The notes under the pieces were generated by a model that saw nothing but the letters and a program-made list of their open reading frames with translations, did not search any database and had not been told where the DNA came from. A DNA stretch of 51,340 nucleotides. Source: Promethearchaeota archaeon. GTDB taxonomy: Archaea > Asgardarchaeota > Lokiarchaeia > Sigyniarchaeales > SOKP01. The stretch lies in NCBI GenBank assembly GCA_016840545.1, contig JAEOSD010000002.1, positions 1 through 51,340 of the forward strand, in the 5' to 3' direction. The position numbers and the translations under genes were made by a program. Of this stretch, positions 1-51,340 are shown piece after piece; the stretch's first letter is position 1, and each line of letters starts with the position of its first letter.

Positions 1-27
1 TTATGACCCCAAACATTTAGATTAATA

Positions 28-738
28 ATGAAGACACAAAAAGATAAAGACGACAATGAGTCGTGCCAATCCACTAATAATCCCAGCGAGTGGAATGGAA
101 GAACAATAGAAATTGATGATGCTGGGACTGGAGATCTCGTCGGTGACGCTTTCATTGGATTTCGAGACACGGTAAACGGAAAAATAATATTTCAATCAGT
201 TCCTGTAGGTCTCTATAAGGAAGATAATAAGGACAAAGATCTCCCTAAAAAACACATACTAAAAGTTGTAATCAAGGCTCTTAAAATACTTAATCACGGC
301 AAGGGAGATAGGATACTTCTATGTAGAGGTGATTGTTTCAATCTTGTTAGAGAATATTTTAATGAAAACGACATTTATTACGAGCCTGCAGTCATAGAAG
401 GAGAGCTCCAAGATGCCGTGGAAGGTAGATTTATTCAACACCTTAGAAAACTCGGAGTATCTTCTGTTCGCCTTACAAAAGAGTCAGGTGCGAAAAGATA
501 TTTTATTTTATTTGATTGGGTGTGCCGAGACTTTCCAAATCGTGAGTATTTCGTCAAGACGGGGTTTCCCTCTTGGAAAAAGAAATGGAGAAAGATTGCA
601 GAGAGGAGAAATAAAAAGGAATTGAAAAATAATTCTCTTAAAAAGGACCAAATCAAAAAGAGGGCAAAAGAGATATTTGAACTTATGTTTGAGAATCCTA
701 ATTCTCTAAAGGAAACTTTCCACAAAAATTTAAAATAA
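28..738 (+). CDS. hypothetical protein (acidic/Gly-rich core, Lys/Arg-rich C-terminal tail)
   Basis: Long ORF with no competing frame. Core segment IEIDDAGTGDLVGDAFIGF and a basic tail KKKWRKIAERRNKKELK. No family recognised. Confidence 0.5.
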   Translation: MKTQKDKDDNESCQSTNNPSEWNGRTIEIDDAGTGDLVGDAFIGFRDTVNGKIIFQSVPVGLYKEDNKDKDLPKKHILKVVIKALKILNHGKGDRILLCRGDCFNLVREYFNENDIYYEPAVIEGELQDAVEGRFIQHLRKLGVSSVRLTKESGAKRYFILFDWVCRDFPNREYFVKTGFPSWKKKWRKIAERRNKKELKNNSLKKDQIKKRAKEIFELMFENPNSLKETFHKNLK

Positions 739-805
739 TAAGATTTTAAATTTTTACTATTTAAATAATAGAAATTATTCTTTTAAACTAGTAAAAGTTT
801 TTGCT

Positions 806-1303
806 ATGGAGCAAATCATAGTCTTTATAGATAATAGTAATATTTTCAAGGGCTTTAGAAAATATAGTATCAAGGCAGATTATGAAAAATTGAAAAACAC
901 TATAACACAGGGACGTAAATTAAATGGTATATTTTTATATGAAGGTGTTATCTACCCTATGAGCCCAGAGAAAAAAAAGTGGTATAATGATTTGAGTAAT
1001 AAAAGTGGATATGTGATTAAAGCGAGCTTTGATAAAATTGCGTTCAATGATGCAATTGAAAAGAAGATAGATATTAAAATTGCGATTGATATTGTCTCTC
1101 TTGCATATGAAAACGCATACGATACGGCGGTATTAGTATCTGGAGATGGGGATTTTGTACCTGTTGTTAAGAAAATAAAGAAATTAGATAAAAAGGTAGA
1201 ATTGTGGGCGTTTCAATACTCATTAGCAAATGCATTAAAGGGAGAATTTGAACAGGAAAATATCTATTATCTTGATGATATTTTAAGTAAAATCAAGATG
1301 TAA
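806..1303 (+). CDS. NYN/LabA-like (PIN-like) domain protein, putative RNase
   Basis: IVFIDNSNIF near the N-terminus and DTAVLVSGDGDFVPVVKKIKKLDKKVELWAF match the NYN/LabA pattern (acidic residues, SGDxDF, then a beta strand). Confidence 0.75.
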   Translation: MEQIIVFIDNSNIFKGFRKYSIKADYEKLKNTITQGRKLNGIFLYEGVIYPMSPEKKKWYNDLSNKSGYVIKASFDKIAFNDAIEKKIDIKIAIDIVSLAYENAYDTAVLVSGDGDFVPVVKKIKKLDKKVELWAFQYSLANALKGEFEQENIYYLDDILSKIKM

Positions 1304-1317
1304 GGGGAAGGATACAA

Positions 1318-1749
1318 ATGGTAAACATTCGTTTTTTGGAAGATAAGGATATTCCTAAGTTAGCTGGCTTATACTTAAAATTAAGACGCCATACTATGAA
1401 TTTAGGAGGAACTCAGGATATGATGATAAATTATATTAATCAGAGAAAAAATAAGAATAACTACTTTATCTACGTTGCTACAGTGAATAATGACTTAGTG
1501 GGCACTGTTGCTTTTGAAATAAAAACTAAAAAAAGTGCTGCAATTACTGACGCGTATGTTGAGCTTGGATATCGCAGACAGGGTATATTGAAGGCATTAG
1601 AGCATAATGTTATTAAATATTTGAAAGCTGAGGGTGTGGAAACTGTGGATTTAGCAGTGAGAGTCAATAATGAGGAAGGTAAGGCTACGTGGTCATCTCT
1701 TGGTTATAAAACGATTATGGAAGTAAGGAAAAAATCAATAAACAACTAG
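1318..1749 (+). CDS. GNAT family N-acetyltransferase
   Basis: Motif A-like YRRQGILKALEHNVIKYLKAEG followed by LAVRVNNEEGKATWSSLGYK. Size of 143 aa is typical. A GGGGAAGG SD-like element lies upstream. Confidence 0.75.
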   Translation: MVNIRFLEDKDIPKLAGLYLKLRRHTMNLGGTQDMMINYINQRKNKNNYFIYVATVNNDLVGTVAFEIKTKKSAAITDAYVELGYRRQGILKALEHNVIKYLKAEGVETVDLAVRVNNEEGKATWSSLGYKTIMEVRKKSINN

Positions 1750-1972
1750 ATACTCCTTTTTCATTTCATTTTATAAAGAATTCTAAAACTCAAAAAGAAA
1801 TTTCTTTTATGTTCTTTAATTGAGTAAAATATTTTCAAATCGTATTTAAGAATGAAAAAAATAATTATAGCCAATTTATAAATGGATTAGAGAGGTAACA
1901 ACGTTTATAAAGGTGGATTGCATCTATTTATTCAACGAAGGAGGAGTTTGATTTTAGGGGCTAACCGAAATT

Positions 1973-2452
1973 ATGAGAATTGTTACAGTAAGTCTGCCAG
2001 ATTCACAGATACGGTTAATAGAGGAAATAAGTTCCCGCATATGTGCGAGTAGATCAGAACTTCTACGTGTAGCCATTAAACAGTTTCTATTAAAAGAACT
2101 CGCATACGCTCAAAAGTTAGAGGAAGAGCAAGTTGTTACAACAAACGAAACGGTATTAGTCCAAAAATTAGAGAAAGAGCTTGAAAAATTAAGAATTATC
2201 CATTTCTTTGATTATTGTATTAATTGTGAGAAGAAACTTGATATTTTAGCAGGAAAAAATCATAGATTTCATAAAAACTATGAAATCTTTGAATTAAAAT
2301 TCTGCTGTTCTTGTTATAGAAAGTTTAAGGATAAATCATTCGATGAATTTCCTGCATATTTAGTTAACAGAATTAAAAAGAAGGTAAAGGCATATAAGGA
2401 TTATTTGGAAAAAATAAAAAAATACAAGGAGAAATTTTCTTTCGAAAAGTGA
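1973..2452 (+). CDS. ribbon-helix-helix (CopG/Arc-like) DNA-binding protein with C-terminal Cys4 zinc-ribbon-like module
   Basis: N-terminus MRIVTVSLPDSQIRLIEEIS..SRSELLRVAIKQFLLKE has the RHH pattern. The C-terminal part contains CINC...CCSC. Confidence 0.65.
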   Translation: MRIVTVSLPDSQIRLIEEISSRICASRSELLRVAIKQFLLKELAYAQKLEEEQVVTTNETVLVQKLEKELEKLRIIHFFDYCINCEKKLDILAGKNHRFHKNYEIFELKFCCSCYRKFKDKSFDEFPAYLVNRIKKKVKAYKDYLEKIKKYKEKFSFEK

Positions 2453-2472
2453 AGGATATTAAAGATTAATTA

Positions 2473-2892
2473 TTATTTCTTTTTTTTATCATATCTGCTA
2501 GGGTCTCCACCTTGCTCAATATACTCTGAGTATTTTTTCAAACTATTTAAGTAGATTTCACCCGCTTTTAAGAGCATTTTCTCATTCTCTTCTTTTTCAA
2601 ATTCTGCCCATAATGTGACCTCTGTCAGACTACCTTTAGGTATTAAAACACTCCCATAGGCTGTCATGGGGCTTCCTTCTTGAGTAGACGATATTCTCTC
2701 GTTTGGAACACGTTCCTGCATAATAGATGTAATATCTCCAATATTTGTTTTGGAAAAATATTTATCTGGTCCAATTTCCTTGATTTCATTTACAACAATA
2801 TTCCATATAGGGTAATTAAGCGAATCCTCTAAAATATCATAAATTCTTTTAGGTGGTGCGTTAATTTCTATTTTTCTTTCAACACGAGGCAT
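2473..2892 (-). CDS. SRPBCC (START/polyketide cyclase-like) family protein
   Basis: N-terminus RKIEINAPPKRIYDILEDSLNYPIWN is typical of SRPBCC ligand-binding proteins. Length is about 140 aa. Confidence 0.55.
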   Translation of the reverse strand: MPRVERKIEINAPPKRIYDILEDSLNYPIWNIVVNEIKEIGPDKYFSKTNIGDITSIMQERVPNERISSTQEGSPMTAYGSVLIPKGSLTEVTLWAEFEKEENEKMLLKAGEIYLNSLKKYSEYIEQGGDPSRYDKKKK

Positions 2893-3051
2893 ATTTTATC
2901 ACCCTCTCTATCTATTTTTTTAATTTATTATAAAAAATTGAATTTGAAATTAATTATGAAAAAAAGGTATATAAAATTTACCTAAATTCAGCTAAAAATA
3001 ATAAAATGCATAAGGATTATTAAGGAGAATATTATTTTGAAGAAGTTTTCA

Positions 3052-3888
3052 TTAAGAAACATGGTTATTTAACCAAATGCTAAGGTCTTTTAAGACTTTT
3101 ATTCGGTCTTCTTCGATTTCGTTATATACTTCATGATACAAACCTTCATAGATTTTAATGGTTTTATCTGGCATTTTAAACAAGTTTTTAAGATTTTCGC
3201 TTCCTTTAATTAATTTATCTTTTGATCCACACTGAACTAATAAATTAATTTTAAACTTTCCTATAAATGATTTGAGATTTTTGAAATTATTTAGCATTTC
3301 ATAACTTAATCTGGCAGTGATTTTCTTTGCATTTACTAAAGGATCATTTTCATAATTATTCACGACTTCTAGATCGTGGCTTAAAAATTTAGTATCAATT
3401 CTAGGATTGAATTTCATTCTAGGTGCTATTTTTGAGAAAGCTTTAGCGATTAATTTGAGGAAACCACTAGTTTCTTTACCAGGCTCTGTTCCCGTACCCG
3501 AAAGAATAAGCCCATCTAAAAAGTGTTCATATTTCTTTGTAAAATAAATGGCAATAAATGAACCTAATGAATGACCCAACATAAATATTGGCAGATTAGG
3601 ATGGAATCCTTTTATTAAATCATATAATATTTTTTCATCTTCTATGTATTGGTCAAAAGAATCTACATAATTCCTTAATCCTTCGGATCTGCCGTGACCC
3701 CGATGATCATCGGCATAAATTGCATAGTTAAGTGGGATTAATTCATTTACTACATTTTGATATCTTCCAGAATGTTCAAATCCTCCATGTACAAGGTGAA
3801 TAATAGCTTTTGGGGATTCGGGAAGCCAAGCTTGATAATAAATTTTTAATCCTTTTACTCCTTTAAATTCTCCTGCTAAATGTTTCAT
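3052..3888 (-). CDS. alpha/beta hydrolase, lysophospholipase/monoacylglycerol-lipase-like
   Basis: VHGGFEHSGRY and DHRGHGRSEG motifs, nucleophile elbow GHSLGS, and a late HEV catalytic His region. Confidence 0.8.
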   Translation of the reverse strand: MKHLAGEFKGVKGLKIYYQAWLPESPKAIIHLVHGGFEHSGRYQNVVNELIPLNYAIYADDHRGHGRSEGLRNYVDSFDQYIEDEKILYDLIKGFHPNLPIFMLGHSLGSFIAIYFTKKYEHFLDGLILSGTGTEPGKETSGFLKLIAKAFSKIAPRMKFNPRIDTKFLSHDLEVVNNYENDPLVNAKKITARLSYEMLNNFKNLKSFIGKFKINLLVQCGSKDKLIKGSENLKNLFKMPDKTIKIYEGLYHEVYNEIEEDRIKVLKDLSIWLNNHVS

Positions 3889-4079
3889 ATGAGAACCTTA
3901 GTTTTATTTTTATATATATCTATTATGAAATAATCTTCTTTAATCCTAAAAATGAATTTTATAAAAATGATGATTATTAAATGCTATTTAACAATTATTA
4001 TCAGAAAATTGTAAAGATATATTGCATGTTAAATTTATCTTAATATACAAATAAATTACGATTTTAATTTCACAGGACA

Positions 4080-6023
4080 ATGAGTTATATTAAAATTGTT
4101 GAAGGCAAACCTGGTGAAGAAAAGTTCCTACTGGGAAATGAAGCCATTGTTCGTGGTGCTTTAGAAAGTGGTATAGATGTTTATACTTATTATCCGGGCA
4201 CACCCAGCTCTGAGGTTGGAGAGGCTTTTATGGAAATTTTTAAGAAGGTAAGAATGAAATGGGTAGAAAGCAGTATTAACGAAAAGGTTGCGATGGAAGT
4301 TGCAGGTGCTGCATATGCTAGAGGCGCAAGTGCTATGGTTGGTATGAAAAATGTAGGATTGAATGTTGCTTCTGATCCTTTATTTGCACTTGTCACAACA
4401 TATCCAAAAAACAAGAATTCTGCATTGGTCATTTTGGTCGCTGATGATCCCCAACAACATTCTAGTGCTGTAGAGATGGATTCAAGACATTATTTAAAGT
4501 TATTTAAAATACCAGCTTTAGAACCGAGTAATCCTCAAGAATGTTTAGAATTTACAAAAAGGGCATTCGAAATTTCACGAGAATTAAAACTCCCAGTAAT
4601 CATTAGAACAGTTACAATGGTTTCTCATGCTAGAGGTAATGTAATAATTGGAGAAATAAAACAATCAGAAATTCAAGAAGATTTTGATTTATCAAAGGAA
4701 GTAAATGTTGCTTCGAGACTTTATTTTTTAGAATTAAAGGAAGATCAAATATATAATAGAATGAAACAAGCATTAGAAATGTCAGAGAATAGTAAACTGA
4801 ATATGATTAAAAATGAGAAGGTGAAGAATGATTATGAATTAGGAATCATAACAAGTGGTGTGTCATACAGTTATGTTTGCGAAACTTTAGAATTTCTTGG
4901 CCTAAAAGCACCAATCCTTAAAATTGGCTTTATAAATCCATTACCTGTGCAAATGGTAACTAGATTTCTTGAACAATTTAAGCAAGTATTTGTAATAGAA
5001 GAAAATGATCCCTATCTTGAAACCCAGATTATAGCTATAGCACATAAAAAGGGGCTTAAAGTGAAAATTCACGGGAAAGATCCTTTTACTTACTCAAAAG
5101 AACATTCATTATTACCAATTGTTGGAGAATTAAATCCTACTAAGATTGCTCATGCGCTAATTAAGATCACTAATCTTACACCAAAAATCAATTTAAACTT
5201 AATAGAAGGGAAAGATTATAAATTGTTAGGAAGAATTCCTATACTATGTCCTGGGTGTCCACATAGAACAACAGGATTTGCAATAAAACAAGCAACCACT
5301 AAAATTAAATCAAAAACCGGAAAAAATATTTACTTCTATCAAGATATAGGCTGCTATACATTATTAGCATATCCCCCCCTATCTTTTGCTAATGTTAAAT
5401 ATTGTATGGGATCAAGCATAGCATTAGCCCAAGGTGTTGCTCAAACGAATGGAAGTCTAAACATTGCCATTATTGGAGACGGAACATTCTTTCATTCCGG
5501 AATTCCAGCACTCTTGAATGGAATCTATAATAAAGCTCCAATTTTAGTACTAATTTTAGATAATGGATGGATTGGAATGACTGGACAACAACCCCATCTA
5601 GGAAGCGATACTCGGTATTATAAAGAGGGAGTTTTTAAACAAGCTATAAAATTGGAAGAACTTTTACGAGGTACTGGTGCTTTTGTGAGCCTAATTACAC
5701 ATGAAAGCAACGAAGAAGAGTACGAAACTAAACTAAAGGAACTTATTTTTGAAAAAGGACTTGATGTTTTGGAAAATAAAAATCTGCAAGTTATAGTTGT
5801 AAGAGATGAATGTATACAGAAAATCATTAAACGATATAAACCAGAAGTTAGATTCGTTAATGAGGAATTATGTACAAATTGTGGTCTATGTTATGACCAA
5901 TTTTCATGTCCTGCGATAATTGAAGAAAATGATTTAGCCTATATTAAATCAGCTTTATGCTTAGGTTGTGGTATTTGTGAAGAGATTTGCCCAAAAGATG
6001 CTATTAAAAGGGAGAATTTATAA
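4080..6023 (+). CDS. iorA: indolepyruvate:ferredoxin oxidoreductase subunit alpha with C-terminal 2x[4Fe-4S] domain
   Basis: LLGNEAIVRGALESGIDVYTYYPGTPSSEV N-terminus, TPP-binding GDGTFFHSG, and C-terminal CTNCGLC...CP and CLGCGICEEICP motifs. Confidence 0.9.
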   Translation: MSYIKIVEGKPGEEKFLLGNEAIVRGALESGIDVYTYYPGTPSSEVGEAFMEIFKKVRMKWVESSINEKVAMEVAGAAYARGASAMVGMKNVGLNVASDPLFALVTTYPKNKNSALVILVADDPQQHSSAVEMDSRHYLKLFKIPALEPSNPQECLEFTKRAFEISRELKLPVIIRTVTMVSHARGNVIIGEIKQSEIQEDFDLSKEVNVASRLYFLELKEDQIYNRMKQALEMSENSKLNMIKNEKVKNDYELGIITSGVSYSYVCETLEFLGLKAPILKIGFINPLPVQMVTRFLEQFKQVFVIEENDPYLETQIIAIAHKKGLKVKIHGKDPFTYSKEHSLLPIVGELNPTKIAHALIKITNLTPKINLNLIEGKDYKLLGRIPILCPGCPHRTTGFAIKQATTKIKSKTGKNIYFYQDIGCYTLLAYPPLSFANVKYCMGSSIALAQGVAQTNGSLNIAIIGDGTFFHSGIPALLNGIYNKAPILVLILDNGWIGMTGQQPHLGSDTRYYKEGVFKQAIKLEELLRGTGAFVSLITHESNEEEYETKLKELIFEKGLDVLENKNLQVIVVRDECIQKIIKRYKPEVRFVNEELCTNCGLCYDQFSCPAIIEENDLAYIKSALCLGCGICEEICPKDAIKRENL

Positions 6024-6604
6024 TGACATTCGATAATTACACGTTAGTCATGACTGGTATAGGTGGACAAGGTTTAATCAGTTTATTACAAATTTTAGGA
6101 GATACATTAATGAAAAAGGGATATAAAGTCACAAGTGCTGAAACGCATGGTCTTAGTCAGAGAGGTGGTAGGGTCATATGCTTCCTTCGCTTCGGAAGCA
6201 TGTTAGCTGCTCCAATACCCCTGGTAGGTACTGCAGATATAATAATTGCAACTGAGAAAAGTTGTGTTTTAGATGTTTTGAAATATGCAAAGCCTGATAA
6301 AAGTTCAAAATTGATCATCTCAACTTATGAAGAAAAAGTAATCAATAAGGAATATCCCTCGGAACAGTATTTATATAATCTTCTATATGAAAATTCGGAT
6401 AATATTTATTATGTTCCAGCTACATATATAGCGGAAAAGCTTATTAATAATCTAAAAACAGCAAATATAATTATATTAGGATACATTGTAAGATTTTTAC
6501 CATTAAGTGAAAAAGAGCTTGAGAACTGTTTAATTCAAAACTTTTCAGAAGATATTTTAAATATAAACCTCAATGCATTTAAAGAAGGGCTTAAATTGAA
6601 ATAA
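6023..6604 (+). CDS. iorB: indolepyruvate:ferredoxin oxidoreductase subunit beta
   Basis: The start overlaps the iorA stop (TAATG). GIGGQG motif. About 190 aa, typical of IorB/gamma-type subunits. Confidence 0.85.
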   Translation: MTFDNYTLVMTGIGGQGLISLLQILGDTLMKKGYKVTSAETHGLSQRGGRVICFLRFGSMLAAPIPLVGTADIIIATEKSCVLDVLKYAKPDKSSKLIISTYEEKVINKEYPSEQYLYNLLYENSDNIYYVPATYIAEKLINNLKTANIIILGYIVRFLPLSEKELENCLIQNFSEDILNINLNAFKEGLKLK

Positions 6605-6722
6605 AATGGCTAAGGTTTATAAAATTTAAAAAAGATTAAATAGGTTTATTTTTATTTAGATGTTATTGAGTTAGAATATCGACAAAATTATCTAATGTAT
6701 TGGGTTTTTAAAAAGAAAAAAT

Positions 6723-7247
6723 ATGTACGATGCAATTTTTAAAGTGGTTATTTTTGGAGACGCAGGTTGTGGTAAAACTACTTTATTAAAGAGGTATATG
6801 ACCGGCTTATTTATCCCAGACACGCGAATGACTATCGGAGTTGACTTTGAGACTAAAAATCTTGCGATTGATAGTGTGCAAGTTAAATTAATGGTGTGGG
6901 ATTTTGCTGGTGAAGAAAGATTTCGGTTTATCTTTCCTAAATATATCCGTGGTGCTATGGGTGGGATTCTGTTGTATGATATCACCAATTACTCCTCTCT
7001 TTCTCATGTTTATGATTGGTTATCGATTATGAATGGTGCCCATGAGCAATTTCCAATTATTCTAAGCGGTGGTAAGGCAGATCTAGAAGTATCTCGAGAA
7101 GTAACCTTTGATGAGGGTTTAAAAATCGCTAGATCTATGGATTTAGATGATTTCATCGAGTGTTCCAGTAAAACTGGTGAAAATATAGGGACATTATTTG
7201 AAAACTTAACAAAAAAGATGTTAAATATGGCATTTACCGAACAATAA
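6723..7247 (+). CDS. Ras-superfamily small GTPase, Rab-like (paralogue 1)
   Basis: G1 GDAGCGKT, switch I TIGVDF, G3 WDFAGEERF, G4 GGKADL, G5 ECSSKTGENI. No C-terminal Cys prenylation motif. Confidence 0.85.
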   Translation: MYDAIFKVVIFGDAGCGKTTLLKRYMTGLFIPDTRMTIGVDFETKNLAIDSVQVKLMVWDFAGEERFRFIFPKYIRGAMGGILLYDITNYSSLSHVYDWLSIMNGAHEQFPIILSGGKADLEVSREVTFDEGLKIARSMDLDDFIECSSKTGENIGTLFENLTKKMLNMAFTEQ

Positions 7248-7326
7248 ACAACCCCAGCCTCTTAATGTTTTTCTTTTCAATTCAAAATTTTAAAAAAAAG
7301 AATTTTACTAATTTTATATATTCATC

Positions 7327-8310
7327 TTATTCCGATTTTTCTGTTTCTTCAGCTTTCTTTTCTTTAGATATTTTACCTTTTATTTCGTTGATTTCTTCTT
7401 TAATTGTTTTAATAGTGATTCCTTTAAGTTTAGCAAATCTATAAATGAAAATAACACTAGAAATTAGAATTCCAGCAAGAAAAAATATTTGAATGGTCCA
7501 GAATAACGGTTTTATTGATGTATAGAATATTAAATCGAAGGCATAGGATAATGACGCAATAGTAGTAATCCAAATCATAGAGATTATTAAAACTATTCTT
7601 TCATAAAGTTTTGGCTCTCCTTTATCAAGGATAAATATTTTTAACCAGAAAATAACACAAATAAATGCTACTGGTGTAAAAATTAGTGAACCTATGGCAA
7701 GGGGTATGAGTAAATATACTGCAAATCGACTTCTCCAAATTTCAAGTACTTCTCCTAAGGTCATTTGGTCTTGAATTTGAACCTTAGCATACTTCCCTCT
7801 CCACGTAAAATATTTTTTCTTAATCCCTCGTCCTATTTTTTTGGCGCCACCTTTAATCCGCTTTATTAATCCTTGGGCGACAGCTTCTTGAAATTCCTCT
7901 CTAATTAAAGGAATTATATATAATGAAGCCATTAAAGAAATGGTCCCATAAAGGAATAAAAGAAGGTCAAACCAATATCGTAGCCCTGTCAAAGGAGTTG
8001 TAGGTGGTAGATTTGAGACGATACTATAAATTGCATAACCAGTTAAAATTGCTGGAACTATCACTTGAATAATTACAAGAGCTTGAACATGTTTTTTTTC
8101 AAATTTTTCGGTAAATCGATTTAAAATCCATAAAATACCATTTGCAACAGTCAATATCAAACCAAAACCAGAAAGGAGTTTCATAGTCCAAAAGAAAATT
8201 AAGAAAGTGAAATCTAACGGTACAAACTCAAAGATTAATTCCAGTATCATAAAAATAGTAGTCCCAACTAAGCCTATTATATAAAATATGTCAAATTTTT
8301 TAAGATTCAT
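7327..8310 (-). CDS. polytopic membrane protein, unknown function
   Basis: Multiple long hydrophobic segments, a basic central loop (KRIKGGAKKIGRGIKKKYF) and a charged C-terminal tail. Confidence 0.5.
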   Translation of the reverse strand: MNLKKFDIFYIIGLVGTTIFMILELIFEFVPLDFTFLIFFWTMKLLSGFGLILTVANGILWILNRFTEKFEKKHVQALVIIQVIVPAILTGYAIYSIVSNLPPTTPLTGLRYWFDLLLFLYGTISLMASLYIIPLIREEFQEAVAQGLIKRIKGGAKKIGRGIKKKYFTWRGKYAKVQIQDQMTLGEVLEIWRSRFAVYLLIPLAIGSLIFTPVAFICVIFWLKIFILDKGEPKLYERIVLIISMIWITTIASLSYAFDLIFYTSIKPLFWTIQIFFLAGILISSVIFIYRFAKLKGITIKTIKEEINEIKGKISKEKKAEETEKSE

Positions 8311-8491
8311 AATTACAATAGATTACAGCAAATATTAATAATGTTTGGGTTTTAAGGATTTTAAACTGTATTATTTCCAAGCAATTTTCATAACAACAAT
8401 AGACTCTTGTTATTACGCATGAAATACGTAACGCTAATTAACCGTAAAGTTAATATATTTCACAAATCTAACTACAAAAAGGACTTTTATA

Positions 8492-9724
8492 GTGATGAAT
8501 ATGCAGTATAGGAAAATGGGTCCGTTAGGTTGGGAAGTATCTGCTTTAGGTTTTGGTTCTATGCGCTTACCTGTGGATGAGAAGTACCAAATTATGGAGG
8601 ATGAGGCCATTAAAATGATTCGCTATGCGATTGATCATGGAGTGAATTATATTGATACTGCCTATCCTTATCATGGCGGTCGGAGTGAAATACTTCTGGG
8701 AAAAGCATTAAAAGATGGCTATCGCGAGAAAGTTTATCTAGCAACAAAAGTACCAATGTGGTTAGTTAGAAAAACAGAACATATTAATAAATATTTCAAT
8801 AAACAAGTTAAAAGATTACAAACGAATCCGGATTTATATTTATTTCATGGCTTAGCTAAGGATCGATTAGAGAAAATTAAGAATCTTGGTTTAATTAAAA
8901 AAATGGAAGAACTAAGAGATCAGGATTTAATTAAATATATAGGGTTCTCATTTCATGATAATTTTGAGGTATTTAAAGAGATTATTGATTATTATGCATG
9001 GGATTGCTGCCAAATTCAATATAATTATCTTGACATTAATTATCAAGCAGGACTTAAAGGATTACAATATGCTGCTAGTAAAAGAATTGCTGTAATAATT
9101 ATGGAACCAATTCGGGGCGGAAAGCTGGCAATTCCGGAAAATAAACTAGATAGTAGACCAGAAGTTAAAGCTGTTTTGGAGAGATCTCAGATTAAAAGGA
9201 ATATGGCAGATTGGGCATTACAATTTGTGTGGAATCACCCTGAAGTTTCAGTAGTATTAAGTGGTATGAGTGCTATGCAGCAAGTTATTGAAAATATTGA
9301 ATCTGCTGCAAATTCGGGAATAAATACTCTAACTGAAGACGAATTAAAAACGATTTCAGAATTGAGAGCTGCATATGAGAAAAGCAATATAGTTCCGTGT
9401 ACTAGCTGTAGGTATTGCATGCCATGCCCAAATGGCGTAGATATTCCACGCGTACTTTTTTTCATAAACGAGATTGCATATTGGGGTAAAGAACGCAAAG
9501 ATAGAATTGCATCCTTTTATAATAGAATGGTAAAATCTCAAGATGAATTACAAAAATTGAAGGCAAAAGGAGAAGAAGTGGAAGGTGCAGCAATACTATG
9601 TATTCAATGCGGAGAATGCTTGGATAAATGTCCTCAACAAATTAACATTACTGACTTCATGGAAAAGGCTAACGCTATTTTTGAAGAAAATAAAAAAGTA
9701 TCAGAAGTTTTGGAACAAACGTAA
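8492..9724 (+). CDS. aldo/keto reductase with C-terminal 4Fe-4S cluster-binding domain
   Basis: LGFGSMRLP, YIDTAYPYHGG and SEILLGKAL form the AKR core. The C-terminus has CTSCRYCMPCP and CIQCGECLDKCP. Confidence 0.85.
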   Translation: MMNMQYRKMGPLGWEVSALGFGSMRLPVDEKYQIMEDEAIKMIRYAIDHGVNYIDTAYPYHGGRSEILLGKALKDGYREKVYLATKVPMWLVRKTEHINKYFNKQVKRLQTNPDLYLFHGLAKDRLEKIKNLGLIKKMEELRDQDLIKYIGFSFHDNFEVFKEIIDYYAWDCCQIQYNYLDINYQAGLKGLQYAASKRIAVIIMEPIRGGKLAIPENKLDSRPEVKAVLERSQIKRNMADWALQFVWNHPEVSVVLSGMSAMQQVIENIESAANSGINTLTEDELKTISELRAAYEKSNIVPCTSCRYCMPCPNGVDIPRVLFFINEIAYWGKERKDRIASFYNRMVKSQDELQKLKAKGEEVEGAAILCIQCGECLDKCPQQINITDFMEKANAIFEENKKVSEVLEQT

Positions 9725-9809
9725 TTTTAAAATTTAAACAACGTGACTTTTTGTAAGACTTATTAAATAAACAAAAATTGAAAAATTTATCTAAGGCACG
9801 CTCGAAAAA

Positions 9810-10250
9810 ATGAAAATAACCAAACTACAGTTGAAATATTTTTGTTTGATAGTTATAGTATTAAATTTAGTCAGTGCTATTTTAGGAGTACTTTATTATG
9901 CATTATCTACAACAACATTGTTTTGGTTATGGAATTTACAAGGTATTATTATGTTTATTTCTTGGATTCTAAATTCGTTGCTCGTATTTATCAATGATCG
10001 AATTCTTATGAAATCGGACAATATGGGTAAAAAGATTAACTTACTTAGTTATGGATTTTTAGCATTCATAATTTTTGCCATGTTTTTCTTTACTATCCAC
10101 AGTTTAACAACATCATTTATAGATCCCCCAATGATAATAACCTATGTTTTGGCATTTTTGGCATTAATAGGAATTGCAATTTTTGGTATATTATTGGCTT
10201 ATCTTGATATTAGAAACTTAGAAAATCGAGGTGTATTGAAAGTTGAATAA
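9810..10250 (+). CDS. small membrane protein (about 4 TM)
   Basis: The hydrophobic segments pattern as four TM helices. The stop overlaps the start of the next gene. Confidence 0.45.
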   Translation: MKITKLQLKYFCLIVIVLNLVSAILGVLYYALSTTTLFWLWNLQGIIMFISWILNSLLVFINDRILMKSDNMGKKINLLSYGFLAFIIFAMFFFTIHSLTTSFIDPPMIITYVLAFLALIGIAIFGILLAYLDIRNLENRGVLKVE

Positions 10251-11550
10251 AATGCGGATTGTAAAAATAGTGTTAAGGATATTTTGTATAGCTATTTTTA
10301 TATTTGGGTTTTATTTGACTTATATATTGTTTACAGGGGGATTTGATTCGTTTTCAATGTTAATTGCAGTTATAGTACAACAGATTTTAGTATATCAAAT
10401 TTTTATTTTTCTTGCAACTACTATATTGTTTTTAAAATTGATTAATAAAGAGAGAAGGCGTAAAATATATTATGCCGTAGCAATAACTGGGCTTTCACTT
10501 ACAATTATTATGAGTTTACCTCTTATAGTAACTCCAATATCTATTTCTAATGCGAATTCAGAATTTATTGCGGCTTATGGTGAAAACTGGGAAGCGCAAA
10601 TTCCTGAGGAGGTAAAGAAGAATTATTTCTTAACATCCCCATTTGCCTTTGGAGCTGCTTTTCTCGGATGGCCTCTTGCTGAGTGTTTAGTAGAAAAAGA
10701 TATTGAATATTATAATGATGGGGAGATCAGACTTCTCTTTGATGTTTATATGCCGAAAGAACCTACCCCGAATCTTCCTGGAAATAGGAGTATTATTATA
10801 ATGATTCATGGCGGAGGATGGGCAACTGGGGATCGCGGACAAGGGTTACCCATAATGAAATATCTTGCGGCTCAAGGATACATTATTTTCGATATTCAAT
10901 ACGGACTAATTGATATCCCTGAATTAAAGGAATATTTTGCTCTTGCGGGCTATGATGAGCATAATGTTGGTGAGAATGTTACGGTTGTGGATCAAGTTCA
11001 ACATATTGGAAATTTTACTAAAAAATTGTCCTCTGAATATGCGAGTACCTATAATGCAAATCTTAACAGCGTTTTTATTATGGGAGGATCTGCTGGAGGT
11101 CATCTAACGGGAGTTGTAGGTTTTGGATATAATGAGGGAGAAGGGATATATGCTGAATATTTTAACAATACATTTGCAAATAATTTAACTATAAAAGCAA
11201 TCGTACCGCTTTATCCTGCAAATTCCATGAGAGAGGTTGCTGAGGGGTTAGGGGAGAAACTTTTAGGCGTCCCTTATAATTCTTCGTCTAACGTTTTTGA
11301 AGCCTTTACCCCTTCTGAATTAGTAGATGCAAATGATCCGCCAGCTCTTATTTTCCAAGGTATGTCTGACACCTTTGTTCGTCCTTATATGTCAGCAGAG
11401 ATTGAGACGGCTATGGATGCAGCAGGCGTAAAGTGTTGCAGGATACTATTTCCGTTTGCTGGACATGCAAATGAAATGGTGCTTAATAATCCCCATGGGC
11501 AGGTGTGGTTATACTATTTAGAACGATTCCTATATCTAAATCAATTATAG
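10243..11550 (+). CDS. membrane-anchored alpha/beta hydrolase (HSL/Abhydrolase_3-like esterase)
   Basis: N-terminal TM helices, oxyanion motif IHGGGWATGD and nucleophile GGSAGGH. The start could instead be the ATG at 10252. Confidence 0.7.
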   Translation: MNKMRIVKIVLRIFCIAIFIFGFYLTYILFTGGFDSFSMLIAVIVQQILVYQIFIFLATTILFLKLINKERRRKIYYAVAITGLSLTIIMSLPLIVTPISISNANSEFIAAYGENWEAQIPEEVKKNYFLTSPFAFGAAFLGWPLAECLVEKDIEYYNDGEIRLLFDVYMPKEPTPNLPGNRSIIIMIHGGGWATGDRGQGLPIMKYLAAQGYIIFDIQYGLIDIPELKEYFALAGYDEHNVGENVTVVDQVQHIGNFTKKLSSEYASTYNANLNSVFIMGGSAGGHLTGVVGFGYNEGEGIYAEYFNNTFANNLTIKAIVPLYPANSMREVAEGLGEKLLGVPYNSSSNVFEAFTPSELVDANDPPALIFQGMSDTFVRPYMSAEIETAMDAAGVKCCRILFPFAGHANEMVLNNPHGQVWLYYLERFLYLNQL

Positions 11551-11586
11551 TTCAATATTTTAAACTAATTAGCTAAATTTGAAAAA

Positions 11587-12513
11587 TTGTTGATATTGAA
11601 GAAAATCCTAAACGATATCTATTATATTGAATCTTGTAATGACGCTGCTTTCGATAGTGTTAAATATATAATTGATACAAAAAGTAGTGATGGATTGATA
11701 TTAATTGATCCGGGTCTTTATATCAAATTTATTCAAGAAATTGAAAAAAGTGGTTTTTCTCCTAAGGATTTTAAACATTGCCTTATCACCCACGGTCATT
11801 TAGATCATTATGGTGCTTGTTATGAACTTAAACAGTTTAATGAGAATATCAGATTCTATGCACATGAACTAGATGCTGAAAAAATTGAGCAAAAACTAGA
11901 ACGGGAATTTATTGAAGAAGTATATCCGGGATATGATTATACTCCTATCAAAATATCAAATAAAATTGAAGGAAATAATGAGATCTTAATTTTTGGGGAC
12001 TATAAGTTAAAGTGTATTCATACACCGGGACATTCGCCTGGAGCTGTCGCATACTTCTTAGAAAGGGGTAACACAAAAATTTTATTCGGTGGGGATATTG
12101 GGGGTTGGTCATTAAAGATTAATGATGGTAATATAGATGATTATCTTAACTCAATGCAAAAATTACTAGATTTAAATGCTGATATTTTATGCGATGGCCA
12201 TGAAGGAGCGATAAAATCGGCGAAAGAAGTATCAGCTTATATTCAGGATTTAATGAAGCTCAACCAATTATCTCATATAGCGATAGAAAAAGATCAATCT
12301 AATATTAAAGCCTGGTATGAATTAACTTTACACACCTATGAAATGGGTGAGTATAATTATGCATTTGATTTCTGTAATCATTTATTAGAGATCGATCCTG
12401 ATAATAGTAATGCTCATCGCTTATTTAAAAAGATTAAGACGCAGAATCCAGTTAAAATTGATTTTATAAAAGAAATTCTTGAAAAAGTTTCTAAAGCTAA
12501 CAAGCAAAAATAA
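11587..12513 (+). CDS. MBL-fold metallo-hydrolase with C-terminal TPR-like helix pair
   Basis: HGHLDHYG (HxHxDH), a later HTPGHSPG, a DGH motif and a helical C-terminus. TTG start. Confidence 0.8.
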   Translation: MLILKKILNDIYYIESCNDAAFDSVKYIIDTKSSDGLILIDPGLYIKFIQEIEKSGFSPKDFKHCLITHGHLDHYGACYELKQFNENIRFYAHELDAEKIEQKLEREFIEEVYPGYDYTPIKISNKIEGNNEILIFGDYKLKCIHTPGHSPGAVAYFLERGNTKILFGGDIGGWSLKINDGNIDDYLNSMQKLLDLNADILCDGHEGAIKSAKEVSAYIQDLMKLNQLSHIAIEKDQSNIKAWYELTLHTYEMGEYNYAFDFCNHLLEIDPDNSNAHRLFKKIKTQNPVKIDFIKEILEKVSKANKQK

Positions 12514-12536
12514 TTTTTAAAAAAAAAATAAATTTT

Positions 12537-13898
12537 CTATACATGTTTTTGAAGGCCTATAATTCTCTTTTCCATTTTTTTAATTTTAGATTCGTTTCCA
12601 TAAAATTCTATAATTTTTAACGCTTGTTTGAAATTGCTAATAGCATTTATGTAGTCTTTCTTCTTCTCTGCTTTTTCTCCTGCTTCTACAGCATAATCAA
12701 GTTCAATGTTTTTTACTTTTTTATCAAGTTCTAGAACCATAAATGAGATTCTGCCGATATCGAGCTTAAAATCAAACCCTGTTGCTAAAAAAAGAGCCTT
12801 CTCATACTCCTTTTGTGCTTCTTTATATGCTAAAGCTCTTTCTGTGGTCTCTCCTTTTTTAATAAAAGTCTCCATTAATTTTCTGGCTTCTTCTTCGCTC
12901 ATAGTATTAGCTTTTCCTTTTAGTTCATTCACTGCATTATCATTTGCAATTATTGGAGAAATTAATTCATTATTTGCGATTCTAATTGCGCGTAATTCGT
13001 GGAACTTTTTAATTTCATTTGAGGCAGTTTCAATATTTGTTGGAATAATTACCTTACTTATTAAAAGCTGATAAATTTCATAAAGTATAATACTTGGATC
13101 AATATTGACTATTTTTTGCATTTTATTTAGGAGATTGTTGATAAAAAAGACTTGTCTCGAAGCTAAAATTTCTTTTGCAAAATCTACTATAGCTTTTTGA
13201 ATATGATTTTTACTAATCTTTTCTAAAACATTAGGTAAAACTGTATGAGTAAGAACCATTGGGAATACTAATTTTATATTAAAAGTGTCAATGATAAAAT
13301 CAATCGTATCATCAAATTCAAGTACACCTATTTTTATAAGCTTTTGGAGTTTCTCTTGATATCTTGTTTCATAATCGTTTAAAAATTCACTTACCAGCTT
13401 TTTTAGACTGTTAGAAGCTTTTCTATCTAATACTAAACATAATCTAATCAAATTGTCGTTTTTTAACAGAATATTAAATGTCTCATATTGGAATTCATAA
13501 AATTTATGATTTAATACTTGAGTAGTGCTACCTTTTGAGGCTTTTCCCGATTCTGAAAAAGTGATATTTGCTTGAATGAACCCTGTTAAAAATCCAACAT
13601 CTACTCCTGCTCCGGAAATCGGATAATCCACTATAGGTAATCCGGTATCTTTAGTCATCAATAAAATATGTTTAATATTTAAAACATCTAAAAATTTTTG
13701 CCAGATTAAATCTCGAAACATCTGATTTCTTTTTTCTTCAGAATCAATTACGTTAATTCTTATATTTTGACTAACATCAAACCCAAATTTAACAAATTGA
13801 GCTTTAATGCATTCTGTGCATCCATCTGGATATCTATTACATTCCTTTTTATCTATTCCGCAGTTAAATCCTACTCGACTAACCTGAAAATATACCAT
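12537..13898 (-). CDS. Cys-rich N-terminus plus roadblock/longin-like domain plus helical/winged-helix and TPR-like C-terminus; function unknown
   Basis: The segment HILLMTKDTGLPIVDYPISGAGVDVGFLTGFIQANITF ... FNILLKNDNLIRLCLVLDRKAS has the alternating pattern of roadblock/LC7/longin folds. The C-terminal part is helical (ALAYKEAQKEYEKALF). Assignment is by eye only. Confidence 0.4.
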   Translation of the reverse strand: MVYFQVSRVGFNCGIDKKECNRYPDGCTECIKAQFVKFGFDVSQNIRINVIDSEEKRNQMFRDLIWQKFLDVLNIKHILLMTKDTGLPIVDYPISGAGVDVGFLTGFIQANITFSESGKASKGSTTQVLNHKFYEFQYETFNILLKNDNLIRLCLVLDRKASNSLKKLVSEFLNDYETRYQEKLQKLIKIGVLEFDDTIDFIIDTFNIKLVFPMVLTHTVLPNVLEKISKNHIQKAIVDFAKEILASRQVFFINNLLNKMQKIVNIDPSIILYEIYQLLISKVIIPTNIETASNEIKKFHELRAIRIANNELISPIIANDNAVNELKGKANTMSEEEARKLMETFIKKGETTERALAYKEAQKEYEKALFLATGFDFKLDIGRISFMVLELDKKVKNIELDYAVEAGEKAEKKKDYINAISNFKQALKIIEFYGNESKIKKMEKRIIGLQKHV

Positions 13899-14104
13899 AA
13901 AAATTTCAAATTAATTAATATCCTCATTAAACATAAGATTAATTTGAAATTTATAAAATTATCAAAATCTCCTAGAATCTGTGATGTTGTAACGAAAGTT
14001 AATATTCAAAAACTAACTTAAAATATAAAGACTTAAAATAAAAATACATATTATTCATTTATTCAAGTTTATTTTGACATAAATTATAAAAGCAAGTAAT
14101 TGAA

Positions 14105-14500
14105 ATGACAGAAGAAGAGCTTAGGGATCAAATTAATAAAATAGCAAGTAAAATAATGGAAGTAGAAGAGGGAGCGAAAAAGAAAGAGACTTATATAAAA
14201 AATAAAATTGATGAAAAATTTAATAATAAAATTAGTGAGAATGAATCAAAGCTCCAAGTTGGACAAAATAGGTTAGATGAACTTAATAAAAATATTAATA
14301 AATTGAACCTAGAGAAGAAAAAGTTAAATTCGTTTATTAGCGACTTAAAAAAGCAATGTAATTCATTGAAGAAAGATAAAGCGGGAATTTTAAAGAAAGA
14401 ATTTAGGTCAATTACTAAAGAAAAGGATAATAAGATGAAAGATATCAATAGAGAGATTAAGCTATTAGAAAAACAGTTGAAAGAGAAAGAAAAATTATAA
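14105..14500 (+). CDS. coiled-coil protein
   Basis: 131 aa, Lys/Glu/Asn-rich with heptad-like periodicity throughout. No other domain. Confidence 0.45.
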   Translation: MTEEELRDQINKIASKIMEVEEGAKKKETYIKNKIDEKFNNKISENESKLQVGQNRLDELNKNINKLNLEKKKLNSFISDLKKQCNSLKKDKAGILKKEFRSITKEKDNKMKDINREIKLLEKQLKEKEKL

Positions 14501-14525
14501 ATATTTCTGTTCAGAGGTTTTAATA

Positions 14526-15380
14526 TCAAATAACTTGTTTTTCAGAAAAAACTTTTTCCAGAAACTTATGAAACTCTTTTGTATTTCTTTCTAAAATATT
14601 ATTATCCTTAATTTGATTATTCTTTAAGTATTTTTTGATTAATCTATTCTTTAGACTTATTAAACCGGCAATTGTTTTAACTTCCTTTTTAATTTGTATT
14701 TTAAAGGGGGGTTTTCTTCTTCCACCAATATCTGGTATAAAAACTAAATGATTTCTAAAAAGAGTGGTTAGCATTTTGTGGAAGTTATTATGAGGAAATT
14801 TTTCATTATACCAAACTTTTAAATCTTTAATTGGTACAGGTTTAATGCCTAGAAGTTCTAATATTTGTATTACATCATTTCTTTCTAATAATGAAATTAT
14901 ATTTTCTTCTTCAAGTTTACCCTGAATTTCATCGAGAACCGCCGAATTAAACTCTTTTATCCAGCTTTTAACTAATTGTATACTATATTTAATTTCTTTT
15001 TTGTAATTTTGATTGTATAAGTTTGTTCCTTCATAAAATGCTGCAAAGATTTCCTTTTTAGTTTTTAACCATTCTGAAAATTCAATACAGAGATTGAAAA
15101 CTGCTTTTTCAGTTTCAAGAGATGGTGGCTGATTAAAAATTATTGAAATCATTAGGAACTCTTTATTTCCACGAGCCCACATTGAATCAATTTCGAAATA
15201 ATAATTGAGGGTGTAAGATGAGTTAAAGGAGTGAGTAAAAAAACCTTCTGATATGACCTGATCCATTAAGTTTGCTATAACCGTAGCATTTTCTTCCTTC
15301 AATTTATGTTCCGGATAAGAATAAAAAACTGAAGGGCCCATTTTGCGATCAAAATATGAGAGAACTAATAGGATTTGCAT
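14526..15380 (-). CDS. longin/uDENN-like N-domain plus winged-helix-like C-domain protein; function unknown
   Basis: N-terminus ILLVLSYFDRKMGPSVFYSYPE ... FLMISIIFNQPPSLETEKAVFNL resembles longin/uDENN-type domains. C-terminal VIQILELLGIKPVPIKDL is wH-like. Assignment is by eye only. Confidence 0.4.
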   Translation of the reverse strand: MQILLVLSYFDRKMGPSVFYSYPEHKLKEENATVIANLMDQVISEGFFTHSFNSSYTLNYYFEIDSMWARGNKEFLMISIIFNQPPSLETEKAVFNLCIEFSEWLKTKKEIFAAFYEGTNLYNQNYKKEIKYSIQLVKSWIKEFNSAVLDEIQGKLEEENIISLLERNDVIQILELLGIKPVPIKDLKVWYNEKFPHNNFHKMLTTLFRNHLVFIPDIGGRRKPPFKIQIKKEVKTIAGLISLKNRLIKKYLKNNQIKDNNILERNTKEFHKFLEKVFSEKQVI

Positions 15381-15489
15381 TATTTGGTCTCAAAATTTGT
15401 TAATTCTTTTTATTAAGAACATCTGGTGCCCATTTAAAAATTAAAATAATATACAGATGAATATCTTAAGTAATCCTTCAATATTGACT

Positions 15490-16770
15490 TTATCTTTTAA
15501 CATTTCTAGAAAGGTAAATTAAAAATATTAATACTATAATCCCCAATAATGAAAGAAATAGAAACATAAAATAAATATTGATTTCAGCAACGTATCCGGC
15601 GATAATAGGTGTTACTCCAAAACCAATTCCTACTAAAATTTCATTTATAGTTGAGAATTTTGATGTACTTTTTGCTGTTCCATGTTCAAGCATAATTTTC
15701 ATCGAGGTTCCATGAATTAATCCGAAAAAAAGACCAGTTGACACACTTATTATTGATATAAACCAAATATCGTCAAAAAAGAGAATCAAGGTTGAAAATA
15801 AAATCACAAAAATTATACTTGTTAATGCAGATATCTTTCTATTATATATTTTCATAGAATTGATCCAGGTTAACCCTATTAGTTGAGTTGCTTGAATCCC
15901 AAATTGTACAAGATAAGTGGGAGTAGAGGTAATTGCTGAAGCTTTTAAAAAAATTTGATATGAAAAAAGAAAATTTGCTTTAGCGATTGCCAAAAAAATT
16001 ATTCCAATCCATGAGAATAGTATTGGATAAATAATCATTGGGGTGTTCTCTTTTATTTCTATATGAGAAATCGTAGAATCTACTTGAATTTGTGGCTCTT
16101 GATTTGATAAAGACACACTTATTTCTTTTTTTAAGAATAAACTAACCGGAATTAATAGAAATGAGATACCCCAAGAAGCGATCATGGCAAAATAATCATT
16201 CCAAACAAATGCCCAGGTATAACCTACAAGAAGCCCGAGAAGAAATCCAGAGTTCCATGAAAAGTTAAAATGTTTAAAATTTTTATTAGATTTCTCCATA
16301 TTACTTACCTTTTGCCATTTACTTAATAAATTAAAGCAATTTGGCCAAAAAACGCCCAATGATATTCCTGATAATATACGACACATGATTAAAAACCAAG
16401 GTTCAAAATATATTATTTGAGCTCCAGTTAGTATTGAAGTAAACACACAAGATAGTATAAGAGAAGTCCTAATTCCCAACTTTGAGGTAATAAATTGCCC
16501 CAATATGGGGGCAAAAATATATGCTATAGATCCAATAGAAGATATAACCCCTAAAGTACTCTCGCTAATAAGTATGACTCTATATAGATAGTTTTGAAGA
16601 GCCCGTTCAAAAATCGAAACATAAAATAAGCGAATAAACGAAAGCAAAAATAATGGCCAAACGCGATAATTACTTATTGAATTTTTAGTTTGATATTTAG
16701 AAAATTTCTTCGAGATTGGCACAATTTTATACCTTATTATTTTTAAAAGAAGAAATAATACGTTTCTCAT
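15490..16770 (-). CDS. MFS-type transporter
   Basis: About 12 hydrophobic helices in a 6+6 arrangement, with a motif-A-like loop GQFITSKLGIRTSL. Confidence 0.65.
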   Translation of the reverse strand: MRNVLFLLLKIIRYKIVPISKKFSKYQTKNSISNYRVWPLFLLSFIRLFYVSIFERALQNYLYRVILISESTLGVISSIGSIAYIFAPILGQFITSKLGIRTSLILSCVFTSILTGAQIIYFEPWFLIMCRILSGISLGVFWPNCFNLLSKWQKVSNMEKSNKNFKHFNFSWNSGFLLGLLVGYTWAFVWNDYFAMIASWGISFLLIPVSLFLKKEISVSLSNQEPQIQVDSTISHIEIKENTPMIIYPILFSWIGIIFLAIAKANFLFSYQIFLKASAITSTPTYLVQFGIQATQLIGLTWINSMKIYNRKISALTSIIFVILFSTLILFFDDIWFISIISVSTGLFFGLIHGTSMKIMLEHGTAKSTSKFSTINEILVGIGFGVTPIIAGYVAEINIYFMFLFLSLLGIIVLIFLIYLSRNVKR

Positions 16771-16791
16771 ATATTTTTTTAAAATTAGATC

Positions 16792-17556
16792 CTAACGATT
16801 CTCTTGAAAATATAATTGTTTTAGAGTGAGAAACTCGGCTTTTTTAGAAAGAGTGTTGTTGATAAAATTATGAATTTTGGTGTTAAATTTATCTCCTGTA
16901 TTTAACCAACGATCTGGTCTATAAGAAAGATTGAGAAATAAATTAAAACCGCTCATTTGATTGCGTAACACTTCTTTCATATTTATCCATTCTATAGGAT
17001 GAAAACATAAGATAATTACTTCCTTTTTAAACATCAATTTTAATAAAAAAGAATAATTTATACAAATTCTAAGAGATATATTATAATTCGAGGGAGGATA
17101 TTCTTGAATTCCATCATTATATTTTTGATAACATTTCACATTTTTCTGAGATTTAATTGATGAATCATATTTAAATCCCAAATTATTTAATACTTTGAAT
17201 AAATATTTTGGAGGATTTAAATATGGTGAACGAAACCCTATAATTTCTGAATTTTGGCATGTATTCTCTATTATTTTTTTATTTTGAGAAATTATTGCTT
17301 GGCATTTTTTAAACCCTAAATGGTTTAATCGTTCATGACTTAACCCATGACAAGCGATCTCATGACCCTTACGCTCAATTAATCTTATGTATTCTGGTAG
17401 ATATTTAGCAACATGTCCCGTACAAAAAAAAGTTGCATTAACATTAAAATTATCTAAAAGTTTTAATATTTTCAATAGGCCAACTTTTACCCCAAAAAAA
17501 GTATTTAAAATATTTGGAATATCCCTTTCAATATCAAAGGTCAATATAATTTTCAT
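16792..17556 (-). CDS. polysaccharide deacetylase (NodB-homology, CE4-like)
   Basis: TFDIERD (motif 1 acidic pair), CHGLSHE (His-His metal motif) and FRSPY. Confidence 0.75.
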   Translation of the reverse strand: MKIILTFDIERDIPNILNTFFGVKVGLLKILKLLDNFNVNATFFCTGHVAKYLPEYIRLIERKGHEIACHGLSHERLNHLGFKKCQAIISQNKKIIENTCQNSEIIGFRSPYLNPPKYLFKVLNNLGFKYDSSIKSQKNVKCYQKYNDGIQEYPPSNYNISLRICINYSFLLKLMFKKEVIILCFHPIEWINMKEVLRNQMSGFNLFLNLSYRPDRWLNTGDKFNTKIHNFINNTLSKKAEFLTLKQLYFQENR

Positions 17557-17734
17557 TATATACGTAAAATTTATAATTTTAGATTTGAAATATCAAACAT
17601 AAATTTGAGTTGAATGCTTATTCTATTTATAAACTCTGGATTTATAATTAAATTTTCTAGGAAATTATTTATAAAAATTATACTATAATTATATTAAATG
17701 AAATCCAGAAATTAAAAACTTAAAGTGAATTAAA

Positions 17735-18217
17735 ATGCCAATAATGGAAGGTTGGGAGGTTTCTCCCGATAGAATTGAGAAATATGAAAAAATGTTGGGT
17801 CAAGACGATGTAGGCGACCCGATAATTACTTCAAAATGTAGGCTTAGTAAAGAAAATGGTTTTTTAATAGTGACTGACAACGGATTTGCCTGGAGGATAC
17901 AGGTTACGTACATGAGAGGTTCATATATGTCTATGGGAAAAAGTAAGTGGGTAAGATGGCACGATGTAAATAACATTCAGCTACAAAAACCTGGCGTCAT
18001 AATATTATGGGTAAATAAACGAAAAAACACTGAATTAATAATTGATGGTAAGGGCAATCCCAAACAAAAGAAATGGAAACTAATATTACAGCAAAATAAG
18101 AATGAACCAAAGCCTCATTTTAGACAAAGACAGGCAGATTTCTTTAATATTTTCGCTGAAATCTATAACCGTAATAGAGTAGAAACAATTCCTTCTACGA
18201 GCGACTCAAGAATTTAA
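17735..18217 (+). CDS. hypothetical protein, possible PH/GRAM-like fold
   Basis: GFLIVTDNGFAWRIQ ... VRWHDVNNIQLQKPGVIILWV resembles bacterial PH/GRAM-like beta-sandwich patterns. Weak call. Confidence 0.35.
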   Translation: MPIMEGWEVSPDRIEKYEKMLGQDDVGDPIITSKCRLSKENGFLIVTDNGFAWRIQVTYMRGSYMSMGKSKWVRWHDVNNIQLQKPGVIILWVNKRKNTELIIDGKGNPKQKKWKLILQQNKNEPKPHFRQRQADFFNIFAEIYNRNRVETIPSTSDSRI

Positions 18218-18222
18218 ATTTT

Positions 18223-18267
18223 AGAGATTAAAATCTCTTTACTTTTTTTCTTTCATCTTTTTTTTTA
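18223..18267. terminator. hairpin plus oligo-T tracts between convergent genes
   Basis: AGAGAT-TAAA-ATCTCT inverted repeat (18223-18238), followed by T7 and T9 runs. Archaeal termination commonly uses oligo-T. Confidence 0.4.
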
Positions 18268-18333
18268 TACATAATTTTTTAGATAAGATTTTATTCTAGG
18301 GTATTATTTTGAAGGATTTGTAAAAGTCAAGCT

Positions 18334-19788
18334 TTATTCTTCCCTTTTTAACACTATTTTATGTGAAAATGGGTCATATTCAAGAGTATCTTTTTTAACG
18401 ATTCTTTTCTCAACTATATTTCTAAAAATTTTAAAGTAAAAGTTTTCGAATCCAACGATGAAAATCTCATTTTTCCACCTAAATTCTGCTATAGCTCTAA
18501 TTAACTTAAGAATTGGGATATTATTTTGTTCAAAAACTTTCTTACCCACGATGGCACTTGTAATTGAAATCATTTCAAGGAGATTCTTGTGTTTTAAATA
18601 ATTCTGTGCACGTTCTCTTCTAATTTTCGACCAGCTAAGGAGATTAGATGGAGCTTTGAATCCCATTTTTATAGCTTCATCATAAATTGGAGTTTTAGGA
18701 TAGGGAAAGAGTACTTTTATTGAAAATTCGCAATCAGGGTTGATCTCTTTAACTTTTTTTGCTAAAAATATGGTTTTTTTTATATCACGTTTAGTTTCAC
18801 CTGGCACACCAATCATCCAACTATAATCTGCAAATAGATCTAGGTCTTTTGTAATTCTAGCACTTTTAACTATGTCTTTTATTAAAATTCTTTTATTTAA
18901 GATATTCAATACTCGTTGAGAGCCAGATTCTACCCCAAAATATAGTTGATGGCAGCCATGTTCTTTTGCTTCTTTAGCTAATGAAGGATTTAAGTGGTCA
19001 ACACGTAATTCTGCTTTCCATATGATATCTCTCTTTTTAAAGTAATTAAAAAGAGCTTTAATCCGTTCTAATTGTGCGAAAAAATAATCATCATAGAAAT
19101 TAATTTTTTTAACACCCAAATCTAGGCATTTATCAAGTTCTTCAATGCATTTCTCGGCGGTCCATCCTCTCCATACATTTTGAAATAGAGTATTATAACA
19201 AAAAGCGCATCCGAACGGACAACCACGACTAGTTATCATGTTGAAATTTCCATTTCTTATATAATGCTTTGGATTTATCAACTCCCAAGGAATACTCAAC
19301 TTATTTATTTCAGTGCTTTTTAATAGAGCAGAATTAGGATTATGATATACTTTTCTACCTTTTTTTATTGAAAGGCTCTTTATTTGGCTTTTTTTTTTTT
19401 CACTTACAAGTTCATAATAAGGTTTTTCACCTTCTCCCCTGATTACAAAATCAATTAAATTATTTTGAAGAGTCTGTGTTGGAAGAATGGTTGAATGTAT
19501 ACCACCCCATACAATTTTAACGTTATTAAATTGTTCTTTGATGGCTTCGCACACTTTCAAAGCATGATAAATCTGTGGTCCAGTCATTACAGAGACGCCA
19601 ATGTATTTTGGCTCATTATTGGAAATGGTATTTATGACTTGGGAGTAAGAATCAAACCGTAAATCAAAGATTGCTACATCTACATTTCTTTTAATTAGGT
19701 AATCAGCAATAAATAAAATAGAATAAGGCGGGGTAGGAATTTGAGTTTCTGTAAATTGAAGTTGGGGATAAATTAATATTGTATTCAT
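18334..19788 (-). CDS. B12-binding-domain radical SAM enzyme (class B-like)
   Basis: N-terminal Rossmann-like B12-binding region (YIGVSVMTGPQ..KIVWGGIHST) followed by SRGCPFGCAFCYN (CxxxCxxC). Confidence 0.85.
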   Translation of the reverse strand: MNTILIYPQLQFTETQIPTPPYSILFIADYLIKRNVDVAIFDLRFDSYSQVINTISNNEPKYIGVSVMTGPQIYHALKVCEAIKEQFNNVKIVWGGIHSTILPTQTLQNNLIDFVIRGEGEKPYYELVSEKKKSQIKSLSIKKGRKVYHNPNSALLKSTEINKLSIPWELINPKHYIRNGNFNMITSRGCPFGCAFCYNTLFQNVWRGWTAEKCIEELDKCLDLGVKKINFYDDYFFAQLERIKALFNYFKKRDIIWKAELRVDHLNPSLAKEAKEHGCHQLYFGVESGSQRVLNILNKRILIKDIVKSARITKDLDLFADYSWMIGVPGETKRDIKKTIFLAKKVKEINPDCEFSIKVLFPYPKTPIYDEAIKMGFKAPSNLLSWSKIRRERAQNYLKHKNLLEMISITSAIVGKKVFEQNNIPILKLIRAIAEFRWKNEIFIVGFENFYFKIFRNIVEKRIVKKDTLEYDPFSHKIVLKREE

Positions 19789-19814
19789 CTATTATCAAAA
19801 TATAAGATTTAGTT

Positions 19815-20582
19815 TCAATCAATTTTTTTTGCTAATTCATAATAAACATCTTTCTTTGAAAAGTAAAGGTTAATGCGTTTTAAGCTACGTTTAACTGTTA
19901 GATTTCTTCCACTGGTTAATACTGAAACAAAATTTAGGCTCTTAACTTTACCCGTTTTTAAAATTCTAGTCACATATATTAAAGAATCTGAGAAAACTTT
20001 ATCAATTCCTAAGGAATGTGGTGGTTGCTTAAAACCACCTGCTTTAAAGAATATAGCTCTTCTAACAATCATGTTTGTTCCGGAAAGTTCAGGGTATCCA
20101 ACCAAACTTTTAAAGAAATAATACAGATGAACAGCAATGCTTTGAAAAAAGAATTTTGTTATAGTGCATACTAAAGAACCAATTTTGAATGAAAAAGCAA
20201 TCCCATCATAATATTGAATTCTAGCACTGCAGGCAAAAAGATTCTTTTTTTTTTGAAAAATTTTATAAATTTTTTGTAAGAAAAAGGGGTCCATCAATGT
20301 ATCTGCATCTAAAAATAAAAGTATCTCTCCCGATGTCTTTGGAGCAGCATAATTTAATTGATAGGCTTTGCCTTTCTGTGGCGATATATATACTTTCGCA
20401 AATTTTTTAGCAATAACAATGGTATTATCGGTGCTTTGCCCATCCACTACAACAATCTCATAAGGAAAATCGCATATTTGTTTTTTAATTGCTATTAGTG
20501 TTTCCTCTATGTTAGCTTCCTCATTATATGTGGGGATAATAACTGAAATTTTAGGTTTGTGCTTTGTATTAAATGCTTTCAT
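19815..20582 (-). CDS. family 2 glycosyltransferase
   Basis: ISVIIPTYNEE, VVDGQSTDNT, and the DxD motif in LFLDADT. Confidence 0.85.
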   Translation of the reverse strand: MKAFNTKHKPKISVIIPTYNEEANIEETLIAIKKQICDFPYEIVVVDGQSTDNTIVIAKKFAKVYISPQKGKAYQLNYAAPKTSGEILLFLDADTLMDPFFLQKIYKIFQKKKNLFACSARIQYYDGIAFSFKIGSLVCTITKFFFQSIAVHLYYFFKSLVGYPELSGTNMIVRRAIFFKAGGFKQPPHSLGIDKVFSDSLIYVTRILKTGKVKSLNFVSVLTSGRNLTVKRSLKRINLYFSKKDVYYELAKKID

Positions 20583-20681
20583 TTTACTTATTGTAAGCAG
20601 AATGATTATTATATTCTAAATCATTCATTTATTATTAATATATGATTTTTTTGGATTTTAAAAGGTAATAATTGAAATAAA

Positions 20682-21767
20682 ATGAAAAAAGGATTTGTAC
20701 TTCCATTTATTTTTTTAATTGTAAGTTCTATAGTGCTTATTTTATTTGTAATCAATCGTTTATTTATTTCAATTCCTTGGATAAGTACAATATATGAATA
20801 TATAGTACCTTGGTTATCATTAATTTTCAATGAATATAATATGTATATCTATGGTGGAATTTTTATCGCTTTTACATTTTTACTTGTATTATATGTCTTA
20901 GGGTATAACTTAGCAAAATCTAAACAATTAACTGGTTCAATTATATATATTTTTAGTCTATTAGGATTTGTAGTAATTACTTTCGTAGCATCTTATTTTA
21001 CATATTTTAGTGTCTTATTTAATCAAGATTTAGCACTTAATACAAGGTTAATGCTATTTATACTTTTCTTGCCAATAAATTTTGCATTGAGCTTATTGCT
21101 ATTTCTAATAAATATAGATTTTTTTGTTTTTTTTAAGGATTTAGTAAGAGCGAGAAAAGTATGGAAGCATAATAAACCCGAATTTGAAGTTCAAGTTAAA
21201 GGTAAAATAACGTATATTAATATAGACACCAAGGAACATATTTTTACTCCTATACCAATGTTGATCATTGCGAAATACCTTCAGAGTAAAGGCTTTTCTA
21301 TTTCCTGGTTTGTGAAAGGTGCCTTTAACCATGTAATATCACTGATTATTACATATTTAATTGGGTGGCCACGAGCCAGAAACAAGTTATTTCGCTTTAC
21401 AGGAATGAAAATCGGAGAAAATTGCCATATCTCTCAAAAAGCAGCACCTGATCCACTCTTGCCTGATTTGATTGAATTTGAAGAAGGGAGCGGTTGCGGG
21501 ATTGGAGTAAAGATGTTAACTCATAATGCAATGCATATAAAACATGGAACTTTCAGCTTTGGACCTATTAAAGTGTGTGAAAACGCAAGAATAGGAGCAT
21601 ATTCAATTCTACTACCAGGGGTTACAATCGGTAAAGGCTCGATAATTGGAGCAGGTTCAGTAGTAACGGAGGATATCCCCCCATATTCTATAGCATATGG
21701 TGTTCCTGCTAAAGTTATCCGACAATTAAATGAATATGAAAAAGGAGAGGTAGATAAGAAGTATTAA
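20682..21767 (+). CDS. membrane-anchored left-handed beta-helix (hexapeptide) acyl/acetyltransferase
   Basis: About 150 aa of TM helices, then C-terminal hexapeptide repeats (ENARIGAYSILLPGVTIGKGSIIGAGSVVTEDIPPYSIAYGVPAKVI). Confidence 0.7.
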   Translation: MKKGFVLPFIFLIVSSIVLILFVINRLFISIPWISTIYEYIVPWLSLIFNEYNMYIYGGIFIAFTFLLVLYVLGYNLAKSKQLTGSIIYIFSLLGFVVITFVASYFTYFSVLFNQDLALNTRLMLFILFLPINFALSLLLFLINIDFFVFFKDLVRARKVWKHNKPEFEVQVKGKITYINIDTKEHIFTPIPMLIIAKYLQSKGFSISWFVKGAFNHVISLIITYLIGWPRARNKLFRFTGMKIGENCHISQKAAPDPLLPDLIEFEEGSGCGIGVKMLTHNAMHIKHGTFSFGPIKVCENARIGAYSILLPGVTIGKGSIIGAGSVVTEDIPPYSIAYGVPAKVIRQLNEYEKGEVDKKY

Positions 21768-21768
21768 C

Positions 21769-22551
21769 TTATTTTTTAATAAACTCATCAATTATTTTAT
21801 TAATTTCTTCATGATTGTTAACCATCACCCTATGCGAGCCATTTTCAATGCTAAATATTTCCGAATTGGGTATTAAATTACCTAACTCATTAATCATTGA
21901 GTGAGAAATTATTTTATCTTTATTTCCATGAATAAGTAGGGTTGGTTGAGAAATCTGAGTTAATTGATTATGTATATTAAATTTGGAGGTCATATTTTTA
22001 AATGTCCTTAAAACTATTGACTTTGGGATTTTTAATGCATTGGTATAGAGTTTTTTTAATTCCCGAATTTTAAATTTAGGTAAAAGAATTTGTTTAACAA
22101 TATTTTTCAAGAATTTTTTATAAACTAATTTAAAAATCAGGTTTACCCAAGATAACTTAAATTTATCTCTAAGTGATTGAGAAATTGCAGCGCTAGAACT
22201 AATTAAGATCAATTTTTTTACTAATTTTGGATTCTGAATGGCAATATTTAATGCAATCATTCCTCCTAAAGAATGCCCTATAAGAATGGCTTCATTATAT
22301 CCAAGTAATTTGAGAAAATTTATTATTTGTTTAGTAAAAAATTCAATAGAGTACCTTGCTTTTGGTTTATCTGATTTTCCAAATCCAGGTAAATCTGGTA
22401 CAATAACCCGTTCTTTAAAACTAAAATAACACAATTGATGAATCCATTCCTTTGAGCTTCCTAGCCATCCATGAATGAATACGAGAGGTGTGCCTGCTAC
22501 TTTATTTTCGTAATAGAAAATTTTAAATTGATTTATCGTAATGAATGGCAT
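21769..22551 (-). CDS. alpha/beta hydrolase
   Basis: LVFIHGWLGSSKEW, nucleophile GHSLGG and a late GSHRV. Confidence 0.85.
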   Translation of the reverse strand: MPFITINQFKIFYYENKVAGTPLVFIHGWLGSSKEWIHQLCYFSFKERVIVPDLPGFGKSDKPKARYSIEFFTKQIINFLKLLGYNEAILIGHSLGGMIALNIAIQNPKLVKKLILISSSAAISQSLRDKFKLSWVNLIFKLVYKKFLKNIVKQILLPKFKIRELKKLYTNALKIPKSIVLRTFKNMTSKFNIHNQLTQISQPTLLIHGNKDKIISHSMINELGNLIPNSEIFSIENGSHRVMVNNHEEINKIIDEFIKK

Positions 22552-22568
22552 TTAATTATTCAAAACAT

Positions 22569-23621
22569 CTATTTTAATTTACTTCTGTATCTTAAATTTC
22601 TAATGGGGTGTTTAACAAAATTAGTGGGGTTCCAATAACATGGTTTAAAACAATCGCAATATTCAAATTTAAATTTATTAATTGTTTTAACTCGTTTCCT
22701 ATGCGATAGTTTGATAAAATCATTAAAGGGAATAGATGTGCTAACATCTTCGCAGAGCATTACAGTTCCATCATTATCAATTGCATAATATAGATCCCCA
22801 GCATCACATCTCCAAGAATATTTTTTTTGGTACCATTTATTCATATAATAATAATATATGTTAGGAGAAAAGAATTGAACTCCTTGTCTCTTTAAGTATT
22901 GAATCATTTTCCTTATTCGATCCATATCTTTTTTTTTTATCAGTAAATCTGGACAATAACTTCTATATTTATATTGTTCATCAGGGTTCATTGATGAATG
23001 TACAGGATCTATTGAAAACCGGCAATCCAATTTTGAATTGATGGTTTTTATTAATGGTATGACTTCATCTATATTTTCTTTGGTAGGGATAATATGAATG
23101 CTATAATCTATATTATCAGGATGGCTCTCTTTTATTTTATGAAGTAATTCGATTAATTCGGGATGATATTTCTTGGGACTAAAATTAGTTTCTGAAAACC
23201 CATCAATACTTATACCTAAAAGGAAATATCCATAGGATGCAAATTCCTCAAGTAACTCTTCATTTAATAGAGAACCGTTAGTTACTACATGAGTAAAAAT
23301 ATTTAAATCTATACAATATTTTATTAATTCGCCTAAATCTGACCGAAGTGTTGGTTCTCCCCCATATATCGTAATAAATCGACATCCCTGATTAAAAATT
23401 TGATTTATTATAGTTTTCCATTGTTTTAATGAGATATCATTTTTTTGTATGTTTCTTGAAGTAGCGCAATAATAACAATTGAAATTACATTTTCGAGTAA
23501 AAAATATACTGACAAATACTGGCCCGTTTATTACTCTGAGAATTCTTTTTAAATAACTTATTCCCAACTTCCTTAGTATTTTATTTTTCATATTATTAAT
23601 ATATATTTCAAGTCCCTTCAA
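22569..23621 (-). CDS. radical SAM enzyme with Cys-rich SPASM/twitch-like C-terminus
   Basis: FFTRKCNFNCYYCAT (CxxxCxxC), GGEPTL, and C-terminal WRCDAG...LCED...YCDCFKPCYWNP. Confidence 0.8.
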   Translation of the reverse strand: MKGLEIYINNMKNKILRKLGISYLKRILRVINGPVFVSIFFTRKCNFNCYYCATSRNIQKNDISLKQWKTIINQIFNQGCRFITIYGGEPTLRSDLGELIKYCIDLNIFTHVVTNGSLLNEELLEEFASYGYFLLGISIDGFSETNFSPKKYHPELIELLHKIKESHPDNIDYSIHIIPTKENIDEVIPLIKTINSKLDCRFSIDPVHSSMNPDEQYKYRSYCPDLLIKKKDMDRIRKMIQYLKRQGVQFFSPNIYYYYMNKWYQKKYSWRCDAGDLYYAIDNDGTVMLCEDVSTSIPFNDFIKLSHRKRVKTINKFKFEYCDCFKPCYWNPTNFVKHPIRNLRYRSKLK

Positions 23622-23662
23622 TCAGAATAGATTAAAATAATTAATAATACTAAAAAACATTA

Positions 23663-24625
23663 ATGAGTTCAGTGTGGCAACCCGTATCAATAATTGTGCC
23701 TATAAAAAACAGAGGCAGTCTTTTACCTAATTTAATTAAAAATCTATCTAATTTGAACTATCCTAATTATGAAATAATAATTGTTGATGATTGTTCAACG
23801 GATAATACGAAAAATCTATTAAGAAAATATCCCATTAAATCTATATTATTAAAAAAGTCAGTTGGATCAGCTGAAGCTCGAAATATTGGCATTAGCGAGG
23901 CGAAAAATGGCATTATTGCTTTAACTGATTCTGATTGCTTTGTTTCAAGAAATTGGTTAAAAGATTTAGTTCCTTTTTTGAAAAAATACGATATAGTTGG
24001 AGGAAGAGTCGAATTTTGCGATAGAGCAGAAAGAAAATTAAATCCGTCCATAAAAATTGAGACAGTTCTAAAAAAAAAGTCCTCCGTCAATTTTCTTAAT
24101 TCAAGTAATATGTTATTTAAAAAAGAATTAGTGACACATACTGGTGGCTTTTTAAATTATAGAATTGAAGATCTGGAATTTTCATGGAGGGCATTAAAGA
24201 AAGGATTTAGACTAATTTATGTGCCAAAGGGACTGGTAATTCATCATGGCAAAAGAACTACATTTCAAAACATCAAAAGGTATTTCCAATATGGAAAGTC
24301 ATATTCAAAAATAGCAGCTGTTCATAATATGGATATTTCCTTTAAACCAGAATCAATTTATGATAGAAAAACCATGTGGAATTATTTGCAGTTAATTGCA
24401 TTCCCTTTTCTTTTACTTTTGGCACTGTTTATTTGTGGTTTTGTAATTTTGAATATGATATTTTATTTATCATTAAATGCTTTCTCACTAGCTTTTCTGA
24501 TTTATTTATTTTTTCGAATTATGAGAAGAATAGACATAATTTACAAATTATATAAGTTTAGTATAATTTTCAGTATAATAAATTTTAATTTAATCTACTT
24601 GCTTAAAAAAGTGGATAAGAGGTAA
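23663..24625 (+). CDS. family 2 glycosyltransferase with C-terminal TM helices
   Basis: VSIIVPIKNR, IIIVDDCSTDNT, TDSDCF (DxD), and a hydrophobic C-terminal third. Confidence 0.85.
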   Translation: MSSVWQPVSIIVPIKNRGSLLPNLIKNLSNLNYPNYEIIIVDDCSTDNTKNLLRKYPIKSILLKKSVGSAEARNIGISEAKNGIIALTDSDCFVSRNWLKDLVPFLKKYDIVGGRVEFCDRAERKLNPSIKIETVLKKKSSVNFLNSSNMLFKKELVTHTGGFLNYRIEDLEFSWRALKKGFRLIYVPKGLVIHHGKRTTFQNIKRYFQYGKSYSKIAAVHNMDISFKPESIYDRKTMWNYLQLIAFPFLLLLALFICGFVILNMIFYLSLNAFSLAFLIYLFFRIMRRIDIIYKLYKFSIIFSIINFNLIYLLKKVDKR

Positions 24626-24650
24626 AAATTAAGTAAAAAAATTTGGCAGG

Positions 24651-25958
24651 TCAGTGAAGCCAATCAATTATTGAAGAACAGCTCTTACCTTGAGCATTTT
24701 TTAACCGTCCTATAATTCTAAATGTAGCCCCTTCATATCCACATTCTGGGCATTTATTTTTTGAAATTAATTCAACAATATCATCAACAAGAACTGCTTG
24801 ATTTATGCTACCATTTACTCCATATGGTGTTATTACTTCTAATAAACCTTCTATACCCTCTTTAACGGGTTCTAGATTTTCTGTATCTCTTACTATAATC
24901 CTAGAAGTATCAGGACAATGTAATAAGAAATCTTGGTATTTTTCAGACCAATGTCCGCCAAAAAGAGTTGGACCTTCCGTAAATGCATAGATATCGCCAA
25001 TATCTTTTCGTCTAATGTTAAAAACTTTTTCATAATTATCAATAAATCTGACTTTATCTACAACATCCAATTTTGCTTCGCCTTTAACCCCATCCCATCC
25101 TCCACCACCACAACCGACAAAGGATATTCCATCAAGGTCATAGAACATATTTTCTTTTAATAGTCTTTTCTCAAACATGTTATTCATTAAGAGGGGGCTT
25201 CCGCCAAATAAAATTTTAACTATTTCTTTTCCTTTCCAATGTCCTGTTTTTGCAACTTTTTCAACCATCTTCAATAATCTGCTAACATCTAAAACAAAGC
25301 CCCCTTTTATTGAAAAAGTTGATAGAATTGCCCAAATTGTTTTAAGAAATTTTGGTTTTACCATATATTCTTCTTGTCCATAAAATTCCCAAGGTTTATT
25401 CATACAAGCAGTAAAATAACGTGTTTTTTTAACATATTCAAATCCTTTAGCATTTTTTTTTGCCATAAATGACATCAGAAGACGACCTGGTGAAAAATTA
25501 AAAATAAGACTTATTTTAGAACCTACTTTATAATCATCCCACCTAAAAAAGTCTGTGAAAACTTTAATCGAATTATATTGTATCTGATCAAAATCCTCTA
25601 CTGTTCGAGGAACTATTGAAGGATCTCCTGTTGTTGAAGATGAACATGAAAAGAGCGCAATTTTATCAAGCGGTACTTTTAAGAATTGTAGGATCAGATT
25701 TTCTGATTTTTTATAAAGGTCTGTAGGAATATAGGGGATTGTTTCCAAATCTTCAATGGTTAGCTTATCAGGAATTGTAAAATCAAAATTCTTACAGAGC
25801 TCATCTTGATAATAATTACAATTATCATAGGATAATTTTATTTGTTCTAATAAATCGCTGCAAAATTTGTCATCTGGATAATTTCTCGGTTTAAAATCAA
25901 AATATTTTGTTTTTAATTCTTCTGGCAAATAATCATTTACTTTCATAACGATTACCAA
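24651..25958 (-). CDS. LuxE/PaaK-like adenylate-forming enzyme (acyl-protein synthetase-like) with C-terminal zinc-ribbon-like CPECG
   Basis: IPYIPTDLYKK ... LFSCSSSTTGDPSIVPRT resembles the LuxE lPflPv..FK ... SSGTTG region. C-terminal KNKCPECGYEG. Confidence 0.6.
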   Translation of the reverse strand: MVIVMKVNDYLPEELKTKYFDFKPRNYPDDKFCSDLLEQIKLSYDNCNYYQDELCKNFDFTIPDKLTIEDLETIPYIPTDLYKKSENLILQFLKVPLDKIALFSCSSSTTGDPSIVPRTVEDFDQIQYNSIKVFTDFFRWDDYKVGSKISLIFNFSPGRLLMSFMAKKNAKGFEYVKKTRYFTACMNKPWEFYGQEEYMVKPKFLKTIWAILSTFSIKGGFVLDVSRLLKMVEKVAKTGHWKGKEIVKILFGGSPLLMNNMFEKRLLKENMFYDLDGISFVGCGGGGWDGVKGEAKLDVVDKVRFIDNYEKVFNIRRKDIGDIYAFTEGPTLFGGHWSEKYQDFLLHCPDTSRIIVRDTENLEPVKEGIEGLLEVITPYGVNGSINQAVLVDDIVELISKNKCPECGYEGATFRIIGRLKNAQGKSCSSIIDWLH

Positions 25959-26073
25959 TTTCTAGAATTGTATTTATTAATTTAAAAAATTTCCTTCAAA
26001 TATTTAAAAATTATTCAATGTTTTAAAAAAAAATATAAAACATTAACTAAAAATGGAAGGCTGTAATGTTTCA

Positions 26074-26535
26074 CTATTGGTTATCCTGATTTAACTTACT
26101 TGAATTCTTTCCAGTTTTGTTAAAATTGGTAAAATTCTTTTTGTTACTTTTCATTATGATTATAGCCACAATTGGGACTAAAGATAAACAAATAACTAAA
26201 TTGATCATTGAAACTAAAATATTATAAATTAAAACGTATAAAATTAAAAAGGCTATGTAGAATGTAGTTTCAGAGATTACCACGTCCAATAATGAATTTG
26301 TTTTACTTTCTGCCCAATTTTTTAAAACTCGACTATAAATAAATTTATAAACAAATGTGTGCTCAATCAATTCCCATCCAATAAATATCAAAAGACTGAA
26401 TGGAGACAAGACAATTCCCTGTCTGTAGGATAAATTAAATTGGAAAAACAATATAAAAAAGGAGTTTATATTTAGTCCAAATACTACGTGCCCTAATGAA
26501 AACACATCAATTATCTTTCGAGAAATTCTTTTCAA
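26074..26535 (-). CDS. small membrane protein (about 4 TM)
   Basis: Hydrophobic helices and a polar C-terminal tail. No family recognised. Confidence 0.45.
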   Translation of the reverse strand: MKRISRKIIDVFSLGHVVFGLNINSFFILFFQFNLSYRQGIVLSPFSLLIFIGWELIEHTFVYKFIYSRVLKNWAESKTNSLLDVVISETTFYIAFLILYVLIYNILVSMINLVICLSLVPIVAIIIMKSNKKNFTNFNKTGKNSSKLNQDNQ

Positions 26536-26706
26536 TCTTCCTCAATCCAACATTTCTGTGCCAAATTGTAAGATTTTAGATTAAATAAATATTATATAAA
26601 ATTTAATTCCAACTAAATTTATATAATTGTTTTGTTAAATCTATTAATAATAAGGTAACTCCTTTTACATTTATGACAAATTAAAGATTATATTTTTTTT
26701 AATTTA

Positions 26707-27447
26707 CTAATTTCCCATAAAATCTATAATGGCATTCAAGACGGCTTCAGCTTGCTCAGTAAGTAAACCATGCCCGCTATTTTCAAAAAATTTCAATTTT
26801 GCACCCGGAATTAAATCAGCCAAAATTTCCGCGTTTTGAGGAGGAACAAGAAGATCTTGTTTTCCATGCAGAATTAAAGTAGGAACTTGAACAATTTTCA
26901 ATCTTCTATGTGACTTAAATTTTAACACAGCATTAATTTGTTTTCGGTACACTTCAAGAGGAACTGGATGAGAAAGATAATTTTGGATTATAGCATCTAT
27001 AGAATTCGCATGAGTTTTAATAAAACCTTCGCTATATACGAGCGGAATCTGACTTTTTATTATTTCTTCTGGAGATACATTTTCTTGGAAAGGAGATTTT
27101 CCAGTAAAGATCTCCTTTGAAGGCATGATATATTTTGGTCTTCCACAGTGGGTCGAGCCAATAATTACTTTCTCAATTTTTTCAGGATAATTGATCATTA
27201 ATTCCTGAGCAATCATTGCTCCCATACTAAAACCAATTACGTTTACCTTACCAAATTCTAAAGCATCTATCAATCCTGCCACATCATTGGCTAATGTTTT
27301 TATGGTATATTGCTTATCTCCATCATCTGTTTGTCCAATTCCTCTATGATCAAAAATTAACGTCTTAAATTTCTTAAAGATCAACATTTCAAAATCTTGA
27401 AATAGTAGAGAAGACTTGAAATGCTTAACATGACCACTCTGACCCAT
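26707..27447 (-). CDS. alpha/beta hydrolase (true N-terminus probably upstream of the first ATG)
   Basis: Nucleophile GFSMGA, HGKQDLLVP, and a catalytic His in SGHGLL. The in-frame upstream sequence IPKIKVDDINIYYEIHGKEIPLIFI looks like the conserved beta1-beta3 strands (see findings). Confidence 0.75.
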   Translation of the reverse strand: MGQSGHVKHFKSSLLFQDFEMLIFKKFKTLIFDHRGIGQTDDGDKQYTIKTLANDVAGLIDALEFGKVNVIGFSMGAMIAQELMINYPEKIEKVIIGSTHCGRPKYIMPSKEIFTGKSPFQENVSPEEIIKSQIPLVYSEGFIKTHANSIDAIIQNYLSHPVPLEVYRKQINAVLKFKSHRRLKIVQVPTLILHGKQDLLVPPQNAEILADLIPGAKLKFFENSGHGLLTEQAEAVLNAIIDFMGN

Positions 27448-27714
27448 TATAAAAATAAGAGGGATCTCTTTTCCATGGATTTCATAATAAATATTAATAT
27501 CATCAACTTTTATTTTGGGTATATTAACCTTCCTCCTCCTTATTTTCGATGATATTTCTTTATTATTTCTAATTCTATTTAATATTAATTTTATTTAATT
27601 TCCTATAATTTAATATCCTATTCGTTTTTCTCTTTTGGTAGGTTCTTAAAAAGAATTAAGAGCGATCAAACAAATCTTATTCGGGATTTAAATAAAAAAA
27701 GAAAAAAAGTTAAA

Positions 27715-29067
27715 TTAAATTGTAGATAACGCTACTATTTCTGCTTCTTGTTTTTCAAAAAGCATTGGAGTTTTCTCCCAACTTAAATCTTTAGGAATTT
27801 TAAACTGACGTAAAAACATATATAGATGGATAAATCCACTTATTGGAAAAACAAATAAAAGACTGTAATGTTTATCACAATATTTTCGTATAGCATTGAA
27901 TAAATACCCAAGCTGAAAGAACAAACAAGATAGGGTCCAGAAAAGTAAATAAAATTCTCCAATAAAAATCTGAAGTATTGCAAAACCAATTACAATAGGA
28001 ATCCACGTATCTAGATTTCCTATAAGCATCATCGTCATGTTTCTTGCGATAACTAATGATTTGCCATTTTTTTTTTCGCTTTTCATTGCCATTAGCTGGG
28101 GCATGTCAAAAATATATCCAGCAAGCCATCGGGTACGTTGATGTCTCAAGATTTCCATAGTACTTGGTACATATTCATAAATTTTTGCTTTTGGAGAAAA
28201 ACGAATAAGTACTCCATCTAAATTTAAAAGTATAGATAGGTAAAGATCTTCTGTCATTGAATCCTCGTTATAACCCCCATATTTTTTGAGGTATTTTGTT
28301 CTAACCGCAAAGTTTCTTCCAAAAGAATAAGCTGAGGAACCTAATCTATTTTTAATTTCGAATAATAATCCCCCACCAGAAACTACAGCATAATCAAGAA
28401 AGATTCCTCTAGTTAATGCATTTTTCTTCCAGTTCTTAACTAGCACAGGTCCAATTACCGCGTTATTTTTATCATCTTTAAATGGTGCTATTAGGTTTTT
28501 CAATGCATTAGGTTCTAAAATACAACCTGAATCATAAAGCACAACAATATCATTTTTAACATATTCTAAACCGTAATTGAGCGCTGGAGGTTTGCCTTTT
28601 TTTGGAAGATCCTCTGATAAAACTTTTATATCTATTATACTATTTTCTCTTGCGAACTTTTCACAAAATTGAGTAGTATCATCTGTTGATCCGCTTGTTA
28701 CTATAATTACTTGGATGTTTTCTTTAGGGTAATCTGATTTAACAATAGAATTTAATGTTCTTTCTAATAATATTCTTTCATTTTTGGAGGCGATTAATAT
28801 ACTAATATCAGTATAATACGGAGTTTTGGTTTTGTAACCACTACCAAATGAGGCGAGGAAATGTATTCCATAATATATCACAAATCCTAGCAACATAAGA
28901 AGACCAATTAACGGAAAGATAAACCACCAATTAGGTAAAGGATTGAAAAAGAATGTGTCAATTGCTCTTTTTACTCCAGACATCCAAAATGGAGGAAAGT
29001 ATATATGAAATAGAGTATAACCAATTACCCAAACAAGTCCATACATGAAATATCTTATTATTACCAT
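27715..29067 (-). CDS. processive membrane GT2 synthase (cellulose synthase/PgaC/NodC-like)
   Basis: ISILIASKNE, TSGSTDDT, LYDSG, MTEDLYLS (TED) and QRTRW (QxxRW), flanked by TM helices on both sides. Confidence 0.85.
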   Translation of the reverse strand: MVIIRYFMYGLVWVIGYTLFHIYFPPFWMSGVKRAIDTFFFNPLPNWWFIFPLIGLLMLLGFVIYYGIHFLASFGSGYKTKTPYYTDISILIASKNERILLERTLNSIVKSDYPKENIQVIIVTSGSTDDTTQFCEKFARENSIIDIKVLSEDLPKKGKPPALNYGLEYVKNDIVVLYDSGCILEPNALKNLIAPFKDDKNNAVIGPVLVKNWKKNALTRGIFLDYAVVSGGGLLFEIKNRLGSSAYSFGRNFAVRTKYLKKYGGYNEDSMTEDLYLSILLNLDGVLIRFSPKAKIYEYVPSTMEILRHQRTRWLAGYIFDMPQLMAMKSEKKNGKSLVIARNMTMMLIGNLDTWIPIVIGFAILQIFIGEFYLLFWTLSCLFFQLGYLFNAIRKYCDKHYSLLFVFPISGFIHLYMFLRQFKIPKDLSWEKTPMLFEKQEAEIVALSTI

Positions 29068-29089
29068 TTTTTAAAATCACCAATTTTTT

Positions 29090-30034
29090 TTAATCTGTTT
29101 TAGTATTATCCATTTTTTTAAGGTTTTTCCAGATATATCGTGCAAATGGGATCGCGGATAAGACCATTATTATTAATAAACTAATTTGAAAGATTAGCAT
29201 TGTCCATGTTGTTAACCAACTATGAGAATTAGTCCATTTTATGGCACTAACGGGATTGATAGAATATGATATTAATACTGCAAAGCTGGATACTCCATAC
29301 ATTAGAAAAAAAGTGAAGCACACTAAGAACCGTGTTATTCTTTCCCCCATGTAGGGTTTTGTTTCATGTAAACCTAAACCTTCATGTCTTGCTCTCATAT
29401 ATTCATAAATAAAAATTAGTAAGATGTTTGTCCAAACCATCCATCTAAAATCAAGGTATGAACCATTAACTGGTAAAATCATAAAGCTAGTAGGAATAAA
29501 ACATACCAGTAATAATGTATCACTGATCCTGTCAATCACATTATCAAACCAAGCACCAGATTTAGACTTTATATCCAATAACCTAGCTATTGAACCATCA
29601 ATTCCATCGATAATTCCAGTAAATAGTACAAAAAAAGCAAGGGGAATAAACCAGGACCCATAGAAAGGTTGCTGAGAAAGAAGGTCAAGATTATGTCCTT
29701 TACCAAGCATTATTATGGCGTAAAATATGAGAAATGAGAAAATTAAATTCATTATAGAAACTTTATTTGGACTTAATCCCAATTTGATAAACATTTTTGC
29801 TCCTTTGTACGTAATAGGCATATACATTTTCCCAGCTATGTCGCCTTTCATTTGTTCAAATTGTTCATCTAATTTATGAGCTTGTCCGTGATCACCTAGC
29901 CAATCTTTTATAAACTCATGAAACGTCATAAATTGTCGTTCAGGTTTCTTCTTAATTATTCCGCTAATGAAAATTATTAAAAGAAGGCCAAGCAAAACTA
30001 ATGGAAATACTATTTCAAATAATATATCTAGCAT
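29090..30034 (-). CDS. CDP-alcohol phosphatidyltransferase family protein
   Basis: IDGIDGSIARLLDIKSKSGAWFDNVIDRISD matches DGx2ARx8Gx3Dx3D. Polytopic membrane protein. Confidence 0.85.
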   Translation of the reverse strand: MLDILFEIVFPLVLLGLLLIIFISGIIKKKPERQFMTFHEFIKDWLGDHGQAHKLDEQFEQMKGDIAGKMYMPITYKGAKMFIKLGLSPNKVSIMNLIFSFLIFYAIIMLGKGHNLDLLSQQPFYGSWFIPLAFFVLFTGIIDGIDGSIARLLDIKSKSGAWFDNVIDRISDTLLLVCFIPTSFMILPVNGSYLDFRWMVWTNILLIFIYEYMRARHEGLGLHETKPYMGERITRFLVCFTFFLMYGVSSFAVLISYSINPVSAIKWTNSHSWLTTWTMLIFQISLLIIMVLSAIPFARYIWKNLKKMDNTKTD

Positions 30035-30309
30035 AAGATCAGCCTATATTGGTTAAATTACTTTTGTTTTTGATAAATTCTTGAATTGGTAATTTAACTA
30101 TATATTTAAGTTGTATTTAAGTTTATGCATCTAACTAATTGCAGAATTAAAGATTAATTGTGTCTCTATGTTTAATATTTACTTAAAGATGTGATAGACT
30201 CTTGAAATTCCACTAGTTTAATAAGTTTTAATAAAAATAAATAAAAATCTTTATGTAGAGCTATTATATATAATTTTTATTGGACTTGAGATAATTTGTA
30301 ATAATTATC

Positions 30310-30825
30310 ATGTATGACGCAATTTTCAAAATTGTCATTTTTGGAGATGCGGGTAGTGGTAAGACTGCCTTAACGAAGAGATTCATAACGAATTCATTTA
30401 TATCAGATACTCAAATGACGATTGGTGTAGATTTTGTAGTAAAAACAATCTATATTGATGATAAAGAGGTAAAATTACAGATTTGGGATTTTGGTGGCGA
30501 GGAGAGATTTAGATTTCTCCTTCCAAAATATATTCGAGGCGCTAGCGGTGGAATATTGATGTATGATATTACAGACTATCCTTCTCTTTTTCATATTGAC
30601 GATTGGCTTTCAGTCATACAAGAGACAGGAGAAGTGTTTCCCATTATTCTTGTTGGAGGAAAATGCGACTTAGAAGAATATCGTCAAATATCATCTGAAG
30701 AAGGATTAGAATCTGCTAAATCAAATGAATTAGACGATTTTATTGAATGCTCCAGTAAAACTGGTGAAAATGTTGAAAAAGTATTCGAGATTTTAGCAAG
30801 AATATTATATAAGAAATTTATTTAG
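30310..30825 (+). CDS. Ras-superfamily small GTPase, Rab-like (paralogue 2)
   Basis: GDAGSGKT, TIGVDF, WDFGGEERF, GGKCDL, ECSSKTGENV. Roughly 60% identical by eye to the product of 6723..7247. Confidence 0.85.
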   Translation: MYDAIFKIVIFGDAGSGKTALTKRFITNSFISDTQMTIGVDFVVKTIYIDDKEVKLQIWDFGGEERFRFLLPKYIRGASGGILMYDITDYPSLFHIDDWLSVIQETGEVFPIILVGGKCDLEEYRQISSEEGLESAKSNELDDFIECSSKTGENVEKVFEILARILYKKFI

Positions 30826-30854
30826 GATTATTATTAGAAAAGTTTCAATCTAAA

Positions 30855-31199
30855 TTATTTGTTCTTTGCTTTAATCATTATCAACATCATTTTAAATCTT
30901 TCAAGAGCCTTTAATGCATGGGGTTCGTTTGCTGGCATAATAATCATTTGACCTTTACTAAGGATATATTCTTTTTTAGATATTGTGATTTTTACTTTTC
31001 CATCAATTACATTAACCAATGCATCAAACGGAGTTGTGTGTTCGCTTAGGCCTTCATCTTTATCGAAGGAAAATAGAGTCACCATTCCTTGATCTTTATC
31101 TATCAGAGTTCTACTTACTACAGAACCCTTTTGATAATCTAACATATCATTTAAATTATAAATCTCTACAATATCTTTTATTCGGACCTCATTAGACAA
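30855..31199 (-). CDS. cupin-domain protein
   Basis: 114 aa with GLSEHTTPFDALVNVIDGKVKI and GQMIIMPANEPHALKA (cupin motifs 1 and 2). Confidence 0.75.
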   Translation of the reverse strand: MSNEVRIKDIVEIYNLNDMLDYQKGSVVSRTLIDKDQGMVTLFSFDKDEGLSEHTTPFDALVNVIDGKVKITISKKEYILSKGQMIIMPANEPHALKALERFKMMLIMIKAKNK

Positions 31200-31497
31200 A
31201 AATTTCTCACTTTTTTATAATTTATTTGTTTTGAATTTAATAAGTGTGAAACTGATATAAAGATAAATGCGAACATGTTATTTTCAAAATGCAAATATAT
31301 ATAACTATTTATCATCTTAATTAATTTAAAAAATCCGTTGAAAGCTAATATTGGTGATTTAAATACCAAATTATTGTACATATTGCGGGAATCCCTTACA
31401 ATCTAGCTGGAAAGTCTGTCCAATCTGCGGTAAATCAATTTATATTCCAGCTAGTCCTATAACTACCACAGAAATAAGTTCCAAATCAATTACTAGT

Positions 31498-32283
31498 ATG
31501 GAAGAACCATCTGTTTCAATGAGAAAGGAGAAAAAACACGTTTCAAAAAAAAAAGTTAAGATAATTGTTATTGCGGCATGTATTATAGTAGCTGCAATTG
31601 TTATTCCTGTAACTGTGTTTTTTACAACTAATTGTTATAGAACTATTAATTATTATGTGTCTCATGGTCACATTTCGAAATCTTATACCTGTATATTTCC
31701 GCGTTCCACCTATAATTATTATGCAAATCAACCTCATCCTCGTCATGATTTATATTCTGATTGGGATGATATTGCTTTAACTTTTGCTTCCTATTGTACT
31801 CCAGATGAGAACGAGATATTAAAAATTGCTCAAGCAGTTAAATCTCAATGCATAAACCAAAGCAATGATGAAGAAGTTATAAATGCACTGCTAAGTTTTA
31901 CACAAGGGATAACTTATAAAAGTGAAATAGTAGATAGAGCCCAGTATCCTCTCGAAACTTTGATGGATAAAGGTGATTGTGAAGATTTATCAATATTTTT
32001 TGGCTCAATTGTAGAAAGTTTAGGCTATGAGGCAGTTATCTTATGTGTACTTGTGTATGATCCATTAGAAGCTGAATGGTTTGGGCATGCCTGTGTAGGA
32101 GTGCACTTAAATTCTACTCCAAGTCAACATCCAGATTATCCTCCCAGCACCTATTTTGATGCGGCCGAAGATACTAATCAATATTGGTTATGCGAAACCA
32201 CAGATCAAGGATGGATGGTTGGACAATTACCAGCCTCAGATCCTTCGTATTTTAATATTGTAGGTTATGCGTTTGTCAATTAA
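31498..32283 (+). CDS. membrane-anchored transglutaminase-like cysteine peptidase-fold protein
   Basis: N-terminal TM (IIVIAACIIVAAIVIPVTVFF). Candidate Cys-His-Asp triad in KGDCEDLSIFFGSIVESLGY, WFGHACVGVH and CETTDQGW. A zinc-ribbon-like segment lies just upstream (see findings). Confidence 0.65.
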   Translation: MEEPSVSMRKEKKHVSKKKVKIIVIAACIIVAAIVIPVTVFFTTNCYRTINYYVSHGHISKSYTCIFPRSTYNYYANQPHPRHDLYSDWDDIALTFASYCTPDENEILKIAQAVKSQCINQSNDEEVINALLSFTQGITYKSEIVDRAQYPLETLMDKGDCEDLSIFFGSIVESLGYEAVILCVLVYDPLEAEWFGHACVGVHLNSTPSQHPDYPPSTYFDAAEDTNQYWLCETTDQGWMVGQLPASDPSYFNIVGYAFVN

Positions 32284-32369
32284 TTTATATCTTCTTTTTC
32301 TAAAAAATAAAATCTATGTACAATAGGCTCTATATTTTTTCATCATTTTCCCCCTAATTTAATTTAAAA

Positions 32370-32885
32370 TTATTCTAAGTTAACTATAATATCTCCGGAA
32401 CAATTTTCTTGGGAATATAGCAGACATTTTGTAATTTTAGGCTTAATCTCATACTTAATTCCTAAAGCATCTAACCAGCAACACACGCGAAAAATTACCC
32501 CACATTCATAATTATCTTTAACTCCAATCATTTTCATACCTTCAAAAGCAAAGCATTTATTCATTTGCCAATGCATACGACCTTCTTCAAGGAAAGTATA
32601 ATTAAATCTCATAAACTCGCCTTTTAATACACTAAAAGCATCATCAATGAATTGTTTGAGCTGTTCGAAATTTTTTATTTTTATATTTTCCATCCCCGAA
32701 GCTTTCATAACTCTTTGGACTTCAAGTACTGAAAGATTTCTTATTGCACCTTTATTTAATTTATTAGCCATATCAATGCCAAGTTCCTTCACAGAATTGT
32801 AAAACCATGACCCATCATGAGTCATCCAACATTTAACAAGAAGCTCTCTTAATTCATGTTTATTAAGTTGATTAAATAATGTCAT
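32370..32885 (-). CDS. conserved-looking hypothetical cytosolic protein (Cys/Trp-rich)
   Basis: 171 aa with LLVKCWMTHDGSWFYNSV and several C-terminal Cys residues. I cannot place the family with confidence. Confidence 0.5.
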   Translation of the reverse strand: MTLFNQLNKHELRELLVKCWMTHDGSWFYNSVKELGIDMANKLNKGAIRNLSVLEVQRVMKASGMENIKIKNFEQLKQFIDDAFSVLKGEFMRFNYTFLEEGRMHWQMNKCFAFEGMKMIGVKDNYECGVIFRVCCWLDALGIKYEIKPKITKCLLYSQENCSGDIIVNLE

Positions 32886-32942
32886 AATAATCGTCTTATT
32901 TAACTTTTATTCATATAGCTTGAAGATCTCATTAAATATAAT

Positions 32943-33383
32943 TTATTTAAAAAAACCTTCATCATCCAATTTATCGTTGCATAATTTATCACACTTTTGG
33001 ATGAATTGATTATTTCTTTTTATGTAGAAAAACTCAACTTTTTCATATTTCTCACTAAGTTGATAAACTTTATTACATAATTTTAACAAATGTGGGTAAT
33101 TGATTTTCCACTTCTTATTAATTTGTTGGATTGCTAAGTTACTATCAGAAAAAATTTGCAGATGCCCTTTATGAAAGCTTTCGACAGCTATTAGAGCATT
33201 TATTATAGCTTGATATTCTGCGTGATTGTTTGTAGCTTCTCCAATATAACTAACACCATGATGGATTATTATATTGTCATGTACAAAGAGGAAAGCACAA
33301 GCAGCTGGACCAGGATTACCACGTGCGGCACCATCCGTAAAAATTTTTAGAGTTTCTCCTTTTTTAATCAAAACTTTACTCAT
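32943..33383 (-). CDS. rnhA: ribonuclease HI (type 1 RNase H)
   Basis: IFTDGAARGNPGPAA (Asp), ATNNHAEYQAIINAL (Glu) and IFSDSNLAIQQI (Asp). Confidence 0.85.
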   Translation of the reverse strand: MSKVLIKKGETLKIFTDGAARGNPGPAACAFLFVHDNIIIHHGVSYIGEATNNHAEYQAIINALIAVESFHKGHLQIFSDSNLAIQQINKKWKINYPHLLKLCNKVYQLSEKYEKVEFFYIKRNNQFIQKCDKLCNDKLDDEGFFK

Positions 33384-33436
33384 AATGTATTTTAAGATTT
33401 CAAGTTAATTTGAAATTATTAATTTTAATAATTAAT

Positions 33437-34006
33437 CTATATTGGCGTAAATAATAATTTTGTTTCTTCTCTCTCTGATTCATATTCATATAAATCATAC
33501 CAATCCCATATTTCAAGAGCAAAATCTATAAAAGCATGACCCTTGGCGGTTAAAATGTTATCGACGCGTATTATTCTTGTATCAACATAATTTTCTCTTG
33601 GAAAAGGGTCTATTTCATTTCTTTCTTCATACAATTTTGGTTCTTCTGAAGTTGTATACTTTATTCCATTGAGAAGGCCCATTTTAGCCAAGAATTCGGG
33701 TCCAGCACAAATAGCTGCGATTAACTTATTTTCATTATTCAATTTTTCAATTAATTGTTCCAATTCTGGCTTTAATATTCTTTCAACTCCTCCTGGAATT
33801 ATAATTCCTTCTATGTCGTTCAATTCTAAAGCTTCGGAAACTGTTTGATCGGGTATTACAGTTAGACCAGAAATGCTTTTTACAGTTGATTTCTCATACC
33901 CAATATAGATTACTTCATAGTTTTCAGTTTCAGCTAAACCAGAACAAATACAAGTAATTTCAAAATCTGCAAATGTGTCGTAAACGAAACATAAAATCTT
34001 TTTCAT
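33437..34006 (-). CDS. DJ-1/PfpI family protein
   Basis: The nucleophile-elbow Cys in LIAAICAGPEFLAKMGLL. About 190 aa with a flavodoxin-like pattern. Confidence 0.8.
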   Translation of the reverse strand: MKKILCFVYDTFADFEITCICSGLAETENYEVIYIGYEKSTVKSISGLTVIPDQTVSEALELNDIEGIIIPGGVERILKPELEQLIEKLNNENKLIAAICAGPEFLAKMGLLNGIKYTTSEEPKLYEERNEIDPFPRENYVDTRIIRVDNILTAKGHAFIDFALEIWDWYDLYEYESEREETKLLFTPI

Positions 34007-34048
34007 AGACTCAAAAATGAAGTGTTTAATAAAAGGATACTTATTAAA

Positions 34049-36409
34049 CTAGATTGTAGCATGTTCTGTTCTTCTGATAATCTCATCTTGCAAATCTGCC
34101 CCTAAATTAATGAAATAATCACTATATCCTGCAACTCGTACGATTAAATCTCCATATTTTTCTGGATGTTTCTGTGCTGCACGTAAGGTATCTGCTGATA
34201 CAACATTAAATTGGATATGATGCCCATTCATTTCGAAATATGCTCTAATTAAGTGAGCTAATTGATTAATTCTATTCTGGTCAGAAAAGAAATGCGGACT
34301 ATATTTTTGGTTCAATAAAGATCCTCCTGTTCTTAAATGATCAATTTTACTAGCAGATTTAATTACTGCAGTTGGACCATTGGTGTCCATACCCTGAACT
34401 GGGGAAATACCCTCTGATAAAGGTGTATAAGCCCTACGACCATCTGGTGTGGCACCTGTCACTTGACCAAAATAAATATGAACCGTTGTAGGAAGAAGAT
34501 TGATACGATGCACTCCTCCTCTAGTATTAGGACGATTATTAATAGCATCATACACAATGTTAAAAACTTGAGTAGTTAATGAATCAGCATAATCATTATC
34601 ATTTCCATATTTAGGAGTTTTATAGATTAGCATCTGACGGATAAAGTCATATCCCTCAAAATTATTATCTAAGCTTTTTAGTAATTGTTCCATGGATATA
34701 TTTTTTGTATCAAATACATTATACTTAAAAGAAGCCAAACAATCCGTAATACTACCCATTCCTACAACTTGAATGTATGATGTGTTATATCTAGCTCCAC
34801 CATTATTGTAATCCTTCCCATTCTTAATGCAATCATCGATCAATATCGAGAGGAAAGGTGCCGGACTTTGTGCCCATATTCGTTCAATTATCTGATTTCC
34901 CTTAATCTTAATATCTACAAAATGCTTAATTTGTGCATTATAAGCTTTGAAGAGATCCTCAAAAGTTTCAAACGATATTGGATCACCGGTTTTCAATCCA
35001 ATCTGTTTCTTAGTTATCGGATCAAAACCATTATGAAGCGTTATTTCAAGTATTTTTACTAAGTTGAAATATCCTGTTAGAATGTATGCTTCTTTCCCAA
35101 AAGCACCAGATTCAACACAGCCACTTGCTCCACCATTTCGAGCATCTATCAGGGATTTACCCTGTTTAGTTAATTCTTGAATTATTGCATCTGCATTGAA
35201 AACTGAAGGCTGCCCAAAACCAGTTTTAATAATTTCAAGCGCTCTATTTAAAAATTCATCTGGAGTTTTATTAGTTATCTGAACATTACTACTTGGTTGA
35301 ACTATCCTCATTTCTTCAATTATATCTAAAAGTATATAAGACATTTCATTAACTCCATCAGAACCATCTTCCCTAAGACCACCGATGTTAATATTGCAAA
35401 AATCAGTATATGTATTGCTTTCTTCTGCTGTTACTCCAACTTTGGGTGGAGCAGGTTGATTATTGAATTTCACCCAAAAAGCTTGAAGTAATTCATAAAT
35501 ATCTTCCTTTGTCAATACACCATTAGCTACATCTTTTTTGTAGAACGGAAATAGGTGCTGATCCAAGCGTCCGGGATTGAAAGAATCCCACGTATTATAT
35601 TCTGTTATTACACCTAAATGAATAAACCAATAATGTTGGAGTGCCTCCCAAAATGTTCTTGGAGCATATGCTGGGACATAGGAACATATATCTGCTATCT
35701 TCTGTAACTCTTTTTTTCTAATTTCATTTGACTCAATTGTAGCCCGTCGTCTGGCTTCTTGCGCATGGCGTTGTGCAAAACTGATTATTGCATCCGCAGC
35801 GATATCCATTGCTTTTAGCTGCTCTCTTTTATTAAAAGCATCTGGATCATTGAAAAAATCTAATTTTTCTATATTATCTTTTATTTCTTGTTTAAAATCA
35901 ACAAATCCCTTTTTCCATATATTTTTTCCTCCAACTGTATGTCCTGGTGCTCTCTGTTCCATAAACTCCGTGAAAATGCCAGCTTCATAGGAATCAATCC
36001 ATGCATTATCAACTTGAGAGAAGATTTTATCACGAATAGATCTTCCTTTCCAAAAGGGAATGATTGTTTCTTCTGTTTTTTGCCTTGTATCTTCAGAAAC
36101 TTTGAATGAAATTTTATCTCGAGTATTTAGAATGTCTAAATCTTGTAAGCTATGACAACATACTTCTGGATAAGTAGGCGTTGCTTTTGGTTCTGGACCG
36201 CGTTCACCAACAATTAATTCACCCTCATTGATACAGATTTTTTTGTTTTCCATTAAATACTTGAATGCCATTGCTCTTGCAACTGGAGCTGAAAATTTAT
36301 GAGCTGCACCAGTTTTATAAAATTCGGTGATTAATAGAGCGCGTTCCAATGAAATAGAAGGGATTGTATTTCGGCTTTGAGCCCGTAATTTTTTAATTCG
36401 TTCATTCAT
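34049..36409 (-). CDS. glycyl radical enzyme, PFL2/dehydratase-lyase class (GCVE type)
   Basis: C-terminal glycyl-radical motif LIVRVAGYSDYF. Thiyl loop GGASGCVESG has a single Cys plus Glu, unlike the CC of true PFL. The 786-aa size is typical. Confidence 0.9.
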   Translation of the reverse strand: MNERIKKLRAQSRNTIPSISLERALLITEFYKTGAAHKFSAPVARAMAFKYLMENKKICINEGELIVGERGPEPKATPTYPEVCCHSLQDLDILNTRDKISFKVSEDTRQKTEETIIPFWKGRSIRDKIFSQVDNAWIDSYEAGIFTEFMEQRAPGHTVGGKNIWKKGFVDFKQEIKDNIEKLDFFNDPDAFNKREQLKAMDIAADAIISFAQRHAQEARRRATIESNEIRKKELQKIADICSYVPAYAPRTFWEALQHYWFIHLGVITEYNTWDSFNPGRLDQHLFPFYKKDVANGVLTKEDIYELLQAFWVKFNNQPAPPKVGVTAEESNTYTDFCNINIGGLREDGSDGVNEMSYILLDIIEEMRIVQPSSNVQITNKTPDEFLNRALEIIKTGFGQPSVFNADAIIQELTKQGKSLIDARNGGASGCVESGAFGKEAYILTGYFNLVKILEITLHNGFDPITKKQIGLKTGDPISFETFEDLFKAYNAQIKHFVDIKIKGNQIIERIWAQSPAPFLSILIDDCIKNGKDYNNGGARYNTSYIQVVGMGSITDCLASFKYNVFDTKNISMEQLLKSLDNNFEGYDFIRQMLIYKTPKYGNDNDYADSLTTQVFNIVYDAINNRPNTRGGVHRINLLPTTVHIYFGQVTGATPDGRRAYTPLSEGISPVQGMDTNGPTAVIKSASKIDHLRTGGSLLNQKYSPHFFSDQNRINQLAHLIRAYFEMNGHHIQFNVVSADTLRAAQKHPEKYGDLIVRVAGYSDYFINLGADLQDEIIRRTEHATI

Positions 36410-36563
36410 TTTTTAAACCTCCTATTGACTCCTTAAAACCAAAGGATTCACATTCCAAATACGTATTTCTCAATTAATTTTAAATGATTCAAGCTCTTCA
36501 ATTATAAACTTGCTATAATAAAATTATTAATATTAGTGTAAAAAACTTTTATGATTTGATGAT

Positions 36564-36782
36564 TTACCATGCAGAATGATTTAAAATTGCGTTAGTAGGA
36601 CAAACATCTTGGCATGCCATACAATCAGTACACTGAGCAATATTATTCGCCACAACTTTGCCATCTACAAGTTCATATACTTCAGCAGGACATACATCTA
36701 CGCATTCTGCAACACCTACGCATAGATCTAAATCAATCTCTACCCAATGATCGTTATCTTCCCATTTCTTTATATTAACCAT
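36564..36782 (-). CDS. 2x[4Fe-4S] ferredoxin
   Basis: 72 aa with CVGVAECVDVCP and CTDCMACQDVCP. Confidence 0.85.
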   Translation of the reverse strand: MVNIKKWEDNDHWVEIDLDLCVGVAECVDVCPAEVYELVDGKVVANNIAQCTDCMACQDVCPTNAILNHSAW

Positions 36783-36906
36783 TTTTATCCAAATCTCGAA
36801 GAGAATTCTAATAATTCTTTTATATATTAAATAAATAGAACGAAAATTATAAGTATCTGGTTAATATTTTATTTGGAAAATAAGGAAATATATTTAGAAA
36901 AAATAA

Positions 36907-37896
36907 CTAGAAATCTATATCTTGTCCAATTCCTTTTTCTAGTGCTCTATCATACACGAGTTTTCCAACAGCCACATCTTGAGCACTGATTCCAACAGAT
37001 TTAAATACGGTAATTTCTGAATCTGAAGTTCTTCCCGGCTTTTTTCCTGTTATAATATCTCCTATTGAAATAATATCGTTTTCAGTTATAACTCCCTCAT
37101 TTATCGGAATTAAATAGTCTCCAGCTTCAGCTAAGCATGCCTCCTTTAATCCAGCAACTCGTAAAGAAGCTCGTTTAATTATTGCTGAATCTAATTCTCG
37201 AACACCTGGAGCGTGTGCACCTATAGAAGAGATATGTGTACCCTCAACCACCTTATCTCCTGAGAATAATGGTACTGTACTTGTAGTTGCAGCAACAATA
37301 ATATCAGTATTAGATAAAAGGCCATCACCCGAATTTGTAATCTCAACATTTATTCCTAATTCACTTTCAATTTCATTTTTAAATTCTTCAGCTGTTTCTT
37401 TTTTAAGATCAAATACTTTACATTTTTCTAATTTTTGATTTAATCCCCAATAAACTCCATGTACCTGTTTTCTTGCTTGTACTCCAGCACTATATATTCC
37501 TAATGTCGTACTATCCTTTCTTGCTAAATATTTGACTGAAACTCCGGTGGCAGCTCCCGTTCGTATGGCTGTAATAAGACTTCCATCCATAATACCTACA
37601 ATATCACCAGTATTTATATCTTGGATCATAACTTTTGCTAAAACTGTGGGCATATTATATTTCTCTGGATTTTGCTTGTAGACAGATACTATTTTAGTTG
37701 CTAGAGCACTCATTTCTCCTCCAATAATGCCTGGCATTATTAATGTTAACCCTGGAGCAGGATCTGTAATTGCAATTCGTTGAGGAACAATAGCATTCCC
37801 TAAGGTTAATTGTTTATAAGCTTCCTCAACATATTTCAATGCATCTTGCATGGTGAGTAAACTCGCAACATTTTCTTTTGTTAATATTCTTACCAT
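36907..37896 (-). CDS. ornithine cyclodeaminase/mu-crystallin family NAD(P)-dependent enzyme
   Basis: Family-typical length. Rossmann motif LGIYSAGVQARKQV, TSTVPLF, and GTHISSIGAHAPGVRELD. Confidence 0.85.
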   Translation of the reverse strand: MVRILTKENVASLLTMQDALKYVEEAYKQLTLGNAIVPQRIAITDPAPGLTLIMPGIIGGEMSALATKIVSVYKQNPEKYNMPTVLAKVMIQDINTGDIVGIMDGSLITAIRTGAATGVSVKYLARKDSTTLGIYSAGVQARKQVHGVYWGLNQKLEKCKVFDLKKETAEEFKNEIESELGINVEITNSGDGLLSNTDIIVAATTSTVPLFSGDKVVEGTHISSIGAHAPGVRELDSAIIKRASLRVAGLKEACLAEAGDYLIPINEGVITENDIISIGDIITGKKPGRTSDSEITVFKSVGISAQDVAVGKLVYDRALEKGIGQDIDF

Positions 37897-37994
37897 TTTG
37901 AAAAACCAATTTGTTTTTATTAAACAGAATCTATAATCTTGATTTCATGCAGTGTGAAATTATAAAATTCAAGGGAATTTAAATCTAAACATTT

Positions 37995-38252
37995 TTAAAA
38001 ATTTACAATTTTCCTATCCCTCTCCATATTATTCGAAAACCTCTTATTTATCCAAATTACATACTGAATTCTCGTTAGAAGTAAGAGGCCAGCAAGGAAT
38101 AATCCTATCCCAATAGCTAATAGAAATTGAAATTCTTTTTCCCCTATTAGCCTAAAAAGGATAAGCCAGATTATTAGTATTATTACTGCTATAAGTATAA
38201 TTAGAACTGAAATATTCCTGATTTTTCTATTTACTCTATCGAATTCTTCCAT
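37995..38252 (-). CDS. small 2-TM membrane protein
   Basis: 85 aa with two hydrophobic helices. Coding status uncertain. Confidence 0.4.
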   Translation of the reverse strand: MEEFDRVNRKIRNISVLIILIAVIILIIWLILFRLIGEKEFQFLLAIGIGLFLAGLLLLTRIQYVIWINKRFSNNMERDRKIVNF

Positions 38253-38386
38253 ATTTTTATGGAGATCTTCCTTAAGGGTTTATAATTTAACTTAATTACA
38301 ACTTATTAATAAAAATTCAAGAAGATTTAATATAATTATTGCATGATTATAATTCAATATTTAAAGTTTTAAGTGGTAGAAATAAG

Positions 38387-38806
38387 ATGAAAGATTTAAA
38401 GACCAGTCTACATCATGCTCATCTTTTTGCATCAAACGTGGATGAAAGTATACGTTTTTATGTTGAAATGTTTGGAGCAGAGATTCTTTTTGATTTAGAG
38501 ATGGCAGGAGCTCGAAATGTTATGATAACAATTGGAACGTCAAAACTTAATTTCTATGATCAGCCGCCAAAAGATACAGGAAGAGGAGCTATTCATCATT
38601 TAGGCATAGAAACTGATGACCTTGAAAGTCTTGTTGCGCATATGAAAAGTAAAGGATTTAAGTTTAGAAACCAAATTAAAAGTTTTGGACCATTGAAGTA
38701 TGTTATGATTGCAGGTCCAGATAATGTGCTTTTTGAGCTTTTTGAAGTTGTAAAAGAAAAAGTTACTCAGGAGCAATACAATTTAATCTCAACCTTAGTT
38801 ATCTAA
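38387..38806 (+). CDS. VOC (glyoxalase/bleomycin-resistance/dioxygenase) family protein
   Basis: LHHAHLFASNVDESIRFYVEMFGAEI and IHHLGIETDDLESLVAHMKSKGFKF. The ORF track starts at a TTG at 38339; the ATG at 38387 gives the family-typical length. Confidence 0.8.
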   Translation: MKDLKTSLHHAHLFASNVDESIRFYVEMFGAEILFDLEMAGARNVMITIGTSKLNFYDQPPKDTGRGAIHHLGIETDDLESLVAHMKSKGFKFRNQIKSFGPLKYVMIAGPDNVLFELFEVVKEKVTQEQYNLISTLVI

Positions 38807-38808
38807 AG
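38727..38808 (+). repeat. direct repeat copy 1 (3-prime end of the VOC gene), partner at 46761..46842
   Basis: 82 bp align with 46761..46842 without gaps and with about 8 mismatches, counted by eye. Confidence 0.8.
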
Positions 38809-38856
38809 GTTGTTAATCATTGAGCTACGAAAAATTATTAAATGTATAATTATCAA

Positions 38857-38979
38857 AAAAATAAAGTCTTAAAAAGATAAACATCCTATTTATCATTAAT
38901 CATTATACAACATTGTATATCGATCCTAAAAGAATTCCAAGATTTCAATCTTTTCTATACAAAAGCATGATTTGATAAA
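38857..38979 (+). promoter_or_regulatory. upstream region of TIR-receptor gene A, duplicated upstream of gene B
   Basis: About 120 bp are highly similar to 40973..41096. Both contain A/T-rich TATA-like tracts (TTTATC, TTATACAA) and two ATCCTA direct repeats about 36 nt apart. Confidence 0.4.
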
Positions 38980-40929
38980 ATGAAATCTAAAGTTAAAGCT
39001 AGGGATATAGAATTTAATTCAGTTTCATTTAATTTAAATAAAAATTTTACTTTAAAGAAATTTTCATTACTTTTTTTTATCTTAATATTATTTAACTTAA
39101 TTTTGATAACTAGTCTCAATCAGTTGTTATATAACAAATATATTGTATCTCAAGAGGTATCTATTATTAAAGTTTCAGATAATTATCTTTCAGAATCGAT
39201 TATTATTGACGATACTGGAGCAGGTAATTACACTTGGGATCAAGCAACAGCTCAAGAGTGGTGCTCTGGTTCTGGCACTTGGAATGATCCATATATTATT
39301 GAATTCTTAGAAATTGATGGTCAGAATTTTGCAGGCTGTTTAATAATCAGAAATTCTAGTGTGTTTTTCATTATAAGGGATAGTATTTTTTATAATTCTG
39401 GTGGAGGAGTTACTGATGCTGGGCTCAAATTAGAACATGTTTCAAATGCTACATTAATTAATATCGATTGCTCAAATAATAAAGGCTATGGGGTTTATTT
39501 GTATAATTGTAAGAACATAACCATATTAGAAAGTGATATGAGCCATAATAAGTTAGGGGGCATTTTTCTAAATTCGAGTAGTTTTAATTTAATTACAAAT
39601 AATACTGATACAATAAACTATAACTATTGGGGTATTTATCTCTTATCGAGTCATAATAACACCATCAGTGGAAACTTCATAGGATATAATCAAGTAGGTT
39701 TACTTCTTAAGCAATCTAACAATAATTCTATAATTGAAAATATCTTCATGGAAAATGATGAAGCTTATATTCTTGAAGAAGATAGTTCTGGAAATAAGTT
39801 CCGAAGAAATACAATAACACTGAAACCCAACTTATTATTTGTAATCATTATAATTATCGTTATTATAGCTGGTATATCTGCTGCAAGTATCCTAACTATC
39901 TGGAAGAGAGTAATTATTCCGAAAAAAAGAGGAGAAGTAAAAGTACATGGAAAAATAAAAATTAAAGTTGAAAAAAATCTTCATGATAAGTTATCCTTTA
40001 TTGACTACTTGATAAGGGAAAAAAGTGTAAAAGAAGCTCTCAATAATCTGGAAGAGATTAAGGATTTATGCAACATATATGGTTTATTTGAGATATTAAA
40101 TGAGTGTGATGAAAAAATTGCTCATTGTAATTATCTGTATTTAGAGATGATTAGCATAATTAAGAGAATTGTGATAAATTTAGCTACTAAATTTGCGAGA
40201 TTAGAAATAATCGATATTAGTGAAAAAACTGGAATAAATGATGAAGATTTCATTATTGAAGTTATAGAAGAAATGATTCAAAATAATGAGGTATATGCTG
40301 AATACTTTTCAAACTATAAAACTATTAATTTTGACCAACAATCAAATGTTGAACAGATTGAAAAGCTCATAAAAACTTATGGAGAATGGGAGAAGAAAAA
40401 CCTTGATCGGGATGATTCGGCCCTTTTAATAGAAGAGATTCTGCCTCGGGAATTAAGATCAAAACCTATAATTTCTAAGTCTAAACCTGATGAATTCAAA
40501 GAGCTTAATATCTTTTTAAGTTATTCCACTATAGATACAGATTATTTTCAAATATCAAGAGTTGCAAAGAGTCTAGAAGAATACCCAGAGATTAACAAAG
40601 TAAAGTATTGGGAGGCAGATAGTACACAAAATATTGTTGAGTATATGGATAAAATGCTTGAAAAATGCGATGTGTTTGTATTATTTTGTAGTGAAAACTC
40701 TATGAAATCAATTTCTGTAAAAGATGAGTGGCAAGCGGCATTCCAGAGAAGGAAAAAGGGATTGGTTTCAATTATTCCAGTTTATGAACAAACTAGACAC
40801 ATTCCCGTTATATTAGGTCACTTTTTAAAGGTTAAATATGATAAAACAGATTTTAATAGTTTTACCAGGGAACTATATCAAGAGATTATGCGCTCAAAAG
40901 GCAGGAGACTACCACAAATAATAGCCTAA
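38980..40929 (+). CDS. membrane receptor-like protein: signal anchor, extracellular parallel beta-helix (PbH1/NosD-like), TM helix, cytoplasmic helical/winged-helix module, C-terminal TIR-like domain
   Basis: TM1 is FSLLFFILILFNLILITSL. Beta-helix repeats include NNKGYGVYLYNCKNITILESDMSHNKLGGIFL and NNTISGNFIGYNQVGLLLKQSNNNSIIENIF. TM2 is LLFVIIIIIVIIAGISAASILTIW, followed by KRVIIPKKRGE. The C-terminus LNIFLSYSTIDTDYF ... CDVFVLFCSENSMKSISVKDEWQAAF ... IIPVYE matches the TIR_2 pattern. Confidence 0.75.
   Translation: MKSKVKARDIEFNSVSFNLNKNFTLKKFSLLFFILILFNLILITSLNQLLYNKYIVSQEVSIIKVSDNYLSESIIIDDTGAGNYTWDQATAQEWCSGSGTWNDPYIIEFLEIDGQNFAGCLIIRNSSVFFIIRDSIFYNSGGGVTDAGLKLEHVSNATLINIDCSNNKGYGVYLYNCKNITILESDMSHNKLGGIFLNSSSFNLITNNTDTINYNYWGIYLLSSHNNTISGNFIGYNQVGLLLKQSNNNSIIENIFMENDEAYILEEDSSGNKFRRNTITLKPNLLFVIIIIIVIIAGISAASILTIWKRVIIPKKRGEVKVHGKIKIKVEKNLHDKLSFIDYLIREKSVKEALNNLEEIKDLCNIYGLFEILNECDEKIAHCNYLYLEMISIIKRIVINLATKFARLEIIDISEKTGINDEDFIIEVIEEMIQNNEVYAEYFSNYKTINFDQQSNVEQIEKLIKTYGEWEKKNLDRDDSALLIEEILPRELRSKPIISKSKPDEFKELNIFLSYSTIDTDYFQISRVAKSLEEYPEINKVKYWEADSTQNIVEYMDKMLEKCDVFVLFCSENSMKSISVKDEWQAAFQRRKKGLVSIIPVYEQTRHIPVILGHFLKVKYDKTDFNSFTRELYQEIMRSKGRRLPQIIA
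39202..40929 (+). repeat. paralogous module shared with 45009..46730 (beta-helix, TM, cytoplasmic domain, TIR)
   Basis: The 5-prime part has stretches of more than 70 nt identical to gene B, for example AGCTCAAGAGTGGTGCTCTGGTTCTGGCACTTGGAATGATCCATATATTATTGAATTCTTAGAAATTGATGGTC. The cytoplasmic part is more diverged. Confidence 0.85.
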
Positions 40930-40972
40930 CAATAAAGTTTCTATTCTATTTTCTTAAGTTACTATATTTCAC

Positions 40973-41096
40973 AAAAATAAAGCCTTAAAAAGATAAAGAT
41001 CCTATTTATCATTAATCGTTATACAATATTGTAGGATCGATCCTAAAAGAATTCCAAAAGTTCAATTTTTTCTATACAAAAGCATAATTTGATAAA
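40973..41096 (+). promoter_or_regulatory. upstream region of TIR-receptor gene B (copy of 38857..38979) with a 12-bp perfect palindrome
   Basis: AGGATCGATCCT at 41033..41044 is a perfect palindrome; copy 1 keeps only ATCGAT. The rest is collinear with copy 1. Confidence 0.4.
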
Positions 41097-44000
41097 ATGA
41101 AATCCAAAGTTAATGCTCATCTATCTAGAAAGATAAAGTGTAATTCATTTTCAATGAATTTTAAAAAGAAAATAATGTTAAAACGAGTTTCAATATTATT
41201 TTTCATCTTAATATTTTTCTCCTCAATTTTCTTCTCAAATTTGAACACACGCATAAATGAACCCCATAAAAAGGATCCAATCTCTTATGATAAAGATCCT
41301 CAATTAAGCAACCAAGGAGATGATATATTCAAACTAGTCTTTGGTACTCCTTATGGTCCAAATGCTCTTGATCCTCAAAACGCTTGGGATCAAGATTCAT
41401 ATAATGTGATAAATCAAGTGTGTGAGGGTTTATTTTCACATAATTTATCTGATCCAAATTTATCAATTATACCTCGTCTTGCAACAGCAAAGGGTACTTG
41501 GATGATCAATTCCACAGATACATGGTATACTGTTTCCCTTAGACCTAATGTATTCTTCCATGATGGAACTAAATTTAATGCAAGTGCGGTAAAATTTACT
41601 TTTGATCGATTAAGTTATTTTATGAATGTTAGTGGTACTCTTCCTGGGGAAGTAGGTCTCTCTATAATTTCTGTAGTATATGAGTATTATGATTTCGATC
41701 TCGGAAAAAATTACCCTATTATTAATAATACTGTTATTATAGATGAATATACAATTAGGTTCGAGTTAAATAAACCTTATGGACCATTTGAAGCATTACT
41801 ATGCTTTACTGGCTCATACATTTTATCTCCTACATCTACACCTCAATATGATCGTATAAATACAACTGTAGGAGATTTGGTCGGTACAGGTCCATTTGTT
41901 TATGACCATTTTATACCTGGTGATGAAGTAAAATTTCACGCTTTTGAGAATTATTGGGCAGGCAAGGCAAATATTACTTTTCTTAAATTTTCCATAATCC
42001 CAAGTGCAATAGGTAGAAATAACGCACTGTTATCAGGAGAAGTTGACTTAATAATCGATCCACTCGCCTCAATGTATGATAATTTTGATGCTGACCCTGA
42101 TATTACGTTAAATGATGCTGGACAGACTACATTAGTTCGATATCTTGGTATGAATAATAAAAGGATCAATGTAACTTGGCGAAAGGCAATTTCGAATGCC
42201 ATCAACTACTCCTATATTATTAATGTATTACTTGAAGGAAATGCAATAAGATTAAAATCTCCTCTGCCGGAAAATATGATATTTGCTAACTGGTCGTTTA
42301 ATGTCGCATTATATAACGTCACAAAAGCTAGAGAAATCATGCAGAGTATGGGTTTTGGCGTTGGATTCACAACAGAAGCAGAATGGTCTACGGCAACATT
42401 TGCTACTTTTAACTATAGCTATAATATTGGTAATAGTTTCCGAGAAGATATCTTAACTTTATTACAAGTTAATCTTGATAAAATTGGAATTGAAGTAACA
42501 GATGCTGGTACGAGCTGGATGGAATATTTTTATAAAATTGTTGAAATCCCTCCCTACACAAGAGATATGTTGGAACTCTACTTCTTAAATTGGATACCTG
42601 ATTATTTTGACCCAAGTAATTATATTAATGATTTATTCACTAATAGATCTGTTGAAGTTAATGGTGTCCAATATAATGGTTATACAGAAGCAATTGCAGC
42701 AGGTAGAGATCCATTTGATCTTTGGGATAATGTACAACTTTTAATGGATGCCGCTTTATTCGAAACTGATCAAATAGCAAGAAAAGCAATGTACGATAGA
42801 ATCCAACAACTCTTAGTGGAGGAGGATATGCCATGGGCATTTTGTTGTCTTCCGGATAATTATGACGCCTATCAAAGCCACATTCTTGGGTTTCAATCGA
42901 ATTCTATGGGAATCTTAAGTTTTTACGGCGTTAAACAAAATAGTACCATAGCTCCGCAAATTATTTCTATAGATGGTATTCAAGAGTGGCAATATTTTAA
43001 AGATGCAGGAAAATGCACTGGACAGGGTACAAGTTCGGATCCTTATGTAATAGAAGATTTAGCAATTGACGGTCGAAACAAATCGGTTAGTTGTATTCAG
43101 GTAGAAAATTCTGATGTGTATTTTACAATTGAAAATTGCACATTATATAATTCAATAGGTGCAGGAATTAAACTTATAAATGCTAGTAATGGACAAATAA
43201 TTGGTAATAATTGTTCAAATAATACTTTTGGGATATATTTAGATAATATTAACAACACTAATAACTTTTCTGCCAATGTTATTAATAACAATCTTCAGTA
43301 TGGGGTTATTTTAAACAATGTTAATAACACTCGAATTTTTAATAATAATTTTACTATAAATAACGTTAATGCCTATGATAATGGAACTAATAATAATTGG
43401 GATAATGGAAGTATAGGGAATTATTGGGATGATTATGGCGGAGTGGATGCAAATGATGATGGAATAGGGGATACTCCGTATTTAATACCTGGTACCGCAG
43501 GAAGCCAAGATAATTTTCCAATATGGGATGATGGGATTGATATTATAGCTGCGAAGATCGATAATATATTCTTAAATGGTGTGAATAAAACAATTGATAA
43601 ATCAATTTCTCTTTATTTGAACGAACTACTGGAGATTATAATTACTTATAGGGAAAATTTAACTTCAAACTTCATTACCTCAGCGACCGTAAGTATAACA
43701 GGGCCGACGATTACAGCAAATTTCACTGAAAATATCATTGCAGAGCATTATATTTTCATTTTGAATACTTCGGATTTGATAATTGGAATTAATAATTTGG
43801 AAATTAAAGCCTATAAGGTTAATTATCAGCAAGTATCGACCAATATAACTGTGACAGTATCTGTACCAGTCAGTGACTTATCTATTAATATAGTTTCTCC
43901 ATCAGAAGGGCAACTGTTTGGTGCTACGGCTCCTTCATATAATGTTGAAATTTCTGGTACTAATTTAGATACGATGTGGTACACACTTGACGGAGGGTTC

Positions 44001-46730
44001 ACAAATATAACATTTATAGCTAATGGTACCATTGATCAGACTGAATGGAATACTCGAGCAAATGGAACTGTTATAATTGCTTTCTATGCAAATGATACCT
44101 TAGAGAATATGGTTTCTAGCTCTGTATTAGTTAGAAAAGATTCTATCGCGCCAAATATTACCATTATTTCTCCTTTATATAATGAGCTTTTTGGAGCCTT
44201 GGCGCCGACTTATACTGTGGAAATTACTGATAGCAACGGAATAGATACAATGTGGTATACACTTGATGGGGGGTTCACCAATATCACCTTTATAGCTAAT
44301 GGTTCCATAGACCAGATAGAATGGGTTGGTCAAGCAAATGGAACTGTTACAATTGCTTTCTATGCAAATGATACCTTAGGAAATCTAGCCTTTAATTCAA
44401 TTATAGTCAGGAAAGATATTTTATCAGGTCCAACCATTTTAATAAACTCACCAACTGAAAACAGTTTTTTTGGTTATAACTCTCCTAATTTTAATGTAGA
44501 AATAACTAATATTAATGGTATAGATACAATGTGGTATACGCTTGATGAGGGACTTACCAATATTACATTTATAGCTAACGGTACCATAGATCAGACTGAA
44601 TGGGATGCTCAGGGAAACGGAACAATCACAATTAGATTTTACTCAAATAATACTTTAGGAATTTTGAGCTTTATGGATATAACGGTTGGGAAAGATACCG
44701 AAATACCAGTGATAACAATTCATCACCCAATAGCAAACACAACATTTCTACTAAGTAGCCCTGAATTCAATCTTTCTATTACTGAAGGAAATTTGGATTT
44801 CACATGCTATTCCCTATCTAACGATACATATGTAACAGGCAATTTTACATTTTCCGGTTTAACAGGAAAAATAGATCAAGAGCTCTGGGATAGTTTTATT
44901 AGTGGTCCGGTAGAAGTAATTTTTTATGCTATTGACAAAGCAGGAAATATTGGCTTTCAAAATGTGTCTATTATAAAACAATCAGAATATTACATTTTAG
45001 AAACTATAATTATTGACGATACTGGAGCAGGTAATTACACTTGGGATCAAGCAAAAGCTCAAGAGTGGTGCTCTGGTTCTGGCACTTGGAATGATCCATA
45101 TATTATTGAATTCTTAGAAATTGATGGTCTAAATAATGGAAGTAATTTAATAATTAGAAATTCTAATGCGTATTTCATTATTAGGGATAGTAGTTTTTAT
45201 AATTCTGGTGGAGGAGTTACTGATGCTGGGCTCAAATTAGAACATGTTTCAAATGCTACATTAATTAATCTTGATTGCTCGAATAATAATGGGCATGGAA
45301 TTTATTTATACAATTGTTATAATATCACCATATTAGAAAGCAATATGAATCATAATAAGTTAGCGGGTATTTTTCTAAATGCGAGTAGTTACATTTTCAT
45401 TTTAAACAACACAGAAACAATAAGTTATAATTATTGGGGTATTTATCTCTTTTCGAGTCATAATAACACCATCAGTGGAAACTTCATAGGATATAATCAA
45501 GTAGGATTAGTTCTTAAGCAATCTAACAATAATTCTATAATTGAAAATATCTTCATGGAAAATGATGAAGCTTATGTTGAAGAAGATAGTTATGGAAATA
45601 CATTTCAAGGAAATACGGTAGTACAGAAACCTGATAATCTATTTGTAATTATTATAATTGTTATCAGTTTAGTTAGTATTTCTGGTTTTAGTTTTATAGT
45701 TGTTCGGAAGAGAATAATTATTCCAAAAAAAGGGAGAAAAATAAAAGTATATGACAAAAAGAAAATTAAAGTCGAAGAAAAAATTCATAATAGGTTGTTA
45801 GCTGTTGATCGTTTGATAGAGTTAAAAAATGTAAAAGAAGCACTTAAGGATCTTGAAGAAATTAAAGATTTATGCAAAGTATATGGTCTATTTGAAAAAT
45901 CAAATGAATGTGATGAAAAAATTAATCAATGTAATAGTGAATATCTAGAAATGATTAATATAGTCAAAAGAGTTGTTTTAAATTTAGCTACAAAATTTGC
46001 GAGATTAGAAATAATCGATATTAGTGAAAAAATTGGAATAAGTGATATAAATTTCATTATTGAAGTCTTGCAAGAAATGTTTCGGAATAATGAGATTAAG
46101 GGTGAATATTTTTCAAAATCGAAAACAATTGCTTTTGACAGACAATCAAATATCGAACAACTCGAGCAGTTCATAAAAATCTATAGAGAATGGGAGATGT
46201 TAAATCTTGACAGGGATGATTCGGAGCTGCTATTAGAAGAAATTCGCTCAGAGGAAATAAAACCGAAAGCTATAGTTTCTAAATTATTGCCTGAGAAATT
46301 CAAAGAACTTAATGTTTTCTTAAGTTATTTTACTCTGGATGCTGATCACTTCCAAATATTAAGAGTTGCAAAGAGTTTAGAAGAATACCCAGAGATTGAT
46401 AAAGTAATGTATTGGGAATCGGATAGATCAAAAGAAATTGCAGATTATGCAGAATTTATGGATGAAACACTTAAAAAATATGACGTGTTTGTGTTATTTT
46501 GTAGTACAAATTCTATGAAATCTGCTTCTGTAAAAGATGAGTGGCAAGCAGCATTTGAGAAAAGGAAAAAGGGTTTAATTAAAATTATTCCTGTTTATGA
46601 AAAACTGGATGACATTCCAGTTATATTAGGACACTTTTTGAATGTTAAATATGATCAAAAACAATTTGAAAATTTTATCAAGAATCTTTATCAAGAGATC
46701 ATGCGCTCAAAAGGTAGCAGAATTTCTTAG
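41097..46730 (+). CDS. giant membrane receptor-like protein: signal anchor, family-5 solute-binding domain, beta-helix 1, Ig-like repeats, beta-helix 2, TM helix, cytoplasmic helical/winged-helix module, TIR-like domain
   Basis: The SBP_bac_5-like region includes ALDPQNAWDQDSYNVINQVCEGLF...IPRLA...WYTVSLRPNVFFHDGTKFNASAVKFTFDRL. The NosD-like beta-helix includes GNYWDDYGGVDANDDGIGDTPYLIP. There are four repeats of about 95 aa (MWYTLDGGFTNITFIANGTIDQ). Beta-helix 2 is nearly identical to that of gene A. The TM helix is LFVIIIIVISLVSISGFSFIVV, followed by RKRIIIPKKGRK. The TIR-like C-terminus is LNVFLSYFTLDADHF...VFVLFCSTNSMKSASVKDEWQAAF...IIPVYE. Confidence 0.75.
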   Translation: MKSKVNAHLSRKIKCNSFSMNFKKKIMLKRVSILFFILIFFSSIFFSNLNTRINEPHKKDPISYDKDPQLSNQGDDIFKLVFGTPYGPNALDPQNAWDQDSYNVINQVCEGLFSHNLSDPNLSIIPRLATAKGTWMINSTDTWYTVSLRPNVFFHDGTKFNASAVKFTFDRLSYFMNVSGTLPGEVGLSIISVVYEYYDFDLGKNYPIINNTVIIDEYTIRFELNKPYGPFEALLCFTGSYILSPTSTPQYDRINTTVGDLVGTGPFVYDHFIPGDEVKFHAFENYWAGKANITFLKFSIIPSAIGRNNALLSGEVDLIIDPLASMYDNFDADPDITLNDAGQTTLVRYLGMNNKRINVTWRKAISNAINYSYIINVLLEGNAIRLKSPLPENMIFANWSFNVALYNVTKAREIMQSMGFGVGFTTEAEWSTATFATFNYSYNIGNSFREDILTLLQVNLDKIGIEVTDAGTSWMEYFYKIVEIPPYTRDMLELYFLNWIPDYFDPSNYINDLFTNRSVEVNGVQYNGYTEAIAAGRDPFDLWDNVQLLMDAALFETDQIARKAMYDRIQQLLVEEDMPWAFCCLPDNYDAYQSHILGFQSNSMGILSFYGVKQNSTIAPQIISIDGIQEWQYFKDAGKCTGQGTSSDPYVIEDLAIDGRNKSVSCIQVENSDVYFTIENCTLYNSIGAGIKLINASNGQIIGNNCSNNTFGIYLDNINNTNNFSANVINNNLQYGVILNNVNNTRIFNNNFTINNVNAYDNGTNNNWDNGSIGNYWDDYGGVDANDDGIGDTPYLIPGTAGSQDNFPIWDDGIDIIAAKIDNIFLNGVNKTIDKSISLYLNELLEIIITYRENLTSNFITSATVSITGPTITANFTENIIAEHYIFILNTSDLIIGINNLEIKAYKVNYQQVSTNITVTVSVPVSDLSINIVSPSEGQLFGATAPSYNVEISGTNLDTMWYTLDGGFTNITFIANGTIDQTEWNTRANGTVIIAFYANDTLENMVSSSVLVRKDSIAPNITIISPLYNELFGALAPTYTVEITDSNGIDTMWYTLDGGFTNITFIANGSIDQIEWVGQANGTVTIAFYANDTLGNLAFNSIIVRKDILSGPTILINSPTENSFFGYNSPNFNVEITNINGIDTMWYTLDEGLTNITFIANGTIDQTEWDAQGNGTITIRFYSNNTLGILSFMDITVGKDTEIPVITIHHPIANTTFLLSSPEFNLSITEGNLDFTCYSLSNDTYVTGNFTFSGLTGKIDQELWDSFISGPVEVIFYAIDKAGNIGFQNVSIIKQSEYYILETIIIDDTGAGNYTWDQAKAQEWCSGSGTWNDPYIIEFLEIDGLNNGSNLIIRNSNAYFIIRDSSFYNSGGGVTDAGLKLEHVSNATLINLDCSNNNGHGIYLYNCYNITILESNMNHNKLAGIFLNASSYIFILNNTETISYNYWGIYLFSSHNNTISGNFIGYNQVGLVLKQSNNNSIIENIFMENDEAYVEEDSYGNTFQGNTVVQKPDNLFVIIIIVISLVSISGFSFIVVRKRIIIPKKGRKIKVYDKKKIKVEEKIHNRLLAVDRLIELKNVKEALKDLEEIKDLCKVYGLFEKSNECDEKINQCNSEYLEMINIVKRVVLNLATKFARLEIIDISEKIGISDINFIIEVLQEMFRNNEIKGEYFSKSKTIAFDRQSNIEQLEQFIKIYREWEMLNLDRDDSELLLEEIRSEEIKPKAIVSKLLPEKFKELNVFLSYFTLDADHFQILRVAKSLEEYPEIDKVMYWESDRSKEIADYAEFMDETLKKYDVFVLFCSTNSMKSASVKDEWQAAFEKRKKGLIKIIPVYEKLDDIPVILGHFLNVKYDQKQFENFIKNLYQEIMRSKGSRIS
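43864..44980 (+). repeat. four tandem in-frame repeats of about 280 bp encoding Ig-like (chitobiase C-terminal-like) domains inside gene B
   Basis: Units start near 43864, 44148, 44427 and 44703. Units 1-3 share GATAC(G/A)ATGTGGTA(C/T)AC.CTTGA.G..GG..T.AC.AATAT.AC.TTTATAGCTAA(T/C)GGT. Unit 4 is diverged. Confidence 0.85.
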
Positions 46731-46760
46731 ATAACAGCTTGACAATCAAATTTCTATAAC

Positions 46761-46842
46761 TGCTTTTTGAGCTTTTTGAAGTTATAAAAGAAAAAGTTAC
46801 TCAAGGGTAATATAATTTAATCTCATCTTTAGTCATCTAAAG
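46761..46842 (+). pseudogene. relic copy of the 3-prime end of the VOC gene (direct repeat copy 2)
   Basis: It translates as LLFELFEVIKEKVTQG-stop, versus VLFELFEVVKEKVTQEQYNLISTLVI-stop in the intact gene. There is no upstream coding continuation. Confidence 0.7.
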
Positions 46843-46896
46843 AATTTTAGGTATAAATTAAAAAAAAAAGGGATTTCTTAAATATAGGTTGTTATT

Positions 46897-47958
46897 CTAT
46901 ACAGAAAATCTTTGGTTAATATTTGTCTGAAATTGAATATGAGGTCTTCGATGAGCCTGAGCTTGGTATCCGCCTCTTTTTGAGACTAAATAAAATTGTG
47001 CCATTGTACTATTATGTACAAGAGTTATACCGCGCCATTTTTTATCATTCGAGTTAAACTCAACTACATTTCCAAGTCCTATTCCTTCTCGAGTAGAGAA
47101 GTTAAAGGTTAACTTCCGTAAAATGCTAATAATTTCATCATGATATTCTTTTGAATTTTCCTTAATTGGTTTATCAATAATAATTGGTTTATCTTTAAAT
47201 CTTAATGCTTCAATTGCAAAAGCTTTAAAGATATCATTACTCATATAGTTCCATGCATAAGAATTAGCATAAAATTCAATTCCAATAAACTCTCCATTTA
47301 TAAATACCGCTATTCCGCATTGGTTCTCGACATTCTTAAAGTTTTTAATGATTTTTTCAGTTTGTTTTTCGGATACCTTTGTCATTTCAAGATAACTTTG
47401 AGTTGGCGCAACGTTCATGGCATATTTCATTTCGGCTCTATGAGATTGGATTTCCTCCCAAACTGCTGATTGACCACTTGCTGAAATTGCCTCATACGCA
47501 ACATTTGGGTGTATTCTCATTTTTGATGATTTAAAGCCTCGTCCTTTATTATAAGTCCACCGTGATTGTTCTACGCATTTTGCAGGTATAGTGTATTTTT
47601 GTTTGCCTTTTCCGGGGTTTTCACTAAATACACTTTTCTTTCCTCCAACTGGGAGTAAAATTGGTTCCCAAATTGTACGGTCCTGCTTTCCACCATGAAC
47701 AGTCATTCCAAATGGAATTAATATTTGTTTATCGCTTTTATTTATAACCTCTAATTGACTAACAGCTTCAGTTTCAATTATTTCTATTAATCCGGATTCT
47801 TCTGCTTCTTTAATACTAATAAAATCTATAAATTTATCATCTTGAATAATAATGGGTATAACGGTCATATTTTCATAAGCTTGAGGTGTACCTAATTTAA
47901 GAAAACTTAATGGATTTTTAAAAATAGACTCAACAATTTCAATACTTTCACTTTTCAA
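46897..47958 (-). CDS. conserved hypothetical protein, tentatively ARPP-1/DUF6569-like
   Basis: YENMTVIPI near the N-terminus, HGGKQDRTI and IPAKCVEQSRWTY resemble, from memory, the PL..., GxxQNR and CVExGRW motifs of DUF6569/ARPP-1. Not verified. Confidence 0.35.
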   Translation of the reverse strand: MKSESIEIVESIFKNPLSFLKLGTPQAYENMTVIPIIIQDDKFIDFISIKEAEESGLIEIIETEAVSQLEVINKSDKQILIPFGMTVHGGKQDRTIWEPILLPVGGKKSVFSENPGKGKQKYTIPAKCVEQSRWTYNKGRGFKSSKMRIHPNVAYEAISASGQSAVWEEIQSHRAEMKYAMNVAPTQSYLEMTKVSEKQTEKIIKNFKNVENQCGIAVFINGEFIGIEFYANSYAWNYMSNDIFKAFAIEALRFKDKPIIIDKPIKENSKEYHDEIISILRKLTFNFSTREGIGLGNVVEFNSNDKKWRGITLVHNSTMAQFYLVSKRGGYQAQAHRRPHIQFQTNINQRFSV

Positions 47959-47960
47959 AT

Positions 47961-48380
47961 CTATTCATCCTCCAATTTATTATTTTTAATATTTTTCTTT
48001 TCTCCTTGGTTAGGCATTTCCTCCTCATAGAGAGGATCAACAAATTGATTAACAATCTTTTTCCCGTTTTTTGTAAGTTCAACCCCATAAGAGACTTTAA
48101 GCTTTCCTTTTTTGCTCAAACCATTGATTCTTGTACCCCTTTCCACTTGGAATTTAGTTTCTGATAGTTCCTCCTTATGCGTTTTAACCAAACCTCCTTT
48201 TTTAAGGGCATTCAGATGGTAATTTAGGTTTTGCTTTTCTATTCCTATATTGTCCGCAATATCTATTGGTCTTTGAGTTTTTTCAGAAAGCTCTTTCATG
48301 ATATCAACTCTTACAGGGCTCCGAAATACAAGCCCAACCTTATCGAAAATAGGTTTTTTCTTTTCTTTTTTTTTAGCCAT
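47961..48380 (-). CDS. winged helix-turn-helix (ArsR-like) transcriptional regulator
   Basis: VRVDIMKELSEKTQRPIDIADNIGIEKQNLNYHLNALKKGGLVK. It ends 2 nt before the downstream 353-aa gene starts, so the two are probably co-transcribed. Confidence 0.7.
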   Translation of the reverse strand: MAKKKEKKKPIFDKVGLVFRSPVRVDIMKELSEKTQRPIDIADNIGIEKQNLNYHLNALKKGGLVKTHKEELSETKFQVERGTRINGLSKKGKLKVSYGVELTKNGKKIVNQFVDPLYEEEMPNQGEKKNIKNNKLEDE

Positions 48381-48701
48381 ATTATCACATCATTATTAGT
48401 AAAAACTTTTTTTACTATAAAAATTTTTACTGTAAAAATAAATATTTATTTACATATTTAAATGTTTGTCTTTTTCATTAATAATTGCAGGTTTGAAAAG
48501 GAAAATTAATAAAAATGAAAAAGATTAATTTTAAATGAATTAAAGAAGGGATACTCTTTCTTTTCTAATTTGTTTTCTTATATTATTTACTTGGAGAACT
48601 AATTCCTTTCTATTCTGTTGCCATTTTGATAAGTATTGTTTTAAAGCATTTCAACTTATTAAAATAAAAAAAATTAAAAAAAAAGTAAAATTTTAACGTA
48701 A

Positions 48702-49547
48702 TTAACCTGTTGGAGAGAACACACCTGCAAAAACAAGCCACGCTAGGAATGTTTTTGAAACTAGACTTAATAGCTGATATACTCTTTCGCCATATAAATA
48801 GTCTTTCCATTTACCGACTCCTTTATATTGAAGAATCATGTTAATTGCGAACGTATTAAAGAAGAACAATTCAATTCCATAAATCATATAAACAAACCAA
48901 GGAATTCCGGGTCCAACAGAAACATCGGTATTAATAAAGTATGCGGTGATTACGATCCATGGTACTGCTCCAGCAATTACACCCAAATAGTAGGGTGTCC
49001 AATTAATCTTCTCTTTTAATTTCCTTGTGTATACGTTATAATTCTCCATAACTAATCCGAACATATTCATTAGAAAATTAGAAACAAATATCATAAAAAG
49101 AGACCAAAAATCAAGGACACCGAAAAACAATGCAATCAAAAAAATCATAACAGAGCTAGAAAAAGCATATTCAAACCAACGTATTTTATTAACCCCTCTT
49201 TTCAGATCTCTCACATACTTTTTGTTTAGCGGGTAAGCGATCAAGAAATGTGCTAACGCAGATAATAATAGAAAGGTTCCAACAAGCGCACCTAACGCAG
49301 TGAAGGTGAAAAATACTTCTATAACTGGCCCAAAAGTAGGTGGAGGTCCAGGATCAAAATTTTGATAAAAGGTATAGATATCTGCCGAAAAGCCTAATTG
49401 GGGTAAGAATCCGAATATTACCATCAGTAATCCCTGAATTAAATGCAAAAAAAACATATTCCGATTGAATTTCCTTAGATAATCGAAAGAAATATCAGAT
49501 TTTGGGATTAACCACTCATCTTTTAAATCATTATCAGTAGAGTTCAT
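48702..49547 (-). CDS. heliorhodopsin
   Basis: 7-TM protein collinear with my recollection of heliorhodopsin 48C12: FNRNMFFLHLIQ, RWFEYAFSSSVMI (counterion Glu126), AGAVPWI, and LQYKGVGKWKDYLYGERVYQLLSLVSKTFLAW (Schiff-base Lys265, codon 48755..48753). Confidence 0.85.
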   Translation of the reverse strand: MNSTDNDLKDEWLIPKSDISFDYLRKFNRNMFFLHLIQGLLMVIFGFLPQLGFSADIYTFYQNFDPGPPPTFGPVIEVFFTFTALGALVGTFLLLSALAHFLIAYPLNKKYVRDLKRGVNKIRWFEYAFSSSVMIFLIALFFGVLDFWSLFMIFVSNFLMNMFGLVMENYNVYTRKLKEKINWTPYYLGVIAGAVPWIVITAYFINTDVSVGPGIPWFVYMIYGIELFFFNTFAINMILQYKGVGKWKDYLYGERVYQLLSLVSKTFLAWLVFAGVFSPTG

Positions 49548-49818
49548 ATTTCAAAAAATGAGAGCTTCACACTTAAAATAATTCTATAAAAATTATAAAT
49601 CGGTAGTGAGCTTTTGTTTTAAAAACTATGAAAAAATTAATTAAAATTAATGTTTAATAAAATTCTTTTTCTAACTTCGATCAAAATTTTTATATTTTAA
49701 AAAATACTCGGCATTCGATCATCTCTTATTAAATTTTTATCATTATTTCAATTAGTTAATATTTCATTATGCGACTCCTTAAGTGCTTTCGTTTTGATCT
49801 ATTAAATAGTGATAAATA

Positions 49819-50325
49819 ATGAACGATAAAAATAATTTTATAAAAACACCCTTTAAAGGTGTTAAAATGAAGTTTCCAGAAGTTTCAGGATCTAATTTAG
49901 AATTTAAAGAGTTTAATATACCATATGATTTAGGTGGTCAATATAATATTGTTATAATCCCTTTCTGGCGTTCGCATCAAGTACTAGTGGACCAATGGGC
50001 TACTTTTTTAAATACTTTAACTAAAATGTACCCTGATTTAGAGTATTACGAGACTCCCACTCTAAGTATAGGCTATAAAATAATGAGATTTATGATTGAT
50101 GGCGGAATGAGAGCTGGCATACAAAATAAGAGAATAAGGGAAAGAACAATAACACTGTATATTAATAAAAGAAAATTTAGAAATAAATTAGATATTCCAA
50201 CTGAAAAAACTATTTCTCTTTTTTTAATAAACAGAGAAGGAGATATTTTATGGAGAAGTCAAGGTGAATTCAGTAGTAATAAAGCAGAAGAACTTGAAAA
50301 AGTTTTATTTGAATTAAATGCATAA
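49819..50325 (+). CDS. hypothetical protein (possibly thioredoxin-like fold, no CxxC)
   Basis: 168 aa. YNIVIIPFWRSHQVLVDQW and LFLINREGDILWRSQG resemble redoxin/ATP10-like strand patterns. Weak call. It lies immediately upstream of the Staygreen homologue. Confidence 0.45.
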   Translation: MNDKNNFIKTPFKGVKMKFPEVSGSNLEFKEFNIPYDLGGQYNIVIIPFWRSHQVLVDQWATFLNTLTKMYPDLEYYETPTLSIGYKIMRFMIDGGMRAGIQNKRIRERTITLYINKRKFRNKLDIPTEKTISLFLINREGDILWRSQGEFSSNKAEELEKVLFELNA

Positions 50326-50341
50326 AATTAAGTGATGTTAG

Positions 50342-50803
50342 ATCTCAGAATTAAACGAAGATAAACTAAATATAATATGTAAGGATTCATTAATACCGGG
50401 AAAGGCATTTATTCCTCGTAAATATACTTTAACTCATTCTGATTCAACAGGAGATTTATTTCTAACGATCGATTGTGAATATGATGATGAACAGATATCT
50501 GGTTTATATACTCGTTTTATGAGAGATGAGGTCTTAGCGGAGTGGATTGAGAATGAAGGACGATATGAACTCCATATTTACGTTCATGTTAGTGGAGGGT
50601 TTGTTTTTGGATGGGCAAAATTAAGATACAAGATTTTCAAACATCATATGCCTTTAGTTCTAAAAGCAATAAGGAAAGGAGATAGAGAATTATTTGAGTT
50701 ATTTCCAAGTTTAGATCAATCTCAAATCTATATTCATTTCTTATCAAACAGAAATAAATATAATAAAATAGAAGAATTTGGAATTTTAAAAGATTATAAA
50801 TAA
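50342..50803 (+). CDS. Staygreen (SGR, Mg-dechelatase family) homologue; 5-prime end unresolved
   Basis: PRKYTLTHSDSTGDLFLTI, RDEVLAEW, LHIYVHVSGG, LRYKIFKHHMPLVLKAIRKGDRELF, and YIHFLSNRNKYNKIEEFG follow the SGR consensus. The frame is open from 50342, but the first in-frame ATG is at 50519. Confidence 0.8.
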   Translation: MSELNEDKLNIICKDSLIPGKAFIPRKYTLTHSDSTGDLFLTIDCEYDDEQISGLYTRFMRDEVLAEWIENEGRYELHIYVHVSGGFVFGWAKLRYKIFKHHMPLVLKAIRKGDRELFELFPSLDQSQIYIHFLSNRNKYNKIEEFGILKDYK

Positions 50804-50929
50804 AATACTATACTATATAACATTTTTATTATCTCTATAAGTAGCTTTAAGAATATTATTATTGTTAATCAGAAAAGAACATAGATAATAAACTTTAATT
50901 GATTTTGTCAATGAATATTTTTTAGAGAA

Positions 50930-51340
50930 ATGAATACAAAAGAGATAACTTCTAAATTTAAAATCATTATCGGCGATGTTTTAAAGACATTAGATGATTA
51001 TAGTTCTTTTTTTAATTTGATTATTGCAGATCCACCTTTCGGTATTGATTTCAACAAAAGCTGCCATGAATATGGAGCAGATGGATTCATTTTATATGAA
51101 GATAAATTTGAAGGAAATGAATATGAAAAATTTTCTTATAAATGGATTTCTAAGTGTTATAAAGCCCTTAAACCAAATGGGTGTATGTATATTGTTAGCG
51201 GTTGGACCAATATAGGGGCTATACTTAATGCTATTAAGAATACTAAATTTGTATTAAAAAATCATATTATTTGGTTTTTTGAATGGGGAGTTTTTACTAA
51301 TAAGAAGTATATTACAAGCCATTATCATATTCCATTTTTA
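50930..51340 (+). CDS. DNA methyltransferase (N6-adenine/N4-cytosine, beta-class), 3-prime partial at window end
   Basis: The frame is open from the ATG at 50930 to the last base of the window. Motif IV is IIADPPFG near the N-terminus, followed by LKPNGCMYIVSG. It is absent from the ORF track because it has no stop. Confidence 0.75.
   Translation, partial: MNTKEITSKFKIIIGDVLKTLDDYSSFFNLIIADPPFGIDFNKSCHEYGADGFILYEDKFEGNEYEKFSYKWISKCYKALKPNGCMYIVSGWTNIGAILNAIKNTKFVLKNHIIWFFEWGVFTNKKYITSHYHIPFL

Follow-up and report, generated by a model that had tools for sequence, protein, structure and literature searches.

The window analysed here, a 51,340-nt stretch of contig JAEOSD010000002.1 from a Promethearchaeota archaeon, carries two genes, A and B, which are tandem paralogues. 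[quoted passage not shown] The dN/dS values of A and B against the orthologue (0.14–0.42) indicated purifying selection on both, so that they are real genes rather than chance ORFs. Between orthologues the ectodomain evolves faster (dN/dS 0.42) than the cytoplasmic cassette (0.14–0.16). The pair is bracketed by a direct repeat of ~85 nt, with two matches in the window against zero expected, and its neighbours in the window encode a glyoxalase, an OCD protein, ARPP-1, an HTH protein and a heliorhodopsin.

Table 1 Features of genes A and B and of their flanking DNA, with positions in the window.
Feature	Position	Strand	Description and basis
Direct repeat of ~85 nt, left copy	38727..38810	+	3' end of glyoxalase gene
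Upstream (promoter-proximal) region of A	38853..38979	+	Duplicated upstream of B (40969-41096; about 80-90% identity); blastn, alignment
ORF A, 649 aa	38980..40929	+	Signal/anchor helix, beta-helix ectodomain, TM helix, PCI-like module, TIR
A N-terminal hydrophobic helix, residues ~28-47	39061..39120	+	Signal peptide or signal anchor; Kyte-Doolittle scan
A ectodomain, residues 58-285	39151..39834	+	NosD/PbH1 parallel beta-helix; 8 N-x-S/T sequons
A TM helix, residues 285-308	39832..39903	+	Maximum Kyte-Doolittle value 3.10; followed by KRVIIPKKRGE
A helical and winged-helix module, residues ~324-493	39949..40458	+	PCI-like; AlphaFold pLDDT mostly >90
A TIR, residues ~509-640	40504..40899	+	Pfam TIR_2; Foldseek 4w8g, 7uxu, 8oz6, 7anw, 1o77
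Codon of E583, predicted catalytic Glu of A	40726..40728	+	Motif position, family alignment
ORF B, 1877 aa	41097..46730	+	Signal/anchor helix, SBP_bac_5, beta-helix 1, three ~92-aa repeats, beta-helix 2, TM helix, PCI-like module, TIR
B SBP_bac_5 solute-binding domain, residues 126-517	41472..42647	+	Pfam E=4.8e-65, 220.5 bits (cutoff 32.4)
B distal NosD-type beta-helix, residues ~685-795	43149..43481	+	NCBIfam NosD_copper_fam 685-795; Pfam NosD and Beta_helix, several stretches
B tandem ~92-aa repeats, residues 919-1200	43851..44696	+	Three clear copies; repeat alignment
B membrane-proximal beta-helix, residues 1347-1512	45135..45632	+	Pfam NosD/Beta_helix; A/B comparison
B TM helix, residues 1515-1536	45639..45704	+	Hydropathy; followed by RKRIIIPKKGRK
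B helical and winged-helix module, residues ~1555-1724	45759..46268	+	PCI-like; homology to A
B TIR, residues ~1740-1872	46314..46712	+	Pfam TIR_2; position
Codon of E1815, predicted catalytic Glu of B	46539-46541	+	Motif position
Direct repeat of ~85 nt, right copy	46761..46845	+	Directly after stop codon of B

Ectodomains and membrane topology

TM helices were called by Kyte–Doolittle hydropathy combined with the positive-inside rule and sequon asymmetry. A Lys-rich stretch precedes the N-terminal helix of A, and the corresponding helix of B lies at about residues 31–49. The 15 residues following the second helix include five Lys or Arg residues in A and six in B. N-x-S/T sequons number 8 in the ectodomain of A (5.1 expected from composition) and 57 in that of B (24.7 expected), and the C-terminal parts of both proteins have none. 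The same asymmetries hold across the protein family described below, with 34.0 sequons per 1000 aa outside versus 2.4 inside, and a mean of 6.5 Lys or Arg residues after the TM helix versus 1.2 before it. Hydropathy, charge and sequon counts thus indicated a single-pass topology for A and B, in which the N-terminal part lies outside the cell and the TIR domain in the cytoplasm. All the elements previously read from the sequence (Lys-rich N-terminus, signal-anchor helix, sequon-rich outer region, and second helix with a positive-inside cluster) were recovered, and the indicators place the beta-helix and solute-binding regions outside, not in the cytoplasm.

In the ectodomain of A, residues 130–280 matched Pfam Beta_helix (E = 3.6e-22) and NosD (E = 3e-17) with TIGR03804 repeats, and the membrane-proximal beta-helix of B shares 81% identity with this ectodomain. 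The SBP_bac_5 domain of B aligned in part with the NikA, DppA and Opp-type models but stayed below every equivalog cutoff. Pfam matches above the gathering score, together with PbH1 repeats, therefore upheld the NosD-type beta-helix proposed for both proteins and the solute-binding domain proposed for B. Of the “Ig-like repeats” ascribed to B, the repeats stood as three units of ~92 aa; they are possibly Ig-like, the sole basis being a Big_7 match (E = 0.006) that falls below the cutoff of that model. Archaeal surface proteins anchored by a C-terminal TM helix (beta-helix, PKD or SBP types) share these ectodomain families, the sequon richness and the Lys/Arg cluster after the TM helix, but they end a few residues past the helix, whereas in A and B another ~340 aa follow, comprising the PCI-like module and the TIR domain.

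Cytoplasmic PCI-like module and TIR domain

Pfam TIR_2 (PF13676) matched residues 511–623 of A with 56.7 bits and residues 1740–1854 of B with 44.3 bits (gathering score 28). Both proteins also showed weak similarity to Pfam ThsB_TIR and no match to the metazoan-type TIR family PF01582. A single-sequence phmmer search of the PDB with the cytoplasmic part returned zero matches even at E ≤ 10, so that profiles were needed. The AlphaFold model of the cytoplasmic part had a pLDDT of 86 (about 76–96 in the TIR portion), and among its best 50 Foldseek matches in the PDB the first 30 were all TIR domains, the remainder being TIR domains or COP9 PCI subunits. The best match was 4w8g (Hydra TRR-2; TMt 0.74), which had a probability of 1.00, as did 7uxu (TMt 0.76), 5uzb (0.71), 8yym (0.70) and 1o77 (0.61). 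The best structural matches of the model also included the TIR domains of SPARTA TIR-APAZ, MyD88, SARM1, RPS4, AbTir (TMt 0.76) and TLR2, and further those of MAL, TLR10 and Cat1. A nucleoside deoxyribosyltransferase-like fold was rejected for the C-terminal domain, as it gave only weaker matches behind TIR proteins in a viral structure library and was absent from the top 50 PDB matches. Pfam and AlphaFold/Foldseek therefore agree on a TIR_2-type domain, whose flavodoxin-like alpha/beta fold superposes on solved TIR structures, rather than a non-TIR flavodoxin-like one, and judging from profiles and predicted structure we regard the C-terminal domains of A and B as genuine TIR domains. The motifs noted initially lie at their exact positions: FLSY at A512/B1741, VKDEW with E583/E1815, and IIPVY at A598/B1830.

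The predicted catalytic Glu was invariant in 44/44 aligned sequences, and Glu occupies the catalytic column in 179 of the 183 TIR domains of the family in an HMM alignment. In alignments, E583 and E1815, between strands beta-C and beta-D, fall on the Glu of AT1G72930 (“SSWCLDELV”) and that of the NADase Cat1 (“CWDEL”), in agreement with the claim that they stand where catalytic TIR NADases have theirs; S10, D15, C66 and S73 are further invariant residues of the pocket region. This Glu is essential for NAD+ cleavage by TIR domains, yet TLR2 and IL-1R9/10 retain it and show no NADase activity (PMC7075850; bioRxiv 10.64898/2026.04.20.719644). Some TLR TIR domains are reported to produce cADPR in dependence on the same Glu (bioRxiv 10.64898/2026.04.20.719644). 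The TIR domains of A and B are accordingly only predicted to be catalytically competent, as the presence of the Glu does not guarantee activity.

The helical, winged-helix-like middle module of ~190 aa that had been proposed is present in the AlphaFold model and appears to resemble the PCI domain of the COP9 signalosome (CSN). Pfam PCI scored 12.4 bits on A and 12.8 bits on B, below its cutoff of 22. A family profile matched the PCI domain of COP9 signalosome subunit 3 (CSN3) in the PDB at E = 0.005, and Foldseek matched CSN subunit chains with probabilities of 0.98–0.99 but a TM score of ~0.15. One relative (P0016) has a precomputed PF01399 match. We therefore call the module PCI-like. PCI domains are assembly modules, found in the proteasome lid, the CSN and eIF3.

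Family distribution and genomic context

A search for relatives, of the kind that the initial annotation had suggested, showed that A and B belong to a large family spread across the Asgard archaea, the prokaryotes most closely related to eukaryotes, in which a PCI-like and TIR cassette is conserved. It comprises at least 305 clusters at 50% identity (E ≤ 1e-30) and is almost confined to Asgard genomes. A single genome can carry six or more paralogues, at up to six loci, and as many as four or five family genes stand in one 20-kb cluster (L008). The architecture read for A and B held, but not their portrayal as two odd proteins. All 41 long relatives matched TIR_2, 10/41 matched PF01582 (at up to 2.8e-6) and 35/41 have a NosD/beta-helix domain. 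Family members share a constant core, made up of beta-helix, TM helix and TIR, and differ in their distal modules (SBP_bac_5, Peripla_BP_6, PKD, fn3, Ig, ANF_receptor and beta-propellers). We found no earlier description of the family in the literature searched, which covered few subscription-journal papers and whose silence is no proof; it goes unmentioned in the surveys consulted on Asgard defence systems and on TIR diversity.

The family also has multi-pass and soluble members. Four of the latter (P0004, P0007, P0009 and P0034) are complete, with a Met start and without a TM helix, and a soluble LRR-TIR relative (P0030) occurs in at least four genomes (L024, L033, L034 and L052); LRRs were found only in such soluble relatives. 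Some proteins carry two to four tandem TIR domains. These soluble and multi-TIR proteins would suit a scaffold role of the classical TLR–MyD88 kind, in which clustered TIR domains recruit soluble helical-repeat/PCI-TIR or LRR-TIR adaptors without catalysis, as would the MyD88, MAL and TLR domains among the top structural matches and the assembly function of PCI domains. However, retention of the Glu in 179/183 domains together with the four invariant pocket-region residues is hard to explain without catalysis, and by Pfam the domain belongs to TIR_2, with a weaker match to ThsB_TIR, and not to PF01582, which makes such a role unlikely.

None of the neighbours of A and B is conserved elsewhere, and the context of the pair differs in its closest relative. 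An 85-aa ORF with two TM helices (37995-38252, on the strand opposite to A and B) is likewise not conserved in related loci. ARPP-1 is linked to NAD/ADP-ribose systems, and according to its Pfam description the name reflects an association with genes for ADP-ribosylglycohydrolase (ARG) and rhodanese-phosphatase. The operon that encodes it with an ArsR-HTH protein (46897-48380, minus strand) was nevertheless rejected as a partner and is regarded as coincidental, because it runs convergently to the pair, is not enclosed by the direct repeats and was missing from each of the 73 related loci, among them L001 with 89% identity. Beside family genes, TIR-less surface proteins were also observed that have the same ectodomain types, a C-terminal TM anchor and a short Lys-rich tail.

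Because beta-helix and SBP ectodomains are common in these adjacent proteins, sensing may not be the specific task of the ectodomain, and A and B could be ordinary envelope proteins (adhesins, or S-layer-associated, polysaccharide-binding or solute-capturing proteins) whose PCI-TIR tail organises or anchors them or does local NAD-related housekeeping. Besides the TIR-less neighbours, the normal place of SBP_bac_5 as a transport-associated binding protein and the housekeeping-type context around both A–B and L001 fit this explanation. It is nonetheless very unlikely, given that the ~340-aa cassette is conserved (dN/dS about 0.15) across hundreds of proteins with widely differing ectodomains, a pattern expected of an output module common to them all. 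B has no ABC transporter genes among its window neighbours, and we know of no anchoring or housekeeping role for TIR domains.

In one Lokiarchaeial clade, 11 loci have a RelA_SpoT-TPR-SLOG gene immediately downstream of a family gene, and, starting from the SLOG side, TIR linkage was found in 3/3 members at ≥63% identity. By fold, the SLOG domain corresponds to MHR1/2 of TRPM2; the top matches were TRPM2 structures solved with ADP-ribose (E = 8e-6). Homologues at 30–57% identity had a TIR neighbour in 0/5 cases; these five ruled out a general linkage of RelA/SpoT-TPR-SLOG and TIR genes, and we therefore downgraded the linkage to a clade-specific lead. It could also be inherited gene order rather than function, because these neighbouring genes are part of a syntenic block. 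Within the window there is no RelA/SpoT-TPR-SLOG homologue, SLOG, Macro or other obvious reader. In Thoeris, a TIR product is sensed by a SLOG domain (bioRxiv 10.64898/2025.12.03.692087), and by analogy the adjacency in this clade suggests Thoeris-like signalling.

PADLOC defence models, those of Thoeris/ThsB included, gave zero matched families for A and B, and a window-wide PADLOC scan and neighbour annotation indicated that the window is not a defence island. The PADLOC matches elsewhere in the window were generic: a radical SAM enzyme ~15 kb from A that hit pVip models and is a generic Radical_SAM protein by Pfam, a NYN protein, and Csa3-like HTH proteins. Carriage by viruses or mobile elements was discarded, as the two loci on viral contigs were weak matches (25% identity over the TIR region) and no family members were found there.

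These scans bear on whether the proteins form a self-contained abortive-infection or suicide module, in which a trigger such as virion attachment or envelope damage would activate the TIR domain to deplete NAD+ and cause growth arrest or death, with no messenger or reader. The lack of a PADLOC match, of a defence island and of viral carriage weighs against it, as do the four to six or more paralogues per genome, each able to kill and hence costly, and the SLOG linkage, which points to signalling. Conservation of the catalytic Glu would accord with it, as would the fact that no conserved partner gene lies near A and B or near most family members, and the closest structural matches include the NAD+-depleting TIR domains of SARM1, SPARTA and Cat1. 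The direct repeats around A–B and the different context in the closest relative indicate a mobility typical of defence genes. We regard such a module as rather unlikely.

Comparison with known systems and proposed signalling

Animal TLRs, IL-1R and Hydra Toll-related receptors have the same order of parts as A and B, with an extracellular binding domain, one TM helix and a C-terminal cytoplasmic TIR domain, and TLR/IL-1R are likewise a set of paralogues whose ectodomains vary while the TIR domain stays the same. They differ in having LRR or canonical Ig ectodomains, whereas A and B have NosD beta-helices, solute-binding and other prokaryotic modules, a PCI-like module between membrane and TIR, and a TIR domain matching TIR_2 and not PF01582; death-domain adaptors are not known for A and B. 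It is fully possible that the likeness to TLRs arose by convergence rather than common ancestry.

The enzymatic TIR domains (SARM1, the plant TIR/TNL proteins RUN1, RPS4 and AT1G72930, and bacterial AbTir, TIR-APAZ/SPARTA and Cat1) share with A and B the fold, the Glu after strand beta-C and the “S..x..(D)E” motif. They are activated through self-association, and the same mode would be expected for A and B. In contrast to A and B, which are membrane-anchored with large ectodomains, these enzymes are soluble and sense intracellular cues. The likeness to Thoeris consists in the one-clade TIR genes directly upstream of a SLOG protein and in the weak ThsB_TIR similarity of A and B. In Thoeris, however, the TIR protein is a small cytoplasmic sensor rather than a membrane receptor, and the effector gene with a signal-binding domain is absent from the window and present only in the one-clade relatives. 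The Thoeris effector ThsA is a SLOG-SIR2 protein, whereas the candidate here has RelA/SpoT and TPR and not SIR2.

A bacterial “2TM 1TM TIR” defence system, reportedly a candidate system of Rousset et al., is inventoried by DefenseFinder and PADLOC and, judged from its name, has a TIR domain anchored by one TM helix. With this system inventoried, and with multi-pass as well as soluble members in the present family, the initial statement that prokaryotic TIR proteins are nearly always soluble was overstated. A and B differ from the bacterial system in giving no PADLOC match, in having no conserved 2TM partner, and in their large ectodomains and PCI-like module.

We propose, with a probability of roughly one half, that A and B are outside-in signalling receptors whose clustering activates an NAD+-cleaving TIR domain and yields an ADP-ribose-derived messenger. 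Both would be type-I (or hairpin-anchored) surface proteins in which one TM helix joins the outer ectodomain to the cytoplasmic PCI-like and TIR cassette. A ligand or surface event would engage the ectodomains and bring receptor molecules together; the juxtamembrane PCI-like modules and TIR domains may then self-associate, completing an active site around E583 or E1815. Cleavage of NAD+ would give an ADP-ribose-derived product that probably serves as second messenger to a dedicated sensor, for which the adjacent RelA/SpoT-TPR-SLOG protein is the candidate in the one Lokiarchaeial clade. We infer ligand binding, clustering, NADase activity and the nature of the product, as well as a biological role that may be antiviral, in partner or kin recognition, or in nutrient sensing; the sensing and the immune or abortive-infection function ascribed to A and B at the outset are putative in the same way.

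A large, paralogue-rich Asgard family that combines a receptor arrangement with a catalytic-type TIR domain offers a concrete, testable system. TIR is the best-documented immune module common to bacteria, plants and animals, and to our knowledge the arrangement of an ectodomain, one TM helix and a cytoplasmic TIR has until now been treated as an animal invention. The family raises the questions of whether prokaryotes use outside-in TIR signalling, whether the ligands are viruses, syntrophic partners or peptides, and whether the arrangement is of pre-eukaryotic origin or convergent. The PCI-like module and the clade-specific SLOG–RelA/SpoT link suggest a new wiring from NAD+-derived signals to alarmone-type effectors. 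More speculatively, and with a low probability, the family could constitute an Asgard transmembrane TIR network, in which type-I receptors with interchangeable ectodomains and a shared PCI-like and TIR cassette would produce an ADP-ribose-derived messenger for shared sensors such as RelA/SpoT-TPR-SLOG, with soluble PCI-TIR and LRR-TIR proteins as adaptors or intracellular sensors. If such a network exists, the ectodomain–TM–TIR plan of receptors would be older than eukaryotes, as might the very lineage of TIR domains that eukaryotic receptors carry.

Domains and membrane topology of A and B

The two long ORFs, A and B, were found exactly where the initial annotation had placed them, and its motif numbering was likewise exact (FLSY at A512 and B1741, VKDEW with E583 and E1815, IIPVY at A598 and B1830). 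Pfam assigned Beta_helix/NosD to residues 130–280 of A and TIR_2 to residues 511–623 (56.7 bits, cutoff 28). In B, SBP_bac_5 covered residues 126–517 (220 bits), NosD/Beta_helix segments lay near 685–795 and 1347–1512, and TIR_2 spanned 1740–1854 (44.3 bits, same cutoff). The beta-helix repeats were also supported by NCBIfam, in which the SBP domain of B scored under every specific equivalog cutoff. As for the Ig-like repeats proposed for B, three clear units of ~92 aa are present (919–1200), while their Ig nature has only a sub-threshold Big_7 match.

Topology was assessed from hydropathy, the positive-inside rule and sequon asymmetry. Both proteins start with a Lys-rich N-terminus and a hydrophobic helix; another helix, strongly hydrophobic, lies at A 285–308 and B 1515–1536, with 5 to 6 Lys/Arg in the 15 residues after it. 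Between the helices, N-x-S/T sequons numbered 8 in A and 57 in B (5.1 and 24.7 expected from composition), and there were none in the ~340 C-terminal residues of either protein. The same pattern held across the family of proteins sharing the cytoplasmic cassette of A and B, with 34.0 sequons per 1000 aa on the N-terminal side of the TM helix against 2.4 on the C-terminal side, and a mean K + R count of 1.2 before the helix and 6.5 after. The charge and sequon patterns thus place the beta-helix/SBP region outside the cell and the TIR domain in the cytoplasm, in agreement with the topology first proposed.

An AlphaFold model of A 310–649, based on an alignment of 44 cytoplasmic cassettes (mean pLDDT 86), comprised long helices, a winged helix, a disordered linker and a five-stranded alpha/beta domain. 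Foldseek searches of this model against the PDB ranked TIR domains first (Hydra TRR-2, SPARTA TIR-APAZ, MyD88, SARM1, RPS4, AbTir, TLR2, RUN1, Cat1 and EcThsB), which together with the above-cutoff TIR_2 scores establishes the C-terminal domain as a TIR. The N-terminal half of the model matched PCI subunits of the COP9 signalosome. Since the family profile matched the CSN3 PCI domain (E = 0.005) and the Pfam PCI score stayed under the cutoff, we term this module PCI-like rather than a proven PCI domain.

In the alignment made with a TIR-only profile, the invariant VKDEWQ Glu shared its column with that of SSWCLDELV in AT1G72930, a plant TIR, and with the corresponding motif of Cat1, a CRISPR-associated NADase. 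This column was Glu in 179/183 TIR domains of 174 representative proteins in the HMM alignment, so that E583 and E1815, picked out from the sequence as counterparts of the Glu of catalytic TIR NADases, do occupy the catalytic-type position. NAD+ cleavage by TIR domains needs the aligned Glu, and some TIRs keep it without measurable activity (PMC7075850; bioRxiv 10.64898/2026.04.20.719644). A rival reading, in which the TIR is a non-catalytic scaffold recruiting soluble TIR paralogues, is disfavored by the near-universal catalytic Glu, although not decisively.

Duplication and genomic setting of the pair

A and B are tandem paralogues. A 58–644 and B 1288–1876 share 71% amino-acid and 81% nucleotide identity, and the ~130 nt 5′ of the two start codons are about 80–90% identical to each other. 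The beta-helix ectodomains (39151–39834 in A, 45135–45632 in B) were 81% identical in amino acids with a dS of 0.30, whereas the cytoplasmic PCI-like and TIR parts were 64–72% identical with a dS of 0.55–0.62; the lower ectodomain dS is suggestive of gene conversion or of a mosaic origin. Between orthologues, dN/dS was 0.42 in the ectodomain and 0.14–0.16 in the PCI-like and TIR modules.

A direct repeat of ~85 nt (90% identity between copies; two matches in the window against zero expected) brackets the pair, and no integrase lies between its copies. It could be an att-like scar left when 8 kb were inserted by recombination, or a relic of another duplication unit. At the closest related locus (L001), an A orthologue with 89% identity precedes a larger gene resembling B; the pair has housekeeping genes on either side there, and none of its flanking genes in the window is present. 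Either the pair has changed place or the DNA around it has been rearranged.

The initial annotation had called for a survey of conserved neighbours, and none of the window neighbours of A and B recurs near their relatives. Nor does the window form a defence island. A two-gene unit of an ArsR-type HTH and an ARPP-1 gene (46897–48380) runs convergent to B and is not conserved beside any relative of A or B; Pfam traces the name ARPP-1 to the ADP-ribosylglycohydrolase (ARG) and rhodanese-phosphatase genes with which the domain is associated. A radical SAM gene is very probably the source of a PADLOC viperin (pVip) match (E = 5e-22); its Pfam assignment is generic, and it is probably not a viperin; judging by their N-terminal sequences, the flanking ORFs look like family-2 glycosyltransferases. 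The window also encodes two Ras-family small GTPases, typical Asgard eukaryote-like proteins that speak for its Asgard origin, and a short Staygreen-like protein, an unusual match in an archaeon because this family is best known from plant chlorophyll breakdown.

Features of the window and of related loci
Feature	Location	Strand	Remarks
NYN-domain (LabA-like) nuclease; ribbon-helix-helix protein	806–1303, 1973–2452	+	generic PADLOC/Pfam matches; far from A/B
Ras-family small GTPase	6723–7247	+	Pfam Ras, E = 6e-44
Putative family-2 glycosyltransferase	19815–20582		flanks radical SAM gene
Radical SAM protein	22569–23621	-	generic Radical_SAM domain only (Pfam)
Putative family-2 glycosyltransferase	23663–24625		flanks radical SAM gene
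Ras-family small GTPase	30310–30825	+	Pfam Ras, E = 3e-48
Glycyl-radical enzyme, pyruvate formate-lyase type	34049–36409	-	PFL-like, E = 3e-221, plus Gly_radical
Ornithine cyclodeaminase/mu-crystallin	36907–37896		adjoins glycyl-radical enzyme gene
Glyoxalase	ORF 3′ end at 38727–38810		neighbour of A
Direct repeat, left copy	38727–38810		3′ end of glyoxalase ORF
A	38980–40929	+	649 aa
B	41097–46730	+	1877 aa; head to tail with A
Direct repeat, right copy	46761–46845		after stop codon of B
ARPP-1 domain protein	46897–47958	-	convergent to B
ArsR-type HTH	47961–48380	-	precedes ARPP-1 gene
Heliorhodopsin	48702–49547	-	Pfam, E = 3.5e-85
Short Staygreen-like protein	50519–50803	+	C-terminal part of family matched, E = 1.6e-32
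RelA/SpoT-TPR-SLOG gene	L005 3106–5673		also L006, L007, L008, L009, L011, L015, L019, L039, L047, L064, L082, L083, L084
526-aa protein	L008 4544–6121; L047 10770–12347; L084 9695–11275		weak DUF4407 and coiled-coil matches
Metallo-beta-lactamase-fold gene	L074 6284–6946; L076 6108–6770		upstream of divergent RelA/SpoT-TPR-SLOG homologues without TIR neighbour

The Asgard family and a clade-specific neighbour

A word-indexed search with the cytoplasmic cassette as query retrieved 42 proteins, and all source-named members came from Asgard MAGs (Hodarchaeota, at 90% identity, Lokiarchaeota, Thorarchaeota and Promethearchaeota). When 1.84 billion representatives were searched exhaustively with a profile, 305 clusters passed a threshold of E ≤ 1e-30, and relaxing it to E ≤ 1e-10 gave 667. 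Scanning one genome per prokaryotic species yielded 73 loci; 72, from about 34 MAGs, carried record titles of Asgard taxa (including Odin-, Hermod-, Hod- and Thorarchaeota and, at L067, a Promethearchaeum sp.) or "uncultured archaeon", and the remaining one was a weak bacterial match. Single genomes hold up to six family loci. At L008 (1–20056), four to five TIR-family genes are interleaved with TIR-less surface proteins over 20 kb, ending at a gene for a RelA/SpoT-TPR-SLOG protein.

The TIR was C-terminal in 165 of the 174 representatives. Like A and B, 63 of them combined an ectodomain of 150 aa or more with a TM helix and a C-terminal TIR; the others were multi-pass membrane proteins (10), long soluble proteins (9) or short or fragmentary (92). 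NosD/Beta_helix was present in 35/41 long members, and their distal modules varied: SBP_bac_5 (4), Peripla_BP_6 (3), PKD, fn3, TSP3, Ig_3, ANF_receptor and beta-propellers. Some single polypeptides (P0077, P0053, P0062, P0067, P0151) carried two to four TIR domains in tandem. Soluble members of about 480 aa without a TM helix (P0030, L024 8948–10396; also L033, L034, L052) combine leucine-rich repeats at the N-terminus with a winged-helix-like segment and the family TIR; the LRR-TIR combination thus occurs in Asgard archaea.

TIR-less surface proteins with family-type ectodomains and a short Lys-rich tail often adjoin family genes. With the varied ectodomains, this gives the family the look of ordinary surface proteins of archaea to which a PCI-like and TIR cassette has been added. 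A and B might instead be envelope proteins without a signalling role, and the presence of one conserved cassette on diverse ectodomains argues against this, again not decisively.

Clustering of every ORF up to 6 kb away from a family gene gave, as the top recurrent non-family neighbour, a ~856-aa protein with RelA_SpoT, TPR and LSDAT_prok (SLOG) domains (for example MFX1365952.1), found at 11 loci from different MAGs, usually 250–600 nt downstream of the family gene on the same strand. A model of its C-terminal half (pLDDT 87) matched the MHR1/2 SLOG region of TRPM channels, the top hits being TRPM2 structures with ADP-ribose (E = 8e-6). In the reverse search, 3/3 members at 63–71% identity had a TIR-family gene directly upstream, with a different architecture in each, and none of five homologues at 30–57% identity had a TIR neighbour. 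The linkage is limited to one Lokiarchaeial clade, inside a syntenic block, and the window has no homologue of this protein. A 526-aa protein without a confident Pfam domain recurs beside TIR-family genes and the RelA/SpoT-TPR-SLOG gene in about 10 loci. At L074 and L076, a conserved metallo-beta-lactamase-fold gene with a weak Anti-Pycsar Apyc1-like match lies upstream of divergent RelA/SpoT-TPR-SLOG homologues that lack a TIR neighbour, which hints at nucleotide-signal turnover.

In Thoeris, the TIR product is read by a SLOG domain (bioRxiv 10.64898/2025.12.03.692087). Together with the gene adjacency, this is suggestive of a TIR–SLOG–RelA/SpoT pathway, and the RelA/SpoT-TPR-SLOG protein is a candidate for both reading a nucleotide made by the TIR and serving as its effector. 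The rival outcome of TIR activity would be abortive infection through simple depletion of NAD+; the paralogue number and the SLOG link speak for signalling rather than such cell suicide, without deciding between them.

Relation to known systems and proposed signalling

PADLOC models, which presumably include the bacterial "2TM 1TM TIR" system, gave no match to A or B. Full-text literature searches found no published description of the family, and it is unmentioned in an Asgard defence survey, a prokaryote-wide defence census, a 2020 TIR survey (118 archaeal TIRs) and recent Sorek-lab preprints; NCBI labels its members generically as "TIR domain-containing protein". The initial annotation knew of no described archaeal system of this kind. 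A and B are not isolated: they belong to a large Asgard family.

A and B have the same layout as TLR and IL-1R receptors. Their ectodomains differ from those of the animal proteins, their TIR is of the TIR_2 type and they add a PCI-like module. They share fold and Glu with enzymatic TIRs, which are soluble, and the TIR-SLOG logic of Thoeris is common to one family clade only. The domains of A and B are already known, as is the receptor plan from animals; what appears undescribed is how the domains are combined, the PCI-like module and the expansion of the family across Asgard archaea.

The best-supported reading is that A and B are outside-in receptors. Engagement of the ectodomain would cluster the receptors, the clustered PCI-like and TIR modules would self-associate, and the self-associated TIR domains may then cleave NAD+ to produce a signal.

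Follow-up and report, generated by a model that had tools for sequence, protein, structure and literature searches.

A peptide-transporter-type solute-binding domain joined to a TIR-tailed membrane protein of an Asgard archaeon: a candidate modular receptor

Organization of gene B

Gene B, located at positions 41,097 to 46,730, encodes a 1877-aa membrane protein (ORF list, translation, Pfam, and architecture table) in which a complete family-5 solute-binding (SBP5) domain of the cluster C, OppA/DppA-like type is carried on the same polypeptide as a cytoplasmic TIR domain. We give about an even chance to the interpretation that this protein acts as a modular receptor on the cell surface of an Asgard (Promethearchaeia-type) archaeon, with the OppA/DppA-type domain as its ligand-capturing ectodomain. 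The window, i.e., the whole stretch of 51 kb that was analyzed, corresponds to the entire contig C101, and all features described below lie on its plus strand.

The modules follow one another in the order N-terminal tail and hydrophobic segment, SBP5 domain, first beta-helix, Ig-like repeats, second beta-helix, transmembrane (TM) helix, helical/winged-helix module, and TIR domain. The N-terminal region (41,097–41,258), detected by a hydrophobicity scan, is composed of a basic tail of 30 aa and a hydrophobic segment at aa 31–49 that could be cleaved off as a signal peptide or stay as a signal anchor; if retained, the tail and segment may constitute a second membrane anchor. The SBP5 domain (aa 75–613; 41,319–42,935), assigned by Pfam, PDB alignments, AlphaFold2 (AF2), and Foldseek, is directly followed by a NosD/CASH-type beta-helix (42,972–43,532; NCBIfam NosD at aa 685–795, AF2 strands at aa ~650–770), which resembles the second beta-helix of the same protein. 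About four Ig-like/OmpL47-type repeats of ~92 aa each (43,533–44,966) were recognized from the translation, the direct repeats, and a weak OmpL47 match, and this region contains the DNA repeats of family D1 (43,929–44,697) with a spacing of 276–279 nt. The membrane-proximal second beta-helix (44,967–45,632; Pfam NosD/Beta_helix at aa 1347–1512) is common to genes A and B, with 71% aa identity, and precedes the TM helix (aa 1513–1537; 45,633–45,707), which was located by the hydrophobicity scan and the sequon asymmetry. On the cytoplasmic side, a module of three long helices and a PCI-like winged helix (45,729–46,211) was modelled with an AF2 pLDDT of ~85–93 and gave weak Foldseek matches to the COP9 signalosome CSN3, while the TIR_2 domain (46,305–46,727) was matched by Pfam at aa 1740–1854 (E 2.9e-11).

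N-glycosylation sequons numbered 57 in the ectodomain (24.9 ± 4.5 expected) versus 0 in the cytoplasmic part, a bias that supports the outside/inside assignment. The C-terminal TM helix and the cytoplasmic TIR domain are clear, in agreement with this bias, and the protein would be of type I if the N-terminal segment is cleaved and two-span if it is kept. A sequence-only reading of the window had described the binding domain as fused to a TIR-like domain, with beta-helix modules, Ig-like modules, and a single TM helix in between, and this arrangement was borne out by Pfam, hydrophobicity, and the sequon asymmetry.

The solute-binding domain and its pocket

The SBP_bac_5 profile (PF00496) matched aa 126–517 with an E value of 4.8e-65 and a score of 220.5 bits (cut-off 32.4), covering profile positions 4–364 of 368. 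In a PDB sequence search, aa ~80–612 aligned over their entire length with H. pylori DppA/HbpA (E 1.3e-31), and E. coli DppA and NikA also aligned, with coverage extending across the N- and C-terminal lobes. The AF2 model of aa 55–860 had a mean pLDDT of 85.4, with values mostly >90 in the binding-domain part, and Foldseek matched the modelled domain to cluster-C binding proteins with an E value of 1e-40. Target-normalized TM-scores were 0.91 to YliB/GsiB (1uqw) and to 5u4o, ranging from 0.75 to 0.91 across DppA, GsiB, OppA, and NikA, and the model was nearer to the open forms (1dpe, 0.82; 1uqw, 0.91) than to the closed 1dpp (0.75). As modelled, aa 75–613 is a complete and confidently folded SBP5 domain with two hinge-connected lobes and an extra domain. 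The sequence-only reading had placed the domain at 41,320–42,935, which corresponds to aa 75–613, and had recognized the SBP_bac_5 pattern at aa ~75–610 from short peptides, all of which are present in the translation, and had proposed a profile search and a structure model as checks; the Pfam match, which exceeded the curated threshold and spanned the whole domain, and the PDB alignments confirmed the pattern, and the AF2 and Foldseek results confirmed the two-lobe fold.

Partial-score matches were obtained for the NCBIfam NikA, DppA, GsiB, SapA, and Opp4A models, none of which reached its equivalog cut-off. The best scores were those of NikA (98.9 bits vs. a cut-off of 393) and DppA (96.1 vs. 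1005), and the assignment of a substrate class through NCBIfam equivalogs was rejected because every score fell far under its cut-off. Regarding the pocket, the HMMER alignment to 1dpp_A placed the motif W499-I-P-D502 (42,591–42,602) at W405...D408 of DppA (D436 in the precursor), where D408 forms a salt bridge with the alpha-amino group of the peptide (PMC12136057). The Asp equivalent to D502 is kept in 45 of the 50 aligned Asgard domains and in 9 of the 12 of the TIR clade. In the alignments to 1dpp_A and 3m8u, A436 (42,402–42,404; codon checked) occupies the position of DppA R355 (R383 in the precursor), which acts as the clamp of the dipeptide carboxylate (PMC12136057). According to these alignments, the Asp and Trp contacts to the peptide (D502, W499) appear to be retained and the carboxylate Arg replaced by Ala436, so the ligand class of the domain is uncertain; a peptide or another amine-bearing oligomer would be the probable ligand.

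The TIR domain and the paired gene A

When the AF2 model of the TIR domain was compared by Foldseek, it matched the SPARTA TIR-APAZ, SARM1, and MyD88 TIRs, with SPARTA as the best match, whereas a PDB sequence search with the cytoplasmic region returned nothing useful. The catalytic-type Glu corresponds to E1815 (codon 46,539–46,541), and the role of this Glu after beta-C has been described (PMC7075850). In two alignments, of 40 and of 34 homologues, Glu-Trp did not vary, and a further 17–19 positions were invariant among divergent homologues. On the basis of fold and conserved Glu, the domain is predicted to be a TIR_2 of the enzymatic class, and the invariance of the Glu and of the 17–19 positions points to a function in catalysis or in a specific interaction.

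Upstream of gene B, gene A (38,980–40,929; Pfam, BLASTP) encodes a 649-aa paralogue composed of a signal, a beta-helix, a TM helix, a helical/winged-helix module, and a TIR domain, and it corresponds to gene B without the SBP5 domain, beta-helix 1, and the Ig modules. The gene A product is 71% identical to aa 1288–1876 of gene B (BLASTP), and the N-termini of both proteins share 26 of 50 residues. The pairing of a short and a long gene was found again in two other genomes. No full-length orthologue of gene B was present in 24 genomes of the same genus, which suggests that the gene is dispensable and fast-evolving.

Proposed mode of action

According to the receptor interpretation, the SBP5 domain would have been copied from the oligopeptide ABC system of the lineage itself and would no longer function as a transporter subunit. 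Its ligand may form part of something larger and multivalent (for instance, a polymer, a partner cell, or the surface of a virus), and binding would shift the oligomeric state of the receptor, either by homo-clustering or by pairing with the gene A product via the shared beta-helix, TM, and helical modules. Enzymatic TIRs must be brought together to cleave NAD+ or to make ADP-ribose-derived signals, and clustering of the receptors would bring their TIR domains together, leading to one or the other of these outputs. Ligand-gated control of the cytoplasmic module, suggested in the sequence-only reading, is a plausible hypothesis. That reading had also invoked Venus-flytrap receptors, in which lobe closure is passed to the membrane; this part of the proposal is unlikely to hold, since the SBP5 domain sits at the far N-terminal end and ~900 residues of rigid modules (beta-helix, Ig-like repeats, and beta-helix) separate it from the C-terminal TM helix, making direct conformational coupling implausible. 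Ligand-driven clustering, which is itself assumed, is more plausible as the trigger than hinge allostery.

Distribution among Asgard archaea and alternative explanations

At least 108 long Asgard proteins with one to four SBP5 domains were found, and at least 16 of these carry a TIR domain. At least 14 protein clusters, drawn from independent assemblies of NCBI, JGI, and ENA, show the order SBP5, beta-helix, further modules, TM, and TIR, and the YT5_023 genome encodes a 3619-aa version of the protein. The cytoplasmic/TIR tail of gene B is common to 957 clusters (50% identity), and the ectodomains mounted on it include NosD (32 of 40), LRR, Peripla_BP_6, SBP5, PKD, FG-GAP, and propellers. Within the genome that harbors gene B, paralogues bear Peripla_BP_6 (LIVBP-type) or WD40 ectodomains on the TIR chassis. 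SBP5 is one among many interchangeable ectodomain modules of a large Asgard family, and gene B is not singular. Neither the SBP5–TIR architecture nor the family was found described in the literature searched, which yielded only accounts of in-trans SBP5 signalling, of a P. syntrophicum SBP glycoprotein, and of TIR surveys.

Beta-helix and Ig repeats, such as those of gene B, are typical of adhesins, and many Asgard SBP5–beta-helix proteins have a C-terminal anchor only and no cytoplasmic domain, so for these proteins capture or adhesion fits as well as sensing. One alternative, which we consider unlikely, is that gene B encodes a structural or adhesive envelope protein, one of the giant SBP5/beta-helix/Ig glycoproteins that would coat S-layer-less cells or bind polymers or syntrophic partners; the SBP5 fold would then be a sticky or simply architectural module, and the TIR domain would dock non-enzymatically to partners in the cytoplasm. 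The large number of long Asgard proteins with tandem SBP5 domains, many of them of the anchor-only type, and the excess of ectodomain sequons (57 vs. ~25 expected) are consistent with such a role, as is the case of the cultured Asgard archaeon P. syntrophicum, in which no S-layer protein was detected and whose main N-glycoprotein is an SBP5 protein (PMC11284389). Against it, the Glu and 17–19 other positions of the TIR domain are invariant, the ligand-anchoring Asp and Trp are retained together with 105 core positions of the SBP5 domain, and a variable ectodomain on a constant tail, along with paired paralogues, is the pattern of a receptor.

Regarding the origin of the domain, its nearest free homologues are Asgard proteins of 580–600 aa, ~51–52% identical to it, that are encoded in operons of the SBP5-x-x-OppB-OppC-OppD-OppF type, and the same genome bears an Opp-type operon on contig C106. 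In the phylogenetic tree, 10 TIR-linked SBP5 domains and 2 partial proteins formed a clade with a support of 99, adjoining the clade of the operonic free proteins, and the 105 core positions are ≥90% conserved in both clades. Approximately 16 positions with a conservation of 0.7–1.0 in both free groups fell to 0–0.5 in the TIR-linked, other long, and tandem forms, with control positions holding at 0.78–0.98 in these same fused forms. The positions concerned are D90, A100, A257, E273, G275, V276, D294, D315, Y529, A532, R537, N545, R568, W580, Y584, and P611. The absence of ABC permease and ATPase genes from the window, pointed out in the sequence-only reading, was corroborated by genome-wide profile scans, which gave no BPD_transp_1 or ABC_tran match on contig C101, and neither component was encoded within 8–10 kb of five related loci (P0026, P0024, P0021, P0076, and YT5_023). 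An ordinary lipo- or membrane-anchored binding protein with a transporter located off the window was rejected as the main reading, given that no permease or ATPase gene was found on the contig or at these five loci.

Nutrient capture in an indirect form, likewise a low-probability explanation, would have the gene B domain, as an additional and still functional binding subunit, pass peptides in trans to the one Opp translocator encoded on contig C106, with the stalk and the TIR domain serving as an anchor or coupling uptake to regulation. The identity of ~50% to operonic Opp binding proteins and the conservation of the peptide-anchoring Asp and Trp are in line with this explanation, and so is the presence of four SBP5 domains but one OppBC pair in the whole genome, which makes it likely that orphan binding proteins (C25, C181) share one translocator. 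The domain could also be kept at the membrane by the N-terminal tail and hydrophobic segment, both of them conserved: an uncleaved segment would tether it there, so that docking on the Opp permease in trans could occur. The argument that transport is precluded by a domain standing tens of nanometers from the membrane is weakened for the same reason. Moreover, SBP5 proteins with dual transport and signalling functions are documented, for example DppA of E. coli, which participates in both transport and Tap chemotaxis (PMC8050422). In contrast, every fused class lacks the conservation seen at ~16 positions of the free proteins, no transporter lies near any of the six loci compared, a rigid beta-helix always follows the SBP5 domain, and the LRR, propeller, and beta-helix-only ectodomains found on the same chassis cannot feed a transporter.

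Less probable still is an immune sensor of the abortive-infection type, whose ectodomain would detect a surface or peptide of viral or other foreign origin and whose TIR domain would deplete NAD+ or make a Thoeris-like signal. The TIR fold is closest to those of the defence NADases SPARTA TIR-APAZ and SARM1, the family includes LRR–TIR members, rapid turnover is indicated by tandem paralogues and by the lack of a full-length orthologue in the 24 congeners, and an ARPP-1 gene is found next door and beside an A-like gene in a close relative. However, the PADLOC defence models (Thoeris, SPARTA, Rst_2TM_1TM_TIR, and others) assigned genes A and B to 0 families, no partner or effector gene was conserved across the six loci compared, the neighbors are ordinary metabolic genes, no known effector of TIR signals is encoded beside gene B, and a peptide-transporter binding domain would be an odd choice for sensing a virus. 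Finally, a chimeric ORF made of a free binding-protein gene and a copy of gene A, through misassembly or gene-calling in a MAG of 220 contigs with A/B segments similar enough to mislead the assembler, is very improbable given the same module order in the clusters from independent assemblies, the 3619-aa version of YT5_023, and a frame open over 5.6 kb with no internal stop.

Comparison with known systems

The gene B domain shares full-length sequence similarity, fold, and the Trp...Asp motif with the Opp/Dpp cluster C binding proteins (E. coli DppA, OppA, and GsiB/YliB; H. pylori DppA/HbpA). It differs from them in being part of an 1877-aa receptor-like protein with no permease or ATPase nearby, in lacking the carboxylate-clamp Arg, and in the loss of the ~16 positions conserved in the free proteins. 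Binding-protein folds serve as ectodomains in the glutamate, GABA-B, taste, and natriuretic-peptide receptors of eukaryotes and in the BvgS-type kinases of bacteria, the latter with SBP_bac_3 domains and the class C GPCRs, iGluRs, and natriuretic-peptide receptors with LIVBP-type folds. Such Venus-flytrap receptors have class I/II folds next to the membrane and signal through dimer rearrangement. As in these receptors, a bilobal transporter-type fold is joined covalently in gene B, across the membrane, to a cytoplasmic signalling domain, and a LIVBP-type (Peripla_BP_6) domain occurs on the same TIR chassis in its genome; unlike them, gene B carries its cluster C fold at the tip of a long, rigid stalk and has a TIR output. 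Binding domains of the cluster-C (peptide) type have not, to our knowledge, been described as covalently attached modules of receptors. In the in-trans systems DppA–Tap, AibA–TlpB, and chitin-binding CBP–ChiS (PMC8050422), a family-5 protein is also used for sensing besides or instead of transport, but in these systems the binding protein is a soluble molecule of its own, which docks on a receptor and whose gene mostly lies next to transporter genes, whereas gene B encodes a single polypeptide.

TIR-tailed single-pass receptors underlie animal innate immunity, and gene B resembles the Toll-like and IL-1 receptors in its ectodomain, C-terminal TM helix, and cytoplasmic TIR domain, as well as in its Ig-like modules, its LRR–TIR relatives, and its fold match to the MyD88 TIR. 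Genes B and A together are reminiscent of IL-1R and IL-1RAcP, with a long ligand-binding chain and a short accessory-like chain, both with a TIR domain. In contrast to Toll/IL-1 receptors, the TIR domain of gene B is of the TIR_2/enzymatic type with the NADase Glu, a helical/winged-helix module lies between the TM helix and the TIR domain, and we know of no adaptor homologues for receptors of this type. The likeness appears to be architectural, an analogy rather than homology. Tentatively, and with a probability clearly below even, we propose a large Asgard outside-in signalling system resembling that of Toll/IL-1 receptors, built of swappable ectodomains on a TM/PCI-like/enzymatic-TIR chassis; the SBP5 and LIVBP-type folds, which are unrelated to each other, would have been co-opted independently, and peptide, partner-derived, or virus-derived ligands would cluster the B and A chains and thereby elicit TIR NAD+ chemistry. 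With Thoeris ThsB, SPARTA TIR-APAZ, and Rst_2TM_1TM_TIR, gene B shares a TIR_2 domain with a conserved catalytic-type Glu, but it differs from these prokaryotic defence proteins in the absence of a PADLOC match and of a partner effector gene and in its large extracellular sensor, theirs being cytoplasmic.

Gene B unites the ideas of the binding-fold ectodomain and of the TIR receptor in the archaeal lineage closest to eukaryotes. Should its SBP5 domain control the chemistry of the TIR domain, gene B would be the first case in archaea of signalling from an extracellular ligand to a TIR domain, and it would offer a tractable model (soluble ectodomain, small catalytic tail, and D502/E1815 point-mutant controls) of how transporter parts become receptors. 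If it is instead a capture or coat protein, it would bear on how the surface is built and used in S-layer-less Asgard cells.

Genomic neighborhood of genes A and B

Apart from an ARPP-1 gene, the neighbors of genes A and B are ordinary metabolic genes. The ARPP-1 gene adjoins the A–B pair and is also found beside an A-like gene in one close relative, while it is absent at the other loci. The ARPP-1 family was named after its association with ADP-ribose-processing conflict systems; a role for ARPP-1 as reader of the TIR signal was considered and set aside, owing to this absence and because nothing specific was found in the literature searched. The A–B pair itself includes DNA segments that are 73–93% identical. 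The promoter/5' region of gene A (38,835–39,000; direct-repeat families D7 and D8) has a second copy before gene B, at 40,951–41,117, with 84–93% nucleotide identity (93% for D7). Likewise, a relic copy of the 3' end of the VOC gene (38,727–38,815) was located at 46,761–46,849 with 88% identity (direct-repeat family D6), and the two copies flank the A–B pair.

Domain organization of gene B

Gene B, located on the forward strand of the window (41097..46730), encodes a protein of 1877 aa within a 2.88-Mb metagenome-assembled genome of 220 contigs (approximately 92% complete, approximately 30% G+C), of which the window makes up one entire contig (C101; 51,340 bp). The region read from the sequence as a family-5 solute-binding domain (SBP5) maps to aa 75-613, all the peptides quoted for it were located in the gene B translation, and the family assignment was confirmed by the Pfam profile SBP_bac_5 (aa 126-517; E 4.8e-65; 220.5 bits against a cut-off of 32.4). 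NCBIfam similarities to NikA, DppA, GsiB, SapA, and Opp4A were all sub-threshold. Pfam also identified two NosD/right-handed beta-helix regions and a TIR_2 domain (aa 1740-1854), and hydrophobic segments were found at aa 31-49 and 1513-1537; the binding domain is thus covalently joined in one ORF, through beta-helix and Ig-like modules and one transmembrane (TM) helix (aa 1513-1537), to the TIR domain, as the sequence-only reading had described. Basic in character, the N-terminal 30 residues are also conserved in the paralogue gene A, and the hydrophobic segment after them could be a signal peptide that is cleaved off or an anchor that is kept. Between the two hydrophobic segments, 57 N-X-S/T sequons were counted, against 24.9 ± 4.5 expected from composition, and none in the C-terminal 333 aa, a bias that fits a presumably glycosylated, extracellular ectodomain and a cytoplasmic tail.

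The SBP5 domain is real and complete. In a phmmer search against PDB sequences, H. pylori DppA/HbpA (E 1.3e-31) aligned along the whole of aa ~80-612, as did Haemophilus GbpA/HbpA, Yersinia DppA, and E. coli DppA, with lower scores for NikA, AppA, the agrocinopine-binding AccA, and PrgZ. The cluster-C fold expected for this region was obtained when aa 55-860 were modelled with AlphaFold2 on an alignment of 45 sequences (mean pLDDT 85.4, pTM 0.77; binding-domain blocks mostly >90), and the top Foldseek ranks of this model against the PDB were exclusively cluster-C binding proteins (E 1e-40), with target-normalised TM-scores of up to 0.91 for YliB/GsiB 1uqw and 5u4o. Open DppA 1dpe (0.82) fitted the model better than closed DppA 1dpp (0.75). 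In the HMMER alignment to 1dpp_A, DppA W405 and D408, the latter salt-bridging the peptide alpha-amino group, correspond to W499 and D502, while R355, which clamps the dipeptide carboxylate, is replaced by A436 (residue roles, PMC12136057). Of 50 aligned Asgard domains, 45 have the Asp equivalent to D502, as do 9 of 12 in the TIR-linked clade. Therefore, the amine anchor has been kept and the dipeptide-specific carboxylate clamp has not, a pattern that is probably closer to that of OppA-type oligopeptide binders.

The cytoplasmic part, aa 1545-1877, was modelled with AlphaFold2 from 34 sequences (pLDDT 80.3) as three long helices and a winged helix, a disordered linker, and a TIR domain with a flavodoxin-like fold. 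In Foldseek, this TIR domain matched SPARTA TIR-APAZ, SARM1, and MyD88 TIRs (E 6e-5 to 1e-3); the helices and winged helix showed a weak match to the PCI subunit CSN3. E1815, situated after beta-C in the motif S-V-K-D-E-W, and the adjacent Trp were invariant across alignments of 40 and 34 homologues; enzymatic TIRs require the Glu at this position for their NADase activity (PMC7075850).

Gene neighbourhood and locus turnover

Upstream of gene B lies gene A (38980..40929; 649 aa), which corresponds to gene B without aa ~50-1287. The two share the N-terminus and 71% identity across beta-helix 2, the TM helix, the helical/winged-helix module, and TIR, and their 5′ regions are 84-93% identical at the DNA level. 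The pair is bracketed by an 89-nt direct repeat (88% identical; 38727-38815 and 46761-46849), the first copy being the 3′ end of the upstream VOC/glyoxalase gene and the second lying just after gene B, which suggests that the pair may have been inserted or duplicated as a cassette. The A-then-B order was also observed in two other places. The closest metagenomic relative has P0021, whose domain is 72% identical, after an A-like gene and ahead of a third SBP5 gene; here the A homologue (L004:7756-9608) is split into ORFs of 542 and 75 aa by a frameshift inside TIR, which reflects either pseudogenization or an error in sequencing. In Promethearchaeota YT5_023, a 639-aa A-like gene precedes a B-like gene of 3619 aa in which SBP5 occurs twice. 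The syntenic contig of a close relative, which ends just upstream of the gene concerned, carries only an A-like gene (92% identical) beside ARPP-1, wHTH, and heliorhodopsin genes, and no full-length B orthologue was seen among 24 same-genus genomes. Together, the recurrent arrays and this lack of orthologues mark the locus as a fast-evolving paralogue array.

Convergent to gene B, the window encodes ARPP-1 (PF20208) and an ArsR-type wHTH protein (46897-48380, minus strand), a pair found directly after the A-like gene of the close relative (L009:2753-4218) and not at the other four loci. A heliorhodopsin (48702-49547, minus strand), a Staygreen-family protein (50519-50803), and a glycyl-radical (PFL-like) enzyme (34049-36409, minus strand) are also encoded and bear no relation to gene B.

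Transporter genes and evolution of the fused domain

The claim that no ABC permease or ATPase gene occurs in the 51-kb window held in genome-wide profile scans, which detected neither OppB/C-type permeases nor ABC ATPases on the contig of gene B; the genome has 32 ABC ATPase matches, and the OppB/C-type family is confined to contigs C106, C135, and C159. Likewise, no ABC genes were found within 10 kb of four other SBP5-TIR loci (P0026 in two records, P0024, P0021, and P0076) or within 8 kb of the YT5_023 locus. Two free homologues (582 and 602 aa), 51-52% identical to the gene B domain, are situated in SBP5-x-x-OppB-OppC-OppD-OppF operons. In such Asgard operons, two conserved genes without a Pfam match (~291-293 and 151-159 aa) separate SBP5 from OppB (L006:9824-11181, L007:9909-11266, L017:5845-7187).

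In a phylogeny of 261 SBP5 domains, built with FastTree only, 10 TIR-linked domains and two partial proteins formed one clade (support 99), nested in a 60-member group that includes the 28 free operonic proteins. The remaining TIR-linked domains fell elsewhere, so that the TIR label must have been gained or lost at least five times, which indicates that the combination has been shuffled repeatedly. The fused domain is not in decay, since the TIR and free clades have 105 positions in common that are at least 90% conserved. Approximately 16 positions (D90, A100, A257, E273, G275, V276, D294, D315, Y529, A532, R537, N545, R568, W580, Y584, and P611) were conserved (0.7-1.0) in the sister free clade and in 38 more distant free proteins, and dropped to 0-0.5 in proteins of the TIR-linked, other long, and tandem-SBP5 classes (controls 0.78-0.98). 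Such a loss upon each fusion would be expected if permease docking is required of free forms but not of fused ones.

Proposed function

Reviews of signalling binding proteins describe family-5 members only as separate in-trans receptor partners, as in DppA-Tap, AibA-TlpB, and CBP-ChiS (PMC8050422), whereas gene B is one polypeptide. An Asgard defence survey mentions TIR within named systems only (PMC11291487), and no description of an SBP5-TIR fusion or of the Asgard TIR-tailed receptor family was found in the literature searched. The reading that we favour, at even odds, is that SBP5 captures ligand as the ectodomain of a TIR receptor and has ceased to serve the transporter. With ~900 residues of rigid modules between SBP5 and the TM helix near the C-terminus, an allosteric relay of lobe closure is improbable. 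Since self-association is what activates the known enzymatic TIRs, clustering by ligand, or B-A pairing, would be the more economical coupling; ligand binding would then cluster gene B receptors or pair B with A.

A structural or adhesive coat protein is an unlikely alternative reading of gene B. In its favour, the surface glycoproteome of P. syntrophicum, in which S-layer proteins went undetected, is dominated by an SBP5 glycoprotein (PMC11284389). It is similarly improbable that the fused domain captures nutrients in trans for the Opp system on contig C106, which is encoded as a canonical operon, SBP5(601 aa)-291-151-OppB-OppC-OppD-OppF. An immune outside-in sensor appears quite doubtful: PADLOC defence models did not match genes A or B.

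Distribution of related architectures

A search limited to long proteins recovered at least 108 Asgard proteins with 1-4 tandem SBP5 domains, from sources named Promethearchaeota, Loki-, Hod-, Hermod-, and Thorarchaeota, with beta-helix, PKD, CARDB, Peripla_BP_6, zinc ribbons, Ras/Arf GTPase, WD40, and TIR_2 as partner modules. SBP5 and TIR_2 co-occurred in 14 clusters of long proteins and two of shorter ones (at least 16). At the sequence level, the SBP5-beta-helix-TM-TIR pattern is confirmed as a family-level feature of Asgard archaea, and that gene B is an assembly artefact is extremely improbable.

With the cytoplasmic 333 aa as query, exhaustive HMMER searching returned 957 clusters (528 at E <= 1e-10), the match being C-terminal in nearly all. 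Among 40 long tail-bearing members, all had TIR_2, 32 NosD/beta-helix, two Peripla_BP_6, and one SBP5, and two, with LRRs, were literally LRR-TM-TIR, a Toll-like layout; PKD, FG-GAP, and propellers were further ectodomains. The genome of the window itself has eight TIR_2 hits. These include a tandem pair on contig C31 (L015:74-4219, 4221-8483; 1381 and 1420 aa) composed of beta-helix, Peripla_BP_6 (LIVBP-type), Ig-like repeats, TM, TIR_2, and a C-terminal extension of ~250 aa, so that two unrelated binding-protein folds occupy the same chassis in one genome, and a 543-aa protein on contig C49 (L016:6059-7690, minus strand) in which one TM joins a WD40/PQQ-like beta-propeller ectodomain to TIR_2.

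Near other SBP5-TIR genes, a RelA_SpoT + TPR protein (L003:2512-5079) and a Ras/Arf-like small GTPase (L008:981-2024) are upstream signalling genes, neither conserved across the examined loci, and a 721-aa LRR protein with a weak PCI match (L005:13417-15582, minus strand) is convergent to the SBP5-TM-TIR gene P0076. Other Asgard giants of 2100-2800 aa (P0002-P0009 and others) carry three or four tandem SBP5 domains, some with nothing further recognised beyond one C-terminal TM, raising the question of multivalent capture or a coat. Finally, SBP5 ectodomains with a TM are joined to Ras/Arf/Roc GTPase (P0078), WD40 propellers (P0023/P0099), or zinc ribbons (P0027/P0028/P0032), showing that the SBP5 module pairs with several different partner domains.
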